From contig JBKQPR010000214.1 of the NCBI GenBank assembly GCA_052144935.1, positions 5,731-69,730 on the forward strand: 64,000 nucleotides of DNA, read 5' to 3'. The DNA is from Bryobacteraceae bacterium (lineage in GTDB: Bacteria > Acidobacteriota > Terriglobia > Bryobacterales > Bryobacteraceae). Within the stretch, counting starts at the first letter, position 1. Each line of letters starts with the position of its first letter. Positions 1 through 64,000 of the stretch are shown piece after piece. A model generated the notes under the pieces. It saw nothing but the letters and a program-made list of their open reading frames with translations, did not search any database and had not been told where the DNA came from. A program made the translations under genes and the position numbers.

Positions 1-977
1 GCTGGCGCGCCATGGAAGCGCCGCGCTGTTTCCGCTATGATGGTGGCGCCAGCCAGGATGGCTCTCCTCTGGGCACTCGCCAATCCATGACCAAGACCTT
101 TCTGCCCCGGGCGCTCTCCGCGGGCGCCCGCCTGGTCGCGGAAACCCGCGCCCTGCTGCTCGATCACCAGCATGACAAATGGAACGTGACGCTCTCGCAG
201 CGCGGCGAAACCGCGAGAGCCGTCGCCGATTCGGTCTTCGTGTGCGGTGGCGCGGTCGAGACGCCCGCGTTGCTGCGGCGCTCTGGCATCACTCGCAACA
301 TCGGCAACACCCTGGCGCTGCATCCCACCGTCAAGGTGGTGGCCCGCTTCCCCGAAGAGGTCAACCACGAGCATCTCGGTGTTCCGGTCCACCAGGTGAG
401 GGAATTCGCGCCGCACATGAGCCTCGGCTGTTCCATCTCGTCGCTGCCGTACCTCATGCTCGGCACGGCCGATTACCCGGATCGCCGCAACCTGATTCGC
501 AGCCAGTGGCGGCACATGGCCGTCTACTACGCCATGATCGCCGGCCCCGCTGCCGGCAGGGTGCGCAATGCGGGTCCCGACGCCCTGGTCCGCTATCGGC
601 TGTCGCCCGCCGATTGGCGCAACCTCAGCCTGGGCCTGCGCCGCCTTTCGAGGCTGCTCCTGGCTGCCGGCGCGGTAGAACTCTACCCCTCGCTCTCCGG
701 CTTATCCCCGCTGCGCACGGAAGACGATCTCTCGCTGATCCCCGCCGAACTTCCCGCCGATCGCACCAGCCTCATGTCCGTGCACCTGTTCTCCTCCTGT
801 CCGATGGGCGAGAACCGCGCCCTGTGCGCCACCGACAGCTTCGGCCGCGTGCATGGCGTGCCGGACCTCTTCATCCACGACGCCAGCCTGCTGTGCACGG
901 CGCCGGGCGTCAATCCGCAGGGCAGCATCGTGGCGCTGGCGCGCCGCAATACTCTGCACTACCTGGAGAGCCGATGA
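1..977 (+). CDS. GMC-family oxidoreductase, C-terminal part (5' end outside window)
   Basis: The frame of ORF 12..977 stays open back to the window edge. The C-terminal segment SFGRVHGVPDLFIHDASLLCTAPGVNPQGSIVALARRN fits the GMC oxidoreductase C-terminal domain pattern (from memory). The stop overlaps the next start (ATGA at 974-977). Confidence 0.7.
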   Translation, partial: WRAMEAPRCFRYDGGASQDGSPLGTRQSMTKTFLPRALSAGARLVAETRALLLDHQHDKWNVTLSQRGETARAVADSVFVCGGAVETPALLRRSGITRNIGNTLALHPTVKVVARFPEEVNHEHLGVPVHQVREFAPHMSLGCSISSLPYLMLGTADYPDRRNLIRSQWRHMAVYYAMIAGPAAGRVRNAGPDALVRYRLSPADWRNLSLGLRRLSRLLLAAGAVELYPSLSGLSPLRTEDDLSLIPAELPADRTSLMSVHLFSSCPMGENRALCATDSFGRVHGVPDLFIHDASLLCTAPGVNPQGSIVALARRNTLHYLESR

Positions 978-2047
978 CCGGGTCCGGCTCCGGGTCCGGC
1001 CCCATCCTCATCACCGGCGCGCTCGGCTGGCTGGGAAAGCGCCTCACCCGGCTCCTGGCCGAAGGCCAGTACAACTTCCTGCTCGGCGGCCGGCCTGAGA
1101 TCCGCTGTCTGCTGCTGCCCGGACAGGATGCCAGCGAACTCCGCTCCCTGGTTCCAACAGGACACGCGCCGCATGTGGAGGTTGTCGCGGGCGACCTGCG
1201 CTATCCCCAGGACTGCGCGCGTTTTCTTGCGAACAGCGCCGGCGCCCTGCTCCTCCACACCGCCGGCATCATCCATCCGCGGCGAGTCCGGGAGTTCTAC
1301 GAGGTTAACGTGCAGGGCGCCATCAACCTGCTGGCCGCCGCTCGCAAAGCGCACGTGCGGAGGGCGGTGATGGTCTCCTCCAATTCGCCGCTCGGCTGCA
1401 ATCCGCACCCCGATCACCTCTTCGACGAGAGTTCCCCCTATCACCCCTATATGAACTATGGCCGCTCGAAAATGCGGATGGAGCAGGCCGCTATGGCCGC
1501 CTCCCCAGCCGGCGGCCTGGAAACCGTGATTGTCCGCCCGCCGTGGTTCTACGGACCCGATCAGCCGCCCCGCCAGACGCTCTTCTTCCGGATGGTGAAG
1601 GGTGGCAAGGCCCCGCTGGTGGGCCGCGGCGAAAACCTGCGCTCCATGGTATACGTGGACAACCTCATCCAGGGCCTGCTGCTGGCCGCCACGCACGCTG
1701 CCGCCGCCGGACAAATCTACTGGATCGCCGACCGCCGGCCCTACGCCATGCGCGAGATTATCGACACCATCGAACGTCTGCTGGAAGAGGAGTTCAGCAT
1801 TCCCGTGGCCCACCGCCGCCTGCGAATGCCGGGTTTCGCGAGCACCGTGGCCGAAGCCGCCGACGCGGTCATCCAGGCGGCCGGCCTGTACCACCAGAAG
1901 ATCCACGTGCTTTCCGAGATGAACAAGACCATCGCCTGCTCCATCCAAAAGGCCGAGCGCGAGCTGGGCTACCGGCCGCAAGTGGCCCTGGAGGAAGGCA
2001 TGCGGCGCAGCATCCGATGGTGCTTGGAAAGGGGCATCGCCATCTGA
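974..2047 (+). CDS. NAD-dependent epimerase/dehydratase (extended SDR)
   Basis: The internal ATG at 974 of ORF 179..2047 gives MTGSGSGSGPILITGALGWLGKRL (Rossmann GxxGxxG) and YGRSK (YxxxK). The upstream part of the long ORF overlaps the GMC gene in another frame and is discarded. Confidence 0.85.
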   Translation: MTGSGSGSGPILITGALGWLGKRLTRLLAEGQYNFLLGGRPEIRCLLLPGQDASELRSLVPTGHAPHVEVVAGDLRYPQDCARFLANSAGALLLHTAGIIHPRRVREFYEVNVQGAINLLAAARKAHVRRAVMVSSNSPLGCNPHPDHLFDESSPYHPYMNYGRSKMRMEQAAMAASPAGGLETVIVRPPWFYGPDQPPRQTLFFRMVKGGKAPLVGRGENLRSMVYVDNLIQGLLLAATHAAAAGQIYWIADRRPYAMREIIDTIERLLEEEFSIPVAHRRLRMPGFASTVAEAADAVIQAAGLYHQKIHVLSEMNKTIACSIQKAERELGYRPQVALEEGMRRSIRWCLERGIAI

Positions 2048-2057
2048 ACAAAACCTC

Positions 2058-2101
2058 GCGCGGCCACAGGGTCGCAGGTTCGATCCCTACCTGGGGAGCC
2101 A
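2058..2101 (+). other. tRNA 3'-half remnant (T-arm, acceptor 3' strand, CCA); not an intact tRNA
   Basis: GGTCGCAGGTTCGATCCCTACCTGGGGAGCCA has T-loop TTCGATC flanked by GCAGG/CCTAC (one C-A mismatch), a 7-nt acceptor strand CTGGGGA, discriminator G and CCA. There is no complementary 5' acceptor strand or D/anticodon arms upstream; that DNA is the end of the epimerase CDS. Confidence 0.5.
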
Positions 2102-2341
2102 GCAAAATCGGTCTTTCAAACGTGAGCTTTATGGGCCACCCCAATTCAACACTCGAACCGGCCCGCATCGCCAGCAGTTTCGACAAACGCGGTTCCTGGA
2201 CCGTATTAGACCGTTATGCCCGCTCAAACGAGAATTCCGTTCTCCTTGTGCGTGCGGCCGAGGAGCGGGGCACTCTGTCTTCTGCCTCCTGACTTCTGGC
2301 TTCCATATCCCGCGGGGATATCAAGGCGGAGCCTTGGCTAG

Positions 2342-3151
2342 TTAGGATTGATGCTCTCCCACCTTGACGAGGCCGCTCGTCACGCACTTGCTCATGATGT
2401 TGCGGAAGCGGGTGCGGCTGATCTGGTGATCGGCCAGCAACCGGCCGTTGTAAATCAGCGCAAAAATCGCGTAAGGGGTTGGCGCACTCTGGGCATCGCT
2501 CCACGACTCGAGATCGACCACCGTGGGCCTGACACCGTACTCACTCTCCGCCGCTTCAATGATTTCAGCCGCGAATTTCGCGATGTGTGGACACTGGTTT
2601 GAGCGGATGATGGTCAAGCCCCGGCTGTACTGCCCGAGTTTCCGATCCCAACCTTTCTTGAAGGCCGGGTTTACGGCGCCACTATCGAACTTCCGAACGA
2701 GCAATTGGTAGTCCGGCGGCGCGGTATCGACGGGTTCGAAACCGTTTGCCAGGAACAGGCGGCGGTCGGCCAGCCATGGACCGTCCCGGACCATCACGGC
2801 GGCGCCGCGCATGCCGGCCTTTCTCGCATCATCCAAGCAGCCTTCGACCATGATGCTCCCCCAGCCCTTTCGCTGATGCTGCTTGGAGAAAATCCAAACG
2901 CAGTGAATAAACATGAAGCCAGCGGCTTCTACACCGCGCCATGCAAACTCGCCCGGAAGGTATTCAATGTAGCCGCTCGGTTGTCCGTCCGGGGCCAGAA
3001 GCATCTTAGCCCGCAGACCGAACCTGGCGTTCGCTTGCAGCCAGCAGTGCTTCTGCTGGCGGCCAGGATGAGTGGGGCTCTTTATCCCGCAACAGGGCAG
3101 TGTGTCGAAGCTCGCCGCATCGACATCGATCAAGCGAGGCTCGCGTATCAA
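2342..3151 (-). CDS. GNAT N-acetyltransferase with C-terminal YoaP-like domain
   Basis: ORF of 269 aa. The central part has a GNAT-like core (HCVWIFSKQHQRKGWGSIMVEGCLDDARKAG). The C-terminal part (NQCPHIAKFAAEIIE...PTPYAIFALIYNGRLLADHQIS) resembles the YoaP-like domain. Confidence 0.7.
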   Translation of the reverse strand: MIREPRLIDVDAASFDTLPCCGIKSPTHPGRQQKHCWLQANARFGLRAKMLLAPDGQPSGYIEYLPGEFAWRGVEAAGFMFIHCVWIFSKQHQRKGWGSIMVEGCLDDARKAGMRGAAVMVRDGPWLADRRLFLANGFEPVDTAPPDYQLLVRKFDSGAVNPAFKKGWDRKLGQYSRGLTIIRSNQCPHIAKFAAEIIEAAESEYGVRPTVVDLESWSDAQSAPTPYAIFALIYNGRLLADHQISRTRFRNIMSKCVTSGLVKVGEHQS

Positions 3152-3542
3152 TGGAGACCGATCCTTGTTTTGTCACCTCCAGTCTACTCCTCTGCACCCG
3201 CGTTGGAAACGTGTCCAAGGGCAGGTGGGGCCCGGAATGGACACGCGCCGGCATTCCCCGCCAACTATTATTGGCGGATTTGCGCGTGCATTGGTTCGGT
3301 CCCAACCTAAGTTGGTCCGGGCAAGTTCGAAACGTGTCCAGACTGGGGAGCCCCATCTGACATCCTGGGCATTATGGGACGCGGGATCGCGCCTGTCTGG
3401 CTTTTCAGTGCCGCCCACTGTGGTCAAAGTCCGCATCCGGGCATCTTCCGCAGAGCGATTATATAGTGATTCGAATCGGCTGATCCGCGTTCGCCGCGCG
3501 GCGGGCATTGATTCGCACCTCGTTTGCGCTACACTGTGGCAC

Positions 3543-3791
3543 ATGAGGAAAGCCTCGGTCCGTGAGCTGCATATCCACACTTCGGAGTTGGTGCGGGAGG
3601 CTGCGGAAGGCGGCGTTATCGTGATCGAACGCCGCGGTGAACCTGTCGCGGAGTTGCGCCCCATCACCGCTTCATCGCGCTTGCCTGCGAGCAAGAAGGC
3701 GCTCATCTTCGACTCCATGCAGGAAATGTGGGATCGCATGCCGCAAGCCGGCGACTGCACAAAGATCGTTGAAGAGGATCGCGACCGTTAG
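3543..3791 (+). CDS. Phd/YefM-type antitoxin
   Basis: The internal ATG at 3543 of ORF 3072..3791 gives MRKASVRELHIHTSELVREAAEGGVIVIERRGEPVAELRPI, a typical Phd/YefM N-terminus. It lies 6 nt upstream of a PIN-domain reading frame. Confidence 0.8.
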   Translation: MRKASVRELHIHTSELVREAAEGGVIVIERRGEPVAELRPITASSRLPASKKALIFDSMQEMWDRMPQAGDCTKIVEEDRDR

Positions 3792-3797
3792 GCCACC

Positions 3798-4165
3798 GTG
3801 TATCTCGACACGTCCTATATCGCAAAATTCTATTTCAATGAACCCGGATCTCCCAGGGTTCGCGAACTTGTCCGTGAAGCGGATGCCCTTTATTCGTCCT
3901 TGTGGGCCTTGGCCGAATTTCACGCCGTAATTCATCGCCGGGTTCGTGAAGGCGCATCCTCACCCAGTGACGCATGGGATCTTGCTTCCCGCTTCTGCGA
4001 ACACGTAGCCGAGGGGCCGTGGAACCTCATTCCAGCCCACGAACCACCGCCGACGCCGTGCACTTGGCGACGGCGTACGAGATTGGGGAACGCGACGTGT
4101 GGACCAACGACCGCCACATGCTCGCAGCCGCTTCGTACTTCGGCGTGACGGGCCGGTCGGTCTAG
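3798..4165 (+). pseudogene. vapC: VapC (PIN-domain) toxin, disrupted by internal deletion/frameshift
   Basis: The N-terminal PIN part (GTG start, YLDTSYIAKFYF...LAEFHAV) is in the frame of ORF 3798..4148. The C-terminal PIN part (TADAVHLATAYEIGERDVWTNDRHMLAAA) is in the frame of ORF 3974..4165. The junction is near 4030-4045, and roughly 20-25 residues normally found between the two parts appear to be missing. Confidence 0.75.
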
Positions 4166-4195
4166 CTGCTGCCCCACGCGTTATTGTGAGGAGAG

Positions 4196-5218
4196 ATGAA
4201 GCACCTGATCACCGGAGGCAGCGGATTTCTGGGAAATCTGATCGCCCGCCGCCTGCTGGCCAGCGGCGAACAAGTCCGCAGCCTGGACATCTGGGAAGAT
4301 CCGTCCAGGCCCCCGGAAATCGACTTTGTGCGTTGCGATGTTCGCGATGCCGCCGGCGTGGGCCAGGCCTTGCGGGGCATCGACATCGTCCACCACAACG
4401 CCGCGCTGGTGCCGCTGACCAAATCCGGCAAGGACTTCGCCCGCGTCAATATCGATGGCTCCCGTATTGTCGCCGAACAGGCCGCCGGCCGCGTCCGGGC
4501 GTTCATCCACATGAGTTCGTCGGCGGTCTACGGCAGCCCCGCCTGCCCCATCACTGCGGAGACGCCCTATCGCCCCATAGAGATCTATGGCCGCGCCAAA
4601 CTGGCCGGTGAGCTGGCCGTGCGCGAGGTCTGCGAAAAACACGGCACGGCGCTCACGGTGATCCGCCCGCGGACCATCCTCGGCCCGGGCCGCCTGGGCA
4701 TCTTTCAGATTCTGTTTGAGTGGATCGCCGCCGGGCAGAACATCTTCGTCATTGGCGACGGCAACGTGAAATTTCAATTCGTGCATGCCGGCGATCTGAT
4801 CGACGCCTACATGCTGGCCCTGCGCCTGGGCAAGCCCGGCATCTACAATGTCGGCGCCGCACGCTTTGGAACTCTCCGCGAAGCGCTGGAGAACCTAGTC
4901 TGTCATGCTCACAGCACCTCGCGAGTGCGATCCCTACCCGCCGGCCCGGCCATCCGGACGCTGCGCGCGCTCGACTTCCTGGGCCTGTCGCCGCTGGCTC
5001 CGTGGCATTATCTGACCTATCACAAACCCTTCTACTTCGACGTTAACGCGCTCCTCCAACTGGGTTGGCGGCCCAGGTATTCCAACGACGACATGTTCCG
5101 GGAAAGCTACGATTGGTTCCTGGCGAACCGGCGCGCCGCCGGCGCCGCTAAGGATGGGTCGCCGCATCGCCGCCGCGTCCGCGAAGGCGTGCTCTGGCTG
5201 CTGAAAAAGATCGCCTGA
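4196..5218 (+). CDS. NAD-dependent epimerase/dehydratase (SDR, 3-beta-HSD-like)
   Basis: MKHLITGGSGFLGNLIARRL (GxxGxxG), YGRAK (YxxxK), and a good SD (GAGGAGAG) upstream of the ATG. Confidence 0.85.
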   Translation: MKHLITGGSGFLGNLIARRLLASGEQVRSLDIWEDPSRPPEIDFVRCDVRDAAGVGQALRGIDIVHHNAALVPLTKSGKDFARVNIDGSRIVAEQAAGRVRAFIHMSSSAVYGSPACPITAETPYRPIEIYGRAKLAGELAVREVCEKHGTALTVIRPRTILGPGRLGIFQILFEWIAAGQNIFVIGDGNVKFQFVHAGDLIDAYMLALRLGKPGIYNVGAARFGTLREALENLVCHAHSTSRVRSLPAGPAIRTLRALDFLGLSPLAPWHYLTYHKPFYFDVNALLQLGWRPRYSNDDMFRESYDWFLANRRAAGAAKDGSPHRRRVREGVLWLLKKIA

Positions 5219-5261
5219 ACCGCCCGCGCTTCGAGAGCCCCTGCGCCAACCGCGGGCTGGT

Positions 5262-6377
5262 TTATCGACTCTTCCATAACTTCTGCGCCGGCACGAATAG
5301 AACCGCCACGGCGCACAGCGAGGCGGCCATCAACATCACGAAAGTGCGCACCCGCGAAGTCACCCGCTTCAGCCGGGAAGACTCGGGCAAAGCGCTATCC
5401 AGGGCCGCCAGCCCATAGAAGCCCGCCTGCCCGCACCAGGCGATCGCCCGCCACGGATCGGGCAGCCCGAACGACGTTCCAGCCGCCACCAGCAAGGCCC
5501 ATGGCATGAGGAGCCGGGCTAGCTTATGCGAAAAGAAATGGAGCCACATGCGGTTCCCCGGCCCCAACAGAGCGGGATAGAAACCGACGATCTGGTAGAC
5601 CCCCGCCAGCGTCCTGATTTTGCGGCGAAACTCCGAGCTCAGGTTGGTCGGATCGTCGAAAGCCTTGGCCGAGTCGTCGAGAATCACGCGGTATCCCCGG
5701 AAGAACGCGGCCAGGGGAAGGTACATATCGTCGGCCAGAGTTTGCGCTGGTAATGGCCTGGCCAGGTCCTGCCGCATGGCGTAAATGCAGCCCGTCGCCC
5801 CTATTACCGAATCCAGCCGGCTTTGCCGTGTGCGAATCCACTTTTCGTAGCGCCAGTACAGGCCTACGCCCGCTTCGCCGCTGGTCTGGCCCTTCCGGAT
5901 CACCAGTTCCCCGCTGGCAACTCCCACCGCCGGGTCCGCAAAACAAGCCACCAGATTTCGCAGGCTGTCACGGCTCAATTCCTGCCGGACGTCCGTGAAA
6001 AACAGGATTTCCCCGCAGGCTGCCTCGATCGCCCGGTTCAATGCCAGCGCCTTGCCTCCCGCCGGAACTTTCAGCAACCGGACGCCTCGGCGCCCCGCAT
6101 ACCCTTCCACGATGCATTCGGTGGCGTCGGTGGAACCGTCGGAAACCACCAGGATCTCGATCAAATCCATGGGATAATTTAGAGCCAGTAGCGATTCCAG
6201 TTTCTGGGCAACCCACCGCTCTCCGTTGCGCACCGGCAGAATCACGGACACGCTGCGCGGCGCGAACGCCTTTTTCACTGGCCTGGCTCGCCGTGCCAGC
6301 AACGCCAACAGCAGCGGATATCCGAACATTGTGTAGAAGCAAAATGCGGCAGCCAGCAGAAATAAAGCGTTCATCAT
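5262..6377 (-). CDS. Family 2 glycosyltransferase, membrane-associated
   Basis: N-terminal TM helix, then VSVILPVRNGERWV...ILVVSDGSTDAT...GGKALALNRAIEAACGEILFFTDVRQ (GT-A fold, DxD-type region), and C-terminal TM helices. Confidence 0.85.
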   Translation of the reverse strand: MMNALFLLAAAFCFYTMFGYPLLLALLARRARPVKKAFAPRSVSVILPVRNGERWVAQKLESLLALNYPMDLIEILVVSDGSTDATECIVEGYAGRRGVRLLKVPAGGKALALNRAIEAACGEILFFTDVRQELSRDSLRNLVACFADPAVGVASGELVIRKGQTSGEAGVGLYWRYEKWIRTRQSRLDSVIGATGCIYAMRQDLARPLPAQTLADDMYLPLAAFFRGYRVILDDSAKAFDDPTNLSSEFRRKIRTLAGVYQIVGFYPALLGPGNRMWLHFFSHKLARLLMPWALLVAAGTSFGLPDPWRAIAWCGQAGFYGLAALDSALPESSRLKRVTSRVRTFVMLMAASLCAVAVLFVPAQKLWKSR

Positions 6378-6609
6378 CGCCGTAGATCAGCAGTGGGTAG
6401 GGCAGGGGAATCGGCCAACCGCCGCTAGACCTGCCGCGCCGGCGCCGGATTCGGCATATGGTACACGAGGAGATGTAGCGTTTGGTCCACTGGATTCTCA
6501 ATTGTCAGGAACTTTACCGGGCTTTGTCAATCAGCTCATGCCTTGTCCAGTTGTCGCTTTAAGGCTCTCCAAGTGGAGCCGTATGAAGCCGGGTTACCGC
6601 CAAAAACCA

Positions 6610-6975
6610 GGTGTAGGTCCGTGGAAAATCCTGATTCCTTCCGCCAGCTTTCCCGACCTCGCTAGGTGTAGTAGTGTGGAAATTGGTGTAGTTGCGTGGA
6701 AGAAATCCGCCTCTTTCACCTATTATGGGTATGTTTTAGTACCTTTTAAATACACTGTTCCCTTCAGACCCGTTGAATCAAGAGAGATTCCGGTGCCACA
6801 AATACTGCTAGAATCCAACTCGTTCCAGCAGTGTAGTTTAGGGGAAGGGAAGTGTAGTTGCCTGGAAATCCGGTGTAGTTCCACGGAAGTCAGGTGAAGA
6901 CACGTGGAAAGTTGGTGTAGGTCGCTGGAACAGAAAGTGAAGGCATGTGGAACAAAAGGTGTAGATCCGTGGAAC
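6610..6975 (+). repeat. Iteron array (ten direct 18-bp repeats, consensus RGTGTAG-N5-TGGAAN)
   Basis: Copies start at 6610, 6665, 6685, 6830, 6851, 6872, 6893, 6914, 6936 and 6958. Examples: GGTGTAGGTCCGTGGAAA, GGTGTAGTTGCGTGGAAG, GGTGTAGATCCGTGGAAC. The last seven are contiguous with 21-22 bp spacing. Confidence 0.85.
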
Positions 6976-7088
6976 TAAAATGCTGCTAAGCGATTTGTTT
7001 TCATGCTCTTATGGAATGCCAAAGGTTTTTACAGTTTAGTTCATAGTACACTACAGCAACTTCCATACGTAAGGATTCCCTCAATCCC
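6976..7088 (+). promoter_or_regulatory. AT-rich tract between iterons and rep start (candidate DNA-unwinding element / rep promoter-operator)
   Basis: Visibly AT-rich compared with the rest of the window (TAAAATGCTGCTAAGCGATTTGTTTTCATGCTCTTATGGAATGCCAAAGGTTTTTACAGTTTAGTTCATAG...). It contains an inverted iteron-junction-like sequence at 7051-7066 (reverse complement ATGGAAGTTGCTGTAG). Confidence 0.4.
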
Positions 7089-8561
7089 GTGACTGACCAG
7101 CCCGCCACCGGCACTTTCCCTGTTGTTATTGAACACGTCGATTTAGTTCGCGTCGAAAAGAGCCTGCATTCGCTGGGCTTCTTTGCATCCACGGCCAATC
7201 GCGAGATCTCTCGAACCGTTGTGCAGATCTTTCGCCGTCCCGACGGCCAGCGCATTCACGCTAAGGCCGTGATTGAAGGCATTCCTAGCCTTGGTTTGCC
7301 CACCACTGCCGACCGCGACAAGTATATGGCCTTCATGAAGTTCGCACTAGACCGGCGCGAAATTCAGGGACATCTCACGAACCCCATCCGCTTCAGTGGA
7401 GCCGACATGATTAAACTTCTCCGTCTCCGCAAGGGTGGCTTTCACTACGACGAGATTAACGACTGGTGCAAGCGCATGGTGGCCACCACAATCATGTCGG
7501 AAGCCTCCATTTTTCTCGCGGACCGGAGGCAATATGCCACCGACACTTTCCACGTCTTCGACCGAGTCGTGCTGGTGGGAGAGGAACTTAACGACGGCAC
7601 CCGCTCCGAGTTCTACCAGGTTTACCTCTCCGAGTGGCAACTCACCAATCTCAACCAGGGCTACTTGCTGCCCCTCGATTTCAACGCCTACCTGCGGCTG
7701 CATCGCGATATTGCCAAGGCCCTCTTTGGCCAACTCAGTGTTTGGTTCTATGCCAGCCGCGGCCAGGCTGTGGAGAAAAAGTATCAGGATCTCTGCCAAC
7801 TGCTCAACATTCGCGCCTACCCACATCTTTCCAAAGCCCGCTCGGTCCTGGAACCTTCGCTCGACGAACTCATGGAAATCGGTTATCTCTCCAGTTGGGA
7901 CCTTGTCCGCACGGCCCGTGGCGCCGACTTTAAGCTTGAGCTCGCGCCTGGCAAACGGCTTCTGTCACTGCCGAATTTTGCCAGTGTAGTTAACCCCGAC
8001 GCCCGCGCCGTGCTCGAAGCCGGCATGCCTGCCTGGGTGGGCGAACTGCTGACACGTGGTGTAGTTGAAAGGAAAGCCCGCCAGTTGGCGCTGGACATCC
8101 CCGACGATCAACCTGTCTTCGATCAGATCGAATACGCCGAGTATCTAATCCAGCAGGACCGCCGCGGCCGCGGCAAAATCTCCAACCCGGCCGGCTTCTA
8201 CATCTGGGCTATCGAAAACAACCTCTCGGTTCCGGCGAATTTCGAAACCTCCCGCTCGCGCCGCACGCGCACGGAACAAAATGCCAGCATGGTCGAACTC
8301 AACAATGCCTACGATGAGTTTTGCCAGCAACAGATTTCCAAAAAACTGGAAGCCGACTATCCGCAGGACCGCTTAGACTCGACGCTTCGCGAGCACATGA
8401 AATCCATCAAACGCGAACAGCCGGAGTGGTTTGCACGGGTTCCCGAAAGCACCCGCCGCGAGGTTGCCATGAGCCGCCTGAAAGCCGCCATTCGCGAGCA
8501 CCTGGCCCTGCCCAGTTTCGAACGCTGGCACAAACAGATGCTGCAAGAACGCCTGTTCTGA
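7089..8561 (+). CDS. Plasmid-type replication initiator (Rep/RPA-like), iteron-associated
   Basis: 490-aa ORF (GTG start) directly downstream of the iteron array and AT-rich tract. The N-terminal region (VDLVRVEKSLHSLGFFASTANREISRTV...GLPTTADRDKYMAFMKF) resembles the replication initiator protein A family from memory. The gene looks less GC-rich than its neighbours. The family assignment is unverified. Confidence 0.6.
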   Translation: MTDQPATGTFPVVIEHVDLVRVEKSLHSLGFFASTANREISRTVVQIFRRPDGQRIHAKAVIEGIPSLGLPTTADRDKYMAFMKFALDRREIQGHLTNPIRFSGADMIKLLRLRKGGFHYDEINDWCKRMVATTIMSEASIFLADRRQYATDTFHVFDRVVLVGEELNDGTRSEFYQVYLSEWQLTNLNQGYLLPLDFNAYLRLHRDIAKALFGQLSVWFYASRGQAVEKKYQDLCQLLNIRAYPHLSKARSVLEPSLDELMEIGYLSSWDLVRTARGADFKLELAPGKRLLSLPNFASVVNPDARAVLEAGMPAWVGELLTRGVVERKARQLALDIPDDQPVFDQIEYAEYLIQQDRRGRGKISNPAGFYIWAIENNLSVPANFETSRSRRTRTEQNASMVELNNAYDEFCQQQISKKLEADYPQDRLDSTLREHMKSIKREQPEWFARVPESTRREVAMSRLKAAIREHLALPSFERWHKQMLQERLF

Positions 8562-8613
8562 CCGGGCCGGGATCCGAAGCCAAGTCCCGATACCCGACTT
8601 ATGCAGAACCGCA

Positions 8614-8631
8614 CTTCCACGTATCTACACC
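8614..8631 (-). repeat. Inverted iteron copy downstream of rep
   Basis: CTTCCACGTATCTACACC is the reverse complement of GGTGTAGATACGTGGAAG, a full match to the iteron consensus. It lies in the 79-bp gap after the rep stop. Confidence 0.7.
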
Positions 8632-8640
8632 CCAAACCTG

Positions 8641-9696
8641 TCAGATGTTAATACTCCTTACTTTTCGACGCGCCAGAGCTCCATATAGACCCGGAACTCC
8701 AAGAATTGCAATGACTACGTATCCCAGCGCCTGAGTAACCAAACTATACGCCAGTGCTTGATCGCGTCCTATCCCAAAAGCCGCCAGCACGGTCACCGCG
8801 GCAAACTGATAAATCCCCACGTAACCCGGCGTCGAGGGCAGCGCGCTTCCCAACCCCATCGCGGTCAGCAGCAACACCGCCGCGGGAAACCGCATCTCCA
8901 ACCCCAGGCCACGCGCCGCAACCATCATGCTGGTGGCGTCCGCCGCCCAGATTGCAGCGGTCAACCCAGCGTAACTCATAAACCGCCCCACATCGTGAAA
9001 AGCGCGAATCGCCAGCAGGATCTGCTCCACCATCAGCTTTATCCGCTCCTTTAGCGCCGGTGGAACCGGCAATCGCCGGACGATCCGTTGGACCAACCCC
9101 TCCGCGTGCGGCAGCACCATCAAGGTAAGCGCCCCAACCCCGGCCGCCAGCGCCATGGTGCGCGCCACTCCTTCCATCCAGGCCGGTTTAGAGGCCACTT
9201 GCGAAAGCGTCAGCGATCCCCACAGTACCAGCACAATCGCATCCATCAACCGCTCGCCCACCGCGGTAGTCAGCACATACGCCCGCGATAACGAACACTG
9301 GCTGCTGATGATCAAACTGCGGATCACTTCCCCGGCCCGCGCCGGCAGCACATTGTTCCCCAGATACCCGGCCATATTGGCGCGGAATACCGTGCTCACC
9401 CGCAAAGGCGCGCTGGCGCCGGCATTCAGCAGAATCCGCCACCGCAAGGCACGCAGAACGTAGGAAATCACGCTGACGAGACATCCCCCCGCCAGGTATT
9501 CCCAGCGCGCGGAAACCACCGTGCGCCACACCCGCATCCACTCCACTCCGTGCAGCGCTTTGTACAGAAGCACGGCCGCCAGTCCAATGGCAAACACCCA
9601 CCGCCACGCCGCGAGGCGCGTTCCTCCCTCCGGCCCTCGTGCGCTCTCCACTATCGACGAAGCCATTGCCAGCCTTGAGATTCCAGAGAGTAACAA
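8641..9696 (-). CDS. Flippase-like / lysylphosphatidylglycerol-synthase-TM-domain family membrane protein (UPF0104-like)
   Basis: Polytopic membrane protein with the characteristic LRALRWRILL segment after the second TM helix. Confidence 0.65.
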   Translation of the reverse strand: MLLSGISRLAMASSIVESARGPEGGTRLAAWRWVFAIGLAAVLLYKALHGVEWMRVWRTVVSARWEYLAGGCLVSVISYVLRALRWRILLNAGASAPLRVSTVFRANMAGYLGNNVLPARAGEVIRSLIISSQCSLSRAYVLTTAVGERLMDAIVLVLWGSLTLSQVASKPAWMEGVARTMALAAGVGALTLMVLPHAEGLVQRIVRRLPVPPALKERIKLMVEQILLAIRAFHDVGRFMSYAGLTAAIWAADATSMMVAARGLGLEMRFPAAVLLLTAMGLGSALPSTPGYVGIYQFAAVTVLAAFGIGRDQALAYSLVTQALGYVVIAILGVPGLYGALARRKVRSINI

Positions 9697-9979
9697 AAGA
9701 GCCGTTGACGCGCCCCGTGCTGTATGCGGTTGAGTTCTTCAGCGACCACGGCCTCTCCATGTTATCTGGAAACCATGTCCGGCATCCGGCTGGAACATGG
9801 CTCCGCGCCGGGTTCTCGATTGGTTAATGAAATCGCCGCACAAGAGCGTACCTGCCTGAATGCCTTACCGCAAGGAGCGTGCTGGCTCGATCGGCATCTC
9901 GTCCGGCAACAGTCTGAGCGTTCTGGAGCGGTCTCGAAGTCTTGCTTCCCTGTCATGCCCACGTGATAATGGCGGAGTA

Positions 9980-10717
9980 ATGACCTCACCAGATGCCGAC
10001 TACAAGCAACGCCTGGAAGAGATAGCCGGGGCGCACCTCGTTCCCGACCCGGCCCAGAAGGCCGATGCCGTCCTGCGGTCGCACATCCGGAACCGCATTA
10101 TACGGTGGGTGAGAGGCCCGGAGGTGCTCGAGATGGGCGCCGGGGAGTTGATGTGGACGCAAGGGATCGTAGAGAGCTTCGGCCATTCGTCGATTGTGGA
10201 CGCCTCGGGATCCCTACTAAGAAACGCCCAGGCCGTCTATGGGGACAAGATCACCTGCTATGACAGCCTTTTCGAGAAGTTTCTTCCACCCGATAGAATT
10301 CGATTCGACACGGTGATTGCCACTCACGTCCTGGAACATGTCAACGATCCGGTGGCGGTTTTACAGCATGCCCGGAGGTGGTTGGCGCCCGGCGGGCGGA
10401 TCATCGTCGCAGTGCCGAACGCCACGTCGCTGCACCGCCGTTTGGGAGTCAAAATGGGCTTACTGAAAACCGTCTACGACTTCAGTGAGCGAGACTATCT
10501 GGCGGGGCATCGGCGCGTGTACGATCTGGATAAAATGAAGGCGGACGCCACCGCGGCCGGGCTGAAGATTCTGCATGAGCAGGGCTTCGTTTTGAAGATC
10601 CTTTCGGCGGCCATGATGGCCAACTTCCCGCTGGCGCTGACCAAGGCGATGGCCGATCTGGGCGATGAACTGCCGCCCGAGATGTTGGCGGATAGCGGAC
10701 TGGTTCTGGAGCCTTAA
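9980..10717 (+). CDS. Class I SAM-dependent methyltransferase
   Basis: The internal ATG at 9980 (SD GGCGGAG) gives MTSPDADYKQ... Motif I is VLEMGAGE. LAPGGRIIVAVPNATSLHRRLG is typical of Methyltransf_11/23-like proteins in polysaccharide loci. Confidence 0.8.
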   Translation: MTSPDADYKQRLEEIAGAHLVPDPAQKADAVLRSHIRNRIIRWVRGPEVLEMGAGELMWTQGIVESFGHSSIVDASGSLLRNAQAVYGDKITCYDSLFEKFLPPDRIRFDTVIATHVLEHVNDPVAVLQHARRWLAPGGRIIVAVPNATSLHRRLGVKMGLLKTVYDFSERDYLAGHRRVYDLDKMKADATAAGLKILHEQGFVLKILSAAMMANFPLALTKAMADLGDELPPEMLADSGLVLEP

Positions 10718-10727
10718 CTGGCCCACT

Positions 10728-11468
10728 ATGCCCTCTCCGCCTCAGGATTTGCGTGGCGCAACCGCGATCGGGATGCTTTCCGTCGTCATGCCCGTGTATA
10801 ACGAAGAAGCGGCTATCGAGAGTGTCATCCTGGAGCACCGCGACGTTCTGCACGGACTCCACCAGAACGTTCCCGAATGGGAGATCGTCTGCGTGGACGA
10901 TGGGAGCGTGGATCGCACGCCGGAGATTCTGCGCAATCTTCAGGCGCGGGTGCCGCAACTGCGCGTGATCCGCCAGGAGAATCAGGGCATTTACGGCGCC
11001 CTGGCGCGGGTCATCCAGGAGGCGCGCGGCACGCACGTCTACAACACCGGGTCCGACGGCCAATGGCCGGCCAAGAACCTGGAGACCATGCTGGTGGCGA
11101 TTGCCGGCGGAGCGGACCTGGTGGTCGGGGTACGGAACAACCGGCGGGAGGTTTATTCCCCGGCGCGCCGGCTGATTTCGGGGTGCTTCAATTTCCTGCC
11201 CAGAATCCTGTTCGGAACGCGCGTCGAAGACGCCGGCAGCTCGAAACTGGGAATCCGCGAAATTTTCCGGTATGATCTGATTTCACGCAGCGTTTTTTCC
11301 GAAGCCGAGCGGATTATTCTGGCGCACCGGAAGGGGATGCGTATCGAGTTTGTGCCGATCCATTTTCTGACACGCAGCGGAGGGAAAGCGGTGGGGGCGA
11401 GTTGGAGGAATATCCGCTCGTCCGTCCGGGACCTGTTTCGCTGCCTGTACGCTTATGGCTTTCGTTGA
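10728..11468 (+). CDS. Family 2 glycosyltransferase
   Basis: The internal ATG at 10728 gives ...LSVVMPVYNEEAAIESV...IVCVDDGSVDRTPEIL... Confidence 0.8.
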   Translation: MPSPPQDLRGATAIGMLSVVMPVYNEEAAIESVILEHRDVLHGLHQNVPEWEIVCVDDGSVDRTPEILRNLQARVPQLRVIRQENQGIYGALARVIQEARGTHVYNTGSDGQWPAKNLETMLVAIAGGADLVVGVRNNRREVYSPARRLISGCFNFLPRILFGTRVEDAGSSKLGIREIFRYDLISRSVFSEAERIILAHRKGMRIEFVPIHFLTRSGGKAVGASWRNIRSSVRDLFRCLYAYGFR

Positions 11469-11491
11469 TTCCATCGTCATTGGAGACGCCC

Positions 11492-12313
11492 ATGCATAAT
11501 GCAGACTCCGACCGCTTTCCAGGCTCCTTCGTATCGCCGGAAGCGCGCATCGGCAAGAACGTTCAGATCGGGATTGCCAGCCGTGTGTACCCTTGGGCTG
11601 AGATCGGCGACGATAGCGTGATCGGAGACTACTGCATCATCGGACACCCCGCGGGAGGACCGGCAGCCAACGGCCGGACCGCGATCGGACCGGGCAGCGT
11701 CGTGCGGTCGCACGCGGTAATCTACCAGGACGTGCATGTAGGGCCCAACTTCCAGACGGGGCATCACACCTTGCTGCGCGACGGGGTGCGGGCGGGCATT
11801 AATCTGCGCATCGGCAGTTTCTCGGATTTAGAGGGCGAGTGTACGATCGGCGATTACTGCCGGTTCCACGGGTACGTACAGGCGGCACGGGGCAGCAAGA
11901 TCGGGAGTTTCGTGTGGCTGTTTTCGCTGGTGACGCTGACGGCCGACCCGCTGCCGCCATCGCACTTCGAAAGGCCCTCTGTGGTAGAAGATGGCGTGGT
12001 GGTGTGTGTAGGTTGCACGGTGTTGCCGGGGACATGGCTGCGGAAGGGAGCGTTTGTGTGCGCGGGAAGCTGCGCGCGGGGAGAAGTGCCTCCGGGAGGT
12101 GTGGTGGACGGCCATCGCGGCGAAGTGATGTCGCACGTGACGCAACTGGGGAACAAGAAACTGGGAATCGCGCACCCGTGGATGGGGCACTTCGCCGCCG
12201 CCTATCCGGAGGAGGCCCAAGAGCGAATTAAGGCCCTGCACCAGGAGATTCTGGCACAAACGGAATTGTACGACGAGTTCCGCGCGAAGCGGAAGCGGAG
12301 GGGCGCACTTTAG
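11492..12313 (+). CDS. Hexapeptide-repeat (LbH) acyl/acetyltransferase, WbpD-like
   Basis: The internal ATG at 11492 (SD GGAGA) gives imperfect hexapeptide repeats (IGKNVQIGIASRV, IGDDSVIGDYCIIG, IGPGSVVRSHAVIY...). Confidence 0.8.
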   Translation: MHNADSDRFPGSFVSPEARIGKNVQIGIASRVYPWAEIGDDSVIGDYCIIGHPAGGPAANGRTAIGPGSVVRSHAVIYQDVHVGPNFQTGHHTLLRDGVRAGINLRIGSFSDLEGECTIGDYCRFHGYVQAARGSKIGSFVWLFSLVTLTADPLPPSHFERPSVVEDGVVVCVGCTVLPGTWLRKGAFVCAGSCARGEVPPGGVVDGHRGEVMSHVTQLGNKKLGIAHPWMGHFAAAYPEEAQERIKALHQEILAQTELYDEFRAKRKRRGAL

Positions 12314-12555
12314 TTGCTCGCGGCACGGCGGCCGATGAGGTCGGCGAGTTCACCGACGTTCCTGGTCTTTTCGACTTCGCCAACGCGGAAGCTGGCATGG
12401 AAATGCTTCTCGACCGCTAACAAGAGGGAGATCTGGGTGAGCGAATCCCACTCCTCTACCTCGCCTGCGGTCAATTCAGGCGTCAGAATGACCTTGTCCA
12501 TGAACAGGTCGTCGAAGATCTCTTGGAGGCTGGTGATGGTTTCAACTTGCGTCAT
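12310..12555 (-). CDS. Acyl carrier protein (phosphopantetheine-binding)
   Basis: 81 aa with EEWDSLTQISLLLAVE (Ser attachment motif DSL) in a four-helix-sized protein. Confidence 0.8.
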   Translation of the reverse strand: MTQVETITSLQEIFDDLFMDKVILTPELTAGEVEEWDSLTQISLLLAVEKHFHASFRVGEVEKTRNVGELADLIGRRAASN

Positions 12556-12985
12556 AAGATCCTTCCGTTATCCGGATTCTGGCCGGTTTGTTCGTATATG
12601 AGGCGGGATCCAGTTCGAATTCGAAGCGGTCCCAGGCAGCCCGCGCGAGCCTGAAGTGCCACGCGAACGGTCTGCCGCGGAAGCGCGAGACCCTCGAGAC
12701 CTTGCGCGCAGCCCGTTTGCGTAAAGAGGAGAGCAGCAGGACTTCTTCGCAGCCGTGGGCGGCCAAAGTGCACGCGCGCAAAGCGGGAAAAAACCGCAGG
12801 TCCTGGAGTAGGGCCAGTTTCAATTCGCCCACGGCATAATGGCGGCTGGGTTCGAGCTTCGCGCGCCGCGGAATTTTCGGCGCCACCGGTCTTAGTGCCC
12901 ACCGCCATCGCTCTTCCTCTGTCCCAACACGGTTATAGTGGCGGAACAATGCTCGGCGTCGCAAAATTTTTGCAAAATATAGAAG

Positions 12986-13447
12986 ATGCGCGCATACGAA
13001 GTCACAGGAGCATGGATGGACTTAGAGAAACGCGGCGATTTCACTTTCGACGACTTGGTTTTAGGCACCGAGTTCCAGCAGCAGTACGAGATCACTGGCG
13101 ATGTATACCGGAAGTTCCTCGATCTCTTCGGCGATGCCAGCCCGTTGCATGTGGACGACCGGGCGGCGATATCCTGCGGCTTTCCGGCGAAGCTGATGCA
13201 TGGCGCCATGCTCAACGGTTTCCTCTCGAATTTCGTGGGTATGAATTTTCCGGGCAAGCGGACCTTGGAACTCGGAGTGGAAATCCATTTCGTAAAGCCG
13301 ATCTATCTGGGCGACGTGGTGCGGTTGGAAGCTACCGTCAAGGAGCGCTTGGAATCGAAGCAGGTGGTGGTGCTCCAATTCCGATTCATGCGCGAGAAGA
13401 CCATGGTCGCCAAAGGGCGGGTGTCGATCCTGATCTGCAATATTTAA
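12986..13447 (+). CDS. MaoC-like (R)-hydratase/dehydratase, hot-dog fold
   Basis: FGDASPLHVDDRAAISCGFPAKLMHGAMLNG is the hydratase 2 motif region. Confidence 0.8.
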   Translation: MRAYEVTGAWMDLEKRGDFTFDDLVLGTEFQQQYEITGDVYRKFLDLFGDASPLHVDDRAAISCGFPAKLMHGAMLNGFLSNFVGMNFPGKRTLELGVEIHFVKPIYLGDVVRLEATVKERLESKQVVVLQFRFMREKTMVAKGRVSILICNI

Positions 13448-13584
13448 GTTCCAAGCGCCCGGCAGCCAGCCTGGCCGCCGGCCGCGAAGGCCGGGCGCCG
13501 TTCGATACGTCCACCACCAGCGCGTCCGCCGCGGCGCGGGAGCAGAGGCGGGCCCCTCAACTCCGCAGGTGTAGAATAAGTCAC

Positions 13585-13884
13585 ATGGATGAAACGCCAG
13601 TTACGCGCGCCGAAGCTCTCGGGCTGTTCGAGGCCATGAAGCAGGAACTGTTGAGCGGGGTTCAGGAACTCGTTCGTACCGCCCAAACCGAGATCCTGCG
13701 GACCTTCCTGCAATTCCATGAAGGCAGCCACGTGCGCATCAGGGCGATCGAAGTCAAATTCTCCGCCAGCGATGCGGCCGTCAATGAGCGTTTGTCGATC
13801 CTGGAGCGCCGCCTGGCCGAAATCGAAAAGCGCCTGATGCTGGAGCTCCCCGGTATCATGGATCCAAAAACGCCGCTGCAATGA
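13585..13884 (+). CDS. Hypothetical small coiled-coil protein
   Basis: The internal ATG at 13585 of ORF 12895..13884 gives 99 aa with heptad-like segments (NERLSILERRLAEIEKRL). There is no clear SD and no recognisable family. Confidence 0.35.
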   Translation: MDETPVTRAEALGLFEAMKQELLSGVQELVRTAQTEILRTFLQFHEGSHVRIRAIEVKFSASDAAVNERLSILERRLAEIEKRLMLELPGIMDPKTPLQ

Positions 13885-14265
13885 GTTCCCGCGAAGGCGA
13901 GCCTCGCATCTCACGGTCGTGGCTCGGCACGGAGCCGCGAGCGTTAGTTAGGTTAGCGAGCTGTTTCCCGGCATTAGCGAATCTGGCGTTCGGGAACACC
14001 CGCCCGCCGCAATTCCTGAGATGATCGGGAAGTGGACGGGCAGCGCCGAGGTGGGCAATCGCCCGGCACCGCAGCCGCAACGAATCGCGCGGCCGGCCCT
14101 ACTCCTCTTGCCCCCTTTTGGGGTGCTTAACCGTCTCCGGAACTTCGCCGTTCCGCGGCGCCAACCGCTCCCGGCCGGGTGCCCTCCGGTCCCGGCTCCG
14201 TTAAAGTCGTGCTGATCCGGCGCGCGTTACAGAGCCGGGCCCAGAGGGCGCGAAGCCACAACGTC

Positions 14266-14505
14266 TCACCCCTGAGCCGGAGATAGGCCCTGCGTGCGCG
14301 TCGTAATGACAACCGTGCCACTGGCGCTAAGGCTGGCCTGTTCAATATGAGGAAAGAGGGAAAGCCATTCTTCCGGCGTCAAAGGCTCCGTATGTTGATC
14401 CGAAGCGACAATCGTCTGTTTTTGAGGTTCCAGGGCCGCTTCGCGGGTTACCCCAGCAAGCAAAGCAACAACAGCACTTTCAGCAACTAGCCCTCTAAAT
14501 TTCAT
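14266..14505 (-). CDS. Hypothetical small protein with signal-peptide-like N-terminus
   Basis: 79 aa, MKFRGLVAESAVVALLAGV..., with a good SD (GGGAGG) upstream. Codon usage is AT-richer than neighbouring genes. No family recognised. Confidence 0.4.
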   Translation of the reverse strand: MKFRGLVAESAVVALLAGVTREAALEPQKQTIVASDQHTEPLTPEEWLSLFPHIEQASLSASGTVVITTRTQGLSPAQG

Positions 14506-14592
14506 CGATCCTCCCGATGGACTCCATTATCGGTCAAACGACCACCGAAGCGGAAGACAGGACGAAGCTGGATATGTAGCGAGTGGGAAACC

Positions 14593-15015
14593 TCACCCCT
14601 CCCAGGGATTGAGAACCGGTACGCCCGCCTTGTCGTAGTCGCTTCGATCCCTGGTCACCACCGTCAGGCCGTGGTGAAGAGCGGTCGCGGCGATGATCAG
14701 ATCAGGTTGGGAGTAGGTGTGTCCGGTTTTCCGGCCTTCTTCCAGCAGAACTCTCCACCTGAACATGATGTCCTCCGTAACCGGCAATACGCGCTGATCG
14801 AACATGGGACGGATCGTATGCGTAAGCCAGTGATCCAATTCCCCGTGGCGGGCGCTCCCCACGGTCAACAGGCCGATACCGAAGCGAAGCTCGGCCAGCG
14901 TGACGACGCTGACGTAAAGCTCGTCAAGGGGGTAACCGGCGGTGAACGCCAGCACCTTCGGCTCCGGCTTTAGCCGGCGTATTTCCGAAAGAATGTTCGT
15001 ATCCAGAAGCCACAT
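14593..15015 (-). CDS. vapC: PIN-domain toxin VapC/FitB-like
   Basis: MWLLDTNILSEI...TLAELRFG...IIAATALHHGLTVVTRDRSDY carries the conserved acidic PIN residues. The start overlaps the antitoxin stop. Confidence 0.85.
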   Translation of the reverse strand: MWLLDTNILSEIRRLKPEPKVLAFTAGYPLDELYVSVVTLAELRFGIGLLTVGSARHGELDHWLTHTIRPMFDQRVLPVTEDIMFRWRVLLEEGRKTGHTYSQPDLIIAATALHHGLTVVTRDRSDYDKAGVPVLNPWEG

Positions 15016-15275
15016 CAGAGCACAACGTCGCGCACCGGTAAAGGATAGCGAGCCGGCTCAATCTCCAGTTCCCGATCAGGCGAAGCCTGTAGGGCCGCAA
15101 TGAGGTCGGCTCCCGTGCGTTTATCGCGTGGCTTTCCAGGGGGTTCTTGGACCGTCGGCGAAGCCTTCAACGCCTGCATAAGAACGTCTTCGACGTTGTG
15201 GAACCCGCCGCTTTTCATGCGCTGGAGGATCAGGGCCTCAAGTTCGGGTCTGTGAATCTCAATGGTCATGGGCAA
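15015..15275 (-). CDS. VapB/FitA-like antitoxin
   Basis: 86-aa ORF immediately upstream of, and overlapping, the PIN toxin. C-terminal tail ...YPLPVRDVVL. Confidence 0.7.
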   Translation of the reverse strand: MPMTIEIHRPELEALILQRMKSGGFHNVEDVLMQALKASPTVQEPPGKPRDKRTGADLIAALQASPDRELEIEPARYPLPVRDVVL

Positions 15276-15523
15276 GACCTCCTTTCATGGTAGCCTTTTG
15301 GCACAGCAGGCGCTGCGTCACGCGCCGGAAAGATCGCCGCCCGGAAAAGGGAGCGTAGCCGTACGTGATGCCGCGATTGTGAAACATCAGACCTGAAACA
15401 TTCAAGGCCGCTGTTTACGGGCCTTCCCCCGCGTGTTTCAAGTGCTACCCATTCTGAAACCGAGGTCAAACCTACCCATTTCGGTTGAAAAAAGTCGACG
15501 TGTGAAAGCGGCGCAGGCCGCTA

Positions 15524-15872
15524 TCACTTCAACAAAGCGTCGACCCCGCTGTTTTAGCTTGGGGAAATCATCCCTGACGGTGGTCCACACTATTCCCAAA
15601 TCGACGGAGAATTACTCATGGATCGCTATGTTGCGCATCCCGCGCATTTGCGCCCATGGAATCTCTGGATGCTGTTTGATGAAGTCCGGGGCTGCTGGTG
15701 ATGTTGTTCACGGCCTCGCCGATGAACTCGATGTTCCGAACAACGGCATCCTGAACCCGCGGGTTCGTTTGAAAGGCTTCGAGATCCGGTACAGGCCGAA
15801 GTAGCCTGTCACTCGGTCAATCGCTTCGGCAATGTGTTCCAAATAGTCTTCGACACTCTCCGGATATTTCAT
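15524..15872 (-). pseudogene. HEPN (DUF86) toxin of a HEPN-MNT pair, decayed
   Basis: The minus-strand ATG at 15872 overlaps the MNT stop (ATGA). The DUF86-like sequence is spread over three frames: MKYPESVEDYLEHIAEAIDRV.. / ..DLEAFQTNPRVQDAVVRNIEFIGEAVNNI.. / ..FIKQHPEIPWAQMRGMRNIAIHE*FSVDLGIVWTTV.. / ..VDALLK*. There is an in-frame TAA where the conserved Tyr after the R-x4-H motif is expected. No intact ORF appears in the track. Confidence 0.75.
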
Positions 15873-16159
15873 AGGGGCCGCGGCTGTCCCAGCACCTCGT
15901 CGCGGAACTTCGGCGGCAAGCTGTTCGGAGTTAAAAACGACACCGGCACGCCAGGCAATTTCTCGACGTCGCTCTTCAAACCGGCAATCGTAAGCAGGCT
16001 GGTGGATTGTCCAGGTTCAACGAGCAGGTCAAGATCGCTCTCATCCGTGTCCGTTCCGCTGAGGACTGACCCAAAGACGCGGGGGCGAGAGAGGCCGTAA
16101 CGGCTGACAAGCAGCCGCAATTCGCTGCCGTGGGCTGTGAGGGCTTCCGAGGGTTTCAT
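15869..16159 (-). CDS. MNT-type nucleotidyltransferase antitoxin
   Basis: VFGSVLSGTDTDESDLDLLVE is the GS-x10-DxD nucleotidyltransferase motif. Confidence 0.85.
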   Translation of the reverse strand: MKPSEALTAHGSELRLLVSRYGLSRPRVFGSVLSGTDTDESDLDLLVEPGQSTSLLTIAGLKSDVEKLPGVPVSFLTPNSLPPKFRDEVLGQPRPL

Positions 16160-16662
16160 GGCCGGTTCTCCGTTCTCCGCTTTTTCAGCGTAGCTTTTTT
16201 AGCACGGACCTGCGGCGGCGTCACGGGCGGAAAACGGCGCCGCTGGAAAACACGCAAGGGCGAAAGGGACCCTTTGCGAAACGGCGCTGTCATGTTTCAG
16301 CTCGCCAAGCACCGCCCAAATAGTTGAACTGGCGACGCCTTCCGGCCAATGCGGATCCGGGACCACAAATACGCTGGCTACGACGATTCGGACCAAGTCC
16401 TTCAAAGCCCGTCGGGCCGCGGAGACTTGAACCCCGCAGGGCCCGGGAAATCGGGTGCGCCGGCAAGCACCGGGCACGCCGCCGATCAACCCCCGGCGGC
16501 CAAAGTCCCACCCCGGTCCCGCCGTCGGAAAACCGGCCGAATCCGTTTAAGCGCTCCCCCCTCTTCGGCACGTTCTACCGCGTGTTCAGTTAATATTTAA
16601 GATGGCGGGGAACTACTTCAGCACGGCGGACGCCTGGCCGGGACCTCGCTCCGCGACTGTCG

Positions 16663-17470
16663 TTGGAGAGGCGGGGGTTGTTGGCCTTGGCAGAGAATAA
16701 ACAGGTTTCCAGCGAAGAGCGGCAAGTGGACCGGTTGCTCCGGACTTACCCACACCCGCGCCCGGCTCTGGCTCCGGAGTACCAACGTTTTTTTCTGGAT
16801 CACTATCGCAGCAATCGCTCCTCGGCGGGAATCCTCAACGGATTGGTCGCCCGCCTGGAAGGGTGGATGCACAAGCGCGTTGCGGAGGCGGCGATTCCCG
16901 GCGCGGCCATTTTGGAGACGGGGCTGGTACCCTGAATCACGTTCCGTATGATATGAGCGTCAAGCCGGCATTTACGATGTCGTCGAACCCTTCCGCTTGC
17001 TTTGGGAAGACAGCCCGCACCGGAAAGCAGTGCGCCGGATTTACGGGGATATCGGCGAAGTCCCCGATGGAGTTCGTTATGATCGGATACTGTCGATAGC
17101 CGTACTGGAACATCTTACATGTCTTCCCTCGGTTGTGGCGCATTGCGGGACTTGGTTGGCGGACGGAGGGTTGTTCCAGGCCGGAATCCCCACCGAGGGC
17201 GGGACGCTTTGGGGCGCGGCTTGGCGATCGACGACGGGGGTCGCGTTTCGTCTGAAGCGCGGGCTAAGTTATGTTCCAATCATGCGGCATGAGCATGTGA
17301 ACAACGCGGCGGAAATCGAGGCGGTGGTGGCCTACCTTTTTGCGGAAGTTTCGATGCGGCGCTTTCCTTGGCCGTGGCGGTATCTGAGTTTCTACACTTA
17401 TATCGCGGCCCGCAAAGTCCGGCTCGATAGGTGCCGTCTCCTGTTGCAGAACGTCTGTGCAAACCGGTAG
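16663..17470 (+). pseudogene. Class I SAM-dependent methyltransferase with two frameshifts
   Basis: Three consecutive frames read ...AAILETG / GAGTLNHVPYDMSVKPA / YDVVEPFRLLWEDSPHRKAVRRIYGDIGEVPDGVRYDRILSIAVLEHL... Motif I (LExGAGT) is split by a shift in a G-run at about 16918-16921. A second shift is at about 16970-16973. Confidence 0.6.
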
Positions 17471-17500
17471 CGCCGGCCAGTTATAGAGTGACGAGTCAGC

Positions 17501-18433
17501 ATGAATTCCGAAAACGTAGAAATCAGTCTGGTGAGTCCGGCGTACAACGAAGTGGAGAACATCGGCCGGTTTACTCGTGCGGTCTGCGACGCGCTGGAGC
17601 CGGAGACGAGCAACTTCGAATTGATTTTTGTCGACGACGGCTCGGATGACGGCACCTGGGAGGAGGTCATTGCGATGCATAGCGCGGATCCGCGCGTGAA
17701 GGGGCTGCGGTTGAGCCGAAACTTCGGCAAGGAGGCTGCCTTGACGGCGGGCCTCGATGCAGCGCGAGGCTCCGCTGTGATCGTTTTGGACTGTGATCTG
17801 CAGCACCCTCCCTCGGTTATCCCGGAGATGATCCACGCCTGGCGTCAGGGACGGGTTTCGGTAGTGGAGGCTGTCAAGCGCAGGCGCCACGGCGAACCGC
17901 GGATGCGCGAAAAGTTCTCCGCGATCTTCAACAAGCTCGCCAAGGCGTTGAGTGGCGTCGATTTCGCGAATGCCTCGGATTTTAAACTCGTGGATCGCCA
18001 GGCCGTCGAAGCACTGAAGTCGATGCGTGAGCGGCGCTGCTTTTTCCGGGGAATGTCGGCGTGGGTGGGCTTCCCAAGACTGCAACTGGAATTCGACGTC
18101 GACAGCCGCGCCGCCGATTCATCGAAGCGGACCACGGGCAGGCTTCTATGGCTGGCCTGGCAGGCGATCGCTTCCTACTCCTCCGTGCCTTTGCGAATCA
18201 TTCACCTGGTGGGCGCCGGCTTTATGGTCCTGGCGGTGCTGCTGTTCATCCGGGCGATGCAGTTGAAGCTCATGGGAACCGCGGTCAGCGGCTTCACCAC
18301 CGTAATCATTCTGCTGCTGATCGTTGGCGGGCTCGTATTGCTCTGCCTGGCAATCATCGCGGAGTACGTAATGGCGATTTACGATGAAGTGAAAGAGAGG
18401 CCTCGCTACATCCTCCGCGACACCATCCGCTGA
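17501..18433 (+). CDS. GT2 polyprenyl-phosphate glycosyltransferase (ArnC/GtrB-like)
   Basis: ISLVSPAYNEVENI...LIFVDDGSDDGT...SRNFGKEAALTAGL...VLDCDLQHPP, plus two C-terminal TM helices. Confidence 0.85.
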   Translation: MNSENVEISLVSPAYNEVENIGRFTRAVCDALEPETSNFELIFVDDGSDDGTWEEVIAMHSADPRVKGLRLSRNFGKEAALTAGLDAARGSAVIVLDCDLQHPPSVIPEMIHAWRQGRVSVVEAVKRRRHGEPRMREKFSAIFNKLAKALSGVDFANASDFKLVDRQAVEALKSMRERRCFFRGMSAWVGFPRLQLEFDVDSRAADSSKRTTGRLLWLAWQAIASYSSVPLRIIHLVGAGFMVLAVLLFIRAMQLKLMGTAVSGFTTVIILLLIVGGLVLLCLAIIAEYVMAIYDEVKERPRYILRDTIR

Positions 18434-18675
18434 CTGCCACCACCGCGCCCCTTGCCAGCCATTCTCACTGCCGCACCCTGTACGCCGCACCAGTGGACGC
18501 GAACCCGCAGGGCGCCCCGACCGGGATCGCCATGGCCGCCAGCGCTCGGGCTACGCGGGAGCGTGGGTTGCGCATTCATGCGAAGGCTTCTCCGATGTCG
18601 GCAGAAGGACAGTCAGCCAGGGAGAAACTGGGCCACCGGCGGGCGATGGGAAGCCTCTTCGTCCGAGACCGGCGT

Positions 18676-19827
18676 TTACGGCCGGGAGGAACAGACCGCT
18701 TGTGGTGTTTCCCCCGATCGGTCCGCCGCCTGCAATCGCCCCTGCTCCAGAACGGCCTCGCACACGGTTTCCATCTGCAAACGTTCCATCTCGGGGTATA
18801 GGGGAAGCGAGAGCACCTCCCGCGCCGCCGTCTCGGCAACCGGGAAGGCGCCTTCCCCATAACGGGGATCGTGGTACGCCTGTTGCAAGTGTACCGGGAT
18901 CGGATAATGAATGCCGGTCTGCACGCCCGCGGCAGTTAGATTCCGTGCCACCGAATCGCGGTGGGCCACGCGAATCGCGTAAACGTGGTACACGTGCCTG
19001 GCATACGGCATCTGCCGCGGCGTCGTGAAGCAGTCCTTAAGCCGTTCCGAATAGAATGCCGCAATCGCGCGCCGCGCTTCCGTCCAGCGCTCCAGGTGAC
19101 GCAGTTTCACCCGCAGAATGGCGCCCTGCATGCCTTCCATCCGGTAATTGAACCCGCGCAGATCGTGGTAATAACGGCGGGATTGGCCCCAATCGCGCAG
19201 CATGCGGATGGTTTTGGCGAATTCCGGGTTACCGGTCACCACGGCGCCGCCCTCGCCACATGCGCCCAGGTTCTTGCCCGGATAGTAACTGAAACACGCC
19301 ATGTCTGCCAGGGAGCCCGCGCGCCGTCCTTTGTATTCCGCTCCGTGAGCCTGGGCGGCATCTTCGATCACCAGCAGACCGTGCCGGCGGGCAATTTCGA
19401 GAATCCGGTCCATGTCGGCCGGCTGTCCGTACAAGTGGACGGGTATGATCGCCCTGGTCCGCGGAGTGATGGCAGCCTCCAGCAGGCCCGGATCCAGCGT
19501 GTACGAAACCGGGTCGATATCCACGAACACCGGGGTGGCGCCGGCATAATGGATCGCGGCGACCGTGGCCACGAAGGTGAACGGCGTGGTGATGACCTCA
19601 TGGCCTGGCCCGATGCCCGCGGCCAACAACGCCAGATGCAGAGCGCTGGTCCCCGAGTTCACTCCGATCGCCTGGCCCCCGCCCGAATAGGAGGCAAACT
19701 CCTCTTCGAAGGCCGCCACTTCCTTGCCCAAAACGAACTGGCTGCTTTCCAGAACGCCCGCGATGGCGGCATCGATTTCCGCCTTGATGCTGTGATACTG
19801 CGCCTTCAAGTCCAGATAGGGGATCAC
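18676..19827 (-). CDS. DegT/DnrJ/EryC1/StrS-family sugar aminotransferase (WbpE-like)
   Basis: MIPYLDLKAQY...FVLGKEVAAFEEEFA...NSGTSALHLAL...TFVATV... is a typical PLP sugar aminotransferase. Confidence 0.9.
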   Translation of the reverse strand: MIPYLDLKAQYHSIKAEIDAAIAGVLESSQFVLGKEVAAFEEEFASYSGGGQAIGVNSGTSALHLALLAAGIGPGHEVITTPFTFVATVAAIHYAGATPVFVDIDPVSYTLDPGLLEAAITPRTRAIIPVHLYGQPADMDRILEIARRHGLLVIEDAAQAHGAEYKGRRAGSLADMACFSYYPGKNLGACGEGGAVVTGNPEFAKTIRMLRDWGQSRRYYHDLRGFNYRMEGMQGAILRVKLRHLERWTEARRAIAAFYSERLKDCFTTPRQMPYARHVYHVYAIRVAHRDSVARNLTAAGVQTGIHYPIPVHLQQAYHDPRYGEGAFPVAETAAREVLSLPLYPEMERLQMETVCEAVLEQGRLQAADRSGETPQAVCSSRP

Positions 19828-20849
19828 AATGCCACTTCCTTTGCAAATTCCACAACCTGCCCGCGAACCGCCATCGAGTGGGTAGCCGCTTCCAGAATGC
19901 GCACAACCTGCAAACCGGCTTCGCCATCGGTCAACGGCCGGCGGCCGGCCTGGATGGCGTCCACAAACTCCTGTACTTCGACTTTCAGAGCCTCGGTATT
20001 ATCGATCCGCGGAGCCCACATATCGCCCGCCCGATAACTCACCAGCAATTGGTGCACGTTCTCGGGGGTATTCGACATATGGACGCCCTTGTCATACACT
20101 TTGACCTTCTCGCTGCTTTCCACATCGTCGTAGATCACCATGCGCCGGCTTCCGCCGATCAGCGTACGGCGAACCTTCACCGGAGCCAGCCAGTTGACGT
20201 GAATATGGGCAATCAGGTTATCCCGGAAGAACAGCGTGAGATAGGCGATATCTTCGCTATTGGACGTGAAATGGCTCATCCCGGTGGCCGAGATCGCCAG
20301 CGGATCGCCCGGCAGCACGTATTGCAGAATCGACAGATCGTGTACCGCCAGGTCCCAGAGGACATTCACGTCGTGCTGGAAAAGACCTAAGTTGATGCGC
20401 ACGGAGTCGTAATAATAGGGTTGACCGAGCTCGCCATTCGCCACCAGCTCGCGGATCTTGCGAACCGCGCTGGTATAAACGAAGGTGTGATCCACCATGA
20501 GTACGAGCTTCCTGCGGGCCGCCTCGTCGATCAATTGCGCGGCCTGCTCCGAGGAGGAAGCCAGCGGTTTTTCCACTAGCACGTGCTTGCCCGCTCTCAG
20601 CGTTTCCATCGCCAAATCGAAATGGCTGGAAACCGGCGTTGCCACCACGATGGCGTCGATCTTCGGATTGCCGATCACCTGCCGGGCGTCGGTGGCGGTC
20701 TGGATATGGGGATACCGGGCCTCGACGCGCCTCAGCCGGCTGACCGCCATGTCTGCCACCCCGAGTACCTGGGTGTGGTCCGATTCCACGAAGTTGCGGA
20801 CCAGGTTGGGTCCCCAATAGCCATACCCGATGACGCCGATATTGAGCAT
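19824..20849 (-). CDS. Gfo/Idh/MocA-family sugar-nucleotide dehydrogenase (WbpB-like)
   Basis: The internal ATG at 20849 gives MLNIGVIGYGYWGPNLVRNF (Rossmann). The stop overlaps the aminotransferase start. Confidence 0.85.
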   Translation of the reverse strand: MLNIGVIGYGYWGPNLVRNFVESDHTQVLGVADMAVSRLRRVEARYPHIQTATDARQVIGNPKIDAIVVATPVSSHFDLAMETLRAGKHVLVEKPLASSSEQAAQLIDEAARRKLVLMVDHTFVYTSAVRKIRELVANGELGQPYYYDSVRINLGLFQHDVNVLWDLAVHDLSILQYVLPGDPLAISATGMSHFTSNSEDIAYLTLFFRDNLIAHIHVNWLAPVKVRRTLIGGSRRMVIYDDVESSEKVKVYDKGVHMSNTPENVHQLLVSYRAGDMWAPRIDNTEALKVEVQEFVDAIQAGRRPLTDGEAGLQVVRILEAATHSMAVRGQVVEFAKEVAL

Positions 20850-21266
20850 GATTTTGACTCTGGGAGCTCTTAGAGCAGAAACAGAAGTTCCATGCAGTCT
20901 ATACGTTATCCTATCACAGACACAGGGTGGAAAGGCCCTTCCAACTTGTTTCAACCAGGGACCGAGTCCCCAAAACCGGCATGCCGCCCAGCCTCCGAAA
21001 CGGTGCGGGGAACCATCCCGTTAGCGAGCGGTTCCGGAATCGCACCGAATCTCGCCGTTGGAGACCTGTTCTCATCGGCGGATCGGTCGCAGCCAAAAGT
21101 CGGCTGAAGGACGACCGTTAAATAGGAGACGCGTCCGTTTTCCGCGGGGTCCAGGCAAGTCTGACCGATTTCAGGCTAGAATCAGGACATTCTGTCTCTT
21201 AAACGCTCTACCACCGCCCCCGCTCTTCTACGCCGGTTCGGTTTCTTCAGCGCCACCGCCCTGGTT

Positions 21267-22577
21267 GTGTCCAACATGATCGGCACCGGCATCTTCGCCA
21301 CTACCGGCTTCATGGCGGGCGACCTGGGAAGCGCCACCGCCATCCTGGCCGCCTGGACCGTGGGCGCCGCCTTCGCCCTCGCCGGCGCGCTGGTGTACTC
21401 CGAGTTGGGCGTCAACTTCCCTCGCTCCGGCGGCGAATACGTGTACCTTACCGCCGCCTATGGCCCCACCTGGGGCTTCATGACCGGCTGGGTCTCCTTC
21501 TTCGCCGGCTTCTCGGCCCCCATCGCCGCAGCCGCGCTGGCCTTCTCCGACTACCTGGGCCATTTTTACCCCGTGCTCAAACAGAGCAGCGCCACCGTGG
21601 TCGGCTCCGGGTGGCTTTCGCTCCGGCTCGGTTACGGACAGCTCACCGCCTCCGCGCTGATCGCCGCCTTCACCATCCTGAATTGCTTCGGTGTGGCTCG
21701 CGTCGCCAAAGTGCAGGTGGTCCTCAGCGCCGTTAAGTTAATCGTGATCGCCGCCTTCATCGTTTTTGGATTCGCGCTCGGCGCCGGAAACTGGAGCCAT
21801 TTCGCGCAACCCGCCGTCCGTACCTCCACCTCCAGCTTCCCTGTCCAGTTCGTGGTCAGCCTGCTCTGGGTAATGGTCGGATATAGCGGCTGGAACGCGG
21901 CCACCTATGTCGCCGAAGAGATTGAAGCCCCCGAGCGCACACTCCCCCGCGCCATCGCCGCCGGAGCCTGCATTGTGGCGGTCCTCTACCTGGGGCTCAA
22001 CCTGGTCTTCATCTACTCCACCCCGTTGGAACAGATGAAGGGCGTGCTGGCCATTGGCGCGCTGTCCGCGTCCCGCCTTTTCGGCCCTGGAATCGCGGGC
22101 CTGTTCTCGGCCCTCATGGCCGCCGCCATCATATCCACGGTGAGTGCCATGGTCACCATCGGCCCCCGCGTTTACTATGCCATGGCGAAGAACCGCGCCT
22201 TTTTCCCGGCCGCGGCCGCCATTCATCCGCGCTGGCACACGCCGGTCGCCGCGATCCTCAGCCAGGGCGTTTGCGCCATCCTGATGACCCTCACCCCGTT
22301 TCCCGATCTGATGGTCTACATCGGCATGAGCCTGACGTTCTTCACCGTCCTGGCCGTGGCGTCCGTGTTCCTCTTCCGCAGGGCCCAGAGGGCGCCCCGG
22401 CCGGATTGGCGCAAGCTGCGGGCCGTCAGCTTCGCTTACCCGCTGGTGCCGCTGGCCTACGTCCTGGTAGGAACCGCCATGATGGTCTACGGCTTCATTG
22501 GCCAGCCCAAAGCCTCGATCGGCGCCTTCGCCACGGTAGCCGCCGGAGCGCTAGTCTACCATCTGGCCGTCCGCTGA
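21267..22577 (+). CDS. APC-superfamily amino acid permease
   Basis: Polytopic protein with SNMIGTGIFATTGF and GGEYVYL motifs. Family-like sequence (LKRSTTAPALLRRFGFFSATALVV) continues upstream in frame to a TAG at 21177-21179 with no ATG/GTG/TTG. The listed start (GTG 21267) is probably not the ancestral one. Confidence 0.75.
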   Translation: MSNMIGTGIFATTGFMAGDLGSATAILAAWTVGAAFALAGALVYSELGVNFPRSGGEYVYLTAAYGPTWGFMTGWVSFFAGFSAPIAAAALAFSDYLGHFYPVLKQSSATVVGSGWLSLRLGYGQLTASALIAAFTILNCFGVARVAKVQVVLSAVKLIVIAAFIVFGFALGAGNWSHFAQPAVRTSTSSFPVQFVVSLLWVMVGYSGWNAATYVAEEIEAPERTLPRAIAAGACIVAVLYLGLNLVFIYSTPLEQMKGVLAIGALSASRLFGPGIAGLFSALMAAAIISTVSAMVTIGPRVYYAMAKNRAFFPAAAAIHPRWHTPVAAILSQGVCAILMTLTPFPDLMVYIGMSLTFFTVLAVASVFLFRRAQRAPRPDWRKLRAVSFAYPLVPLAYVLVGTAMMVYGFIGQPKASIGAFATVAAGALVYHLAVR

Positions 22578-22822
22578 GCTGCAAGATGGCCGCGCAAGAC
22601 CGCGCAAGAGCTTTGGAAAAAGAGGCGACATCGCCAGCCGTCCCTGCCCGCGAGAATGCGGCGCCCAGAAAGCCACTCAATCATACGGGTGAAGGAAAGC
22701 CCGCGCCGCCGCTCGAAGGTCCGCCTGCCCCACGCGGTGGTGCGGCCCTCGGCTTGCGTGGCAGTGGAGCGCAATGGAGCCGGAAAGTGGCCGCCTTCGA
22801 ACAGGGCCGCCGGGAATCTCTG

Positions 22823-22884
22823 CCACCAGCGAATGCCGGATGAGTGCCTGACCCCCGCGGTTTCCTGGATGGCGAGGGCGTCTG
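22823..22884 (+). repeat. Direct repeat copy A (duplicate of the gmhB-like 5' end)
   Basis: CCACCAGCGAATGCCGGATGAGTGCCTGACCCCCGCGGTTTCCTGGATGGCGAGGGCGTCTG aligns with 23598-23660 at about 57 of 64 positions (hand alignment). Confidence 0.75.
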
Positions 22885-22955
22885 TTTCACGTGAAACAAG
22901 GGCGTTCTCCCAGCCCGCCGTTGCGATGGCCAGAATACGTGGCTATTATTAGGAC

Positions 22956-23186
22956 ATGGATGTGAGCATTGCCGAAGCCAAAAACCGTCTCCCCGAACTG
23001 ATCCGCGCCGTGGAGGGCGGGGATAAGGTGGTTATCACCCGCCACGGAAAACCGGTTGCGCAAATCACGCCGCCGCCTCCCGAACGCCGCCACGCCAGGT
23101 TCGGCACCATGAAGGACCGCATCAAGCTCCTGCCCGGCTGGGACGACCCTATCGATGAGGACCGCTTTTTAGCAGGCGATCTGTGA
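22956..23186 (+). CDS. Phd/YefM-type antitoxin
   Basis: MDVSIAEAKNRLPELIRAVEGGDKVVITRHGKPVAQI. It overlaps the PIN toxin start by 4 nt. Confidence 0.8.
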   Translation: MDVSIAEAKNRLPELIRAVEGGDKVVITRHGKPVAQITPPPPERRHARFGTMKDRIKLLPGWDDPIDEDRFLAGDL

Positions 23187-23572
23187 TTGGGTATCTCCTC
23201 GATACCAATGTTGCTCTGATCGCTCTGACCGAGCCCGACGCGCTCCCGGCTGCGGTACTCGCCGCGGCGGCTGGCGGGACCAATTTCCTGAGCGTGGTTT
23301 CCTATTGGGAAGTGCTGATCAAAAGCATGAAAGGGAAGCTGGAAGTCGGCGATCCGCGCCTCTGGTGGCATGACGCCCTGGAAGAACTGGCCGCTACTCC
23401 GCTGGCGGTGCGATCGGAGCACGTCGCCGCGGTTTTTAGCCTGCCACCCATCCACAAGGATCCTTTCGACCGCCTGCTGATCGCGCAGGCGATCGCCGAA
23501 GATCTGGAGTTCGTGACGACCGACGGCGAGATTCCGCGCTACGCCTCGGAGCGCTTCCGGGTGATCTCATGA
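23183..23572 (+). CDS. vapC: PIN-domain toxin VapC
   Basis: GTG start; IGYLLDTNVALIAL...SYWEVLIK...DPFDRLLIAQAIAEDLEFVTTDGEI. Confidence 0.85.
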   Translation: MIGYLLDTNVALIALTEPDALPAAVLAAAAGGTNFLSVVSYWEVLIKSMKGKLEVGDPRLWWHDALEELAATPLAVRSEHVAAVFSLPPIHKDPFDRLLIAQAIAEDLEFVTTDGEIPRYASERFRVIS

Positions 23573-23597
23573 CCGGCTGGACACCTTCTTCGCCGGC

Positions 23598-23660
23598 CCA
23601 CCATCGCAATGCCGGATGAATGCCTGACCCCCGCCGGGTTCCTGGATGCCGAGGGCCTCT
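23598..23660 (+). repeat. Direct repeat copy B (functional 5' end of the gmhB-like gene)
   Basis: CCACCATCGCAATGCCGGATGAATGCCTGACCCCCGCCGGGTTCCTGGATGCCGAGGGCCTCTG. See copy A. Confidence 0.75.
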
Positions 23661-24259
23661 GGCGCCTTGCCTGCGGCGACCTCTCCTGGGCCCGCGGCCG
23701 TCCGGCGCTTTTTCTCGACCGCGATGGTGTGGTGGTCGAAGAGGTCGATTATCTGCATCGCGCGGAAGACGTGGCTCTGATCGCCGGCGCGGCCGAATTG
23801 ATCGCCGAAGCCAACCGCCGCGGCATCCCCGTGGTGATCGCCAGCAATCAGGCAGGCATCGCCCGCGGCTACTTCGGCTGGCCTGAGTTCCAGCAGGTGC
23901 AGGCCGAGCTGAACCGCCGCCTGGGGCGCGCCGGCGCCCGCGTGGATCTCACGCTGGCCTGCCCGCACTATCCCGAACATCCCGATCGCAAACCCCGCCC
24001 CGGCATGTTTCGGAAAGCCGCCGAAATGGCCGCTCTCGATCTGGGCCGTTCCTGGGTGATCGGCGACAAGACCAGCGACCTGGAAGCGGCCCGGGCCGCG
24101 GGACTTTCGGGTGGGGTCCTGGTATTGACGGGGCACGGCGCTCACCACCAGGCGGGGGCGCTCGGACTCGAAACGCCCGCCTTCCGCGTGACCATCGGGA
24201 ATTCCATTGCCGGGACGCTTTGGCTGCTCGACGAATTGGCGGCAGGCCGGCAATGGTGA
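23609..24259 (+). CDS. gmhB: HAD-IIIA phosphatase, D,D-heptose 1,7-bisphosphate phosphatase-like
   Basis: FLDRDGVVVEE (DxDGT/V motif I), VIASNQAGIARG, GDKTSDLEAARAAG. A gmhA gene lies nearby. Confidence 0.75.
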   Translation: MPDECLTPAGFLDAEGLWRLACGDLSWARGRPALFLDRDGVVVEEVDYLHRAEDVALIAGAAELIAEANRRGIPVVIASNQAGIARGYFGWPEFQQVQAELNRRLGRAGARVDLTLACPHYPEHPDRKPRPGMFRKAAEMAALDLGRSWVIGDKTSDLEAARAAGLSGGVLVLTGHGAHHQAGALGLETPAFRVTIGNSIAGTLWLLDELAAGRQW

Positions 24260-24272
24260 ACGGCGGCGGCGT

Positions 24273-25631
24273 ATGAATGGGCCGGATGGGAGCGTGGCCG
24301 CACAGGCCGACGTTCCCGGCGTTCTTCTGGTGGCCCGCGAACTAGACCTGGGAGGCAGCGAGCGGCAATTGGCGGTAACCGCTCTGGGGCTTGATCGCGC
24401 CCTCTTCCAGCCCCACGCAGCCTGCTTTCGCGCCGGAGGATTCCGCGCCCGCGAACTCAAGCGCGCCGGCGTGCCGGTGCTCGAACTGGGCGTGCGCTCG
24501 CTGGTTTCGCTCTCCGCCTTGGATGGGGCGCGGCGTCTCGGCCGCTACTTGCGGCGCCATCGAATTCAGGTGGTCCACGCCTTCGATGTCCCCTCCGTGC
24601 TGTTCGCTGTGCCGGTAGCCCGCTGGTACCGCGTCCCCGTGGTGCTGTCCAGCCAGCGCGCGCACCGCGCCCTCACGCCCGGCCTCACGCGCCATCTTCT
24701 GCGCCTCACGGACCGCCTGGCCGAGGGCATCGTGGTCAATTCCCAAGCCGTGGCCCGCGAGCTGGTTGCCGAGGACGGCGTTCCCCGCTCGCTTCTGCAT
24801 CTCGCCTATAACGGCATCGATACCGACCGCTTTCGCCCCGCAGGACCTAGGGAGCAATCCGAAGAGCACCCCAGAGGGCAGCCCGAAGGGAACTCCGGTG
24901 CCCTCGGCGACCGGCTCCTCCCCGGCCCGATGCCCTCAGGGGCCGGGGAACAGCCCGAAGGGAACTCCGGTATCCTCGGCGACCGGCGCCCCCCCGGCCC
25001 GGTGCCGTCAGGGACCGAGGGACACTCCAGGGCCGCGCTCCCCTGGTCCGAGCCGCGCCTGGTGATCGGAGTGGCCTGCGCCCTGCGCCCGGAAAAGGGA
25101 CTGTTCACCCTGCTGGATGCCTTCGCCCGCATGCGCGAGCGCTACCCGCAGGCCCGGCTGCTGATTGTGGGCAGCGGCCCGATGGGGGGCCAACTCGAAG
25201 AGAGAGCCAGACGTCTGGGGATCGGCTCCGTCTGCCACTTCCAGCCCGCCGTCGAGGAAGTCGCGCCGTGGCTGCGCGCCATGGACATTTTCGTGCTGCC
25301 GTCGCTTTCCGAAGCGCTGTCGAATGCTCTGATGGAAGCCATGGCCTGCGGCTGCTGCGCGGTGGCGTCCGAGGTGGGCGGCAATCCCGAGTTGGTAAAA
25401 CACGGCGAAACCGGCTGGCTCTTCCCCGCCGGCGACAGCCTCGCGCTGGCTGCCGCTCTCGAATCGCTGCTGGATAACCAGGCCCTGCGCCACCGTCTTG
25501 CCGAGGCCGGCGCCGGCTTCATCCGCGAGGGGTTTTCCAGCCAGGCCGCCGCCCGCCGCATGGGCCGGATTTACGCCGGCTGCATCGGCGACGCCGGCGG
25601 CTCCGCGAGCGGCTCGGTGTCCATGAAGTAG
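24273..25631 (+). CDS. GT4-family glycosyltransferase with repeat insertion in the interdomain linker
   Basis: The internal ATG at 24273 gives an N-terminus LLVARELDLGGSERQ. The C-terminal part has SEALSNALMEAMACGCCAVASEVGGNPELV (EX7E-type region). Confidence 0.85.
   Translation: MNGPDGSVAAQADVPGVLLVARELDLGGSERQLAVTALGLDRALFQPHAACFRAGGFRARELKRAGVPVLELGVRSLVSLSALDGARRLGRYLRRHRIQVVHAFDVPSVLFAVPVARWYRVPVVLSSQRAHRALTPGLTRHLLRLTDRLAEGIVVNSQAVARELVAEDGVPRSLLHLAYNGIDTDRFRPAGPREQSEEHPRGQPEGNSGALGDRLLPGPMPSGAGEQPEGNSGILGDRRPPGPVPSGTEGHSRAALPWSEPRLVIGVACALRPEKGLFTLLDAFARMRERYPQARLLIVGSGPMGGQLEERARRLGIGSVCHFQPAVEEVAPWLRAMDIFVLPSLSEALSNALMEAMACGCCAVASEVGGNPELVKHGETGWLFPAGDSLALAAALESLLDNQALRHRLAEAGAGFIREGFSSQAAARRMGRIYAGCIGDAGGSASGSVSMK
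24879..25022 (+). repeat. 72-bp in-frame tandem duplication (2 copies)
   Basis: Copy 1 at 24879-24950 encodes QPEGNSGALGDRLLPGPMPSGAGE. Copy 2 at 24951-25022 encodes QPEGNSGILGDRRPPGPVPSGTEG. Confidence 0.85.
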
Positions 25632-26176
25632 TAGGCAATCATGTGCACCGTCACCATATGGCCGTCTTCGATACGGCCCATGTGCGGATTCGAAACCTGA
25701 ATATTGAGCTGCGCCAGGGGGCCCAGCTTGCCGCCATCCCGGCCGGTCAGCGCGATGGTCTGGCAGCCGATCGAATTTCCGTACTCCACCGCGCGCAGCA
25801 CGTTGGGTGAATTACCCGACCCGCTGATCGCCATCACCACGTCGCCCGGCTGCGCGAAGTTCTTCAACTGCTCGGCAAACACGCAGTCGTAACTGACGTC
25901 GTTGGAATACGCCGTCAAGGTGGGCAGCGAATCGGTCAGCGCCATGATGCGGAAGCGGCGCTGGCGGCCGAAGCTGGCGCCCTTCACCATATCGCAAACG
26001 AAATGCGACGCCGTGGAAGCGCTGCCGCCGTTTCCGCAGACAAAAATCTGCCGTCCCTCGGCGCGCGCCCGGCTGAGGATGCCGATGGCCTGCCGCACCT
26101 TCTCCAGGTCGATAGTCTCGAGGGACCGCAGGAGGTCCGCTTTATAAAGTTCCGGGAAGTCCGATCCGCCGCTCAC
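25571..26176 (-). CDS. gmhA: Phosphoheptose isomerase (SIS domain)
   Basis: IFVCGNGGSASTASHFVCDM...AISGSGNSPNVLRAVE...IALTGRDGGKL. The 3' end overlaps the convergent GT4 gene by 61 bp. Confidence 0.85.
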   Translation of the reverse strand: MSGGSDFPELYKADLLRSLETIDLEKVRQAIGILSRARAEGRQIFVCGNGGSASTASHFVCDMVKGASFGRQRRFRIMALTDSLPTLTAYSNDVSYDCVFAEQLKNFAQPGDVVMAISGSGNSPNVLRAVEYGNSIGCQTIALTGRDGGKLGPLAQLNIQVSNPHMGRIEDGHMVTVHMIAYYFMDTEPLAEPPASPMQPA

Positions 26177-26724
26177 AATACTACTATCGCACCTGCGCCG
26201 GGGTGGGAGTCCGCGCGGGAAGCGCGGGAAGCCACCGCTTGCTCACGGGGCGCCCTCGCAAGCGCCGCGTAGTCGAGGCGAGAAATCCGCGAAGTATCAA
26301 CCGGGAACCTGCAAGCGTCATGAAAAGGCGTTCCCGGAAAACCCGCATAAACCAGACTGTTCGTATCCGGAAAGACAGCGCTACCTGGCGTCAGGGCCAT
26401 AAGATGTCTTCGCGGCGGAAAGTCATCGCTGGATCTGCCATCCGGCCCTCCAAAATTGGCAGCGAATCGACCAGCGGCGGCCTCTTCCCGTAGGCTTTTC
26501 CGCGAGGGGCTTCAGTATAGCCGAGTCACCTTTGCGATCCGCTTTGAGGCGCGTGTGCAGGGCTGCATGCACGAGTTCGGCAGGAACCAGAATTTCGCCT
26601 GTCAAAGCTGACGACGAGCGGAAACAGGCCGAACACAGAACCAGCGACTTCGGTAAAACCGAGCCGGGTTGGGACGGGGTTTAGCCCGTTCGATTCCAGT
26701 ATGCAATGGCGCCGGATCGGAGCG

Positions 26725-26794
26725 TTTGGGGGAATCCCCCAAATGTTTTGTTGAAGCTAAAAGAGTTATACGAAACTTTGGGGGAATCCCCCAA
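26725..26794. repeat. Two copies of the palindrome TTTGGGGGAATCCCCCAA(A), centres 52 bp apart
   Basis: 26725-26743 is a perfect 19-bp odd palindrome. 26777-26794 repeats 18 nt identically. An AT-rich spacer lies between them. Confidence 0.8.
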
Positions 26795-26873
26795 GAAAAG
26801 CTCCCTGCTCCTCACCCCATTCTCTCCTACCAGTCTCCGGCCCGGAGAGCGGTTTCCGGCCGAAATCCCCATT

Positions 26874-28436
26874 TCAGTGCAGCACCCGCTGGTACACTTC
26901 GTATTCGGCGTCCTGTTGAACCAACCGGTAGTCCCGCGCCAGCATGCCGTGAATGTACTGGTACGCATCGGGCTCGCTGTCTTTCAGCGCCGGAATCCAT
27001 TCCTGGTACCGGTTGCGATCCAGCACGATGAACGCCGCCTGGCGCCCGGTCCGATAGCCCAGCCGGTAATCGTCTACCACGGTTCCATCCCAGCCCAGCT
27101 CGAAGGCCAGCTCCGCGCTGCCAAACACGACATCGCCCGGATGAACCCTCGGCTTCAAGTAGCCGGTGGAGGCGAGGTAATCGTGGCGATACAAGTCCTG
27201 CCGGATATGCCACAAGGTGGTGCTGAGTTGCACGGCTACCAGTGCCGCTGCCATGCCCGCCAAGGCCCATCGCGGCACCTTCATTTCTTGGGCGCGCGCG
27301 TGCCAGCTCGTCCAAATCCACACCGCCAGCAGCACCGCCAGCGGCATGGAAAAGTGCGGCATGTAGAAACGCTGGGCGTCCGGGTCCACCAGCACGATGG
27401 TCGCCGAGCTGGCCAGCCACACCAGCAGCAGCGCCCGGTACCCCTTGTGGTTGCGAATCGCGCGGCTGGCGAGCGCCCCCGCCGCGCCCAGGGCATACAG
27501 CGCCAGCACCACAATCCGGACGTGCGCGAATCCGTGTGTGTCCGGCCCCAGCCCGTAGGTATATAAGAAGCGCTCCACGGTCTGTTTGCGGAGCCACAGC
27601 CAGGAACCCGTGGGCAACCGGTTGGCCGCGTTGCCGCTGAACTGCGCCCACCACAGCGCCGGATTCCTGGCGATATAGATTCCCCAGCCGGCCGCCGCCG
27701 CCAGATAGGGCGCCGCCGCCCACGCCACGTGGCGGAAGCGGATGCGCCGCCCGTCGAAGTACAGCATGAGGACCACCAGCGCGGCAAACCAGGCGAGCGC
27801 CAAAGGATGCGCCAGCGCGGCCGCCGCGATGGAGGCATGGCTGAGCGCGATCGCGGCCGTGAAATGGCGCTCCCGCAGGACCACGTACACGGCCAGCCCC
27901 GCCACGCCCAGCGCGGCGCACATGATGTCCATCCGGCCGGCTCCGGCGCCCCACAGAAATGCCGAGTCCACTGCCACGAAGGCCATGGCCAGCAGCGCCA
28001 CGCCCTCCTCTCCCGACAGTTTGCGGACCAGCGCCCACCACGCCACCAGCGCCACCAGCCCCCACAGCACCGAGTAGAGCCGCACCGTGAACAGCCCGAA
28101 CGGCATCACGTGAAACCACAGGAATTCCGAGAAGGGATACAGCGGCGTAATCCAATAGGTATACTGGCCGATGCCGGTCAAATTGCGGCCGTGCCAGGTG
28201 GCCGTCGCGTCCAGCACCGGCGTTCCCATCGTGCTCCAGCGCAGAAGATGCAGCGCCGGACCGGAAAACCAAGCCTCGTCGCACCAGGGCATCAGTGTCC
28301 GGGCGGTGGCCACCGCCAGCGCCAGGTACACCACCAGGATGCCCCAGAACATACGTGTCCCAGCGTAATGAGGGGGTGTTGGGTTTGTCAACTTGGGCAA
28401 AACCGGCGAAGAAAACGGAAAACACCGGGAGTCCAT
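26874..28436 (-). CDS. GT-C fold membrane glycosyltransferase (ArnT/PMT-like, GT39/GT83-like)
   Basis: Polytopic protein with the first-loop DE motif (LMPWCDEAWFSGP). An alternative start at 28352 (MFWGILVVYLALAV) is at least as plausible. ORF 26827..28425 on the same strand is an alternate-frame shadow. Confidence 0.7.
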   Translation of the reverse strand: MDSRCFPFSSPVLPKLTNPTPPHYAGTRMFWGILVVYLALAVATARTLMPWCDEAWFSGPALHLLRWSTMGTPVLDATATWHGRNLTGIGQYTYWITPLYPFSEFLWFHVMPFGLFTVRLYSVLWGLVALVAWWALVRKLSGEEGVALLAMAFVAVDSAFLWGAGAGRMDIMCAALGVAGLAVYVVLRERHFTAAIALSHASIAAAALAHPLALAWFAALVVLMLYFDGRRIRFRHVAWAAAPYLAAAAGWGIYIARNPALWWAQFSGNAANRLPTGSWLWLRKQTVERFLYTYGLGPDTHGFAHVRIVVLALYALGAAGALASRAIRNHKGYRALLLVWLASSATIVLVDPDAQRFYMPHFSMPLAVLLAVWIWTSWHARAQEMKVPRWALAGMAAALVAVQLSTTLWHIRQDLYRHDYLASTGYLKPRVHPGDVVFGSAELAFELGWDGTVVDDYRLGYRTGRQAAFIVLDRNRYQEWIPALKDSEPDAYQYIHGMLARDYRLVQQDAEYEVYQRVLH

Positions 28437-28622
28437 CCCCCGCAGCTTACAGGGAGGGTCGATTTGCCAGACGGCAACATACTTTATCGTCTAGCAAAGA
28501 GCCACACCGCACGGCCTGCCGCGTGGCGGAGCTTCCGGCCCCCGGCCGGAAGAACCAAATCTTGCAATTCGTGACAGGCGGCCTGGTATGCTCTACGCTG
28601 GAAAGAGGGAGGAACCTCGCAC

Positions 28623-28886
28623 ATGACCCTCACGCTGGAACTCTCGCCGGAACGGGAAGCCGCGCTCAAGGCGCAGGCCCAGGCCCGCGGCATGAGTGTC
28701 GAGGAGTGGCTCCTCCAACTCGCCGACCAGCTCGCGCCGCCTGCGTCCATTGCGCACCTGCAGAAGACCAACCCTCAGGAGTGGATGCGGCAATTCCGTG
28801 CCTGGGCCGAGAGCCATGACCGCACGACGCCCTTGCTCTCAGATGAAGCCGTTAGCCGCGAGAGCATTTATCCGGACCGCGTTTAG
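28623..28886 (+). CDS. VapB-type antitoxin (partner of the downstream PIN toxin)
   Basis: 87 aa, MTLTLELSPEREAALKAQAQARGMSVEEWLLQLA. It ends 8 nt before the PIN toxin start. Confidence 0.6.
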   Translation: MTLTLELSPEREAALKAQAQARGMSVEEWLLQLADQLAPPASIAHLQKTNPQEWMRQFRAWAESHDRTTPLLSDEAVSRESIYPDRV

Positions 28887-28894
28887 GCGCACTC

Positions 28895-29335
28895 GTGCTA
28901 GTCGATACCAGCGTTCTTGCTCGCACCTTGCAGCCTCATCATTCGCTCTATGCCCTGACTGACCGGGCTATCGAGCGTCTTTTGGCGCAGGGCCGGGAAC
29001 TGCATATCGTTGCTCAAAACCTCATAGAGTTGTGGGTTGTGGCTACCCGGCCTCTGGAACAAAACGGCCTTGCCATGACGCCGGCCGCCGCCGCTCGGGA
29101 GCTGGCGCGCATCAAGAGCATGTTCGAATTCCTGCCGGAGACCCCCGCCATCTATCCGATATGGGAGGGCCTGGTCACCCAGCACAACGTATCCGGCAAG
29201 CCGGCGCACGATGCGCGCCTGGTGGCCGCCATGCAGGCGCATGGCCTCGCCAGCATTCTGACTTTCGATGCGGGCGGTTTTTCTCGCTATGCCGGCATCG
29301 AGGTCGTGCACCCCGCCGCCGTCGCCTCCTCATGA
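28895..29335 (+). CDS. vapC: PIN-domain toxin VapC
   Basis: GTG start; LVDTSVLART...NLIELWVVATRP...HDARLVAAMQAHGLASILTFDAGGF. Confidence 0.85.
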   Translation: MLVDTSVLARTLQPHHSLYALTDRAIERLLAQGRELHIVAQNLIELWVVATRPLEQNGLAMTPAAAARELARIKSMFEFLPETPAIYPIWEGLVTQHNVSGKPAHDARLVAAMQAHGLASILTFDAGGFSRYAGIEVVHPAAVASS

Positions 29336-29424
29336 GACATTAAGGCAAAGTAGCGTGGCGGTTTAAACCTGGAAATGTATTTTATCGTGCTTAAAAGCAA
29401 GCTCACAGGGGTACATGATCGTCA

Positions 29425-29453
29425 TTAGCAATAATTGCCAATCCTGGTAGAAT
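29425..29453 (+). promoter_or_regulatory. Candidate sigma70-type promoter/operator of the parD operon
   Basis: TTAGCA, 17 bp spacer, TAGAAT, ending 27 nt upstream of the parD ATG. The spacer contains the palindrome GCAATAATTGC. Confidence 0.4.
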
Positions 29454-29479
29454 GAGCCGTACTATTGGAGGATCGCCGT

Positions 29480-29782
29480 ATGCCGACCCGGAACGTCAAT
29501 CTGACCGAACACTTCGACCGCTTCATCGAGGCCGGCGTCACTTCTGGCCGCTTCAGCAACGCCAGCGAAGTGGTGCGGGAAGGCCTCCGGCTATTAGAGC
29601 AGCGCGAGCAGGAAGACAAGGCCAAACTTGAATGGCTCCGCGCCGCCGCTAAGGAAGGCTTCGATCAGCTCGACCGCGGCGAGGGCATCGAATTTGAATC
29701 GATGGACGACTTCGACGCCTATATCGACCGGATCGGAGAGGAAGCCTCCGCCGAGATAGCCGTCGAGCGCAAGCGTGGCTGA
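29480..29782 (+). CDS. parD: ParD-family (RHH) antitoxin
   Basis: The internal ATG at 29480 (SD GGAGG) gives MPTRNVNLTEHFDRFIEAGVTSGRFSNASEVVREGLRLLEQRE, a classic ParD4-type sequence. Confidence 0.85.
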   Translation: MPTRNVNLTEHFDRFIEAGVTSGRFSNASEVVREGLRLLEQREQEDKAKLEWLRAAAKEGFDQLDRGEGIEFESMDDFDAYIDRIGEEASAEIAVERKRG

Positions 29783-30143
29783 GAAACGTGGTTCCAGGCC
29801 CAGTCTTGCCCCCGCCGCTCGCCAGGATGTCCGTGAAGTTCTGAAATGGAGCGAACGGAACTTTGGCGAAGCTGCAGCGGGTCGCTTACAAGGCGCTGAT
29901 CAAACAGGCCGTACGCGATATCGGAGCCGATCCCGAGCGGCTGGGTTCGAAAGAGCGGCCTGAGATCATGACCAAGGGCGCGCGGACCCATCACCTCGAA
30001 GTCAGCCGGAGCAGGGTGAGCGGTTCAAGGGTGAAGGCGCCGCGCCATTTTCTTCTCTATCGCCGCCGCGACCGCGACCCCACGAAAGATTATCCTGGAA
30101 GGCGTGGATCCCCCCGCGCGGAACTTCGCCGGACGAACGCTGA
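29775..30143 (+). pseudogene. parE: ParE-family toxin, frameshifted
   Basis: The GTG at 29775 overlaps the parD stop. The N-terminus (SLAPAARQDVREVLKWSERNFGEAAAGR) is in frame 0. The continuation (YKALIKQAVRDIGADPERLGSKERPEI...PRHFLLYRR) is in frame +1 after an apparent 1-nt insertion near 29885. Frame 0 has a stop at 29961-29963. The +1 frame runs without a stop into the next gene. Confidence 0.7.
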
Positions 30144-30150
30144 TCCGTTT

Positions 30151-31278
30151 ATGCCCGAGCTCACCATCGTCGTCCCTACCCTGGAGGAACGCGAGAATCT
30201 TTCTCCCGTGATCGCGGCGCTCGAATCGGTTCTCGGCGGCATCGACTACGAGATCCTTTTCGTGGACGACGATTCTCCCGACGGCACCGCCGCGGCCGCC
30301 CGCGAGCTGGCCCAGCGCAATCCGCGCGTGCGCGTGCTGCAGCGTATCGGACGGCGCGGGCTGGCCTCCGCCGCCGTGGAAGGCATGCTCGCCAGCAGCG
30401 CCCCTTATCTGGCCGTGATGGACGCCGATCTGCAGCACGACGAGTCCATTCTGCCCGCCATGCTGGCCAAGCTGCGGCACTCCTCGCTCGACCTGGTAGT
30501 CGCCACCCGCGTCACGGAGGGTGGCATGGATGCCATGCCGGCCCATCGCCGCGCCCTCTCCGGGCTGGGTCGCCGTCTGAGCACGCTGATCTGTTCCACC
30601 GAACTGTCCGACCCCATGAGCGGCTACTTCGTGCTCACCCGGGCGTACCTCGATGAAGTGGCTCACTCGCTCAGCGGCACCGGCTATAAAATCCTGCTCG
30701 ATCTGGTAGTCTCGGCCCGCCGTCCGGTAAAACTGGCGGAAATCCCCTATCGCTTCCGGCCGCGCCTGCACGGCCGGAGCAAGCTCGATATCGTAGTGGC
30801 GGTCGAATATCTGGCGCTGGTGGCGGACAAGCTGGTGGGCGATTTCGTGCCTCCCAGCTACGTGATCTTCGGATTTGCCGGTTCGGTTGGTGTCCTGGCC
30901 CACCTGGCCGCCGTGCAACTGCTCCGCCTCATCCCCGGAATCACTTTGGAAAGGGCCCAGCTCATTTCCAGCGCCATCGTGATCGCCATCAATTTTCTGC
31001 TGAACAACCAGTTCACCTTCCGCTCCGCCCGGCTGCACGGGAAGCAGCTCGCGATCGGCATGCAGGTCTTTTATATGGCCTGCTCCATAGGCCTGTTCCT
31101 GAACCTGCGGGTGTTCGATACCCTCACTGGTCTCTCGGTGCCGTGGTATCTGGCGGCTGCGCTGGGCCTGGCGGTCGGATCGGTGTGGAATTACTGGATG
31201 AGCTCGATGTTCGTGTGGCAGGTGCGGCGGAGACGGCGGGGGCGCGAGCCGGGGCGCTTCCCGGGCCCCGCGGCATGA
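30151..31278 (+). CDS. GT2 polyprenyl-phosphate glycosyltransferase fused to a GtrA-like domain
   Basis: The internal ATG at 30151 gives MPELTIVVPTLEERENL...ILFVDDDSPDGT...VMDADLQHD. The C-terminal four-TM GtrA-like part is FGFAGSVGVLAHLAAV...INFLLNNQFTFRS. Confidence 0.85.
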   Translation: MPELTIVVPTLEERENLSPVIAALESVLGGIDYEILFVDDDSPDGTAAAARELAQRNPRVRVLQRIGRRGLASAAVEGMLASSAPYLAVMDADLQHDESILPAMLAKLRHSSLDLVVATRVTEGGMDAMPAHRRALSGLGRRLSTLICSTELSDPMSGYFVLTRAYLDEVAHSLSGTGYKILLDLVVSARRPVKLAEIPYRFRPRLHGRSKLDIVVAVEYLALVADKLVGDFVPPSYVIFGFAGSVGVLAHLAAVQLLRLIPGITLERAQLISSAIVIAINFLLNNQFTFRSARLHGKQLAIGMQVFYMACSIGLFLNLRVFDTLTGLSVPWYLAAALGLAVGSVWNYWMSSMFVWQVRRRRRGREPGRFPGPAA

Positions 31279-31578
31279 GTACTTCAGCCGCAAGATTCCG
31301 CGGGAGCGTACGGTTTGCCGCCAAGGCCGTTCCGGACCGGCAAGCGCACGTTTTCCGGCTTCAGCCAAGTTGACACAACGGCTGACTATGGCGACCTGGC
31401 CGCCCCTGCGACGGCCACGCTCCGGATTGGTGCGGGCCGATGCTCAGGCGGGGTGCATTTCGTCGACTGGTGGCGAATGTAGAATATGGCTGGGATGCCA
31501 TTGCGCCGGCCGTCGAGGATGCGGTCATGGCGCTCCCCGCGCTCACCCGATCGATGCAAGCAGCCGGCGGCGACGCCT

Positions 31579-31600
31579 CGCTAGCTTAGCTAAGCTAGCG
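31579..31600. repeat. Perfect 22-bp palindrome CGCTAGCTTAGCTAAGCTAGCG
   Basis: Read directly from the sequence. It overlaps the stop codon (31595-31597) of the minus-strand DltD-like gene. Confidence 0.9.
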
Positions 31601-32542
31601 CGGCGAACCAGGCACGCGCAGACGGCCTTGTGCGATCCAATCGTTAATCCGCGCGTTGATGTGCGAGACGATCACCGCGGCAGCGTTGGCAACAAAGTGA
31701 ACGCCGTCCCCGAAATTCTCTCTCGCGCCTCGAAAATCGGCGAACTCCGCCGAGGTAAAGTCAATCAGCAGGTCCTCGGGGCCTGCATTCGCCTCGATCA
31801 ACCGCGCGTAATCCCAGAATGCGGTCTGCTGCGCACGGAACAGATCCTCGGAAACCGGAGGCACAATAAATACGATCTGAACGTGATGGGCCCGCAACTC
31901 GGCGGCCAGGTCCCGAAAAACCGTAAGGGCGATGGGATCGACTTCAAATGCGGCCCCAGGACGAAACATCTGCCGCATGATCGGATTGAGCCGCGTGGGC
32001 GGGTGCAAGAAGTGCTCCGTCCCGTCGTAATCGACTACCTCTCTAGGACGGTGCAGCCGCTCTTGGAGCATGTCAGCGTAGGCTGCCAGAAGGGTCTGCG
32101 ACCCGAGAGCGGAGAAGCCCAGCGATGGCTGCAGGCTGACGGTCTGGAAATCGTGCGAATGCGTGCAATACGGATGCACGATCAGGGCCGCGACGGAGAT
32201 CCCCGGCCTGGAAAGCGCCGCATCCACCAGGGCTTTCCCCTCGACGATGTTGCCACCGTCGAGCGATTGGTTATAGACCCGCAGTTTCTCCACGCCGGCC
32301 ATGTTCCAATTGGCGGACAAAGACGAGCCGACCAGGATGGCATTGAAGTTGCCGGGCACATAGTGCTCGCTAAGCAGGTATTTGGCCACCCGCGGGTCGC
32401 CATAGGCTGGCAGCCGCCGCTCGCGAGTGTCGCGATATAGCCCGTAGGGATCGACCGCTATGTTGAAGCCCACGATGGGGCCTCCGCATGCAGCGATCAA
32501 GCCGAAGACCATGAGAAACCAGTTACGCGCTCGCATACTCAA
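31595..32542 (-). CDS. DltD/AlgX-like SGNH-type membrane-anchored protein (putative extracytoplasmic acyltransferase/esterase)
   Basis: N-terminal TM anchor (NWFLMVFGLIAACGG), a GSS serine motif (ILVGSSLS) and a C-terminal D-x-x-H (GDGVHF). The start overlaps the MBOAT stop. Confidence 0.6.
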   Translation of the reverse strand: MSMRARNWFLMVFGLIAACGGPIVGFNIAVDPYGLYRDTRERRLPAYGDPRVAKYLLSEHYVPGNFNAILVGSSLSANWNMAGVEKLRVYNQSLDGGNIVEGKALVDAALSRPGISVAALIVHPYCTHSHDFQTVSLQPSLGFSALGSQTLLAAYADMLQERLHRPREVVDYDGTEHFLHPPTRLNPIMRQMFRPGAAFEVDPIALTVFRDLAAELRAHHVQIVFIVPPVSEDLFRAQQTAFWDYARLIEANAGPEDLLIDFTSAEFADFRGARENFGDGVHFVANAAAVIVSHINARINDWIAQGRLRVPGSPR

Positions 32543-33954
32543 AAGACGAAGTACAAAAACTGCTTAGCCTCCACCGAGTTCATAAAGAAGAAGTCCACCA
32601 GGAGAAGCGCCGCGGCCCCAAGGGCAGTCAACGGGATCGGCCGGAATCTTTTCTCCAGATCCACGGAGCCTTTGAGACCGAAAGCCAAAGCGGTCCCGAA
32701 GGCCATGGGAAGCACCATCCGCAGCGGGTTCAGAGGTACCGCCACCCTCAGCTCGGCAAATCCCAAAATCCGCCCATGGGGGAACATCCGGCCAAACATG
32801 AGCATCGCCGCGGACACGTGCGGAGAGCGAAAGAGGACATAGGCGAGGTTCACGAAGACGAACGTCAGCAGCCACCCCAGCCAGTCCGGGAGCTTGCCGA
32901 GCTTCTTCCTCTTCCATATCTGGTTGACACTGAGACCCGCACCGTGGAAAAGTCCCCACAGGACAAAAGTCCAGGACGGACCGTGCCACAGGCCCGCGAT
33001 TCCCATAGCCAGCAGCGTGGCCAGTGCGCTGGTCCAAATAGTGGCCGTACCTATGGAGCGCAGCAGTGGTGTATAGAGGTAGTTGGTGATGAACTGCGAC
33101 AGCGAAATGTGCCACCTCTGCCAGAATTCACTAATGGATTTCGAACGGTACGGCACATTGAAATTCTGCGGAATCTCGATGCCCACCATGCGCGCCGCTC
33201 CGACCGCCATGTCCGAGTAGCCGCTGAAGTCGAAGTAGATCTGGAAAGCGTACGCCAGGGTTGCCACCCAGGCCTCCATCGTGGAGAGGCTCGCCGGCGA
33301 ACGGTAGCCGGCATCCGCAACGGCCGCGAAGGAGTCCGCGAACACCACCTTCTTGGCGAGACCGATGGCAAATAGATACAGACCGAAGCAAGCCGTTTGC
33401 ATGTTGCCGCCGCTCATCTTCCCTCCGCGAAACTGCGGCACGATGGCGCGGCTGCGGACCAGGGGGCCTGAAATCACATAGGGGAAGAACGAAACCAGGG
33501 CGGCGTGATCGAAGAGCGAATTGGGCCCGTTTAAGCCTTGATATGTGTCCACCAGAAACATCACCTGGGTGAGCGTAAAAAAGCTGATCCCGAGCGGGAA
33601 GTTCCAATCGGGCAGAACCAAGTGGGATCCAAGAGGCAGCGCCCCTAACAGGAAGCGGGCATATTTGAAACAGCACAGAAAGAGAATGTTGGCGGCAAGA
33701 GCCGCCCGCAGGAGGGCTTTTCGCCGGCCTCCCTCCGCGACGGCAGCCATCGCACGAGCGGCCGCCCAATTGAACACAATGGAGCCGAACAGTAACGGGA
33801 GGTTCGAAGGCTTGGCGAAACCGTAGAAGAATATCGAGGAGGCCAGCAGCCATACCTGCGCGAGCCGGGATCCCGCTCGTTGGGCCAAAATAGTGTGTAC
33901 GATCGCGACCGCCGGAAAGAAGGCCAGTACAAACGAAAATGAGTGGAACAGCAT
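32539..33954 (-). CDS. MBOAT-family membrane O-acyltransferase (DltB/AlgI-like)
   Basis: MLFHSFSFVLAFFP... is a typical AlgI/DltB N-terminus. The conserved His region is GLWHGPSWTFVLWGLFHG. Confidence 0.9.
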   Translation of the reverse strand: MLFHSFSFVLAFFPAVAIVHTILAQRAGSRLAQVWLLASSIFFYGFAKPSNLPLLFGSIVFNWAAARAMAAVAEGGRRKALLRAALAANILFLCCFKYARFLLGALPLGSHLVLPDWNFPLGISFFTLTQVMFLVDTYQGLNGPNSLFDHAALVSFFPYVISGPLVRSRAIVPQFRGGKMSGGNMQTACFGLYLFAIGLAKKVVFADSFAAVADAGYRSPASLSTMEAWVATLAYAFQIYFDFSGYSDMAVGAARMVGIEIPQNFNVPYRSKSISEFWQRWHISLSQFITNYLYTPLLRSIGTATIWTSALATLLAMGIAGLWHGPSWTFVLWGLFHGAGLSVNQIWKRKKLGKLPDWLGWLLTFVFVNLAYVLFRSPHVSAAMLMFGRMFPHGRILGFAELRVAVPLNPLRMVLPMAFGTALAFGLKGSVDLEKRFRPIPLTALGAAALLLVDFFFMNSVEAKQFLYFVF

Positions 33955-33978
33955 CGGTAGACCGCGCCCGCACCGATG

Positions 33979-34254
33979 TTAGCCGGATCCGGCCGCCGAT
34001 GGTCCGTTCCTCGATCGGAGCTTTTCGACGATCAGGTCCGCCATGTCGCCGACGTTTTTCAGGTCCTGCAACTCTCCGAGGGCGAACTTGATTTTGTACA
34101 GCGTCTCGACCGCGGTCACCAGGTTGATATGGGCCAGGGAATCCCAGCCATCGACGTCCGCAGCTTTGGTTTCTGGCGAAAGCCGAAGATCCGGGACGTC
34201 CAAGACATCGGCAAATACCGGCTGCAGGTCTGCAATGATATCGGCGTTGTTCAT
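33979..34254 (-). CDS. Acyl carrier protein (DltC-like position)
   Basis: 91 aa with DVDGWDSLAHINLVTAVE. The start overlaps the FkbH-like stop by 4 nt. Confidence 0.85.
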   Translation of the reverse strand: MNNADIIADLQPVFADVLDVPDLRLSPETKAADVDGWDSLAHINLVTAVETLYKIKFALGELQDLKNVGDMADLIVEKLRSRNGPSAAGSG

Positions 34255-36038
34255 AAACTGACCGTGGCTAATTTACTTGGCACGGCAATATGTTTGTTCT
34301 TTGGCGTATATCCGGCGATACGAAGGCCGTACACGGAACTGCTGCCATCCGCGCTGGAGGATTCCTGCACAAAGCCAAGGCGTTGGTAGTGGTCCTTTAC
34401 CATCGCATTCTTGGCGGTTTGGAAATAGTATCCGGCGATCTTGGCGACCCCGCGCTCGCGGGCGTGCTCAACCAGCGCATCCAGCATGGCGAGCTCGACG
34501 TCGCGTTTCAAAACCCGGCAACTCATCAACCAGGTATCCAGATGCAGGGTAGCGCCCTCGCACCGGCCGATCAGCAAGGAAATGAGGCCGTTGTCCCCGA
34601 ACGCGTCGGTGAGCCTGCCATAGAGTGGAATGTAGCCGGCGCTTTTCGAGATCTCTTCCACCTCGGCGTAAGTGTAACGCCGGGTCGTCAAATTGAATTG
34701 ATTGGTCTTATTGATCAGTTGCGTGATGCGGTCGAGATAGACTGGCTGAAAGAGGTCAATCTCGGCGCGCATCCGGAGCGAATCCAGATAAGCTCCATAG
34801 TCCGCGAACTTCGCCTCCAGCGTGGCGCGCTGAGCGTTAGCCGCATAGGCGTCGGCGCGTTCCAGATCCTCTTTCGACAGGTTCACGGCCTCGAAACAGC
34901 GAGTCGCCTGGAGAATCGAAGGGTATAATGCCACATCGCTACCCACATCCGGCGTCAAGACCATGGGGAGCTGCGACTGCACCAGGGCGCGCTCCGCCGG
35001 ATTGTCATCGATGAACACGAAGCTGTCGAGTCCGAGATTCAACTCCGTGGCGATCTCCTGGATATTCTGGGGTTTTGGCTCCCAGTTGGCTTTGAACGCG
35101 GAGAAGTGTTCGAGTTTGAGGACGCTGTCGGGATGGGCGAAGCCGGCGCGGGCAACCTCCAAATTGTTCTTCGAGCACACGGCCAGCAGAACGCCGCGGC
35201 CGCGCAACTCCAGGCAGTACTGCTGAAACGCGGTGTAGGCCTCCGCGAGAGCGGTTTCCTTTCCGATTTGGATCTTATCCGGCCCATCGTCGCCAATCAC
35301 CCCACCCCACAGGGTATTGTCGAGATCGAGCACCAGGCACTTCCTGGATTTGCCGAACATGGCCCCGATGATTGCGGCCATGGACTTGGCGATTGCGAAA
35401 CTTGCCTCCGGCGTGGTGGGGATTTTGTAGCTGTACCAGCGATCCCAATCGAACCACTGGCTATGACCCAGCGAGGCTGCGAGGCTGTTTAGATCCTGAA
35501 TCGAAAGTTTCCGGTTCTCAGCGGCGGCCTTGGAAAACGCCAGATTCAGCTCCCAAACGAGCCTCACGCGCCCTTCGCCGGCAACACAATCCGCGTTACC
35601 CAGAAGGCCAATGGGCGAGGTTTCGAAATTGTTCTGAACGATATGGCAGCCGATGACCGTGTGGATGGAGTTCCAAATCGCCTGGTACCGCGCCAACTCC
35701 GAGGCAACGGCATCCTGCAATTCCGCCGGGGCCGCACCCGTGGAAAGACACCGCCGGAGGTTCATCCAGTTGGTGTGCACGTAAACGATATCCGGCTTAA
35801 ACGCCTTAAGCTTTTCTGGTTCCAGTACGGCATCCTCGAAATGCCGGTTGTACTCGGACTGATAGAACACCGGCCGGAAGTGCTCCGCCAGCAGCAGCAC
35901 TTCGAGGAATTCCACGACCTCGTTGGCGGTTACCCCTGCCAGCACCGCGACTCTGAGATCCCTCAGCCCCGGATTTTCCAGAAACTGCCGGCGCAGACGT
36001 TTGCGCTGGCGCACCAATGCCTCGAGCGGCAAGTCCAT
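34251..36038 (-). CDS. FkbH-like HAD-IIIC family protein with C-terminal GNAT-like domain
   Basis: The internal ATG at 36038 gives MDLPLEALV... HAD motifs: VLDLDNTLWGGVIGDDG, AVCSKNN, FIDDNPAE. The C-terminus GYYFQTAKNAMVKDHYQRLGF is GNAT-like. Confidence 0.8.
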   Translation of the reverse strand: MDLPLEALVRQRKRLRRQFLENPGLRDLRVAVLAGVTANEVVEFLEVLLLAEHFRPVFYQSEYNRHFEDAVLEPEKLKAFKPDIVYVHTNWMNLRRCLSTGAAPAELQDAVASELARYQAIWNSIHTVIGCHIVQNNFETSPIGLLGNADCVAGEGRVRLVWELNLAFSKAAAENRKLSIQDLNSLAASLGHSQWFDWDRWYSYKIPTTPEASFAIAKSMAAIIGAMFGKSRKCLVLDLDNTLWGGVIGDDGPDKIQIGKETALAEAYTAFQQYCLELRGRGVLLAVCSKNNLEVARAGFAHPDSVLKLEHFSAFKANWEPKPQNIQEIATELNLGLDSFVFIDDNPAERALVQSQLPMVLTPDVGSDVALYPSILQATRCFEAVNLSKEDLERADAYAANAQRATLEAKFADYGAYLDSLRMRAEIDLFQPVYLDRITQLINKTNQFNLTTRRYTYAEVEEISKSAGYIPLYGRLTDAFGDNGLISLLIGRCEGATLHLDTWLMSCRVLKRDVELAMLDALVEHARERGVAKIAGYYFQTAKNAMVKDHYQRLGFVQESSSADGSSSVYGLRIAGYTPKNKHIAVPSKLATVSL

Positions 36039-36282
36039 CAGCGTGCGCAGAAGCACAAATCTGAGTGCAACACCTCTTACAAAAGTCTCAGAAAATTTGG
36101 CGGCCGCCTGCCGTTGGGAACAACGGAACGGATGAAAGAGGCCGGGATCGCCGGACGACGATCGACCAAGCCGCGCGACCGATGCCAATCGAAAGCACGC
36201 TCCGACCGATCCCTGCCACGTACTCCGGCACCCATCCACCACCAACTGTTACGATATTCCGGAAGGGTCGAATCACCAGATT

Positions 36283-37281
36283 ATGAGCCGGCGCAGGGCG
36301 CTCATTTCGGGCATCACGGGACAGGACGGGTCGTATCTCGCGGAACTCCTTCTGGAAAAGGATTACGACGTACACGGCCTGGTGCGCCGGGTGGCCCTCG
36401 AGGATCCCAGCCACCGGCTGCGGCGGATTGCCGCCATCCGCGACCGCATCACGCTCCATGCCGGATCGCTCGAAAGCTTTCCCAGCCTTTACCAGATCGT
36501 CCGGCGTGTCGAGCCCGACGAATGCTACCATCTGGCCGCCCAGAGTTTCGTCAGCTACTCCTTCGACGACGAGTTCTCCACCCTCAACACCAACATCAAC
36601 GGCACGCACTACATGCTGGCTGCCATCCATGAGGCCGCCCCGCACTGCCGCTTCTACTTCGCCGGCTCCAGCGAGATGTTCGGCAAGGTGGAAGAAACGC
36701 CGCAGAACGAGCGCACCCGCTTCCACCCGCGCTCGGCCTACGGAATCAGCAAGGTGGCCGGCTTCGATCTTACCCGCAACTACCGCGAAGCCTACGGACT
36801 CCACGCTTCCATCGGGATTCTCTTCAACCACGAGTCGGAGCGCCGCGGCTTCGAGTTCGTAACCCGCAAGATCACGGCCGGCGTGGCCGCCATCGCCTCG
36901 GGCGCCAGGAGCGAGCTGCGCCTGGGCAACCTGGAGGCCCGCCGCGACTGGGGCTACGCTCCCGAATACGTCGCGGCCATGTGGCGTATGCTCCAGCAGG
37001 ACACGCCGGACGATTACGTGGTCTCGACCGGCGAAAGTCACTCGGTCCGCGAGTTCGCGGAACTGGCCTTCTCCCTGGCCGGCCTGGACTACCGCGACCA
37101 CGTGACCGGCGATCCTCTGCTGTACCGCCCCGCCGAAGTCGATCTGCTCATCGGCGACCCCTCCAAGGCGCGCTCCCGGCTGGGTTGGGAACCCCGGACG
37201 CGCTTCGAAGAACTGGTCCGCCGGATGGTGACAGCCGATCTCGAAACCGCCGGCCCGGCACTGAAAGTCACCCAGGTCTGA
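36283..37281 (+). CDS. gmd: GDP-mannose 4,6-dehydratase
   Basis: ALISGITGQDGSYLAELLLEKDYDVHG...YHLAAQSFV...SAYGISKVAG...ILFNHESERRG, a textbook Gmd sequence. Confidence 0.9.
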   Translation: MSRRRALISGITGQDGSYLAELLLEKDYDVHGLVRRVALEDPSHRLRRIAAIRDRITLHAGSLESFPSLYQIVRRVEPDECYHLAAQSFVSYSFDDEFSTLNTNINGTHYMLAAIHEAAPHCRFYFAGSSEMFGKVEETPQNERTRFHPRSAYGISKVAGFDLTRNYREAYGLHASIGILFNHESERRGFEFVTRKITAGVAAIASGARSELRLGNLEARRDWGYAPEYVAAMWRMLQQDTPDDYVVSTGESHSVREFAELAFSLAGLDYRDHVTGDPLLYRPAEVDLLIGDPSKARSRLGWEPRTRFEELVRRMVTADLETAGPALKVTQV

Positions 37282-37288
37282 GATCTCC

Positions 37289-37531
37289 ATGAACGCAGCT
37301 ATTTACGAAAAGGTACGCAGCATCGCCGCGGACATGCTGCAAGTGAAGATCGCAACCCTCAAGGCGGATTCCTCCCCCGAAACTGTGGACACCTGGGACT
37401 CCGTCCACCATCTCAACCTGGTTCTGGCGCTGGAGGAGTCCTTCGGCTTCCAGTTCTCCCCCGAAGAGATGGACCAGATGAAAACCATCGGCCAGATCGC
37501 CGGGATGGTGGAAACCAAGACCGGCTCCTGA
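37289..37531 (+). CDS. Acyl carrier protein
   Basis: 80 aa with TVDTWDSVHHLNLVLALE. The stop overlaps the next start. Confidence 0.8.
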   Translation: MNAAIYEKVRSIAADMLQVKIATLKADSSPETVDTWDSVHHLNLVLALEESFGFQFSPEEMDQMKTIGQIAGMVETKTGS

Positions 37532-38598
37532 TGGCCATCGAGATCGTTCCGTACCTGCCCGCCCATGGGGCCGCGGTGCGGCGCTTCCACGAGCGCCTGG
37601 CCGCCGTGGGCGCCGACCCGGACATGCGGTTTCCCGAACCCTCCGACTCCGGTTGGATGCCAGGCACGCAGCTCTGGCTTGCCGTGGAGGGCGACGAGGT
37701 ACGCGGCGGCTATATCCTGCGGCGCCAGACTTTTTCCTTCGGCGGCGAGACTCACCAGGTAGCCCACTACCGGCTGCCGCTTTCCGAAGGCTTGGTGAAT
37801 CGCGCCTATGCTCTGCTGGCCGTCCGCCTGGTTCGCGACGCGTTGAATCGCGAAGCCGAGCTGTACGCTCTCGGCATGGGCGGATGGGAGAAGCCGCTGC
37901 CCGAAATGCTGAAGCGCCTGAACTGGCGTATGGCGGCGGTTCCGTTCTACTTCAAGGCGCCGCATCCCTACCGCTTCCTGCGTCAGATCCGCGCCCTGCG
38001 ATCGTCCGCTTTCGGGCGCCTGGCTTGCGATGCGGCCGCCTTCAGCGGAGCCGGTTGGCTGGCGCTGTGGCTTGCCGGGGTTGCCCGCCGCACTAGCGGG
38101 CCAGCGCCGCTCGAAGCTCCGGCATCCTTCGCCGGCTGGGCCGATGCCGTATGGGAACGCTGCCGCACTCGCTACGCCATGGCCGCGGTGCGCGACGCCG
38201 CCACCCTCGACCGGCTCTATCCGCCGTCCGATCCGCGCTTCCTGCGCGTCCGCGCCGCCGGGGGCTGGGCCGTGCTTCTGGACACCGCCATGCACGGCCA
38301 CAAGCAGTTCGGCGATCTCCGGGTGGGCACGATTGTGGATTCGCTCGCGCCGCCCGAAGACGCCGCCGTGGTGGTCCTCGCCGCGGCCCGGACCCTGGAA
38401 GAGCGCGGCGTGGATCTGATCGTTTCCAACCAACTACACCACGCCTGGTCGAGCGCCTTGCCCAAAGCCGGCTTTCGCCAGGCCCCCACGAATTTTCTGA
38501 TCGCGATCTCTCCGGTCCTGGCCGCGCGGATCGAAGGCCGCGCGGACCTAGAGATCCATATGAACCGCGGCGATGGGGACGGGCCGATTCATCTGTAG
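37531..38598 (+). CDS. Two-domain GNAT/FemAB-like acyltransferase (putative)
   Basis: 355 aa, translationally coupled to the ACP. It has the same size and overall layout as the protein at 55755..56819. The family call is tentative. Confidence 0.5.
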   Translation: MAIEIVPYLPAHGAAVRRFHERLAAVGADPDMRFPEPSDSGWMPGTQLWLAVEGDEVRGGYILRRQTFSFGGETHQVAHYRLPLSEGLVNRAYALLAVRLVRDALNREAELYALGMGGWEKPLPEMLKRLNWRMAAVPFYFKAPHPYRFLRQIRALRSSAFGRLACDAAAFSGAGWLALWLAGVARRTSGPAPLEAPASFAGWADAVWERCRTRYAMAAVRDAATLDRLYPPSDPRFLRVRAAGGWAVLLDTAMHGHKQFGDLRVGTIVDSLAPPEDAAVVVLAAARTLEERGVDLIVSNQLHHAWSSALPKAGFRQAPTNFLIAISPVLAARIEGRADLEIHMNRGDGDGPIHL

Positions 38599-38637
38599 GA
38601 ACGATCGCTTACCCGCATGTTAGACTAGACTGAACGC

Positions 38638-39192
38638 GTGGGCGGTCTGACTCCGGTATTCTGGCAAAACACGCTGCCGCTGATGGTCACGATTCTGGTC
38701 GCAGTGGGCGCGGCGACGCTTGCCGGATGGATCTCTAACGCGAACTTGTCCAAACGGATTGCTGACACCAACGCGAGCCTGTCGAAACGCTTGGACGACA
38801 CCAACGCGAGCCTGTCGAAGCGGATGGAGGACACCAACGCGAGCCTGTCGAGGCGGATGGAGGACACCAACGCGAGCCTGTCGGAACGGATGAAGGACAC
38901 CAACGCGAGCCTGTCGGAACGGATGAACGATCTCAACGCGAGCCTGTCGAAACGGATGGACGATCTCAACGCGAGCCTGTCGGAACGGATGGACGATCTA
39001 AACACCAACCTGTCGAAACGGATGGACGATCTAAACACCAATCTGTCTAGGCGGATCGAGGAAAGCCACGCGAACCTGTCCGGCCGGCTGGACGACATCA
39101 TCGCCCGCCTGGGGCGCATCGAGATCAAGCTGGAAGGCCATGAGGACCGCATCACCAGGCTCGAAGAGCGCACCTCCCCGCTCCGCCGTTAG
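38638..39192 (+). CDS. Membrane-anchored protein made of eleven 11-residue repeats plus a C-terminal coiled-coil-like tail
   Basis: GTG start, one N-terminal TM helix (LPLMVTILVAVGAATLAGW), repeats N-A-S-L-S-K/E-R-M-D/E-D-T/L, and the tail IARLGRIEIKLEGHEDRITRLEERT. Confidence 0.65.
   Translation: MGGLTPVFWQNTLPLMVTILVAVGAATLAGWISNANLSKRIADTNASLSKRLDDTNASLSKRMEDTNASLSRRMEDTNASLSERMKDTNASLSERMNDLNASLSKRMDDLNASLSERMDDLNTNLSKRMDDLNTNLSRRIEESHANLSGRLDDIIARLGRIEIKLEGHEDRITRLEERTSPLRR
38737..39099 (+). repeat. 33-bp tandem repeat, 11 units (in frame)
   Basis: Units start at 38737 and recur every 33 bp (for example AACGCGAGCCTGTCGAAACGCTTGGACGACACC). The terminal units are more diverged. Confidence 0.9.
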
Positions 39193-39211
39193 TCATCCCC
39201 GGCCTGGGCGA

Positions 39212-39595
39212 TCATGAACCCGGCGGCTTGTAGGCGACGCCCAGATCTTTCGCTATGACGGCGAAATGTTGGTCGGCCGTCCACAACTGCAAGCGCTCCG
39301 CCAGGGCGGAGGCGAGCCGGTGAACGTCGATCCAGCCGACGCCGCGCCCATGCAGGTTCCGATGGCGAACGAACGCGACAACCTCGTGGTGGGGAACCAT
39401 GCTCGCCTGATGCATTCGCTCATAGGTGGACAGGAACTTACTGCGGCCTCCACGATCGCCGATGAGGAGTTCGCCGTAGACCAATTCATGTCCGGCCACA
39501 TTGTCGAGATTCAGGAGTCTCTCAAGTTCGTTTGCGTATGGATCCTGGTCGAAGAAATACCGAATCCACACGGACGTATCGATCAGAATCATCAA
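39212..39595 (-). CDS. vapC: PIN-domain toxin VapC
   Basis: MILIDTSVWIRYF...VYGELLIG...WIDVHRLASALAERLQLWTADQHF. Confidence 0.85.
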   Translation of the reverse strand: MMILIDTSVWIRYFFDQDPYANELERLLNLDNVAGHELVYGELLIGDRGGRSKFLSTYERMHQASMVPHHEVVAFVRHRNLHGRGVGWIDVHRLASALAERLQLWTADQHFAVIAKDLGVAYKPPGS

Positions 39596-39807
39596 GCCAC
39601 CCTGCGTTTTTGAAATGGCTTCTCGCGACGTCTGGGGACGTCCTGCGCGTGTGGCTCCGTCCCACGAAACTCTCTGAGGCGCTGGTACGCCGCGTGGCGC
39701 ACCAAGGCCTCCAGGCCCAGACGGATGGTCTCGGTATCGGTGGCGGCGCCACAGGCCACCTTGGCCTCCCGAAGGAGTTTGTCATCGACGTTGAAGGTCT
39801 TCTTCAT
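39592..39807 (-). CDS. vapB: VapB antitoxin (DUF2191/Arc-MetJ-like)
   Basis: The internal ATG at 39807 gives MKKTFNVDDKLLREAKVACGAATDTETIRLGLEALV. It overlaps the toxin start by 4 nt. Confidence 0.75.
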   Translation of the reverse strand: MKKTFNVDDKLLREAKVACGAATDTETIRLGLEALVRHAAYQRLREFRGTEPHAQDVPRRREKPFQKRRVA

Positions 39808-39935
39808 ACAGGCAATTGTCCCATATAGGTATGGCTTCCAGAACCATACCGCCGGCGCCCGGTGCCCGGTGCCGGGCGAACACGTTCCCGCCCGGCGCAT
39901 CGGGGTTCCATTCTCTATACACTAAGAGACATACC

Positions 39936-40724
39936 ATGCGGGCGCTGGCAATCATGTATCACGACGTAGTGGAAGACGCCGCCTACGACTCCAGCGGCTT
40001 TCCCGGCGAGGGCGCCAACATCTACAAGCTCCGCCGCGAGGATTTTGCCCGGCAGCTTGAAGCCATTCGCGCGGCTGTGCCGGCCGGGGCCGTTTCGCTC
40101 ATCCCTCGCCGCCGGGAGATCGCGGGTGCGCCGCCGGTGTTTCTCACTTTCGATGACGGCGGCGTCTCCTGCCACGCGCCCATCGCCGGAATGCTCGAAC
40201 AACTCGGGTGGCGCGGCCATTTCTTCATCACCACCAGCCGCATCGGCACGCCGGGCTTTCTCGGTGAAGCGCAGTTACGCGACCTCCACCGCCGCGGGCA
40301 CGTCATCGGCAGCCACTCCCACTCGCATCCCACCCGCATGGCCGCGCTGGCGCCGGACCGCATGGAAAGCGAGTGGCGCCAGAGCCTCGGACGCCTGGCC
40401 GACATCCTGGGCGAACCCGTGAAAGTGGCCTCCGTGCCGGGCGGTTATTACTCGCGCCTGGTGGGCCGCACCGCCGCCGCCGCGGGCATCGAAGTGCTCT
40501 TCAATTCCGAGCCGACCGCCGCGGTCTGCCTCACCGATGGCTGCCTGGTGCTGGGCCGGTACGTGGTGAAGCGCGGGATGGGGCCGGAGTGGGCCGCCGG
40601 TTTCGCCGCCGGACGCCTCGGGCCGCGCTGGAGACAGACCGCCTTGTGGAAGGCCAAGCGCGTGGCCAAGGCCCTGGGCGGCGCCGCCTATCTCAAAGTG
40701 CGGCAGGCGATCCTCGACCGGTGA
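39936..40724 (+). CDS. Polysaccharide deacetylase (NodB homology)
   Basis: The internal ATG at 39936 gives LTFDDGGVS (TFDD motif) and IGSHSHSHP (His motif). Confidence 0.8.
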   Translation: MRALAIMYHDVVEDAAYDSSGFPGEGANIYKLRREDFARQLEAIRAAVPAGAVSLIPRRREIAGAPPVFLTFDDGGVSCHAPIAGMLEQLGWRGHFFITTSRIGTPGFLGEAQLRDLHRRGHVIGSHSHSHPTRMAALAPDRMESEWRQSLGRLADILGEPVKVASVPGGYYSRLVGRTAAAAGIEVLFNSEPTAAVCLTDGCLVLGRYVVKRGMGPEWAAGFAAGRLGPRWRQTALWKAKRVAKALGGAAYLKVRQAILDR

Positions 40725-40905
40725 AACCTTCTACATACGCAGGCCGGCCAGGGTCGCGAGCGGCTCCGGTTAACCGCGATTCGGCCGCGAATCGGTAGCC
40801 CGCCAATCCACTGGAATCCACTGGCGCACGAGTTTGCTATGCTCGAAGATCCCAGGCCATAATGGGAGGGCGCCGTTGCCCCGCCTCGATCTGCGGGGAT
40901 CCTTC

Positions 40906-42417
40906 ATGAGTTCTCCTTCCGGTCCCAGTACAAAGGTCGCCATCATTGGAGCAGGCCCCGCCGGCCTGACGGCAGCGTACGTTCTGAGCAAAAACCGCGT
41001 GCCGGTCACCGTGCTGGAGTCCGATCCGGAATACGTCGGCGGGATTTCCCGAACCGTCCGGTACAAAGGGTTTCACTTCGATATCGGTGGTCACCGCTTC
41101 TTTTCCAAAGCCCAAGAGGTGGAGGATTTCTGGACCGAAATCCTGCCCGACGACATGCTGATCCGCCCGCGGTCGTCGCGCATCTTCTACCACGGCCAGT
41201 TCTTTTCCTACCCCTTGAAGGCCTTCGAGGCGCTCTTCAAGCTGGGATTCCTCGAATCCGCGCTCTGCGTGCTGTCTTATGGCAAAGCGTCGCTGTTTCC
41301 GCGTCCCAACCCTAAATCGTTCGAGGACTGGGTCACTAACCAGTTCGGCGAACGGCTCTTCCGCATCTTCTTCAAGACTTATACGGAGAAGGTGTGGGGG
41401 ATGAGCTGCAAAGACATCTCCGCGGACTGGGCTGCGCAACGCATTCAAGGGCTTTCCATGGCCTCCGCCATCCGCAATGCGATCCTGCCGAAACGCCGGC
41501 CCAAGGACCGGAAAGAAACCATCAAGACCCTGATCGACACCTTCCGCTATCCCCGCAAGGGCCCCGGAATGATGTGGGAGACCTGCGCCCGCAAAGTGCG
41601 CGAGATGGGCGGCGAGGTCCTTCTGGGACAGCCCGTCCAACACTGCACCTATCTTCCGGAGCAAGGGCAGTGGCGGGTGGATTACGGTGTGCCCGGCAAG
41701 GGCGCCGAAAGCCTCCTGGCGCGCGATGTCATCTCCTCCGCGCCAATCCGGCTGTTGATGAATGCGCTCACCCCCCAGCCTTCGCCAAAAGCCCTCGCCG
41801 CCGCCAATGCTCTGAAGTACCGGGACTTTCTGACCGTCGCGCTGATCCTCAAGGAGCGCAACCGCTTCTCCGATAATTGGATCTACATTCACGACCCCTC
41901 GGTGAAAGTGGGGCGGGTCCAGAACTTCAAATCCTGGTCGCCCGAGATGGTTCCCGATCCCGCCTATTGCTGCTACGGCCTGGAGTACTTTTGCTTTGAA
42001 GGTGACGGCCTCTGGGCGTCCGCCGATAGCGATCTGATCGAGTTGGCCACGCGCGAGCTGGAAAAGATCGGACTCGCCCGGCCCGCCGACGTAGTCGATG
42101 GATGCGTCGTCCGCCAGGCCAAGGCTTACCCGGTTTACGATGACGACTACGCGCGGAACGTCGCCATCATCCGCGAAGAGCTGGCCCGAGACTACCCCGG
42201 GCTGCACCTGGTCGGCCGCAATGGGATGCACAAGTACAACAACCAGGATCATGCCATGATGACGGCCATGCTGACCGCCCAGAATATCCTTCTCGGGCGG
42301 CAAGCCTACGACGTCTGGCAAGTGAACCAGGACGCCGAGTACCTGGAGGCCGGCAGCGCCGGATCGCAATCCGCCGCGAGCGGCCTGCGCACCCATCCGT
42401 CGCGGGTTTCGCCTTAA
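40906..42417 (+). CDS. FAD/NAD(P)-dependent oxidoreductase (amine-oxidase / UDP-galactopyranose-mutase-like fold)
   Basis: The internal ATG at 40906 gives [18 protein letters not shown]...[15 protein letters not shown] (a dinucleotide-binding GxGxxG followed by an acidic residue). Confidence 0.8.
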
Positions 42418-42643
42418 ATGTGCGACTCTCGGGCGCTGCCGGCACATCGCGCAAACCGCTGATCCGTCTGCCCGCGCCGTGCGCACCAGCCAGGACCGGT
42501 CGCTCCGCAGGCGCTTGCGAAAAGGCATTGATGGCAATGCGGCATGGGCGGGGTTTACCAAAGCGGTGGGATGGGAAAACGGCACGGCGCCATCCGGGGT
42601 ACATCGATCCCTGCGTCCCGCGGCTGGCTCGTTGCAGTAAGCC

Positions 42644-44248
42644 TCAATCAAGCGGTGTGTGCGAGCGGTTGGCGTCCAGCCAGCGCGCCGCCCCTGGCGC
42701 ATCGGTCACCTCCTGGCGCAACACGGCCAGCAGCAGATCCTGAATCAGGACGGTATTGAAGGGAGCCTCGTATGAAAGTCCCTGATGCTGCCCGGCCAGC
42801 TTGAAAAAGAAGGGAATCCGCGGATCGAACTTGTCGTGAATCAACTCCGCCTCGCGATATGGATGATCGGTTGTGATCAGCACGCTGGTATCGTCCCACG
42901 TGCGGGCGCTTTCCATGGATTGGCGCAACTCGCCCAACGTCCGGTCGAGCAGCGCCAGGCTGTCGATGTAGCCCTTCACGGGAGAATTCGACAGGTCGAA
43001 GCGGCCAGTCTGGCGGTTATACCCAAAGGGCGCGTGCGGCACCGGGAGATGCACGTAGGTGAACTGGAACTGCGGGTTGTTGACGGTCGCTTTGGCGGCC
43101 GCCACGACGCTGCGATAGGTCGCTATGTGCTGCTTCAGCGACAAAGACTGGCCGAACGGGGAAAGCAGGGTGGTTTCGAAAAGGCTCTCGGCCTCACCGG
43201 AGAGGGCGGCCCGGAAGGTGCGGCCCATGCTGTTGTGTTGCATGGCCATCTCCCACCATTCGCAGGAGACCAGGTCATTCCGGAACAGGCCGCAGTAGGG
43301 GTGGAACCAACCTACCACGGCGGTATTCAGCCCCAGGGCGCGCGCTCTGCCAAAGACGTTCGGCTCCCGGGTCAGAGAGAACCAGGAACGATTCGCGTCG
43401 CGGTAGCGTATCTCCAGGTGGTACGGTCCCTTGTAAGAAACCTCGTCTACGAGCCTCCCGGTAACGTAACCCGGTATGGAAATAGGAGTTTCCGGTCCGG
43501 GCGGGTGCGCGTTGGAGGCAAACAGCGTTTCTCCGCGCAGGCGGTCGATCTGAGGTAATGACAGGGAGGGATCGCGGTCCTCGAAAGTCAGTGAGTAGTC
43601 CCACTCATCGCAAATGATCCACAGAACCCGGGGCAATTCACGGGCGGTGGGAATAGGCGGCGCCAGCCTTACCCGGAACTCGGAATCGTCGTAATGCACC
43701 GCCTTCCAGACCGCCTGCCCAAAGGTCAGCGGGACCAGCGGCAAAAAGAACGCCACCACTCCGGCGGCGATATGGGAGGCCGGGCGATAGTGCAAGGCAA
43801 TCAGCCAAACCACCACGGCGCCCAAGGCAATGGCGATCAGCAGGACTCCGCGCGGGCCCACCAGCTCGAACAGAGGCGAGCGCAGGTATTTGAACTCGAC
43901 GGAAAGGACCGAGCGAATAGCGTTCAAAGGCACCGCCAGCGACACCAGAAATGCCATCCGCACCCAGCGGAACCAGGAGGGCGACAGATAGCGCCGGGCG
44001 GCCGTTACCGCCACCCAGAGAACCACGGCCCCGATTAACACGTCCGTGATCGCCGCGTAGTATACGGCGGGCGTGGGAGGCGTCTTCATGAGGTAGGTGT
44101 CCGCGCGGCCATACGTCAGGATTTCCGACCAGACCCTCAGGAAGGCGAGATTCACCAGGGAAAGCGCCACCGCCAGGTCGCGTTTGGGGGAGGTTTTGGA
44201 AGTCGTAGACCTGCCGTGAGCCTCTGACGCGGCCGCGGAAATACGCAT
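42644..44248 (-). CDS. Membrane-anchored alkaline-phosphatase-superfamily (sulfatase/LTA-synthase-like) protein
   Basis: N-terminal multi-TM region, then VLWIICDEWD, HLPVPHAPF and VLITTDHPY metal-site-like motifs. Confidence 0.65.
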   Translation of the reverse strand: MRISAAASEAHGRSTTSKTSPKRDLAVALSLVNLAFLRVWSEILTYGRADTYLMKTPPTPAVYYAAITDVLIGAVVLWVAVTAARRYLSPSWFRWVRMAFLVSLAVPLNAIRSVLSVEFKYLRSPLFELVGPRGVLLIAIALGAVVVWLIALHYRPASHIAAGVVAFFLPLVPLTFGQAVWKAVHYDDSEFRVRLAPPIPTARELPRVLWIICDEWDYSLTFEDRDPSLSLPQIDRLRGETLFASNAHPPGPETPISIPGYVTGRLVDEVSYKGPYHLEIRYRDANRSWFSLTREPNVFGRARALGLNTAVVGWFHPYCGLFRNDLVSCEWWEMAMQHNSMGRTFRAALSGEAESLFETTLLSPFGQSLSLKQHIATYRSVVAAAKATVNNPQFQFTYVHLPVPHAPFGYNRQTGRFDLSNSPVKGYIDSLALLDRTLGELRQSMESARTWDDTSVLITTDHPYREAELIHDKFDPRIPFFFKLAGQHQGLSYEAPFNTVLIQDLLLAVLRQEVTDAPGAARWLDANRSHTPLD

Positions 44249-44702
44249 CTGTAACAGGGTACCACCGGCCCACCCGCCGGTTCCGGCAGCTACTCGTGGG
44301 GCGACAAGATACTGGAGTTCCGCAGAATCAATTCAAAAGGCGGCGCGCATTCTTCGCGCCGGTCTGTACCACCTGCGGCGGAAGGAGGTATAGGTGGTTT
44401 GGACCGCGGTTACATACGCAGATGAGTCATATGTGAACAAGTAAGTTGTCCCCCTGACTCAGCCAGCCACCAGATCCTGTGGCGGGGCAGCCCGCGCGGC
44501 GCACCCTGCGCTACTCGGCGAAGCGGCGGCTGAGTGAAACGGACGCCTACTTGTGTGCAGGGGGAAATTGGGCTTCGCAGCACCCGTGAGCGGGCCAACA
44601 TCCACCTGAGGCCGTAGCCACCGTAGCCACCCCACCGAACCCACCACACCGAACCCACCGCCAGTTGGTTTGACCGCCGTCTTTGGCATGATAAACTTCT
44701 AG

Positions 44703-44939
44703 ATGGCGCTGTACGCCATGAGAGAATCTCACCCGGCACAAACACGGTTCGGCGGTTTTTGGAGAGTGTTCCCGCTCCTGCTGGTTCTCCTCATCGGTAC
44801 GGAGCGCGAAGCGCGCGGTTATACGGATCCGGGGACCGGCGCGATGATCTGGCAGATGCTGGTTGCCGGGGTTGTCGGCGCGGCCTTTTATTTTCGAAGG
44901 TTCACCACCTGGTTTAAGAAAAAAGGCCGTAAGGATTGA
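44703..44939 (+). CDS. Hypothetical small membrane protein
   Basis: 78 aa with two hydrophobic segments and the motif YTDPGTGAMIWQMLVAGVVGAAFYF. The stop overlaps the next start. No clear SD. Confidence 0.4.
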   Translation: MALYAMRESHPAQTRFGGFWRVFPLLLVLLIGTEREARGYTDPGTGAMIWQMLVAGVVGAAFYFRRFTTWFKKKGRKD

Positions 44940-46399
44940 CCCTTTCAGCTTCTTCAACAGACGAGCCGCCGCAGAGTTCCCCGGCGGCTTCGTTTCGCGA
45001 TCCGGCCGGTGCCGTGTTCGCATTCGAGGGGCGCATTTTCCGCGTCGTGAATGCGGCCGGCGTGGACGATCTGACGGCGTTCCTGAACTCGCCATCCGCT
45101 CAGGCGGCGGTACGGGCGGGCACCGTAGTGCGCAGCGACCTTCTCTCCGGCGAAATTTTGGAACGGCCCTCCATTCGCGCTTTCTTCGAGCATTCTTCCG
45201 GCCGGCTCCTGCTGGAGCACGAGCGCATTGCGTTCCCCAGTTTTCCATACGAATGGCCGCCGGAGATGTTGTATGCCGCCGGTGAGCTGACTCTCGATTT
45301 GGCACAATCGCTGCTGGCCGGCGGCCTCGGGATCAAAGACGGAACGCCTTACAATATTTTGTTTCGGGGGCCCGATCCGGTTTTCATCGACGTATTGTCG
45401 TTCGAGCGGCGGCAGCCGGGCGACCCCACGTGGCTTCCCTACGCGCAGTTCATCCGCACCTTTCTTCTGCCGTTGCTGGCCAACAAGCATTTCGGCTTGG
45501 GGCTGGACCAGATTCTGACGACCCGCCGCGACGGCCTGGAGCCCGAGGAGATCTATCGCTGGTCGCGGCCCCTGCAACGCCTGAAGCCGCCGTTCCTTTC
45601 GCTGGTCTCGATGCCGACGTGGCTGGGCGGCAAGCACGACCAGGACGACCAGAGCATCTACCGCAAGAAGACGCTGGACGATCCGGAAAAAGCCCGCTTC
45701 ATTTTGAACGTGCTGTTCAACGGACTGCGCCGGAGCCTGCGTAAAGTGGCGCCGCGAGCCAGCCAGATCTCGGCCTGGACCGATTACATGGCGTCCAACA
45801 ACAATTATTCGGCGGACCATTTCGCGGCCAAGCAGCGTTTCGTGACCGAGGCGTTGGCCGAGTTCGCCCCCCGGCGGGTCTTGGATGTGGGCTGCAATAC
45901 CGGCCATTTCAGCGCGCTGGCGGCGAAATCGGGGGCCGCGGTGGTGGCCATCGACTACGATCCGGTGGTGGCTGGCAGCGTGTGGCGCAATGCCCGCGCC
46001 GAAAAGTTGAACATCCTGCCGCTGGTAGTCAATTTGACGCGGCCTACACCCAGCACCGGCTGGCGCAACCGCGAGTGGCCCTCTTTCCTGGACCGCGCGC
46101 GGGGGGCTTTCGACGGCGTGCTGATGCTGGCGGTGATCCACCATATGCTGGTCACCGAGCGGGTACCACTGGCGGAGATCATGGAAGTGGCGGCGGAGCT
46201 CACCACGAAGATCCTGATTGTGGAGTTCATCTCGCCGGAAGACTCCATGTTTCGGCGCCTCACCCGCGGGCGTGACGAACTGCACAAGGACCTCACGGTG
46301 GGGCTGTTCGAGGAGTGCTGCCGGCGGCACTTCGACATCGTACGGGTGCAGCACGTGGAGAATTCCACCCGCTGGCTGTACTTGTTGAAGAAGCGGTGA
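44936..46399 (+). CDS. Class I SAM-dependent methyltransferase with N-terminal extra domain
   Basis: TTG start. Motif I is VLDVGCNTGHFS. DGVLMLAVIHHM is a conserved post-motif region. Confidence 0.75.
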   Translation: MTLSASSTDEPPQSSPAASFRDPAGAVFAFEGRIFRVVNAAGVDDLTAFLNSPSAQAAVRAGTVVRSDLLSGEILERPSIRAFFEHSSGRLLLEHERIAFPSFPYEWPPEMLYAAGELTLDLAQSLLAGGLGIKDGTPYNILFRGPDPVFIDVLSFERRQPGDPTWLPYAQFIRTFLLPLLANKHFGLGLDQILTTRRDGLEPEEIYRWSRPLQRLKPPFLSLVSMPTWLGGKHDQDDQSIYRKKTLDDPEKARFILNVLFNGLRRSLRKVAPRASQISAWTDYMASNNNYSADHFAAKQRFVTEALAEFAPRRVLDVGCNTGHFSALAAKSGAAVVAIDYDPVVAGSVWRNARAEKLNILPLVVNLTRPTPSTGWRNREWPSFLDRARGAFDGVLMLAVIHHMLVTERVPLAEIMEVAAELTTKILIVEFISPEDSMFRRLTRGRDELHKDLTVGLFEECCRRHFDIVRVQHVENSTRWLYLLKKR

Positions 46400-46472
46400 G
46401 GGCGGCCAGCACACCGGCACGCGAGCCCGTTGGAAAGCGTGGCGGCGCACCATTCCACAGCGCCGGCGGACC

Positions 46473-48719
46473 TCACTGACCGGATTCGCCCGGAGGTGGG
46501 GTGAACCTTTTGCCAGGGAGTACCGCGGCTCGGGGCGCCGCAGCCGTTTCCGGAGATTGCCTGAGCCCTTGAAACGCCGACCCGGCCGCGGGGGCGGCGT
46601 GGGGCATCCGATCATGTTGCACCGGCATGGTCTTGACCCAAGAGTTCAACTGCGTGGCCAGCGTCCGGGCGGTGGGGTTGAGCGAGCCGAGCGAGCCAAA
46701 CAGGTTATGGTTTTCGTGGGGGTCCTGCTGCAGTTCGTAGACTTCCGATTTTCCGTTGTCGGAATAAATGTACTTGCTGGGCCAGGAAACCACGGCGCGC
46801 ATCACGCAGCCGCCGGGGCATTCGGGCAGGTGCGTCACGGGGCAGGGGAAGGACTCGCTGAACAGGTGGCGAGGTGCGGAGGCCGCCGGGTCCAGCAGGT
46901 CCAGGCCCTGAAGACCACGGCCCTGAAGACCACGGGGAGGCTCCACGCCGGCGCTTTTCATCACCGTGGGGAAGATGTCGATCAGACTGACCGGCGTATT
47001 CACCACCCCGGTAGGGGCGTTATGGGGATACTTCACGATCAGCCCCACGTGCAGCAGGTTGGCGTAGAGGGAATTGCCGTGCAGGAAGAGGCGTCTTTCG
47101 CCAAGGGCTTCGCCATGGTCGGCGGTCACCACGATCATGGTGTTGTCGTATAGGTTTTCGCGCTTGAGCCAATCCACCAACTGGCCGATTTGGGAGTCGA
47201 TGTAGGCGATCCCGCCATCGTATTGGGACACCGCGTGACTGGTATAAAGCGGGGGTAATGTCTCTCTCAGGTCGCCTACCCGCTGCTGGACTGCCATGAG
47301 GTCGGCCTGCGTGGCGCCGGGGACCTTGCCGGGAAACAGGTGGTCGAAAGGGTGAGGTGGAATATAGGGGAAGTGCGCGTCCATGTAGTTGAAGAACGCG
47401 AAGAAGGGGGCCTGGGCCAGGTTGGGCTGGCGCAGCATGGTGAAGAACTCGCGGTTGATGGCATCGCCGCGGCTGTAGAGGCGGTCGAACTGGGCGGTAT
47501 CGGCAAACAGGCTTATTACACGGCGCATTCCATTGCGCAGCATGTACCAGGATTCGGTCGCCAGGATGGGAACGGGTCGGGGAATACGGAACTGTTGGAA
47601 GCCGCGCTGGAGACCGAAATCGGCGCGTAGGAAGAGGTTGGCGCCCGTCCCCATGGTATGGTAGCCATTTCGAGCCAGCACTTCGGCAATGGTGGGAACA
47701 GGTCCGACCGGGCGGCCGTAGCTGGCTTCGGGAGGCTGGCAGTAAGCGCCGTGCCAGCTTGCGTACAAGCCGGTGAATATGGAGGCGTGGCTGGTGAGGC
47801 TGGCATCGGCAGTCGATAATGCCTGCGGGTACACGGTGGCGTCCGCCGCCAGTTTCTTGAGATTAGGAGTCGTGTTGCGGTTGTAACCGTAAGCCGAGAC
47901 ATGATCGGCTCTCACGGTATCCATGACAATCAGGATCACGTTGGGATGCGCGGAGGCTCCGGCGATCCTGACATCCGGCGTCACCGGAGAGGACGGCTCA
48001 ACGCCGAGCGCGAAAGAGGCCCCCATGAGGACCGCGGCGAAACCGGCCGCCGCCCAATTGGGCGCGAAGATCCGGCTGGGGTTCCAGGACTGCCGCCAGC
48101 GCCGGCCCAGCCACACGGCGGCGCCAGCCGCAATCGCCTGGATCCCGGCCAGGATGTAGTACCAGGGCCGAATCGGGATCCCCAGTTGTTGCGCGACCCC
48201 CATGAACTGCAGCGCGGCCGCCTGTCCGGCGTTCAGGAAGAGTCCCGCCACCACCCAGGGATTGGTCAGCAGACCGAAGCGGGTGGACCAAACCTGCGAA
48301 CGGATCGATAGCAGCAGCGCGGCAATCAGCGCCAGCGGGAGGAAGATCAGTTTCCACCATACCGCCGGGGCCGCCGGCTGGGTGGCCAGGTGGATGGCGA
48401 TCGCCAAAGTAAGGCTGAGGGCGGCGGCGTGTTCCATCACCAAAGGGGTGGGGCGGCCGCTCAACCTTTGGGCGTTCCTGAAGAGGAAAAGAATGAGGCC
48501 CGCCAAGGCGCCCAACGCAATGCCGGCGGCCATGTAGGCCAAAACCAACTGGCCCGCCATCTCCCAATGCCAGGCGGTGAAACGGGCGTATGGACGCCCC
48601 AGCCGGAACACAACCGAAGATGCCAGAAACTCGATTAAGGCATAAGCGGACCAAGCCGCCAGTCCCTGAGTTACACCTAATGTAAGATACCGTGCGATTC
48701 CCTCGGGACTGTGCCTCAT
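46473..48719 (-). CDS. Membrane-anchored sulfatase-like (alkaline phosphatase superfamily) protein
   Basis: A roughly 230-aa polytopic N-terminus, then VILIVMDTVRADH, SLTSHASIFTG (nucleophile region, no Cys-x-Pro-x-Arg) and IVVTADHGEALGER. Confidence 0.8.
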   Translation of the reverse strand: MRHSPEGIARYLTLGVTQGLAAWSAYALIEFLASSVVFRLGRPYARFTAWHWEMAGQLVLAYMAAGIALGALAGLILFLFRNAQRLSGRPTPLVMEHAAALSLTLAIAIHLATQPAAPAVWWKLIFLPLALIAALLLSIRSQVWSTRFGLLTNPWVVAGLFLNAGQAAALQFMGVAQQLGIPIRPWYYILAGIQAIAAGAAVWLGRRWRQSWNPSRIFAPNWAAAGFAAVLMGASFALGVEPSSPVTPDVRIAGASAHPNVILIVMDTVRADHVSAYGYNRNTTPNLKKLAADATVYPQALSTADASLTSHASIFTGLYASWHGAYCQPPEASYGRPVGPVPTIAEVLARNGYHTMGTGANLFLRADFGLQRGFQQFRIPRPVPILATESWYMLRNGMRRVISLFADTAQFDRLYSRGDAINREFFTMLRQPNLAQAPFFAFFNYMDAHFPYIPPHPFDHLFPGKVPGATQADLMAVQQRVGDLRETLPPLYTSHAVSQYDGGIAYIDSQIGQLVDWLKRENLYDNTMIVVTADHGEALGERRLFLHGNSLYANLLHVGLIVKYPHNAPTGVVNTPVSLIDIFPTVMKSAGVEPPRGLQGRGLQGLDLLDPAASAPRHLFSESFPCPVTHLPECPGGCVMRAVVSWPSKYIYSDNGKSEVYELQQDPHENHNLFGSLGSLNPTARTLATQLNSWVKTMPVQHDRMPHAAPAAGSAFQGLRQSPETAAAPRAAVLPGKRFTPPPGESGQ

Positions 48720-48791
48720 TGGTGTCCTTTCAACGCGATCGAAAGGGGCCCCTATTTGTCAAGACCACGCGCCCGCAGTCTGTGAGTTCAC

Positions 48792-49622
48792 TCATCCGGC
48801 CGCATCCTGCCGCTCGCCCGCCTTGGCTGGCAAGTTTATGGCGTTATAGTAGTTCTGCGGTCCGATTTTGGGATCGCACAAGTAGTGCATTTCGTCTCCC
48901 TTCTGCCTGGATGTGACAGTGTAACCGGCCGAGTCAAGGAATTCCCGCACTTCGGCCTCCGATACTCCGAGAAGCGGGTGTACCTCCAAATGCACTACGG
49001 GCCGGTGCCTGCGCAGAGTTTCGGCAGCTCCACGCAGCACCTGCATCTCGGCTCCCTCGCAATCGATCTTGATCAAATCCGGAGCCGGCAGGTCCAGATC
49101 GTCCAGGCGATACGCTTGCACCTGGATCTTTCGAAAGCCCTGTGCGTGCTGAGCGTTCGTCAGGAGCGTTCCAGTCTGCGAAATTCCGTTATCCAGAAAG
49201 TCGAGAACCGTAGATCGATCGGAGAGCGCCACATTCCTGGTCGAGACATTGGTTCTGCCATTCAAAGCCACATTGTCGACCAGGCGTGCGTAATTCTGTG
49301 GCGCGGGTTCAAAGGATACCACCCGATCGGCTACGGCGGAGTAAAACAGTGTGTGTAGCCCCAGGTGTGCTCCGATGTCGAAGACACAGCGGAGGCGGCT
49401 CGCCGAGACGAGCTCGAGCAAGCGATGCTCCCTCTCATCGGCCACCAGGAAAAGGTCGTCCGATGCGGTGGCGTACATCCGGAAACGGACGCTTCCGATC
49501 CTCACACTGCGCGTGTCGGACACCCAGCCGAGAACATTGCTTTTGGCAAGCCGCCAAAAACTCCCCAGTTCGCCGGAACCCGCAAGGCGCGATGCGGTCT
49601 TGATTTTCGAAACGATACTCAT
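48792..49622 (-). CDS. FkbM-family methyltransferase
   Basis: VFDIGAHLGLHTLFYS...FEPAPQNY...LIKIDCEGAEMQVLRGA. Confidence 0.85.
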   Translation of the reverse strand: MSIVSKIKTASRLAGSGELGSFWRLAKSNVLGWVSDTRSVRIGSVRFRMYATASDDLFLVADEREHRLLELVSASRLRCVFDIGAHLGLHTLFYSAVADRVVSFEPAPQNYARLVDNVALNGRTNVSTRNVALSDRSTVLDFLDNGISQTGTLLTNAQHAQGFRKIQVQAYRLDDLDLPAPDLIKIDCEGAEMQVLRGAAETLRRHRPVVHLEVHPLLGVSEAEVREFLDSAGYTVTSRQKGDEMHYLCDPKIGPQNYYNAINLPAKAGERQDAAG

Positions 49623-49840
49623 GACCCGTTTCCAACCAAACGGCCTGCTTGCGAACTTCCGGCCACGGCCTGCCGGTGTTTCAACCGAGGGTCGTGGCGC
49701 CTGAACCGGTCAGGTTTGGCGCAGTGGCTTGGGCTTCCGTACCGCGGCCGGCGACCACGCAGATCGAGGCCCAACCCGCCAAACCCCACATTACTCCTAA
49801 TATTAAGATAGCGCGCTATTCCTTTGGGATTATTTTCCAT
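49619..49840 (-). pseudogene. Possible remnant: duplicated 5' end of the sulfatase-like gene
   Basis: The first 14 codons (MENNPKGIARYLNI) and about 20 nt upstream resemble the start of gene 46473..48719 (MRHSPEGIARYLTL). The rest of the 73-aa ORF is Arg/Gly-rich and unlike any family. Confidence 0.35.
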
Positions 49841-50077
49841 TTCATTGGCGCCTTTTTTTCATGATTAACCGGCCTGAGGGGCTTCTCCGGGGGGGATCGA
49901 GAAACCCGCCACCGCGGTATTATGACAAGGAAATTTCCCCGAATTCGTAGAATTCGTACCAAAGTTACCGTCGTCGACAACACTCCGTGGGCCGTTGCGT
50001 CTCGAATCTTCCCTGCGAAATCCTATGCCTGTGCGATCGACGGCGCAGGGCCAGCCAATAGCCGGGCACAATTATGA

Positions 50078-50451
50078 CAAAACCCCAGAATAGCCCCGGC
50101 TGTAGCGCGGGCCGGGATCGTCTCACAGCCAACCGCTCCGGGAACCAACTATGTCCTGGTGATCTTCGATAGCTGCCGGTACGACACGCTGGTGAAGACG
50201 CGGCCCAAGACCATCCGCAAGCTGGGAAAACTGGAGCGCCGTTTTTCCTACGCTTCCTGGACGGCCCTTCGCACTACAACCTGCTGATGGGCCTGCTGCC
50301 GCACGCGACTCCGCGCCACGTATCTGCGTCGGAATACTACAAAAAGGATTTCCTAAAATATTCCGAGCGGCTGGGGGTCGAGGGAATCGAATTCAAATCG
50401 CTCATTCCCAAGCTGTATTTCCCGGCTTTTCTTAAGGAAAGCCTGGGTTAG
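50078..50451 (+). pseudogene. Fragment of an alkaline-phosphatase-superfamily gene (no start codon, frameshifted, truncated)
   Basis: NYVLVIFDSCRYDTLVKTRPKTIRKLGKLERRFSYASWTA in one frame continues as (P)SHYNLLMGLLPHATPRHVSASEYYKKDFLKYSERLGVEGIEFKSLIPKLYFPAFLKESLG* after a 1-nt loss in a C-run near 50266-50270. There is no start codon after the upstream TGA at 50075. Confidence 0.5.
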
Positions 50452-50771
50452 CGCACGCATGCCATGGTTTCTCTTCCGGTTTGGCGGGCGTGGCCGTGGT
50501 GGCGCATCTTCTGCTGGGCTGGCGGATGCAGTCCGCCTGGGTGGCCGTGGTGGCGCTTTTCACGGGATCGGTTTCGGTGGTCTACACCATCCTGACGGAG
50601 ATGGGCTGGCCAGCTCCCATATAAACAACCTGTTCAGCGCCATTGCGCTGGCCGCCATCCTGACGCCGTTCACCTCGCGCACCGCCAGGGGCGCCTGGAT
50701 CGGCGCCAGCAGGCTTGCGTCGTCATGGACCACCAAAACGAGACCACCATTCCGGCTCCCTCTCGGGGTCC

Positions 50772-52742
50772 TCAGAACTCCACGTTGCCGCCCTTCCAGG
50801 CGATCACGGTCTTACCCGCCTCCGTGCGCAGCGCGATGGCGCCGGGCGCGGGGTCGCCGGAAAGGTCCAGCACCGCGGCCATCTGCGTGGGCAATGGGCC
50901 GCGATAGGCCACCCGCAGAACCGGCGCCGGCTCCTTCGCCCCCAACGCTCGCGAGCGCCAGCCTGGCAGGCTCTCGGCGGGCGCTGTGAAGGCCAGCCGC
51001 GCGGCGTCTTCGGCTGCGCCAAGATGCCAGAATTGTTCCAGTAAGTGCTCCCCCCCGGTGCCGTCGATCGTGCCGTCCACGGTATCGAGCACGATCACAT
51101 AGCCGGGCTTCACAAACCGGATCCGCCGCCGGTGGGTGAAGCCGGCGTAAACGCAAGAGGCGTCCAGCCAGTCGGCTTCGGCGGAACTGGTCCATTCACG
51201 AATGGCCGTGGCCGGTTTTCCGTCCCAGCGGAAGGGCCCGGCCGGCAGCGCCTGGTCGCGCCCGTCAATGCGGACGGTGTTGTGGGCCGCCGAGCCGCGG
51301 TACCGGTTGCGCTCTGCTGGATCGGCCATGTAGGTGTAAGTGCCGGGATCGATCAGCACCTCGCGTGGGCCGATGCGCGCCACCAGGCTGAGCGAATCCG
51401 AATGGCTGTGGCCGGCCGATCCTTCTCCAAACGGCCCGGCCTTTACGACGATCTGCCGGTCGCCCGAGAGCATCACGGCCACGCCGGCGTCCGCAAACAG
51501 CCGCGATGATTGTGGGGCAGGCGATTCGCCTGCCAACGTTCCCACCCACCAGGCGGCCTGGCAAGCGGCTTGGTACGCGCCATCCTCCGGGCCCAGAGGG
51601 CGCCCCCCCGCCCACTCCGACCGGCCGAACAGCGCCGCGCAGGTGGCCAGCGTGGCGCGCCCAAACTGCGTCCGCTCCCCGTAAGGATGAAAGACCCGCC
51701 CGCCATCGTCATCGCCCAGATACGGCAATATCCCCGAAGGTCCCAGCAAGGCCTGCAGGTATTCCGCCATCGCTTGCAACCGCGCGTCGTACACTGCGTT
51801 GTGCCCCTCGGGCGTCTGGGCCAGCGCGCGATGCAGCAGGAAGAAATCGAGCGCGTAGACGTGATAGTAAGCCGATTGCTCGAAATGGCTGCCATCCGGC
51901 CGCACCTGCCGCTCGATCTGCTCGCGCACAATCCGTCCGCCGCTGGCCGTCCAGTGGCTGGCGCGAGGCCAGGCGGGAAACAGCGCGCCCAGAGCGTGCA
52001 AGGCCACCGCTTCGCCCAGCAAATGGGTGTTCGGAGAGAAGTAGACGGAAAGATTCCGCTCCAGAAAGCAGCCGTGGCGGTATAGTTCCGTCTGGAAGCG
52101 GCGCGCCAGCGGTTGCGGCATGAAGTCTCCGGCCAGCAGCCACAGCCACGTCCACGAGAGCGCGCGGAAGCCCACTTCCAAAGCGCTGGCCCAGTTGATG
52201 CCGCGCAGGAACGGGTTCGCATCCAGCCAGGATTCCAGTTGGCGGAAGGCCTCCTCCAGAAACGCGCGCTCGCCGGTGAAGCGGAAGGCCTGCGCCAGCA
52301 GCACAAGCTGTTGATGCCGGTTCAGCTCCCAAATCAGCTTGTGATCGCCCACGCGCGCGAAGTCCAGATACGGGGAGCGGCGGAAATAAGGCGTTCCGGA
52401 GGAAATGCCGTGCACATAATCGCGGCGCCAGTCGATTTGGTCCCCCGTTTCAATCTCGATCCCCAGCAGCGGGAAGCGGTGGCGCAGCATACCGCGGGCC
52501 AGCGCTTCCACTTCACGGGCAAAGGTGGTGCCCCGCAGACGGGCCGCGGTTTCCACGGGATCGGGGAACGTGGCGCAGGCACTCATGCCGACGCCTGGCT
52601 TCGCGAACTGGTGTCGAGACGAGTCTCGACACGGCAGGCTGAGAGCCTGCGCCACATCGCCTAACGCGGGAGGATGGGCCAGCATGGCCAGGTTGGCGGC
52701 CTCTTGGCGGATGCGGAACCAGATTTCGCGGCGGCTACGCAC
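50772..52742 (-). CDS. Heparinase II/III-family protein (alginate-lyase-like N-domain)
   Basis: HKLIWELNRHQQLVLLAQAF, NWASALEVGFRALSW, HSHSDSLS and AAHNTVRIDG segments are typical of the family. Confidence 0.85.
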   Translation of the reverse strand: MRSRREIWFRIRQEAANLAMLAHPPALGDVAQALSLPCRDSSRHQFAKPGVGMSACATFPDPVETAARLRGTTFAREVEALARGMLRHRFPLLGIEIETGDQIDWRRDYVHGISSGTPYFRRSPYLDFARVGDHKLIWELNRHQQLVLLAQAFRFTGERAFLEEAFRQLESWLDANPFLRGINWASALEVGFRALSWTWLWLLAGDFMPQPLARRFQTELYRHGCFLERNLSVYFSPNTHLLGEAVALHALGALFPAWPRASHWTASGGRIVREQIERQVRPDGSHFEQSAYYHVYALDFFLLHRALAQTPEGHNAVYDARLQAMAEYLQALLGPSGILPYLGDDDGGRVFHPYGERTQFGRATLATCAALFGRSEWAGGRPLGPEDGAYQAACQAAWWVGTLAGESPAPQSSRLFADAGVAVMLSGDRQIVVKAGPFGEGSAGHSHSDSLSLVARIGPREVLIDPGTYTYMADPAERNRYRGSAAHNTVRIDGRDQALPAGPFRWDGKPATAIREWTSSAEADWLDASCVYAGFTHRRRIRFVKPGYVIVLDTVDGTIDGTGGEHLLEQFWHLGAAEDAARLAFTAPAESLPGWRSRALGAKEPAPVLRVAYRGPLPTQMAAVLDLSGDPAPGAIALRTEAGKTVIAWKGGNVEF

Positions 52743-54312
52743 GGCTGAGATGGAAAAAGGGGCCGATCACCGGAAGGCGCGAGAGCAGCACGCTGCGGTG
52801 GGACGGCGTCACGCAAATGAACAGGGCAAGCCCGCCATAAGCCAGGCTGGTCACACACCCAGCCGCGACTAATTGGGCCCATGTGTTGCCGGGAAGCCAG
52901 CTCGACCGCAGGGCCCAGGCCAGCGCCACTGCCGGCGCCCCGGCCACGAGCGGCCGCACATAAATCCGGCGCATATACGCAATGAAAGAATAGTTCAGCG
53001 CGCGGCAGACCAGCCAAGGCGTGTAGATGCCACGCACCGCGATCATCAAGGTGGCCGACACCCAGGCCGCTCCCAAAATGCCATAGCGTGGCACCACCCA
53101 CACCAGCGCCGCCATGTACAGCACCGCCTCCACCACCAACCCGCGGGCGTAGCCGCCGTGGCGCCCCACGCCGTAGAGCAGCGAACTGGAGCTGAACTGG
53201 GCCGCCAGCACCAGCGAATAGGAGAGAAGAAAGATCGGCAGGAGCGGAGCGCTGGCAGCCGCCATCGCCGCATTATGCACCCAGCGGATCAACAGGGGAT
53301 GCCCGTAGACCAGCAGGAACACCGCCAGCGGCATAAACAGCGTCAGCGAGTAGCGGTTGGCATAGACGCCCAGCGAGATGGTGGCTTCGCGTTTGGATTT
53401 GGCGGTGAGCTCGGCCGCGCTGGACCGCGTCACCATGCCGATGCGCGAGACGATGTCGGCAGCCTGCTGCAGCATCCGCGAAGGCAGACCGAAATAGCCT
53501 ACCGCCGCCTCTCCCAGGTAGTGGCCCACCGTCAACGTGCCGCTCTGCGAGAGCGCCAGGGTGGAGCCGCTCGCCACGAAGGATTTCAGCCCATACCGCA
53601 GAATGTCGCCGAACATCGTCCGGTTGACATACTGAGGGCCCAGCCGCAGTTGCGGAAACACGCGCCGGAAATTCATGAAATTCAACCCGTAACCCAGAAG
53701 CTGCGCGGCGATGTAGATTTCGGCCATCGGCAATAGTCCGTAACCGAGTTGGAGCACAATGAAATAACCCGCCGAGCGCAGCGCCACCTGCAGCACCATA
53801 ACCCGGCTGGTCAGATCGAAGCGCTGAAAACCATCCAGCGCCGACAGAAACAGGTGCAGCATCATCTGCAGGCCCCAACTGAGGCCCGTGATCAGAATCA
53901 GGGTGCTGAACTCGTGCCGGTCGGCTTCCGCCACCTTGAAGAACCGCGCGGCGCGAATGGCCAGTATGGGCGCGGTCACCCAGATGGCCACGGCGATCAT
54001 GCTGAAGTAGAACAACGCGGTGTTGATAACCTGGTTGATCTTTTCGTGGTCTTTCACGGCCAGAAAGCGGGCGCAAAAATTGGCGATGGCGGGTTGAAAA
54101 CCGAGATCGAAAAACCAGAAGTAATCCAGGATGGAGAACACTTGCAGCCAGATCCCGTAGTGCTCCGGGCCCAGCTTGCGAATCACGATGGGGGTGATGA
54201 CGAAGCCCGTGAAGAAGCTGGCCGCCACGCCGGTCCAGGACCACAGGACGTTGAGGATAAACCGTTCGCCGTGCGCGCGCACGGCCTGAGATGCGACGGA
54301 GGGTTGAGCCAT
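52735..54312 (-). CDS. wzx: Wzx-type polysaccharide/oligosaccharide flippase (MOP superfamily)
   Basis: About 12-14 TM segments, with the N-terminus NVLWSWTGVAASFFTGFVITPIVIRKLGPEHYGIW typical of polysaccharide-biosynthesis flippases. Confidence 0.8.
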   Translation of the reverse strand: MAQPSVASQAVRAHGERFILNVLWSWTGVAASFFTGFVITPIVIRKLGPEHYGIWLQVFSILDYFWFFDLGFQPAIANFCARFLAVKDHEKINQVINTALFYFSMIAVAIWVTAPILAIRAARFFKVAEADRHEFSTLILITGLSWGLQMMLHLFLSALDGFQRFDLTSRVMVLQVALRSAGYFIVLQLGYGLLPMAEIYIAAQLLGYGLNFMNFRRVFPQLRLGPQYVNRTMFGDILRYGLKSFVASGSTLALSQSGTLTVGHYLGEAAVGYFGLPSRMLQQAADIVSRIGMVTRSSAAELTAKSKREATISLGVYANRYSLTLFMPLAVFLLVYGHPLLIRWVHNAAMAAASAPLLPIFLLSYSLVLAAQFSSSSLLYGVGRHGGYARGLVVEAVLYMAALVWVVPRYGILGAAWVSATLMIAVRGIYTPWLVCRALNYSFIAYMRRIYVRPLVAGAPAVALAWALRSSWLPGNTWAQLVAAGCVTSLAYGGLALFICVTPSHRSVLLSRLPVIGPFFHLSRA

Positions 54313-54351
54313 TCAGGTCCCGATCGGCGGTCGCTTGCTGGCGGAGATCCT

Positions 54352-55455
54352 TTACCTCCCAGCCAACTCAGTGAGGGACAGCATCTGTTTTTCGGCCGGT
54401 GTGCATCGTTGATGCAGACAGCAGCCTTCTTTCCACCATTGCGGGCGGTTCTCCCAGATCGTGCGAATCGGCGTGGCGCGGATATTGCCCACCGGCGGCA
54501 TCCCGTAGCAGGTGAGCACGTCGCCATTCGGCTGTATCTGGATGGAGCTGAGGGCCGCGCAGACCGGCTTCGGTTCGTGCGCAGCATGGGACTGTATGGA
54601 GACGCGCGAGGCATCCGGGTTGCGGAAGTACGGAATCATGGCCTCCAGTTGGTGATAACCATTGCCCACCGGCAGCCCCTGGCGCTTCAACCCGATTAAC
54701 TCGTTGACCGCTTCGACGGCCCGCTCGGTATGGCGCGGCCAGTTGTCGCTGTGATCGAACCAGCGCGGATCTTCCGGCGTGTTGTAGTTCTGTTCGATGG
54801 CCTGGTAAAAAACATCCATCCGTTGGTGCCGGCTGGCGAAGCGCGCCACTCCCGCGACTTCTTCCAGATTGTGGGACATGACTACCGTCTTCAGCCGGAT
54901 GAGAAATGTGAGGCGCTTCTCCTTCCGCAGTTTGAGCAGCGTCTGAATGGTGGTGTGAGTCTTTTCCCAGAATTTCTCGCGGCCCCGCACTTTGTCGTGC
55001 GTGGCGCTGGCGGCATCCACCGAAACCGTCACGCGCCACGGGTTGGCCAGCGCCACGCGCTCGATGCGCGACTGGTCGTCCCAGTATCCGTGCGTCAGTA
55101 TCTCCATCAACAATCCGGCGGAAGCGCCATGCGCCAGCGCGTCCGGTGTGTAAGGACGAAGCAATGCTTCGCCTCCGCTTAAGAAGACGTGCACGGGTCC
55201 CAACCAGGAGCGCAGATCGGATAAGACGCGCTTGTAATCGTCCAGAGTGGGGAGGTCTTCCTTGCCGCGATTCTTCCAGATGTCGCAATGCACGCACTTG
55301 GCATTGCACAGGTTGGTCATCATGAACCCGATATCGGTCGGCCGGCAGTGGTCGTTCCAGCGCCCGCCGGCAAATGTCCGGAGCCGGTAATGAAGCGCCG
55401 TGTAAGCGTTCTTATACAGCTCTCGGGCCGAATTGGCAGCCCCGGGTTGCATCAA
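54352..55455 (-). CDS. Radical SAM enzyme with C-terminal SPASM/twitch-like Cys cluster
   Basis: CNAKCVHC (CxxxCxxC) and GGEALL. The C-terminal cysteines are CAALSSIQIQPNGDVLTCYG...EGCCLHQRC. Confidence 0.85.
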   Translation of the reverse strand: MMQPGAANSARELYKNAYTALHYRLRTFAGGRWNDHCRPTDIGFMMTNLCNAKCVHCDIWKNRGKEDLPTLDDYKRVLSDLRSWLGPVHVFLSGGEALLRPYTPDALAHGASAGLLMEILTHGYWDDQSRIERVALANPWRVTVSVDAASATHDKVRGREKFWEKTHTTIQTLLKLRKEKRLTFLIRLKTVVMSHNLEEVAGVARFASRHQRMDVFYQAIEQNYNTPEDPRWFDHSDNWPRHTERAVEAVNELIGLKRQGLPVGNGYHQLEAMIPYFRNPDASRVSIQSHAAHEPKPVCAALSSIQIQPNGDVLTCYGMPPVGNIRATPIRTIWENRPQWWKEGCCLHQRCTPAEKQMLSLTELAGR

Positions 55456-55754
55456 CGTCCTATCTCCCTCCGTATAGCGTAAATTACAGAAAACTCAAGT
55501 CTTCCAAGATTATCGTGAAATGCCGGGACATTGCAAGTTCAAGTACTGCTACGGTTAGTTCTCAGGGTGTGATCGGATACGCCGCCGCCGTGCAGCCGGA
55601 ATGGAAAGTTGCCACTCCGCCGCCCGCGCCCGGGGTGGGCCGCGCCGGCGGAGGGTGGGTGCGCCGGGTGGCCGGGTGGGCTGGGTGGTATCCCAAAGAT
55701 CGCGGAAGCCAAAGAGGCTATCATAGAAAGTCGTATCGCGCCTCGCTTTCCAAC

Positions 55755-56819
55755 ATGCCCTCGGGACTTGTGCTCACCGCTCCGGAAGACCTGCCCGAAT
55801 TGACGGAATTCCTCCTCGGCGTCTTCCACTTGTCCTCCGATGCCCCCTTCGTACGGCCTGAGATGATCGAGTGGAAGTACTTCTCGCCGCGGCCGGATTG
55901 GACCGGCTCGCGCAGCTATGTGATGCGGAGCGAAGGCCGGATCTTAGCGCATGGCTGTGTGGTACCGGTCACCTTTCGCCCGCGGGCGGCCGCGCAGGGA
56001 CCCCCCGGCCTGGTAACCGGCATGCGCGTCATCGATTGGGCCGGCGGACGCCAGGCGCCGGCTGCGGGCGTGCGGATCATGCGCGAGCTGGCGGGACTTA
56101 CCGACACCGTGCTGGCCATAGGCGGATCGCCCGATGCCGTAAGGGTCTTCCCTATGATGGGCTTCCAGCATTGCGGCAATGCCGAGGTCTTCGCCCGCGT
56201 AGTGCGTCCCTGGCGGCAGTTCCGGTCCGACCCCTACCCCCGCGGCTGGAAGGCCCCGCTGCGTTTGGCGCGCAGCACGCTGTTCAGCCTGACTCCGTTA
56301 CCCGCCGCTCCGGCGGGATGGACTCGCCAGGCGGTGACGGCTTTCGACCAGTCCATCTGTTCCGCGCTCGAATTCGATGCCGCCAGCTTCACCACCACCG
56401 CCCGCAGCCCGGCCCTGCTCAATTACATGCTGGGTTGCCCCGGCGCCGCGTTTTCCGGCTTCCTGCTCCGCCAGGGAGATGGCGTCCGCGGCTATTTCCT
56501 GCTGAGCCATGTGGCCGGCCAGACCCGCATCGCCGAAGTACGCGTGGATTCCGAGCGTACCGAAGATTGGCAAGCCGCCTTCGCCCTGGCCACCCGGCAG
56601 GCGGCGGCCGATCCGGCCACCTGCGAGATACTGGCCGTCGCTTCCATCCGGCAAGGCATCGAATCCCTCCGCCGCAACGGCTATCGCCTCTGCCGCCACG
56701 ACCCGATTTTCCTCCTCGATCCCGGACGCCGGCTGGCAGGCGTTCCCGATTTGAACCTGGATCTGCTGGTGGGCGACGAGGCTTACATACACGTGCCCAG
56801 TTATCCATTCGAGATGTAG
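55755..56819 (+). CDS. Two-domain GNAT-like acyltransferase (putative)
   Basis: The internal ATG at 55755 of ORF 55374..56819 gives 354 aa, with an architecture similar to 37531..38598. Tentative. Confidence 0.5.
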   Translation: MPSGLVLTAPEDLPELTEFLLGVFHLSSDAPFVRPEMIEWKYFSPRPDWTGSRSYVMRSEGRILAHGCVVPVTFRPRAAAQGPPGLVTGMRVIDWAGGRQAPAAGVRIMRELAGLTDTVLAIGGSPDAVRVFPMMGFQHCGNAEVFARVVRPWRQFRSDPYPRGWKAPLRLARSTLFSLTPLPAAPAGWTRQAVTAFDQSICSALEFDAASFTTTARSPALLNYMLGCPGAAFSGFLLRQGDGVRGYFLLSHVAGQTRIAEVRVDSERTEDWQAAFALATRQAAADPATCEILAVASIRQGIESLRRNGYRLCRHDPIFLLDPGRRLAGVPDLNLDLLVGDEAYIHVPSYPFEM

Positions 56820-56821
56820 CC

Positions 56822-57955
56822 TTGCCTGACACCAAGACATTAGTTTCCGTCCTCGGCTTCGAACCATTCCGCGTGGGAGGCGGAGAAGCGCTGGCGCGCG
56901 AAGTCTCCGTGCAACTGGCCGCCCGGGGCTGGAAGAACGTTCTGTGTTTCCTGTCGCCGCCTACCGATCCCGTGCGCGAGTATCTGAACCTCCCCAACGT
57001 GTCTATCGAAGTCCTGCCGGACTCCTGGAAACTGGCGTGGAAACCGGCCCGCGGATTGGCGCGCATTCTGGCCCGCTACCGCCCGGAAATCCTGCACCTC
57101 CAATTTACCGGCTTCATCAGCCCGTATCCCTGGCTGGCGAAGTTCTTCGGCGTGAAAAAGGTCTTCTTCACCGACCAGTCTTCGCGGCCGGAAGGCTATG
57201 TGACTCCGCGCGCCGCCCTATGGCGCCGTATCGGCACCCGTGTAGCCAACTACCCGCTCGACCGCGTGGTTTGCATCAGCGATTATGTGCGCGATTCCTG
57301 GGTGACCTTCGACGTCCTTCCGGCCAGCCGTTTCGTTCGCATCTACAACAGCGTGGACGCTTCCCGCTGCTCCTCGGATGGCTCGGCGCTGCGCCGCCAA
57401 TACGGCATACCGGAAGACCGCCAGGTGGTTCTGCAGGTAAGTTGGGTAATCCCCGAAAAGGGTTTCGACGATCTGCTGGCCGCGGCGCGCCTGGTGGTGG
57501 ATCAAAACCCGGCCGTGCATTTCCTGATGGCGGGGGAAGGCGCGGACCGTCCGCGTCTGATGGCGGAAACCGTCAAGGCGGGTTTACAAGACCACGTCAC
57601 CTGGACTGGCATCGTGGCAAAGCCGGTCGAGAACGGTCTGTACGCCACTGCCGACGTGGTCTGCCAGGTTTCCCGATGGGAGGAGGCTTTCGGCTACGTG
57701 ATCGCGGAAGCGCTGGCCAGTGGGCGGCCCGTAATCGGCAGCCGCGTAGGCGCCATCCCGGAACTGGTCCGGCACGGCAAAACCGGCTTCCTGGTGGAGC
57801 GCCGCAACCCCGCCGAACTCGCCGCCCGTATCCTGGAACTGCTTCGCGACCCCCAACTCCGCCGCAAGCTGGGAGAAGCTGGCCGCCGCCTCGCGCTGGA
57901 GGAGTTTGATCAGCAGACCAACGTCGCCCGCCTGATGCAGCTCTACGGGATCTGA
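56822..57955 (+). CDS. GT4-family glycosyltransferase
   Basis: A TTG at 56822 is the only plausible start before the conserved N-terminus (LVSVLGFEPFRVGGGE). The C-terminal part has EEAFGYVIAEALASGRPVIGSRVGAIPELV. The long upstream extension of ORF 55871..57955 is a shadow frame over the GNAT gene. Confidence 0.8.
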   Translation: MPDTKTLVSVLGFEPFRVGGGEALAREVSVQLAARGWKNVLCFLSPPTDPVREYLNLPNVSIEVLPDSWKLAWKPARGLARILARYRPEILHLQFTGFISPYPWLAKFFGVKKVFFTDQSSRPEGYVTPRAALWRRIGTRVANYPLDRVVCISDYVRDSWVTFDVLPASRFVRIYNSVDASRCSSDGSALRRQYGIPEDRQVVLQVSWVIPEKGFDDLLAAARLVVDQNPAVHFLMAGEGADRPRLMAETVKAGLQDHVTWTGIVAKPVENGLYATADVVCQVSRWEEAFGYVIAEALASGRPVIGSRVGAIPELVRHGKTGFLVERRNPAELAARILELLRDPQLRRKLGEAGRRLALEEFDQQTNVARLMQLYGI

Positions 57956-58112
57956 GCGGGGCATTGTTGACACGGTGGTTGACTCGTTGGTTTCCGCTGC
58001 GCTCCAATCGTGCGTTTGCGAGCGGCTGGGTTCTTGCATGTCTGAAGTTCAATCCATCGCGCTCGGGCTGGCGGCTTCGGGATACCTGGCTTGGAATCTC
58101 CACAAACCGGTT

Positions 58113-59159
58113 CTATGTGTTGCGGGAAGCCAGCAGTTCCCGATAAAACTCCACCACCGCGCGAAGGTTTTCCTGCCCGTCGCCGGTCACCGGGGCCCGC
58201 TCTCTGGGGGCGGCCAGCACTTCGAACACGGCATCCCGCAGCCCGATGCGGTCCGAAATGGGAATCAGGCGCACGCCCGGAGGCCGCATTCCGTTATCGG
58301 TGGCGATCACCGGTGTTCCCAGGTAAAGCGCTTCGCGAACCGAGACCGAATCGCCATCATAAAGCGTGGTGCGCAGCAGGACATCGCACCGCAGCATGGC
58401 CCCGAGCGTGGCAGTCCGCGGCAGGTCGCCATAGAGCAGGACATGGTCGGCGTAAGGCTTGGAGGCGATCTTGTGGCGCAATTCTTCTTCCAGGCTGCCG
58501 GCGCCCGCGATCACCAGCCCGGCATCCGGGAAGCGCTGAAGAATATCCTCCAGCGTGTCGATCTGCAGGGGCAGATCGTATTCCGGCTCGAGCAGCCCCA
58601 CGGTCAGCAGCAGCGGCGCGTGTTTTGCCATAAAACTCTGCAGGTTCTCCGGTAGGGGATCGGAACGTTGGGGCGGCGTCATCGCAAAAGGAAGAATCGT
58701 GCGGATTCGCTCCGGGCGCACGCCGAATTCACGGAACACAGCGGCGATCTCGGCGTTCACGGCGATCAGGCCATCGAGCCTGCGGAAGACGAAACCGCGC
58801 AAAGTCCAGCGGCCCGCCGTTTGCCCGGCGGGCGAGGAAGGATATCCCCCGGAATGAAAGGTGAGCACCGTCTTACGGCCCGGCAGGAGCGTACACAGAA
58901 GCGCCAGCCCGAGAAGCCGCGGCGAGAGATCGCCGCCCACGTGAAGATGCAGGATATCGACGCGCAGGCGCAGCAGGAGCCGCGCTAACTCGAGCGCGCC
59001 GGAGGGGTAATAGACTCCCGGCGTCTCGCCGCGAAAGCGCGTCAAGTTAACGGCTACCGAGGAGTGCCCGCAGCCCTCGAGATATTGATGGATCGCTACC
59101 AGGTTGGTCTGCACGCCCCCGTGAGGAGGCGGATAAGGCCCAAGTTGTGCCACTTTCAT
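58113..59159 (-). CDS. GT4-family glycosyltransferase
   Basis: The internal ATG at 59159 gives MKVAQLGPYPPPHGGVQTN. The C-terminal part has REALYLGTPVIATDNG. Confidence 0.8.
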   Translation of the reverse strand: MKVAQLGPYPPPHGGVQTNLVAIHQYLEGCGHSSVAVNLTRFRGETPGVYYPSGALELARLLLRLRVDILHLHVGGDLSPRLLGLALLCTLLPGRKTVLTFHSGGYPSSPAGQTAGRWTLRGFVFRRLDGLIAVNAEIAAVFREFGVRPERIRTILPFAMTPPQRSDPLPENLQSFMAKHAPLLLTVGLLEPEYDLPLQIDTLEDILQRFPDAGLVIAGAGSLEEELRHKIASKPYADHVLLYGDLPRTATLGAMLRCDVLLRTTLYDGDSVSVREALYLGTPVIATDNGMRPPGVRLIPISDRIGLRDAVFEVLAAPRERAPVTGDGQENLRAVVEFYRELLASRNT

Positions 59160-59424
59160 CGCAATGGGAGAGTCACTGCTTAGTATGCCGTAACGGTTTG
59201 AAGTCCGTGAAGGGGGCGCCCCCCCGGTCCCGCCCAGAGGCGCGCCCGGCCACCGCCAGCGAGATGCCACAAACGGAATATGGGCCGCGATCATGCCCGA
59301 CGCCCGTTCCACACAGGCGAACAATCCAGCCGCCGCGTGAGGCATGAGAACGGCCGGCGATGCCGCGCGGCCAGTTCACCCCAAGTGCGCCCGGCAATCC
59401 AGCGCTTGCAAAGCTATGCCAGGG

Positions 59425-59444
59425 CTAGCTAGCTAGCTAGCTAG
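59425..59444. repeat. (CTAG)5 tetranucleotide microsatellite
   Basis: GCTAGCTAGCTAGCTAGCTAGT read directly from the sequence. It lies in the divergent intergenic region between the GT4 gene (start 59159) and asnB (start 59830). Confidence 0.95.
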
Positions 59445-59829
59445 TCTGGCGAGGCCCGTCAGAACGGGGCGAAGATAGATGGCGCGCAGACAGGCCCCGT
59501 GGAAACACTCAGGCTTCGGCACGGCTGGTAAGGCGTATCGATATCGATGCCCCGTACCAACAGAATGAGGCGCCGGCTACCCACGCCGCGCGACACGGCG
59601 ACTACCGCGTCTTGCAGAATGTGCGAGGGCTGGCGAGGAAGCCCACAAACCCGGCCGGCAGAAAACCGTCCAGCGCCGGGAGGAAGATGCTATCGCGCTG
59701 GATGAGGAGGGCGGTGAATCCGATTGCCTTTATCCGATTCCATGTTGGCGCCACGACGCTTCGCGCTCTAATCCTTGGGATGCTACAGTGCATTTATGGC
59801 GATGGCCATCGCGCCGCGCCACCTGGCTT

Positions 59830-61725
59830 ATGTGCGGTATCGCGGGTTTCTTTTTCAACAACCGTAGTGCGCCGGCCGGATTGGTCAAGGCCATGTGCGA
59901 CGAAATCCGCCATCGCGGCCCCGACGATGAGGGCTTCCACGTGGATGGCGGCTGCGCGATCGGCATGCGGCGCTTGAGCATTATCGATCTGAACACCGGC
60001 CATCAGCCGATTGCCAACGAAGACCGCTCCGTGTGGATCGTCTTCAATGGGGAGATCTACAGTTATCGCGAATTGCGTGAGGATCTGGAGCGGCGCGGCC
60101 ACCGTTTTCAGACCCACACCGATACCGAGACGATCGTCCATCTTTACGAGGAATATGAGACCGAGGCTCTGGCCCGCCTCCGAGGCATGTTTGCCTTGGC
60201 TATTTGGGATGCACGGCGGGGCCGCCTCCTGCTGGCGCGGGACCGCTTCGGGAAAAAGCCGCTCTATTACGCGATCCGCCCCGAAGGCCTGTATTTCGGC
60301 AGTGAGCTATCCTGCTTTCAGCAAACCGGCATCCCGCTCGATCCGGACCCGGAAGCCTTGCGGCTCTATTTTCAGTTCAATTACATCCCCGACCCCTACA
60401 GCGCCTACCAGGCAGTGCGCAAGCTGCCGGCGGGATCGTGGCTGGCTTACGATCGCAACGGAAGCGTGTCCGCGGGCCGGTACTGGCGCCCGCCGGTTCC
60501 GGGCGTCCGGAGCACGGGAACCCACTCCGAAGCCGACACCGCGGCACAAATCCGCCGGAAATTCGACGAATCCGTGCGCATCCGGATGATTGCCGACGTG
60601 CCGCTAGGCGCGTTCTTGAGCGGCGGCATCGATTCGAGTTCGGTGGTGGCTTCGATGGCGCTGCAATCGCCGGAGCCGATCCGCACCTTTTCCATAGGGT
60701 TCGAAGAAAGCGCCTTCAACGAGCTTCCCTTTGCCGCCCTGGTGGCACAAAAATACCACACCGACCACCATGAAATCGTGGTGCGGCCCGATTCGCTGAG
60801 CCTGGTTCAAAAACTGGTGGACCATTTCGGCGAGCCGTTTGGCGACTCTTCGGCCATCCCCACCTACATCGTCTCCGAGTTTGCCGCCCGCTTTGTAAAG
60901 GTGGCGTTGAGCGGCGATGGCGGCGACGAGCTTTTTGGTGGGTATGAGAGTTTCCTGGCGGTGAGCAAGTGGGGGCGGCTCGACCGCATCCCGCTGTTCG
61001 TACGGCGCTTCCTGGACCACGTTGCGGGTTGGCTGCCGTATTCGGCATATGGCAAGAACTACCTGCGCATGATCAGCCGCGCCTCGGCCCTGGAGCGCTA
61101 CTTCGAGTTCAATTATGCCCCATACTTCCTGCGCTCGCGCCTGCTGGAGCCGGAATGGATGTTGCCCGCCGAGGCGGGCTTCCTCCGGAGTACCTTCACC
61201 GAGTGTCTGTTGCCGGAGGATGCGGACATCCTGTCGCAAGCCATGTACTTTGAAAGCACCGCCAATCTGACCGGCGACATGCTGGTGAAGGTAGACCGTA
61301 TGTCGATGGCCAATTCGCTGGAAGTGCGCTGCCCGTTGCTGGACCACGAGCTGGCGGCGCTGGCCGCGGCCGTGCCGCACAGTTGGAAGATCGCCGCCGG
61401 CCGCGGCAAGCGCATTCTTTTGACGGCCCTCGGCGACCGCCTCCCCGCAGAGTTGCTGTCGCGGGGCAAGATGGGCTTCGGCGTTCCCCTGGCGGCGTGG
61501 TTCCGGAACGAACTGCGCGATATGCTCTGGGACCACCTCACATCCGCGCGCTTCGTGGGACGAGGCATCGCCGCGCAACCCTTTGTCCGCCAACTGCTCG
61601 AAGAGCACCAAACCGGCCGCCGCGACAACAACCAATGGCTATGGTCGCTCTTGATGCTGGAATTGTGGTTTCGAAAAGCGGAGCGCCCGGCCCCGGCGCT
61701 GGTGTCCAATTCACCGCAGAAATAG
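59830..61725 (+). CDS. asnB: Asparagine synthase (glutamine-hydrolysing) family amidotransferase
   Basis: The internal ATG at 59830 gives MCGIAGFF (Ntn Cys2), and SGGIDSS is the PP-loop. Confidence 0.9.
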   Translation: MCGIAGFFFNNRSAPAGLVKAMCDEIRHRGPDDEGFHVDGGCAIGMRRLSIIDLNTGHQPIANEDRSVWIVFNGEIYSYRELREDLERRGHRFQTHTDTETIVHLYEEYETEALARLRGMFALAIWDARRGRLLLARDRFGKKPLYYAIRPEGLYFGSELSCFQQTGIPLDPDPEALRLYFQFNYIPDPYSAYQAVRKLPAGSWLAYDRNGSVSAGRYWRPPVPGVRSTGTHSEADTAAQIRRKFDESVRIRMIADVPLGAFLSGGIDSSSVVASMALQSPEPIRTFSIGFEESAFNELPFAALVAQKYHTDHHEIVVRPDSLSLVQKLVDHFGEPFGDSSAIPTYIVSEFAARFVKVALSGDGGDELFGGYESFLAVSKWGRLDRIPLFVRRFLDHVAGWLPYSAYGKNYLRMISRASALERYFEFNYAPYFLRSRLLEPEWMLPAEAGFLRSTFTECLLPEDADILSQAMYFESTANLTGDMLVKVDRMSMANSLEVRCPLLDHELAALAAAVPHSWKIAAGRGKRILLTALGDRLPAELLSRGKMGFGVPLAAWFRNELRDMLWDHLTSARFVGRGIAAQPFVRQLLEEHQTGRRDNNQWLWSLLMLELWFRKAERPAPALVSNSPQK

Positions 61726-61892
61726 AAGCGCAAACCGCCCCCTGCGAGCATGGCTTCCTTACCCTCCGCTTCCCGGCGCCTTCCGCGCCTCCCCTTGAAC
61801 CCGGCCGGGTCGGCTTGACAATTTCCGAAGGCCCTTGTCAGACTTTGAGTACTGCCCGGCACGCCGACGGCCGGCATCAGGAGCATAAAGGA

Positions 61893-63209
61893 TTGAATTT
61901 TCTACGAGCGTTCACGTTGTTCTGGCTGGCTATGCCGCTGTCCGGCCAGTACGCCGGGCCGGCCATCCTCAGCCGCGGAGAAGCTCCCGCGGCCCTTGCG
62001 GGATCTCAGATCGACTTCCGGCCCTATGTAGATATTACCAGCTCGTATAGCACCGGCCTCGCTGGAGTTATGGTGACTAATACCGGGCAGTTGCCGAATA
62101 CGACCGGTTACGGCGCCACCCTCAGCGCCGGCATCAGCGGCATACATCGATGGCGCCATACCAGATTGGCCTTGGACTACAGGGGACAGGTGTACTATTA
62201 TAGGCCGGCGACCACCTACAGCAACTGGAACCAGAGCCTGATGATCGGCATTACGCATCAGTTCACGCGCCACACGCTGCTGACTCTGCGGGAAAGCGCT
62301 GGACTATATTCGCTCAACACCGGACTGCCGGCACTCACCACTACGGCGCCTTTCGATCCGACTACCGCCTACATTCCCAATACGAATTTCTTCGATAACC
62401 GGACCATCTATTTGAGCTCGCAAGCGGATTTCACTTTGCAGAAATCCGCCCGGCTGTCCTTCGACTTCGGCGGGGATTTCTTCCTGGACCGCCTGAGTTC
62501 CACGGCTCTTTATGGCATCACCGGCGAATCCGCGCGCGGCGATGTGCAATACCGGCTTACGCGGAACTCCACCATTGGCTTCGACTACGGTTATATTCAT
62601 TACGGCTATCACAATATTTTCAGCAGCGCCGACATCCACACCTTCAATGGGACCTACGCCATACGGCTGACGCGGCGTCTGGAGTTCAGCGGTTATGCGG
62701 GCGTCGCGCGCGTGGAAAGTAAGTTCGTGCAGAGCGTTCCGGTGGACCCGATCATTACGGAATTATTCGGTATTACATCCACTACCGCGGTGATTTACGC
62801 GCTGAACTATCTCCCCAATATTAACGCTCGTCTCTCTCAATCCTTCCGTAAGGGCGTGCTGTACGTTGGAGGGGGCCATACAGTCACACCCGGCAACGGG
62901 TTGTTTCTGACCAGCTACGTGACAAGGTTTACCGCCGGGTATAGCTATACCGGCATCCGCCGCTGGAGTTTTTCAGCGCAAGGGGAATACGATAGAGGAG
63001 ATTCCATCTCCAACGTCACCGGGATTTACGGGGATTACGGCGGAGGCATATCGGTTTCGCGCCAGTTGGCGCGTTTCTTCCATGTAGTGTTCAGTGCTTC
63101 AGAAATTAGGTATGACAGCCCCAATTTTTCGCAGTACAACCGCTCCTTCGTCAACCTGAACGCGGGTTTTGGTTTTTCGCCTGGCGATGTGCCCGTGCGG
63201 GTCTGGTAA
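61893..63209 (+). CDS. Putative outer-membrane beta-barrel protein
   Basis: A TTG at 61893, 9 nt after AGGAG, gives a signal-peptide-like N-terminus (NFLRAFTLFWLAMPLSGQ). The sequence has alternating aromatic/polar strands, many Y/G/T/N residues, and an aromatic near the C-terminus (VRVW). Confidence 0.55.
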   Translation: MNFLRAFTLFWLAMPLSGQYAGPAILSRGEAPAALAGSQIDFRPYVDITSSYSTGLAGVMVTNTGQLPNTTGYGATLSAGISGIHRWRHTRLALDYRGQVYYYRPATTYSNWNQSLMIGITHQFTRHTLLTLRESAGLYSLNTGLPALTTTAPFDPTTAYIPNTNFFDNRTIYLSSQADFTLQKSARLSFDFGGDFFLDRLSSTALYGITGESARGDVQYRLTRNSTIGFDYGYIHYGYHNIFSSADIHTFNGTYAIRLTRRLEFSGYAGVARVESKFVQSVPVDPIITELFGITSTTAVIYALNYLPNINARLSQSFRKGVLYVGGGHTVTPGNGLFLTSYVTRFTAGYSYTGIRRWSFSAQGEYDRGDSISNVTGIYGDYGGGISVSRQLARFFHVVFSASEIRYDSPNFSQYNRSFVNLNAGFGFSPGDVPVRVW

Positions 63210-63228
63210 AACCGTCTACGGGACCGTC

Positions 63229-64000
63229 ATGCTTGCGGGACTCACATTAAGGCGGGGAGTGCGGGCCGTATTTCACAAGGCGGGCGGCCTGCGGGTAGCC
63301 CGCTGGGTGCACCGCAAGGGTCTGCGTATTCTCACGTATCACCGGTTTTCCGATCGCGCGGATCTGGAGAACCAGTGCCGCCACATTCGGGAATATTACT
63401 ATCCGGTGTCCCTGGCGCAGGTGGATTCGTGGCTCACATCCGGCGATCCGCCGCCCGACAATTCTATGGCCATCACGGTGGACGACGGATACCGCGATTT
63501 TCAGGAAGTGGCGTATCCGGTTTTCGCCGCGTGGCAAATTCCAGTCACCGTGTATCTGGTTTCCGATTTTCTGGATGGCAAGCTCTGGCTGTGGGTGGAC
63601 CAGGTGAAGTATGGATTTTTGCATTCGCCGCTCCGCCGGTTCCGCGCGGAACTTCCCGATGGAGAAGTGCTGGAGTTTCGGCTGGAGACGGCGGATCAAC
63701 GCCGTACGGCGGTGCGGGAGACTTGCGAGGCTTTTAAGCGCCAGCCCAATGAAATTCGGCTGGCCGCCCTGGCGGCCCTGCCGGAATGGTTGAAGATCGC
63801 CATTCCCGCCTCGCCGCCCGCCGAGGATGCGCCGCTGGCATGGGAGGATGTCCGGCAAATGGCCGCTGGGATCGCCACTTTCGGAGCGCACACCAGGACC
63901 CATCCGGTCCTCTCGCGCGTATCCGCGGAGGGCGAGTTACGTCATGAGATCGAAGGCTCGAAGCTCCGTATCGAAGAGGTGCTGGACCAGCCTGTGGATC
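63229..64000 (+). CDS. Polysaccharide deacetylase (NodB homology), 3' end outside window
   Basis: Absent from the ORF track because it has no stop within the window. Manual translation from the ATG at 63229 gives MLAGLTLRRG...ILTYHRF...AITVDDGYRDF...FGAHTRTHPVLS. The listed minus-strand ORF 63247..63903 is antisense to it. Confidence 0.75.
   Translation, partial: MLAGLTLRRGVRAVFHKAGGLRVARWVHRKGLRILTYHRFSDRADLENQCRHIREYYYPVSLAQVDSWLTSGDPPPDNSMAITVDDGYRDFQEVAYPVFAAWQIPVTVYLVSDFLDGKLWLWVDQVKYGFLHSPLRRFRAELPDGEVLEFRLETADQRRTAVRETCEAFKRQPNEIRLAALAALPEWLKIAIPASPPAEDAPLAWEDVRQMAAGIATFGAHTRTHPVLSRVSAEGELRHEIEGSKLRIEEVLDQPVD

Follow-up and report, generated by a model that had tools for sequence, protein, structure and literature searches.

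The 64-kb stretch of DNA analyzed here (hereafter, the window), which belongs to a contig of probably 123 kb from an uncultured soil acidobacterium of the order Bryobacterales, carries at positions 6610–8631 what is very probably the replication module of a large, theta-replicating, plasmid-type replicon. The module comprises direct repeats (iterons), AT-rich DNA and a rep gene (Table 1); it adds a well-conserved member to an already known type of origin and does not represent a novel type of system. A plasmid-type iteron oriV composed of these three elements had been proposed at this site in a sequence-only reading of the window, and the proposal gains support from the match of Rep to PF10134 and from the match of its modelled fold to RctB and RepE.

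Table 1. Positions in the window of the elements of the putative replication module and of related sites
Feature	Positions	Strand	Description
Distal iteron block	6610–6703	+	Three copies, starts 6610, 6665 and 6685; GGTGTAG-N6-GGAA; PWM scores 24.6–30.6 bits
Spacer between iteron blocks	6704–6829		43% GC; 40-bp minimum of 28% at 6712–6751
Proximal iteron block	6830–6976	+	Seven copies, starts 6830–6958, phased at 21–22 bp
AT-rich tract	6976–7088		113 bp, 38% GC vs 62% for the window
rep gene	7089–8561	+	GTG start, 490 aa; public gene calls give identical coordinates
Intragenic iteron	8058–8076	+	GGTGTAGTTGAAAGGAAAG; encodes G324-V-V-E-R-K
Inverted iteron	8613–8631	−	52 bp past the rep stop; 25.8 bits
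Isolated iteron-like site	38422–38440	−	31 kb away, inside ORF 37531–38598; 20.7 bits

Ten direct iterons precede rep

On the plus strand upstream of rep, the pattern RGTGWAG-N6-GGAA starts at positions 6610, 6665, 6685, 6830, 6851, 6872, 6893, 6914, 6936 and 6958, so that all ten repeats claimed by the sequence-only reading were recovered at exactly the coordinates it gave. Successive starts are separated by 55, 20, 145, 21, 21, 21, 21, 22 and 22 bp. Because the last seven copies are spaced by 21–22 bp, they form a contiguous series at about two helical turns, again in agreement with that reading. Three more copies were found beyond these ten, one inside rep, one past its stop codon and one at a distance (Table 1). 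The repeats are non-random: the motif has 13 matches in the window against 0.08 expected, and none of 100 dinucleotide-preserving shuffles of the 64-kb sequence, from which this expectation was derived, reached 13. The consensus of 221 copies is RGTGTAG-TTCCGT-GGAAA, in which GTGTAG and GG(A)A are near-invariant and the spacers are variable. The proximal block is presumed to be the array on which Rep monomers are loaded.

An ORF running across the array (6502–6897) was considered as a gene and rejected, because its GC content is flat by codon position (GC1/2/3 of 0.48/0.49/0.48, vs 0.63/0.40/0.69 for rep) and it is called as a gene in no public assembly; the earlier view that it is non-coding therefore holds.

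Rep is predicted to be an RPA-family initiator with tandem winged helices

The 490-aa ORF noted earlier downstream of the repeats is present, and its GTG start is the one used in public gene calls. The GC content and codon bias of rep are like those of the neighboring genes. Comparison of Rep with Pfam gave a match to RPA (PF10134) over aa 42–213 with 34.9 bits (E = 1.5e-8), above the curated gathering threshold of 27 bits for this family. Rep_3 (PF01051) and TrfA (PF07042), which had been named beside RPA as families to search, gave no match to the window Rep in scans at E ≤0.01 and E ≤0.1. RPA was also matched by all 28 diverse relatives of Rep (best E, 5e-20), and PF10134 is precomputed on all but one of the 240 homologues listed in two homologue searches. 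TrfA was matched by 7 of the 28 relatives at E ≤0.1; among the itemised matches, only those of two Rubrobacter proteins (25.8 and 23.2 bits) exceed the 22-bit cut-off. Rep3_N was matched by a single relative, at 21.3 bits and under its cut-off. In the Rubrobacter relatives the RPA, TrfA and Rep3_N matches all lie on one region. NCBIfam contained no meaningful match for Rep, and searches of PDB sequences with phmmer and with a 28-sequence family profile returned no initiators, the RctB chains giving no match at E ≤10.

An AlphaFold model of Rep built from an 85-sequence alignment was confident (pLDDT 83.4). When this model was compared to the PDB with Foldseek, ranks 1–3 were occupied by domains 2–3 of RctB (E = 2.7e-9, TM 0.60) and ranks 4–29 exclusively by RepE, including its complexes with iteron and DUE DNA (E from 2.5e-4, TM 0.52–0.60). 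These 29 matches had probabilities of 0.99–1.0, and everything from rank 30 onward was at or below 0.33, that is, noise. A first model, computed from a shallow alignment of 41 close homologues, was poor in its N-terminal half (pLDDT 64.8) and gave weak matches, with RepE still ranked first. The confident model points to a tandem winged-helix (WH1–WH2) initiator fold in which an N-terminal β-hairpin is followed by a WH1-like domain with an extended sheet (~aa 41–190) and by WH2 (~aa 200–290). The C-terminal part comprises a conserved helical module at aa 315–385 ('RGV..A..LA...NPAGF..W') and then a coiled region; aa 295–490 have no Pfam match, and nothing corresponding to the DnaA_N domain of the Rubrobacter relatives could be detected there. 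The similarity to known initiators on which the oriV proposal depends is thus seen in the PF10134 score, above its cut-off, and in the matches of the model to RctB and RepE. As judged from this profile and from the predicted fold, Rep is an RPA-family initiator, whose resemblance to RctB is structural only and does not make it a member of the RctB family.

An AT-rich tract lies between the iterons and rep

The roughly 110 bp of AT-rich DNA that had been described after the array correspond to the tract listed in Table 1, which holds the GC minimum of the window: positions 6973–7072 are the lowest-GC 100 bp of all 64 kb (35% GC). It is by composition only that an A+T-rich element can be said to adjoin the iterons. 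A conserved core of the tract lies at ~7017–7060 (GCCAAAGGTTTTTACAGTTTAGTTCATAGTACACTACAGCAAC) and has a TAG/AG-TTT periodicity of ~12 nt. The AT element 3′ of the array is kept across the 16 loci compared, and the tract after the last iteron has a mean GC content of 0.34 vs 0.59 in 26 loci. An inverted half-iteron-like CTACAGC at 7051–7057 is conserved as well, and no complete palindrome was found. A feature of iteron-regulated theta replicons is an inverted-repeat operator of half-iterons that overlaps the rep promoter and allows Rep dimers to repress their own gene. The tract is a candidate DNA-unwinding element and/or the candidate promoter and leader of rep; because it is located between the iterons and rep, the conserved AT element may be mainly a promoter/operator and not an unwinding element. 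The spacer between the two iteron blocks could provide a second, lineage-specific unwinding region. As a conserved unwinding element it was rejected, because in the relatives neither its sequence nor its length nor its AT-richness is conserved (mean GC, 0.54).

DnaA boxes are common, though not universal, in iteron-regulated theta origins. Between 6300 and 7150 no DnaA box TTATCCACA was found with up to one mismatch, and the only two-mismatch matches overlap iterons or lie within the gene for a GT2 glycosyltransferase that diverges from rep. A scan with the IHF consensus found no site, and one with a sigma-70-like consensus found no rep promoter on the plus strand and no terminator; the latter scan did place a promoter-like site for the divergent GT2 gene at 6530–6501. 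The GC skew profile of the window has no inversion at the origin site. Theta plasmids are mostly unidirectional and have weak skew (PMC7858055), and we took the lack of an inversion as uninformative because the plasmid is possibly unidirectional.

Additional iterons lie inside rep and just past its stop codon

The intragenic iteron is spelled with the rare codons GGT, GTA and AGG (background use of 0.18, 0.12 and 0.06), which are retained in 15, 15 and 13 of 21 lineages, respectively. Since these rare codons are kept although synonymous sites are near saturation, the comparison of the sequences indicates that the intragenic iteron is under selection at the DNA level. The inverted iteron sits within the 79 bp that separate the rep stop codon from a convergent LPG-synthase-like gene. 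In 14 of the 26 listed loci (15 with L026 included), a minus-strand copy lies +1461 to +1527 relative to the rep start, irrespective of which gene follows rep. Many, but not all, of the related loci have both a rare-codon iteron in rep and an inverted iteron just past the stop. The isolated site at 38422–38440 may be either a chance match or a remote Rep-binding site.

The module is conserved and under purifying selection

The same motif and layout were found at ~26 loci in Bryobacterales MAGs whose Rep proteins are 63–98% identical. Two to four distal iterons are present in most of these loci; the ~26 loci share the block of six or seven proximal iterons with the same phasing, which ends 117–193 bp before rep, and the conserved AT-rich element. 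Selection on rep is strongly purifying (dN/dS of 0.04–0.18, with pS of 0.6–0.77). Beyond the order, a search of PLSDB returned 14 Rep matches, all of them annotated Rep/TrfA genes on circular plasmids of 25–476 kb. More distant relatives, encoded on complete plasmids of five phyla, are associated with iterons of their own phased at 21–23 bp, and direct repeats with this phasing lie upstream of rep on complete circular plasmids of Acidobacteriaceae, Planctomycetota, Nitrospirota and Rubrobacter. Indeed, phased iterons precede rep in every Rep clade examined; their 5′ halves are clade-specific and their 3′ halves purine-rich. The iteron-plasmid architecture proposed from the sequence is therefore found, as phased repeats upstream of rep, on complete circular plasmids and at ~26 loci where rep is under purifying selection. 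A megablast search of PLSDB with positions 1–25000 of the window gave no match.

The module is probably extrachromosomal

The 64-kb window contains no parA-type Walker A motif (KGGxGK[ST] or P-loop) in any of the six frames, tblastn with acidobacterial ParA found nothing in it, and Pfam scans of 44 window ORFs revealed no parB, relaxase or T4SS. The search for parAB near rep that the sequence-only reading had recommended thus came out negative within the window; in many relatives parA adjoins rep. Exopolysaccharide (EPS) and toxin-antitoxin gene contexts recur around rep in independent loci, and the polysaccharide genes are most plausibly interpreted as cargo of a plasmid. The earlier description of the origin as lying inside a polysaccharide locus was right in that such genes are present, but the site is better read as an origin among the EPS cargo of a large plasmid, for which pPfer1 is a precedent.

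The replicon could be a chromid or even chromosomal, because a few possibly housekeeping-type genes lie near rep on related contigs or immediately past the edge of the window. A chromid, that is, an essential, vertically inherited secondary replicon with an RPA/iteron module, would be a sub-case of the plasmid-type reading, and we consider it unlikely. The Rep clade is spread, at the identities given above, over many Bryobacterales genera on contigs of 100–585 kb, rep resembles its neighbors in composition and codon bias, EF-P (in L062) and a NadE-like gene (downstream in L053) have been found nearby, and the best structural match of Rep is a chromid initiator, RctB. The EF-P and NadE-like genes may, however, be paralogues, synteny around rep does not extend past the closest relatives, and scans of the window with Rfam and for tRNAs were negative, the 64 kb containing no rRNA, tRNA or core informational genes. 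Moreover, the finished genome of Paludibaculum fermentans is reported to consist of one chromosome and only the 55-kb plasmid pPfer1, without an RPA gene.

Alternatively, the module may be part of a plasmid integrated in a chromosome, or a secondary plasmid-type origin there, intact in a chromosomal EPS island and silent or only occasionally active. The lack of parAB, relaxase and T4SS genes in the window, the length of some contigs with related rep genes (up to 585 kb) and the GC skew without an inversion at the site would all fit this explanation, as would a remnant of rep that a related MAG (L047) has on a second contig and that shows recombination to be capable of leaving such genes behind. 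We nevertheless regard it as rather improbable, since a silent origin would not keep a dN/dS of 0.04–0.18, six or seven phased iterons and a rare-codon intragenic iteron across lineages in which synonymous sites are saturated. Furthermore, the scanned ORFs, from about −9 kb to +72 kb, yielded no integrase, tRNA or att-like boundary, all homologues on finished replicons are on plasmids, as found in a search that covered a plasmid database (PLSDB) only, and rep contigs frequently fall into bins of unrelated phyla (Alphaproteobacteria, Solirubrobacterales, Chloroflexia), as is typical of plasmids. Finally, it is very improbable that the repeats are a transcription-factor operator array for rep and/or the divergent glycosyltransferase gene and no origin at all, as the promoter-like site of the GT2 gene might suggest, or that the whole module is a decaying relic: the array accompanies rep and not the upstream gene, which varies between loci; in copy number, phasing and adjoining AT tract it corresponds to iteron origins; and rep is intact and under constraint, and the arrays show no degradation.

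A model for initiation and its implications

In the plasmid-type reading that we prefer, and by analogy with RepE, π, TrfA and RctB, the 490-aa RPA-family initiator would occupy the ten direct iterons as a monomer. Indirect signs of such binding are that every Rep clade has an iteron sequence of its own and that the iteron core positions are invariant across the 221 copies while the spacers vary. The two conserved half-sites of each iteron, GTGTAG and GGAA, are ~11 bp apart, a spacing that would fit two winged-helix domains. With seven iterons spaced by 21–22 bp, the bound monomers would line up on the same side of the helix and the DNA would be distorted, upon which an adjacent AT-rich tract would melt; the best candidate for the melting site is the conserved 6976–7062, and the lineage-specific 6704–6829 is an alternative. 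The host helicase and replisome would then be recruited. The intragenic (8058) and inverted (8613) iterons may act as additional Rep-binding sites, whose most likely role is the control of copy number or expression through looping or handcuffing, comparable to incC of F or incA of P1. The polysaccharide genes and toxin-antitoxin pairs would represent cargo and stability functions of the same replicon.

Taken together, these elements admit a broader reading that we put forward tentatively and think more likely to need revision than to stand as a whole. Bryobacterales would have an order-wide, long-lived lineage of EPS megaplasmids or chromids, in which rep is bracketed by Rep-binding sites, the rare-codon intragenic iteron and the inverted iteron past the stop, that loop with the origin array to set copy number. 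Among plasmid-borne proteins, its RPA-family initiator would come closest to RctB in structure and would hint at the type of plasmid that gave rise to the initiator of Vibrio chromosome 2.

The minimal replicon of ~2.1 kb (6610–8631), with its clear iteron consensus, is a candidate for the construction of shuttle vectors, and the module flags contigs as plasmid-borne in soil metagenomes, where such contigs frequently end up in the wrong bin. The module also suggests that in Bryobacterales plasmid-type replicons serve as vehicles for large exopolysaccharide clusters, gene sets of relevance to soil aggregation and carbon storage. The iteron held in rep by rare codons and the structural nearness of Rep to RctB are small but testable leads, the former on copy-number control and the latter on the ancestry of secondary-chromosome initiators.

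Comparison with known replicons

In mini-F (RepE/ori2/incC) and P1 (RepA/incC/incA), origin iterons, rep and downstream iterons follow one another in the same order as in the window. The iterons of these plasmids are ~19 bp long and are contacted by two WH domains (PMC4980987, PMC10602881), and RepE accounts for 26 of the top 29 PDB matches to the Rep model. However, Rep has no detectable sequence similarity to RepE and no Rep_3 match, and it is twice the size of RepE, with a C-terminal extension of ~200 aa. Unlike in mini-F and P1, the origin region has no DnaA boxes, its conserved AT-rich tract is on the rep side of the iterons, and one downstream and one intragenic iteron take the place of an array. 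At oriV of RK2/RP4, phased iterons of the 17-bp class adjoin an AT-rich unwinding element of repeated 13-mers (PMC4980987), and phased iterons likewise lie beside an AT-rich element in the window. Relatives of Rep have weak TrfA (PF07042) matches and are annotated by NCBI as TrfA, whereas the window protein has none at E ≤0.01. In RK2, trfA is located away from oriV, and there are four DnaA boxes; neither is the case here.

RctB, which acts at oriCII of Vibrio chromosome 2, is the best structural match (5tbf and 5ubf; E of 2.7e-9 to 2e-8, TM of 0.51–0.60 over ~300 columns). Both proteins are large, with extra domains around a WH1–WH2 core and an enlarged β-sheet in the first WH domain (PMC5397143), without similarity at the sequence level. 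The sites of RctB are 11/12-mers with GATC, 29/39-mers and crtS, whereas the window iterons are ~19-mers in which GATC is not consistent.

The 55-kb pPfer1 of P. fermentans P105 is the only known plasmid from a cultured Bryobacterales strain (PMC8407742). Like the window, it is full of EPS/glycan genes, including wecB, EpsI, a flippase, an O-antigen ligase, glycosyltransferases, an MBOAT protein and deacetylases (PMC8407742). Its replication module is different, consisting of a DnaB-like helicase and a toprim protein, with ParA, and no match to the window Rep was found on it in the PLSDB search.

RPA replicons, such as planctomycete plasmids and pBTK445 of Tetrathiobacter kashmirensis, belong to the same Pfam family (PF10134) and have, as here, a low-GC region and tandem iterons beside rpa. 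In planctomycete plasmids, RPA genes with adjacent iterons and low GC content have been described, the iterons of RPA replicons being upstream of, downstream of or within rpa (bioRxiv 10.1101/2024.01.22.576637). We observed in Planctomyces pPL62-3 six to seven repeats phased at 22 bp upstream of rep, like those of the window. The Rep proteins of the planctomycete plasmids and pBTK445 are, however, only 18–23% identical to the window Rep, the RPA replicon iteron is CACCGATA-N5-GGGAGGAAG vs GGTGTAG-N6-GGAA in the window, and planctomycete plasmids usually carry type I parAB, which the window does not.

The closest homologues on finished replicons in PLSDB are those of pACIX901 (Granulicella tundricola) and of pACPOL2 and pACPOL4 (Acidisarcina polymorpha). 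These Acidobacteriaceae megaplasmids (109–476 kb) come from a different order and do not contain the window iteron motif, the 5′ halves of their iterons being CCGCAG, CCGAAC and AGAGAGG, and in two of the three ParA is encoded 2–3 kb from rep, whereas the window has no parA. Nevertheless, in all three, iterons phased at 22 bp and terminating in TGGAA(A) or TGGCA precede rep, and the Rep proteins of these plasmids are 36–38% identical to the window Rep over the full length, with the same length and domain order.

An iteron array upstream of an RPA-family initiator gene

The sequence-only reading had proposed ten direct repeats in front of a Rep-like gene. All ten were recovered on the forward strand as matches to RGTGWAG-N6-GGAA, and the last seven are indeed contiguous, with spacings of 21, 21, 21, 21, 22 and 22 bp. 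Counting both strands of the 64-kb window, the motif matched 13 times, against 0.08 expected from dinucleotide-preserving shuffles, of which none gave more than one match. The three additional copies had escaped that reading; the most remote may be either a chance match or a candidate Rep-binding site. The DNA following the array is AT-rich as claimed (38% GC versus 62% for the window): no other 100-bp stretch of the window has a GC content as low as 6973-7072, and the second lowest, 6667-6766, lies between the two iteron blocks. The 490-aa ORF has a GTG start and identical coordinates in the gene calls of public assemblies. By contrast, the ORF at 6502-6897, already suspected to be non-coding, was never called as a gene and shows flat GC1/2/3 values (0.48/0.49/0.48 versus 0.63/0.40/0.69 for rep).

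Features of the probable replication region, the Rep model and the accompanying genes (window coordinates, or residues where marked aa)
Feature	Position	Strand	Remark
Distal iterons	starts 6610, 6665, 6685	+	
Proximal iterons	starts 6830, 6851, 6872, 6893, 6914, 6936, 6958	+	
AT-rich DNA	6976-7088		113 bp
rep	7089-8561	+	490 aa
Additional iteron	8058-8076	+	inside rep
Additional iteron	8613-8631	-	52 bp past rep stop
Additional iteron	38422-38440	-	GGTGTAGTTGGTTGGAAAC; 20.7 bits; 31 kb from origin; inside unannotated ORF 37531-38598
Beta-hairpin	aa 41-63		Rep model
WH1-like domain	up to ~aa 190		Rep model; enlarged sheet
WH2 domain	aa 207-287		Rep model; canonical
Helical module	aa 315-385		Rep model; conserved family-wide, NPAGF motif
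Long helical C-terminus			Rep model; no Pfam matches
Phd-like protein	3237-3791		
PIN toxin	14593-15015		
Antitoxin	15015-15269		
Nucleotidyltransferase	15869-16159		
PIN toxin	28895-29335		
ParD	29465-29782		
PIN toxin	39212-39595		
Sulfatase-fold proteins	42644-44248, 46473-48719		
Heparinase II/III-like	50772-52742		

Rep matched the Pfam family RPA (PF10134; 34.9 bits, curated cut-off 27), with no match in NCBIfam or among PDB sequences. A tblastn search of 72,556 plasmids returned 14 records, and in each the matched gene carries the annotation replication initiator protein A or TrfA. Full-length matches at 36-38% identity, the best of the set, came from the Acidobacteriaceae megaplasmids pACPOL4, pACIX901 and pACPOL2; weaker ones came from Planctomycetota, Candidatus Manganitrophus and Rubrobacter. 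In a diverse family alignment (n=28), RPA was matched by 28/28 sequences, TrfA by 7/28 and Rep3_N (WH1) by 1/28. Because the TrfA and Rep3_N matches cover the same N-terminal region as RPA, they tie the family to winged-helix initiators. The family is also large, since exhaustive HMMER searching yielded 1,614 clusters (50% identity) at E <=1e-3. The Rubrobacter plasmid initiators annotated as TrfA (L056:1438-2886 and L057:1471-2874) belong to the RPA family and carry a DnaA_N domain at the C-terminus (aa 398-461, E 5.8e-8), of which no counterpart was detectable in the window Rep.

A first AlphaFold model, based on 41 close homologues, was of low quality over the N-terminal third, and even so RepE ranked first. 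After a second homologue search, an 85-sequence alignment gave a model with a mean pLDDT of 83.4. In a Foldseek search of the PDB with this model, ranks 1-3 were RctB domains 2-3 (E 2.7e-9, TM 0.60, ~300 columns), ranks 4-29 were RepE, including iteron and DUE-ssDNA complexes (E from 2.5e-4, TM 0.52-0.60), and rank 30 onwards was noise.

Conservation of the proposed origin among Bryobacterales

We found 43 related loci in public genomes and hundreds of Rep homologues in metagenomes. Every locus with a Rep 63-98% identical carries the same motif directly upstream of rep, and the hosts are Bryobacterales, Bryobacteraceae, Solibacteraceae or Paludibaculum MAGs. A weight matrix of 221 copies reads RGTGTAG-TTCCGT-GGAAA, the near-invariant GTGTAG and GG(A)A being centred ~11 bp apart. 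This is the distance expected if, by analogy with RepE-iteron complexes (PMC4980987), two winged-helix domains contacted successive major grooves. About 26 loci share a layout of 2-4 distal iterons and 6-7 proximal iterons at 21-22 bp, the proximal block ending 117-193 bp before rep. The tract after the last iteron is AT-rich (mean GC 0.34 versus 0.59) with a conserved core, roughly CTATAGGTTTTTAnAGTTTGTTTCATAGTAT-TCTACAGCAAC, whereas the spacer between the blocks varies in sequence, length and composition; thus the tract singled out by the sequence-only reading is the one under selection.

The rep gene is under strong purifying selection (dN/dS 0.04-0.18 against eleven relatives). Its frame is interrupted in three long-read or MAG contigs (L024:6001-7471, L028:5965-6225 and L031:3867-4571), probably by assembly frameshifts, the alternative being pseudogenes; the L024 ORF stops at 301 aa, yet its tblastn alignment spans the full 490 aa (98% identity). 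The MAG that contains L024 also has a rep remnant on a second contig, of 149 kb (L047:6049-6120): 23 residues that match Rep aa 107-129 exactly (MIKLLRLRKGGFHYDEINDWCKR) give way to unrelated sequence, with a cytochrome-c-peroxidase-like gene on one side and a Ser/Thr kinase gene on the other.

The forward iteron within rep recurs at ~+918 to +978, where it encodes a conserved G-V-x-E-R-K. Its rare codons GGT, GTA and AGG (background 0.18, 0.12 and 0.06) are kept in 15/21, 15/21 and 13/21 lineages despite near-saturated synonymous sites (pS 0.6-0.77), which points to selection at the DNA level. A reverse-strand iteron lies just past the stop (+1461 to +1527) in 14/26 loci (15 counting L026), whatever gene comes next.

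Each of the more distant Rep clades that we examined has phased iterons of its own in front of rep: other Acidobacteriota have CCGTAG..GCGTAAA and TCGTTCC..GCGTAAA; the three finished megaplasmids CCGCAG..TTGGAAA, CCGAACCCGGCTGGAAA and AGAGAGGT..GCTGGCA; Rubrobacter TACCGGGC..GGGGGATAG (23 bp); Planctomyces CACCGATA..GGGGAGGAAG; and Manganitrophus TTGGCATAGCAAGGAAG. Among the clades compared, the 5′ half is particular to each clade and the 3′ half is always purine-rich, a pattern consistent with Rep and its site having co-evolved.

A polysaccharide locus probably carried as cargo

Contigs of several independent assemblies (L004, L049-L053) are 100% identical to the window, which is probably part of a 123,350-bp contig with rep at ~38.6 kb. 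Pfam scans placed the origin, as proposed, among EPS genes: GT2 and GT4 glycosyltransferases, epimerases, DegT, a flippase, MBOAT, deacetylases, heparinase II/III, sulfatase-fold proteins and AsnB, in a cluster extending at least 9 kb upstream and at least 8 kb downstream of the window. At least four PIN toxins and ParD/Phd-type antitoxins accompany them, a high density of toxin-antitoxin (TA) genes. A unit across the window start (12-2047; L049:6718-11074) comprises a UbiA-family prenyltransferase-HAD fusion, a small protein, a GMC oxidoreductase and an SDR epimerase; we take it to resemble a decaprenyl-phosphoryl-arabinose-type (DprE1/DprE2-like) sugar-donor module. The gene set within 42644-52742, which also includes an FkbM methyltransferase, hints at a modified or sulfated polysaccharide.

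Several observations count against a simple plasmid picture. The search for a neighbouring parAB was negative, as no frame of the 64 kb contains a ParA-type Walker A motif, and neither relaxase nor T4SS genes were seen in the window. At the origin we found no DnaA box with <=1 mismatch, no IHF consensus site, no recognisable sigma-70-like rep promoter and no GC-skew inversion, the last carrying little weight, as replication of theta plasmids is mostly unidirectional (PMC7858055). Alternatively, the replicon could be a chromid, or the module an intact element integrated into the chromosome. Chromosomal markers were likewise missing from the window (no tRNA, no Rfam family and, in Pfam scans, no dnaA). 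Only the closest relatives keep the flanking synteny, independent rep loci (L062, L063) again lie in glycosyltransferase and TA surroundings, with five PIN pairs in a row adjoining rep in L062, and L060 has parA directly upstream of rep. Among cultured Bryobacterales strains a single plasmid is known, pPfer1 of Paludibaculum fermentans, and it is an EPS plasmid (PMC8407742). Together, these contexts suggest to us that the polysaccharide genes are cargo of a large replicon of plasmid type, and not a chromosomal locus that an origin has invaded. Instead of an RPA initiator, pPfer1 encodes a DnaB-like helicase and a toprim protein (NZ_CP063850, 1984-4216), so Bryobacterales have EPS clusters on replicons with at least two unrelated replication systems.

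Proposed mechanism and comparison with known systems

In the mechanism that we propose, Rep monomers would occupy the ten iterons, the seven phased copies would place them on one helix face and bend the DNA, and the adjoining conserved AT-rich element (6976-7062) would melt. This element has a TAG-TTT periodicity of ~12 nt that recalls the 13-mers of oriC and RK2 oriV. Since the tract must hold the rep promoter too, it may act in regulation, in unwinding or in both. Binding of Rep proteins to one strand of the DUE is known (PMC4081077, PMC10602881). The host helicase would then be recruited, nothing pointing to assistance by DnaA.

The intragenic and inverted downstream iterons bracket rep. 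They are most closely analogous to incC of F and incA of P1, iteron arrays that follow repE and repA, respectively, and titrate or handcuff the initiator. Downstream of rep in the related locus L027 (7650-8520), seven near-identical 129-bp tandem units with one iteron each (CAGTGTAGGTCAGTGGAAAAT) are positioned as in these copy-control arrays, but could be a long-read assembly artefact.

The overall architecture is standard for iteron theta replicons. RPA-family genes with adjacent low-GC, iteron-bearing regions have been described in planctomycete plasmids (bioRxiv 10.1101/2024.01.22.576637), and functional identification of the family, in a Tetrathiobacter kashmirensis plasmid, is credited in that preprint to Dam et al. 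2009. New here are the specific lineage, a widespread Bryobacterales replicon without a finished representative, its iteron consensus and conserved layout, and the DNA-level selection on the iteron within rep. RctB has been stated to have no homologues outside Vibrionaceae (PMC5397143), and our literature search found no paper connecting it with RPA. Also new is that the predicted structure of an RPA-family Rep has RctB, the initiator of Vibrio chromosome 2, as its best match, ahead of RepE.

Follow-up and report, generated by a model that had tools for sequence, protein, structure and literature searches.

The minus strand of the window (the whole stretch of 64,000 nucleotides that was analysed) carries, between positions 31595 and 36038, four closely packed genes, which code in order of translation for an FkbH-domain HAD enzyme, an acyl carrier protein (ACP), an MBOAT and a membrane-anchored SGNH-fold protein (Table 1). 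Homologues number hundreds to thousands, identifying these as genuine genes rather than chance open reading frames. From the FkbH to the SGNH end, the junctions are a 4-nt overlap between the FkbH stop and the ACP start, a 24-nt gap and a second 4-nt overlap, in agreement with the packing given in a preliminary description of this DNA. The start of the FkbH gene chosen there, the ATG at 36038, is favoured by homologues of 595–600 amino acids. The SGNH gene probably starts at the ATG at 32534-32536 and not at the TTG, because 47 homologues begin to align at the third codon. With this start, a 2-nt spacer after the MBOAT stop replaces the second overlap, which was reported before and holds for the TTG start; the two genes are closely coupled under either start.

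Table 1. Genes and predicted functional residues of the four-gene locus.
Feature	Position	Strand	Basis or remarks
Membrane-anchored SGNH-fold protein, 315 aa from TTG	31595-32542	minus	ORF list; Foldseek and invariant residues
SGNH protein, D279-G-V-H282 (D-x-x-H)	31697-31708	minus	codons checked
SGNH protein, Asn98	32249-32251	minus	alignment
SGNH protein, Ser74 in G72-S-S74	32321-32323	minus	codons checked
MBOAT, 471 aa	32539-33954	minus	ORF list; PF03062; His282 (33109-33111) and His324
MBOAT, hexapeptide F466-L-Y468-F-V-F471 (FxYxxF motif)	32542-32559	minus	Tyr468 at 32551-32553
ACP, 91 aa	33979-34254	minus	ORF list; PF00550
ACP, phosphopantetheine Ser39 in W37-D-S39-L	34138-34140	minus	codons checked
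FkbH, longest ORF	34251-36245	minus	TTG start at 36245
FkbH-domain / HAD-IIIC enzyme, 595 aa	34251-36038	minus	FkbH_N-like N-terminal domain, HAD phosphatase core, C-terminal transferase domain
FkbH enzyme, Cys507 in S-C-R-V motif	34518-34520	minus	sole invariant Cys in alignment A2; aligns with ZmaN residue
FkbH enzyme, HAD motif I, D238-L-D240-N-T242	35313-35327	minus	D238, D240 and T242 invariant in alignment A2; codons checked

In profile searches, the first protein exceeds the cut-offs of TIGR01686 (FkbH domain; 290.8 versus 146.65 bits) and TIGR01681 (HAD-IIIC; 69.8 versus 35.75 bits). Residues 21-388 match PDB entry 3slr (BF1531) with an E-value of 3e-49, and the HAD and transferase domains are 31% identical to those of ZmaN, the zwittermicin glyceryl loader, a member of alignment A2. 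Asp238, Asp240, Thr242, Ser289-Lys290-Asn291 and Asp344-Asp345 do not vary between this protein, ZmaN and six other homologues; the HAD motifs other than motif I, S289-K-N291 and D344-D-N346, were confirmed codon by codon. Cys507 is the predicted site of a glyceryl-S-enzyme intermediate, and the protein is predicted to be a glyceryl-ACP synthase; OzmB acts via (phospho)glyceryl-S-enzyme intermediates (PMC9057759).

The ACP matches PF00550 (PP-binding) with 28.5 bits, the cut-off being 20.8, and NCBIfam ACP models below their cut-offs. The MBOAT reaches 87 bits with PF03062 (cut-off 27) and matches the DltB structures 8jem and 6bug at E 1e-29, its catalytic-type His282 being located in a WHISLS sequence that aligns with WHMSLS of DltB. 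With the DltB equivalog model TIGR04091 it scores 184 bits, under the cut-off of 375, and it was rejected as a DltB equivalog. The DltB match ends at residue 375 of 471; the remaining residues, about 95, include a strong transmembrane segment (residues 440-458), and the FLYFVF hexapeptide, checked at the codon level, forms the C-terminal end of the protein. An F-x-Y-x-x-[F/Y/I] C-terminus is present in 43 of the 49 MBOATs from loci fetched via the cassette FkbH or SGNH gene. The FxYxxF acyl-shuttle motif is fused to PatA-type MBOATs and located on DltX in Dlt systems, and the role of its tyrosine has been established experimentally in PatA and DltX (PMC12148441). The fused form seen here is that of the acetyl-CoA-using PatA/AlgI type. 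It is the gene context alone that suggests carrier dependence of the MBOAT: an ACP gene, co-conserved with it, precedes it at a distance of 24 nt upstream, which would speak against CoA as the donor.

No Pfam or NCBIfam family, DltD included, is matched by the fourth protein at E 0.01 or better, and a profile search of the PDB returned PatB (E 1e-3) and DltD (E 0.01-0.19) weakly. Its AlphaFold model (pLDDT 89.6) has DltD 6pfx as the best Foldseek match (E 4.5e-5, TM 0.45), with generic GDSL/SGNH enzymes, TesA and PatB as further matches, the whole set falling between E 5e-5 and 1e-3 with TM values of about 0.4-0.45. The model thus matches the SGNH fold, and the sequence has a block I Ser, a block III Asn and a block V DxxH. 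Its family comprises 571 representative clusters; Ser74, Asp279 and His282 are invariant in the 47 homologues, Asn98 is at least 90% conserved, and an N-terminal transmembrane helix spans residues 8-26. The anchor and the invariant residues bear out the preliminary description, which had called the protein membrane-anchored and DltD-like; the second term stands at the level of the SGNH fold, with DltD 6pfx the Foldseek match, and fails at the level of the DltD family, for which there is no profile match. The assignments of the other three proteins also hold, with TIGR01686, PF00550 and PF03062 above cut-off, W37-D-S39-L present and His282 conserved. All the motifs listed in that description (DLDNT, SKN, DDN, WDSL, the MBOAT His, GSS and DGVH) were verified codon by codon, and the FkbH-like protein retains the catalytic residues that it proposed to check (the HAD motifs and the single invariant Cys507).

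Co-occurrence of the four genes, another check proposed at that stage, was found to be extensive. Of the 15 informative loci that were found via the SGNH protein in other genomes and metagenomes, mostly from Acidobacteriota, 14 keep FkbH, ACP, an optional insertion, MBOAT and SGNH in the same order (L001, L003, L006-L009, L012-L015, L024, L029, L107 and L108). The sole exception, L004, has MBOAT and SGNH genes without the FkbH-ACP pair. Eighty loci were found via FkbH: an adjacent ACP is present in 48 of 72 and a same-strand MBOAT within 4 kb in 24 of 49. FkbH-ACP-MBOAT triads are common in metagenomes of soil, gut and marine origin, and Sinorhizobium meliloti has one on pSymB. In the more distant cassette of L044 the partner is of the AlgX/DHHW type, and L107 has a separate set of AMP-binding, carrier and MBOAT genes beside its cassette.

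The insertion between ACP and MBOAT forms a variable slot, empty in the window, where the gap is 24 nt. In eight to nine relative loci it contains a MaoC dehydratase and an SDR, in L003 a Glyoxalase_4/VOC protein resembling methylmalonyl-CoA epimerase, and in L108 a decayed SDR remnant. According to PMC4765723, which cites He et al. 2014, a DH-KR pair converts glyceryl-S-ACP to lactyl-S-ACP. Because enzymes acting on thioester-bound C3 units sit exactly between carrier and MBOAT, the arrangement argues that the MBOAT exports the cargo of the ACP. The slot contents support a cargo that would be glyceryl in the window and lactyl or another C3 acyl group in the relatives.

The analysis shows to which families the proteins belong, which catalytic residues they carry, that the genes are coupled and co-conserved, and that the content of the tailoring slot varies; we infer the identity of the acyl group, the ACP as the acyl source of the MBOAT and the acceptor polymer as follows. 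The FkbH enzyme would convert 1,3-bisphosphoglycerate to a (phospho)glyceryl thioester on Cys507; its HAD site (Asp238/Asp240) would remove the phosphate, and the glyceryl group would pass to the phosphopantetheine on Ser39 of the ACP. Glyceryl-ACP would then dock at the cytoplasmic face of the MBOAT, whose His282 would catalyse acyl transfer to Tyr468 of its own C-terminal FLYFVF sequence, at the outer face. From Tyr468 the acyl group would move to Ser74 of the membrane-anchored SGNH protein and from there to a hydroxyl of the polymer. Taken as a whole, a single operon encoding a carrier-dependent MBOAT/SGNH route that esterifies an extracytoplasmic glycan or other envelope polymer with a C3 hydroxyacyl group, most probably glyceryl (2,3-dihydroxypropanoyl) in the window, is the explanation we consider probable. 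Every computational test proposed in the preliminary description supports its overall interpretation. The locus in the window has many glycan genes (GDP-mannose dehydratase, DegT aminotransferase, GT1, GT2, GT2-GtrA, FkbM methyltransferase and polysaccharide deacetylase). Bacterial glycans are known to bear glycerate as esters and amides: gellan bears L-glycerate at O-2 of glucose (PMC9104527), and another case is Pse7Gra, the genes for which were unidentified as of 2017 (PMC5378307).

The acceptor may be neither a secreted nor a surface polysaccharide but some other envelope molecule, for example peptidoglycan, the LPS core, lipid A, a periplasmic glucan, a lipid or a protein. Known targets of MBOAT/SGNH pairs include peptidoglycan and teichoic acids in addition to exopolysaccharides (PMC12148441), and the neighbourhoods of L107 and L108 have no obvious glycan-assembly genes. 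However, the window, L016 and L018 all place the cassette or its FkbH-ACP part inside glycosyltransferase loci, which in L016 and L018 also encode Wzy, flippase or Wzc/Wza-type proteins, and its counterpart on S. meliloti pSymB adjoins a GT2 gene and one annotated 'capsular polysaccharide biosynthesis protein'. We consider such an acceptor unlikely.

It is rather improbable that two separate functions share the operon, with FkbH-ACP feeding a cytoplasmic acyltransferase and MBOAT/SGNH performing ordinary acetyl-CoA O-acetylation like PatAB or AlgIJ. The recipient could be, for example, the protein encoded at 37531-38598, which would N-acylate a nucleotide amino sugar. In its structural model this 355-residue protein is a tandem GNAT similar to N-myristoyltransferase, and it lies, with its own ACP, 1.5 kb from the cassette; an amino sugar could be produced by the GDP-mannose dehydratase and DegT aminotransferase of the window. 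L018 encodes a homologue of the 355-residue protein with 41.5% identity directly upstream of FkbH-ACP-MaoC and has no nearby MBOAT, while in L020 a WcbI-family acetyltransferase follows an FkbH-ACP pair, also without MBOAT, and the fused shuttle motif is typical of acetyl-CoA users. Nevertheless, the ACP of the GNAT protein is only 33% identical to that of the cassette, and the four-gene operon has no other acyltransferase. The conserved gene order of the 14 SGNH-anchored loci occurs in varied contexts without the GNAT protein, the tailoring genes fall exactly into the ACP-MBOAT interval, and the short ACP-to-MBOAT junction likewise speaks for one joint function.

Still more doubtful is a pathway that operates as proposed with an acyl group other than glyceryl, either because FkbH takes another phosphorylated or activated acid as its substrate or because trans-acting enzymes convert glyceryl before export; a candidate for such an enzyme is encoded at 12986-13447, a MaoC-like protein that shares 31% identity with the slot MaoC. 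The polysaccharide-locus FkbH subfamily of roughly 600 amino acids has no characterised member or known substrate, its only related structure, 3slr, is annotated 'uncharacterized', and a third ACP is encoded in the window about 20 kb away, but neither the HAD motifs nor the Cys of SCRV differ from those of ZmaN, a 2,3-dihydroxyacyl thioester suits the slot enzymes of relatives (hydratase/dehydratase, SDR and alpha-carbon epimerase-like VOC), and a search of the window for a homologue of the slot SDR at E 1e-2 found none.

Judged by its sequences, the cassette of the preferred, glyceryl-esterifying route is a hybrid of two known MBOAT/SGNH designs. Like the Dlt pathway, by which teichoic acids are D-alanylated (DltA-DltC-DltB-DltX-DltD), it would combine cytoplasmic activation on a small phosphopantetheinyl carrier with an MBOAT, and relay the acyl group via the Tyr of FxYxxF to a membrane-anchored SGNH-fold transferase and an extracytoplasmic polymer; the MBOAT is related to DltB, and the structure that best matches the model of the fourth protein is that of DltD. 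In contrast to Dlt, which has the adenylating DltA, the loader is an FkbH/HAD enzyme, so the predicted cargo is a glycolysis-derived hydroxyacyl group and not an amino acid; Pfam and NCBIfam profiles detect no AMP-binding gene in the four-gene operon. DltX is also missing, the junctions (-4, 24 and -4 nt) leaving no room for a gene for this microprotein, and the shuttle motif is instead on the MBOAT extension. Neither the MBOAT nor the SGNH protein reaches its family threshold (DltB and DltD, respectively). The hosts, furthermore, are mostly diderm Acidobacteriota and Proteobacteria, which are without teichoic acids. Of the Dlt-style pathway with a non-DltA loader first suggested for this locus, the FkbH loader, ACP, MBOAT and SGNH fold are retained; the fused shuttle motif and lack of DltX mean that it is not simply Dlt.

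The second design comprises the acetyl-CoA-dependent O-acetylation systems of peptidoglycan, alginate and cellulose (PatA/PatB, AlgI/AlgJ/AlgX and WssH/WssI), which share with the cassette a fused FxYxxF MBOAT, a separately encoded membrane-anchored or periplasmic SGNH partner and Gram-negative hosts; for the cassette SGNH protein, PatB ranks among the best matches in both sequence and fold. These systems have no carrier or loader, whereas the cassette has the coupled upstream ACP and FkbH genes and can take inserted thioester-tailoring enzymes. That MBOAT/SGNH pathways other than Dlt work without carrier proteins is stated in a mechanistic paper from 2025 (PMC12148441).

The front end resembles the FkbH/OzmB/ZmaN glyceryl-ACP synthases of PKS/NRPS pathways (methoxymalonyl- or hydroxymalonyl-ACP, tetronate and lactyl-starter): the FkbH domain scores above the TIGR01686 cut-off, the DxDxT/SKN/DD motifs of HAD enzymes and the invariant SCRV Cys are present, and a dedicated ACP gene adjoins the FkbH gene. 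The dehydratase and reductase that follow the ACP in relatives recall the glyceryl- to lactyl-ACP route of FR901464 and lankacidin. However, the cassette has neither PKS/NRPS genes nor FkbG/I/J/K-type oxidation or methylation genes, and its enzyme has an extra N-terminal domain of ~230 residues, in common with the uncharacterised Bacteroides BF1531. Since a membrane acyltransferase pair follows the cassette ACP, the unit is predicted to end as a polymer ester and not as a polyketide block. In Campylobacter jejuni, the FkbH-domain gene cj1302 lies in a surface-glycan (flagellin glycosylation) locus (PMC7099621) and the glycans have glyceric-acid-derived acyl groups (PMC5378307), but in that case an amide joins the glyceroyl group to a nonulosonic acid, a step presumably taken in the cytoplasm, and no MBOAT/SGNH export arm is described; as far as the literature found shows, the function of cj1302 is itself unproven. 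FkbH-made glyceryl supply for MBOAT/SGNH acylation appears not to have been described so far.

MBOAT/SGNH pairs are the main bacterial route for acylating polymers outside the cytoplasm, and such acylation shapes resistance to antimicrobials, evasion of immunity, the mechanics of biofilms and recognition by phages. Two designs are recognised at present, Dlt with carrier and DltX, and the acetyl-CoA users; the cassette would join both and add a glycolysis-derived C3 donor, making the extracytoplasmic acyl repertoire wider than acetyl and D-alanyl. More tentatively, and with slightly less than even confidence, bacteria of several phyla may hold a modular system of loader, carrier, tailoring slot, MBOAT and SGNH protein that writes varied hydroxyacyl esters (glyceryl, lactyl, possibly pyruvoyl or epimerised glyceryl) on surface glycans outside the cytoplasm, with FkbH as one loader among several that can replace one another, together with DltA-like and perhaps aaRS-like ones. 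Example hosts are Acidobacteriota, Myxococcota, Alphaproteobacteria (including S. meliloti, on pSymB) and gut bacteria. If so, carrier dependence would not be peculiar to teichoic acid D-alanylation, and the system would provide the genes so far missing for the glycerate and lactate substituents that bacterial polysaccharides carry. The cassette provides concrete candidate genes for glycan substituents of the glycerate and lactate type, whose genes had still been reported as unidentified in 2017, and because it occurs in a genetically tractable model organism (S. meliloti, on pSymB), the idea is directly testable. Acyl decorations control gel properties in gellan, and the tailoring slot suggests a route to engineering those of polysaccharides.

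The cassette consists of four open reading frames on the minus strand that together span 31595-36245. For the FkbH-like gene, the ATG at 36038 is the best start, as homologues of 595-600 amino acids align from that codon. The junctions are as tight as the preliminary description had them (Table), the last overlap being present only if the fourth gene starts at TTG 32542; the alignment of 47 homologues to the fourth protein begins at ATG 32536, two codons further on. By their packing, the four genes are one translationally coupled unit whichever of these starts is used. Promoter and terminator scans of 31200-36400 gave sites no more numerous than in shuffled sequence, and the operon boundaries are therefore drawn from gene spacing. 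The window contains no tRNA genes.

Profile searches (Pfam and NCBIfam) bear out the family assignments proposed for the first three products. The FkbH-like protein scores 290.8 bits on the NCBIfam FkbH-domain model (cut-off 146.65) and exceeds the cut-off of the HAD-IIIC model as well, the ACP passes PF00550 and contains the W-D-S39-L site, and the MBOAT passes PF03062. Residues 1-388 of the FkbH-like protein match BF1531 of Bacteroides fragilis, a structural-genomics protein (3slr, E 3e-49). An alignment was made of close and distant homologues and ZmaN, the latter picked out by its position in the zwittermicin cluster of a B. thuringiensis plasmid. In it, D238, D240, T242, S289-K-N291 and D344-D345 are invariant, and C507, in an S-C-R-V motif, is the sole invariant cysteine. 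In OzmB-type enzymes, phosphoglyceryl-S-enzyme and glyceryl-S-enzyme intermediates precede transfer to the ACP (PMC9057759). With the catalytic HAD residues and this cysteine retained and such a route known, the FkbH-like protein remains a tenable ACP loader, as first suggested.

The only relative of the MBOAT among solved structures is DltB (E 1e-29), whose WHMSLS aligns with the WHISLS that contains His282 of the MBOAT. On the equivalog model for DltB, the MBOAT scores 184 bits (cut-off 375), which makes it a relative of DltB and not DltB itself. About 95 residues lie beyond the end of the match to the DltB model, with a strong transmembrane segment at 440-458, and the C-terminus (KQFLYFVF-stop) forms the FxYxxF acyl-shuttle hexapeptide, a feature absent from the preliminary description. 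In Dlt, this motif is carried by a separate microprotein, DltX; MBOATs of the PatA, AlgI and WssH types have it as part of their own C-terminus, borne by two additional transmembrane helices. The tyrosine of the motif has been found by experiment to be the acyl-carrying residue that feeds the serine of the SGNH partner (PMC12148441). Unlike in Dlt, the motif of the cassette is fused to the MBOAT; the fusion is shared with the PatA/AlgI/WssH type, to which the cassette adds a dedicated carrier protein and loader. Combining the two, it fits neither described design.

The fourth protein matches no Pfam or NCBIfam family, so its class was drawn from a homologue alignment, a PDB profile search and a structure model. 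Its relatives are compact "hypothetical proteins" of about 310 amino acids; a word-indexed search gave 121 matches, and an exhaustive one 571 representative clusters at E<=1e-3 (206 at <=1e-30) among 1.84 billion representatives. The family has an N-terminal transmembrane helix. S74 of G-x-S is invariant, as are D279 and H282 of D-x-x-H, and G96 and N98 are nearly so. In the PDB, the family profile finds DltD (E 1e-2 to 0.2) and PatB (E 1e-3), both weakly. The AlphaFold model is confident (pLDDT 89.6); Foldseek ranks DltD first for it (E 4.5e-5), ahead of PatB and GDSL/SGNH enzymes, at TM scores around 0.4-0.45. Of the label "DltD-like", the membrane anchor, the SGNH fold and the resemblance to DltD stand, but membership of the DltD family does not; the protein belongs with the membrane-anchored SGNH-fold partners of bacterial MBOATs.

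We favour a relay in which a glyceryl group from 1,3-bisphosphoglycerate would pass to Ser39 of the ACP, Tyr468 of the MBOAT, Ser74 of the SGNH protein and then an extracytoplasmic glycan, and we judge such a carrier-dependent MBOAT/SGNH mechanism rather probable. Scanning genomes for the SGNH family located 15 loci, mostly in Acidobacteriota MAGs (Bryobacterales, Terriglobales, Ca. Solibacter), with one each in Kofleriaceae, Victivallales and Acetobacteraceae. Synteny was counted over these and four loci from other look-ups, limited to those with enough upstream DNA. The order FkbH-ACP-(slot)-MBOAT-SGNH, the slot being the variable space between the ACP and MBOAT genes, is kept in 14 of the 15 informative SGNH-anchored loci (L001, L003, L006-L009, L012-L015, L024, L029, L107, L108), in agreement with the proposed co-conservation of the four genes. 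The sole exception, L004, has MBOAT and SGNH genes and no FkbH-ACP within 4.2 kb. In this Ca. Solibacter locus, their place is taken by an unclassified 602-residue ORF; a 396-residue protein on the opposite strand has a weak match to the class-II aminoacyl-tRNA-synthetase core (E 1.4e-4) and could, very tentatively, be an aminoacyl-tRNA-synthetase-like amino-acid:carrier-protein ligase.

Among the close relatives, the content of the slot varies (Table), and L006 has a gap similar in size to that of L003. The SDR remnant of L108 gives the impression of a slot caught while decaying, and the Glyoxalase_4/VOC family of the L003 slot protein includes methylmalonyl-CoA epimerase. Tailoring genes for thioesters located exactly between those for the carrier and the MBOAT are hard to explain unless the cargo of the carrier is what the MBOAT exports. 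It is established that a dehydratase-ketoreductase pair converts glyceryl-S-ACP via pyruvoyl-S-ACP to lactyl-S-ACP for the FR901464 and lankacidin starter units (He et al. 2014, as cited in PMC4765723). This chemistry and the variation of the slot support a 2,3-dihydroxypropanoyl thioester as the cargo; for the window, with its empty slot, an unmodified glyceryl ester is predicted as the product. Mere relocation of the window's MaoC and SDR genes was rejected: tblastn found no homologue of the slot SDR in the window, and the one MaoC-like gene (31% identical), at a distance of 20 kb and beside another ACP, is regarded as a separate system.

Alternatively, FkbH-ACP and MBOAT/SGNH could be two separate modification systems, given that FkbH-ACP modules also pair with other acyltransferases: L020 has WcbI, and L018 a tandem-GNAT protein. 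The window itself encodes a homologue of the latter (37531-38598), 1.5 kb from the cassette, with a second ACP. However, this GNAT protein thus has an ACP of its own, which, together with the 14/15 synteny across unrelated contexts and the slot position between ACP and MBOAT, favours direct hand-off from the ACP to the MBOAT and makes two separate systems unlikely. Compared with this question, what the acyl group is and which acceptor receives it are separate, lesser uncertainties.

The window GNAT protein (355 residues) has no Pfam, NCBIfam or PDB sequence match; its AlphaFold model (pLDDT 89) has a tandem-GNAT fold resembling N-myristoyltransferase, and over 1100 "hypothetical" proteins belong to its family. 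The L018 homologue (41.5% identical) is encoded directly upstream of FkbH-ACP-MaoC. As a GDP-mannose dehydratase gene lies immediately upstream in the window, the protein may be a cytoplasmic N-acyltransferase that depends on an ACP and acts on an amino sugar. In L020, the partner of the FkbH-ACP module is a cytoplasmic acyltransferase in place of MBOAT/SGNH. In all, three ACPs are encoded in the window, one of them in a third carrier-protein set that includes small ORFs without assignment. The 184-residue protein encoded at 38638-39192 has an N-terminal transmembrane segment followed by about a dozen tandem 11-residue repeats, with a consensus of roughly D-T-N-A-S-L-S-K/E-R-M-D/E and only weak, apolipoprotein-like matches.

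Table. Locations and contents of the junctions, slots and neighbouring or related gene sets.
Feature	Location	Strand	Content
FkbH stop / ACP start	window	-	4-nt overlap (ATGA)
ACP stop / MBOAT start	window	-	24 nt
MBOAT stop / fourth gene	window	-	4-nt overlap with TTG 32542; 2-nt spacer with ATG 32536
Empty slot	window, L012, L013, L015, L024		24-25 nt
MaoC/SDR slot	L001, L002, L007, L008, L009, L014, L029, L107; L011 partial		139-aa MaoC-like dehydratase, ~245-aa SDR
Decayed slot	L108 (remnant 8406-8501)		intact MaoC, 32-codon SDR remnant
VOC slot	L003 7763-8221		152-aa Glyoxalase_4/VOC protein
Second ACP set	window 37289-38598	+	ACP (80 aa, PF00550), then 355-aa protein without gap
Third carrier-protein set	window 11402-13914		next three rows and small ORFs
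LbH hexapeptide acyltransferase	window 11402-12313	+	weak LpxA/LpxD/NeuD-like matches
ACP-like ORF	window 12310-12555	-	81 aa, 40% identical to cassette ACP
MaoC-like dehydratase	window 12986-13447	+	
Repeat protein	window 38638-39192	+	184 aa
ORF with coding signal	window 26874-28436	-	520 aa
Replication-initiator and toxin/antitoxin genes	window 7089-8561, 28895-29782, 39212-39595		
Exception to synteny	L004 1-4217		602-aa ORF; 396-aa protein on opposite strand
WcbI set	L020 7836-12316 (Niveispirillum plasmid NZ_CP025615.1)		HAD-IIIC/FkbH, ACP, then WcbI-family putative acetyltransferase, long SDR with MaoC-like N-terminus
S. meliloti pSymB cassette	L019/L021/L022; NC_020560.1 and NC_003078.1 around 631 kb; CP050512.1 815-5849		MBOAT (ending FLYQGF), 409-aa protein (GGST, DPGH motifs), ACP, HAD-IIIC/FkbH
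Second, Dlt-like set	L107 11979-16477		AMP-binding enzyme 578 aa, carrier protein 77 aa; other strand: MBOAT 477 aa, 359-aa protein without Pfam match

An FkbH-anchored scan gave 80 metagenome loci from peat and soil, human gut, rumen and marine samples, with full-length FkbH-like genes 39-62% identical. An ACP adjoins the FkbH-like gene in 48/72 of these; a same-strand MBOAT lies within 4 kb in 24/49, and an MBOAT anywhere in the locus in 31/49. The C-terminal F-x-Y-x-x-[F/Y/I] is present in 43 of 49 linked MBOATs. The partner 3' of the more distant MBOATs varies, being of AlgX/DHHW type in L044, GDSL-like in L071 (Pfam) and an unclassified membrane-anchored protein elsewhere, and in some distant loci a glycosyltransferase gene takes its place. 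Comparison by hhalign of the SGNH family profile (A1) with the 362-residue partner of L016 was not significant (probability 1.2%), and homology of the distant partners is not claimed.

Every component family is already known, as is the MBOAT-Tyr-SGNH relay. Searches of the searchable literature (FkbH+MBOAT+ACP, HAD-IIIC+MBOAT, FkbH+polysaccharide, S. meliloti+FkbH) found no description of the cassette combination, the single FkbH+MBOAT paper dealing with unrelated roles in aeruginosin biosynthesis. Three aspects appear to be new: the supply of a fused-motif MBOAT/SGNH pair by an FkbH-type loader with its ACP, the variable thioester-tailoring slot, and how widely the cassette is distributed among diderm bacteria and in gut metagenomes. 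The combination runs against the 2025 generalisation that non-Dlt MBOAT/SGNH pathways lack carrier proteins (PMC12148441).

The locus context points to a glycan as the acceptor. The window is a glycan-biosynthesis region, encoding a GT2-GtrA fusion, GDP-mannose 4,6-dehydratase, DegT aminotransferase, GFO/IDH/MocA oxidoreductase, GT1 and GT2 glycosyltransferases, an FkbM methyltransferase, a polysaccharide deacetylase and sulfatase-family proteins, and in L016 FkbH-ACP-MBOAT-partner lies between a Wzy-like gene and genes for a flippase and glycosyltransferases. L107 and L108, however, have no obvious glycan genes nearby, so the assignment stays provisional. Glycerate occurs as an ester on a bacterial glycan in gellan (PMC9104527), and the flagellin glycosylation locus of C. 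jejuni contains an FkbH-domain gene, cj1302 (PMC7099621). Scattered in the window's glycan locus are a Replication-initiator-protein-A-like gene (PF10134), a PIN toxin, a ParD antitoxin and another PIN gene, suggesting a plasmid, chromid or mobile-island setting; neither Pfam nor NCBIfam recognises a 520-residue ORF whose coding signal is strong (GC3 0.84).

On the acidobacterial contig of L107, the second, Dlt-like set adjoins a six-gene FkbH cassette, and L006 has a similar extra MBOAT and ACP; one genome may hold several carrier-dependent MBOAT systems with different loaders. In S. meliloti, the SGNH-like 409-residue partner is mis-annotated as a "TonB-dependent receptor" in one record. The FkbH-like gene of strain 1021 has a 1-nt deletion relative to strain 2011 and is split at about residue 324; barring an error in the old sequence, these two laboratory strains, both in common use, may be a natural mutant and wild-type pair.
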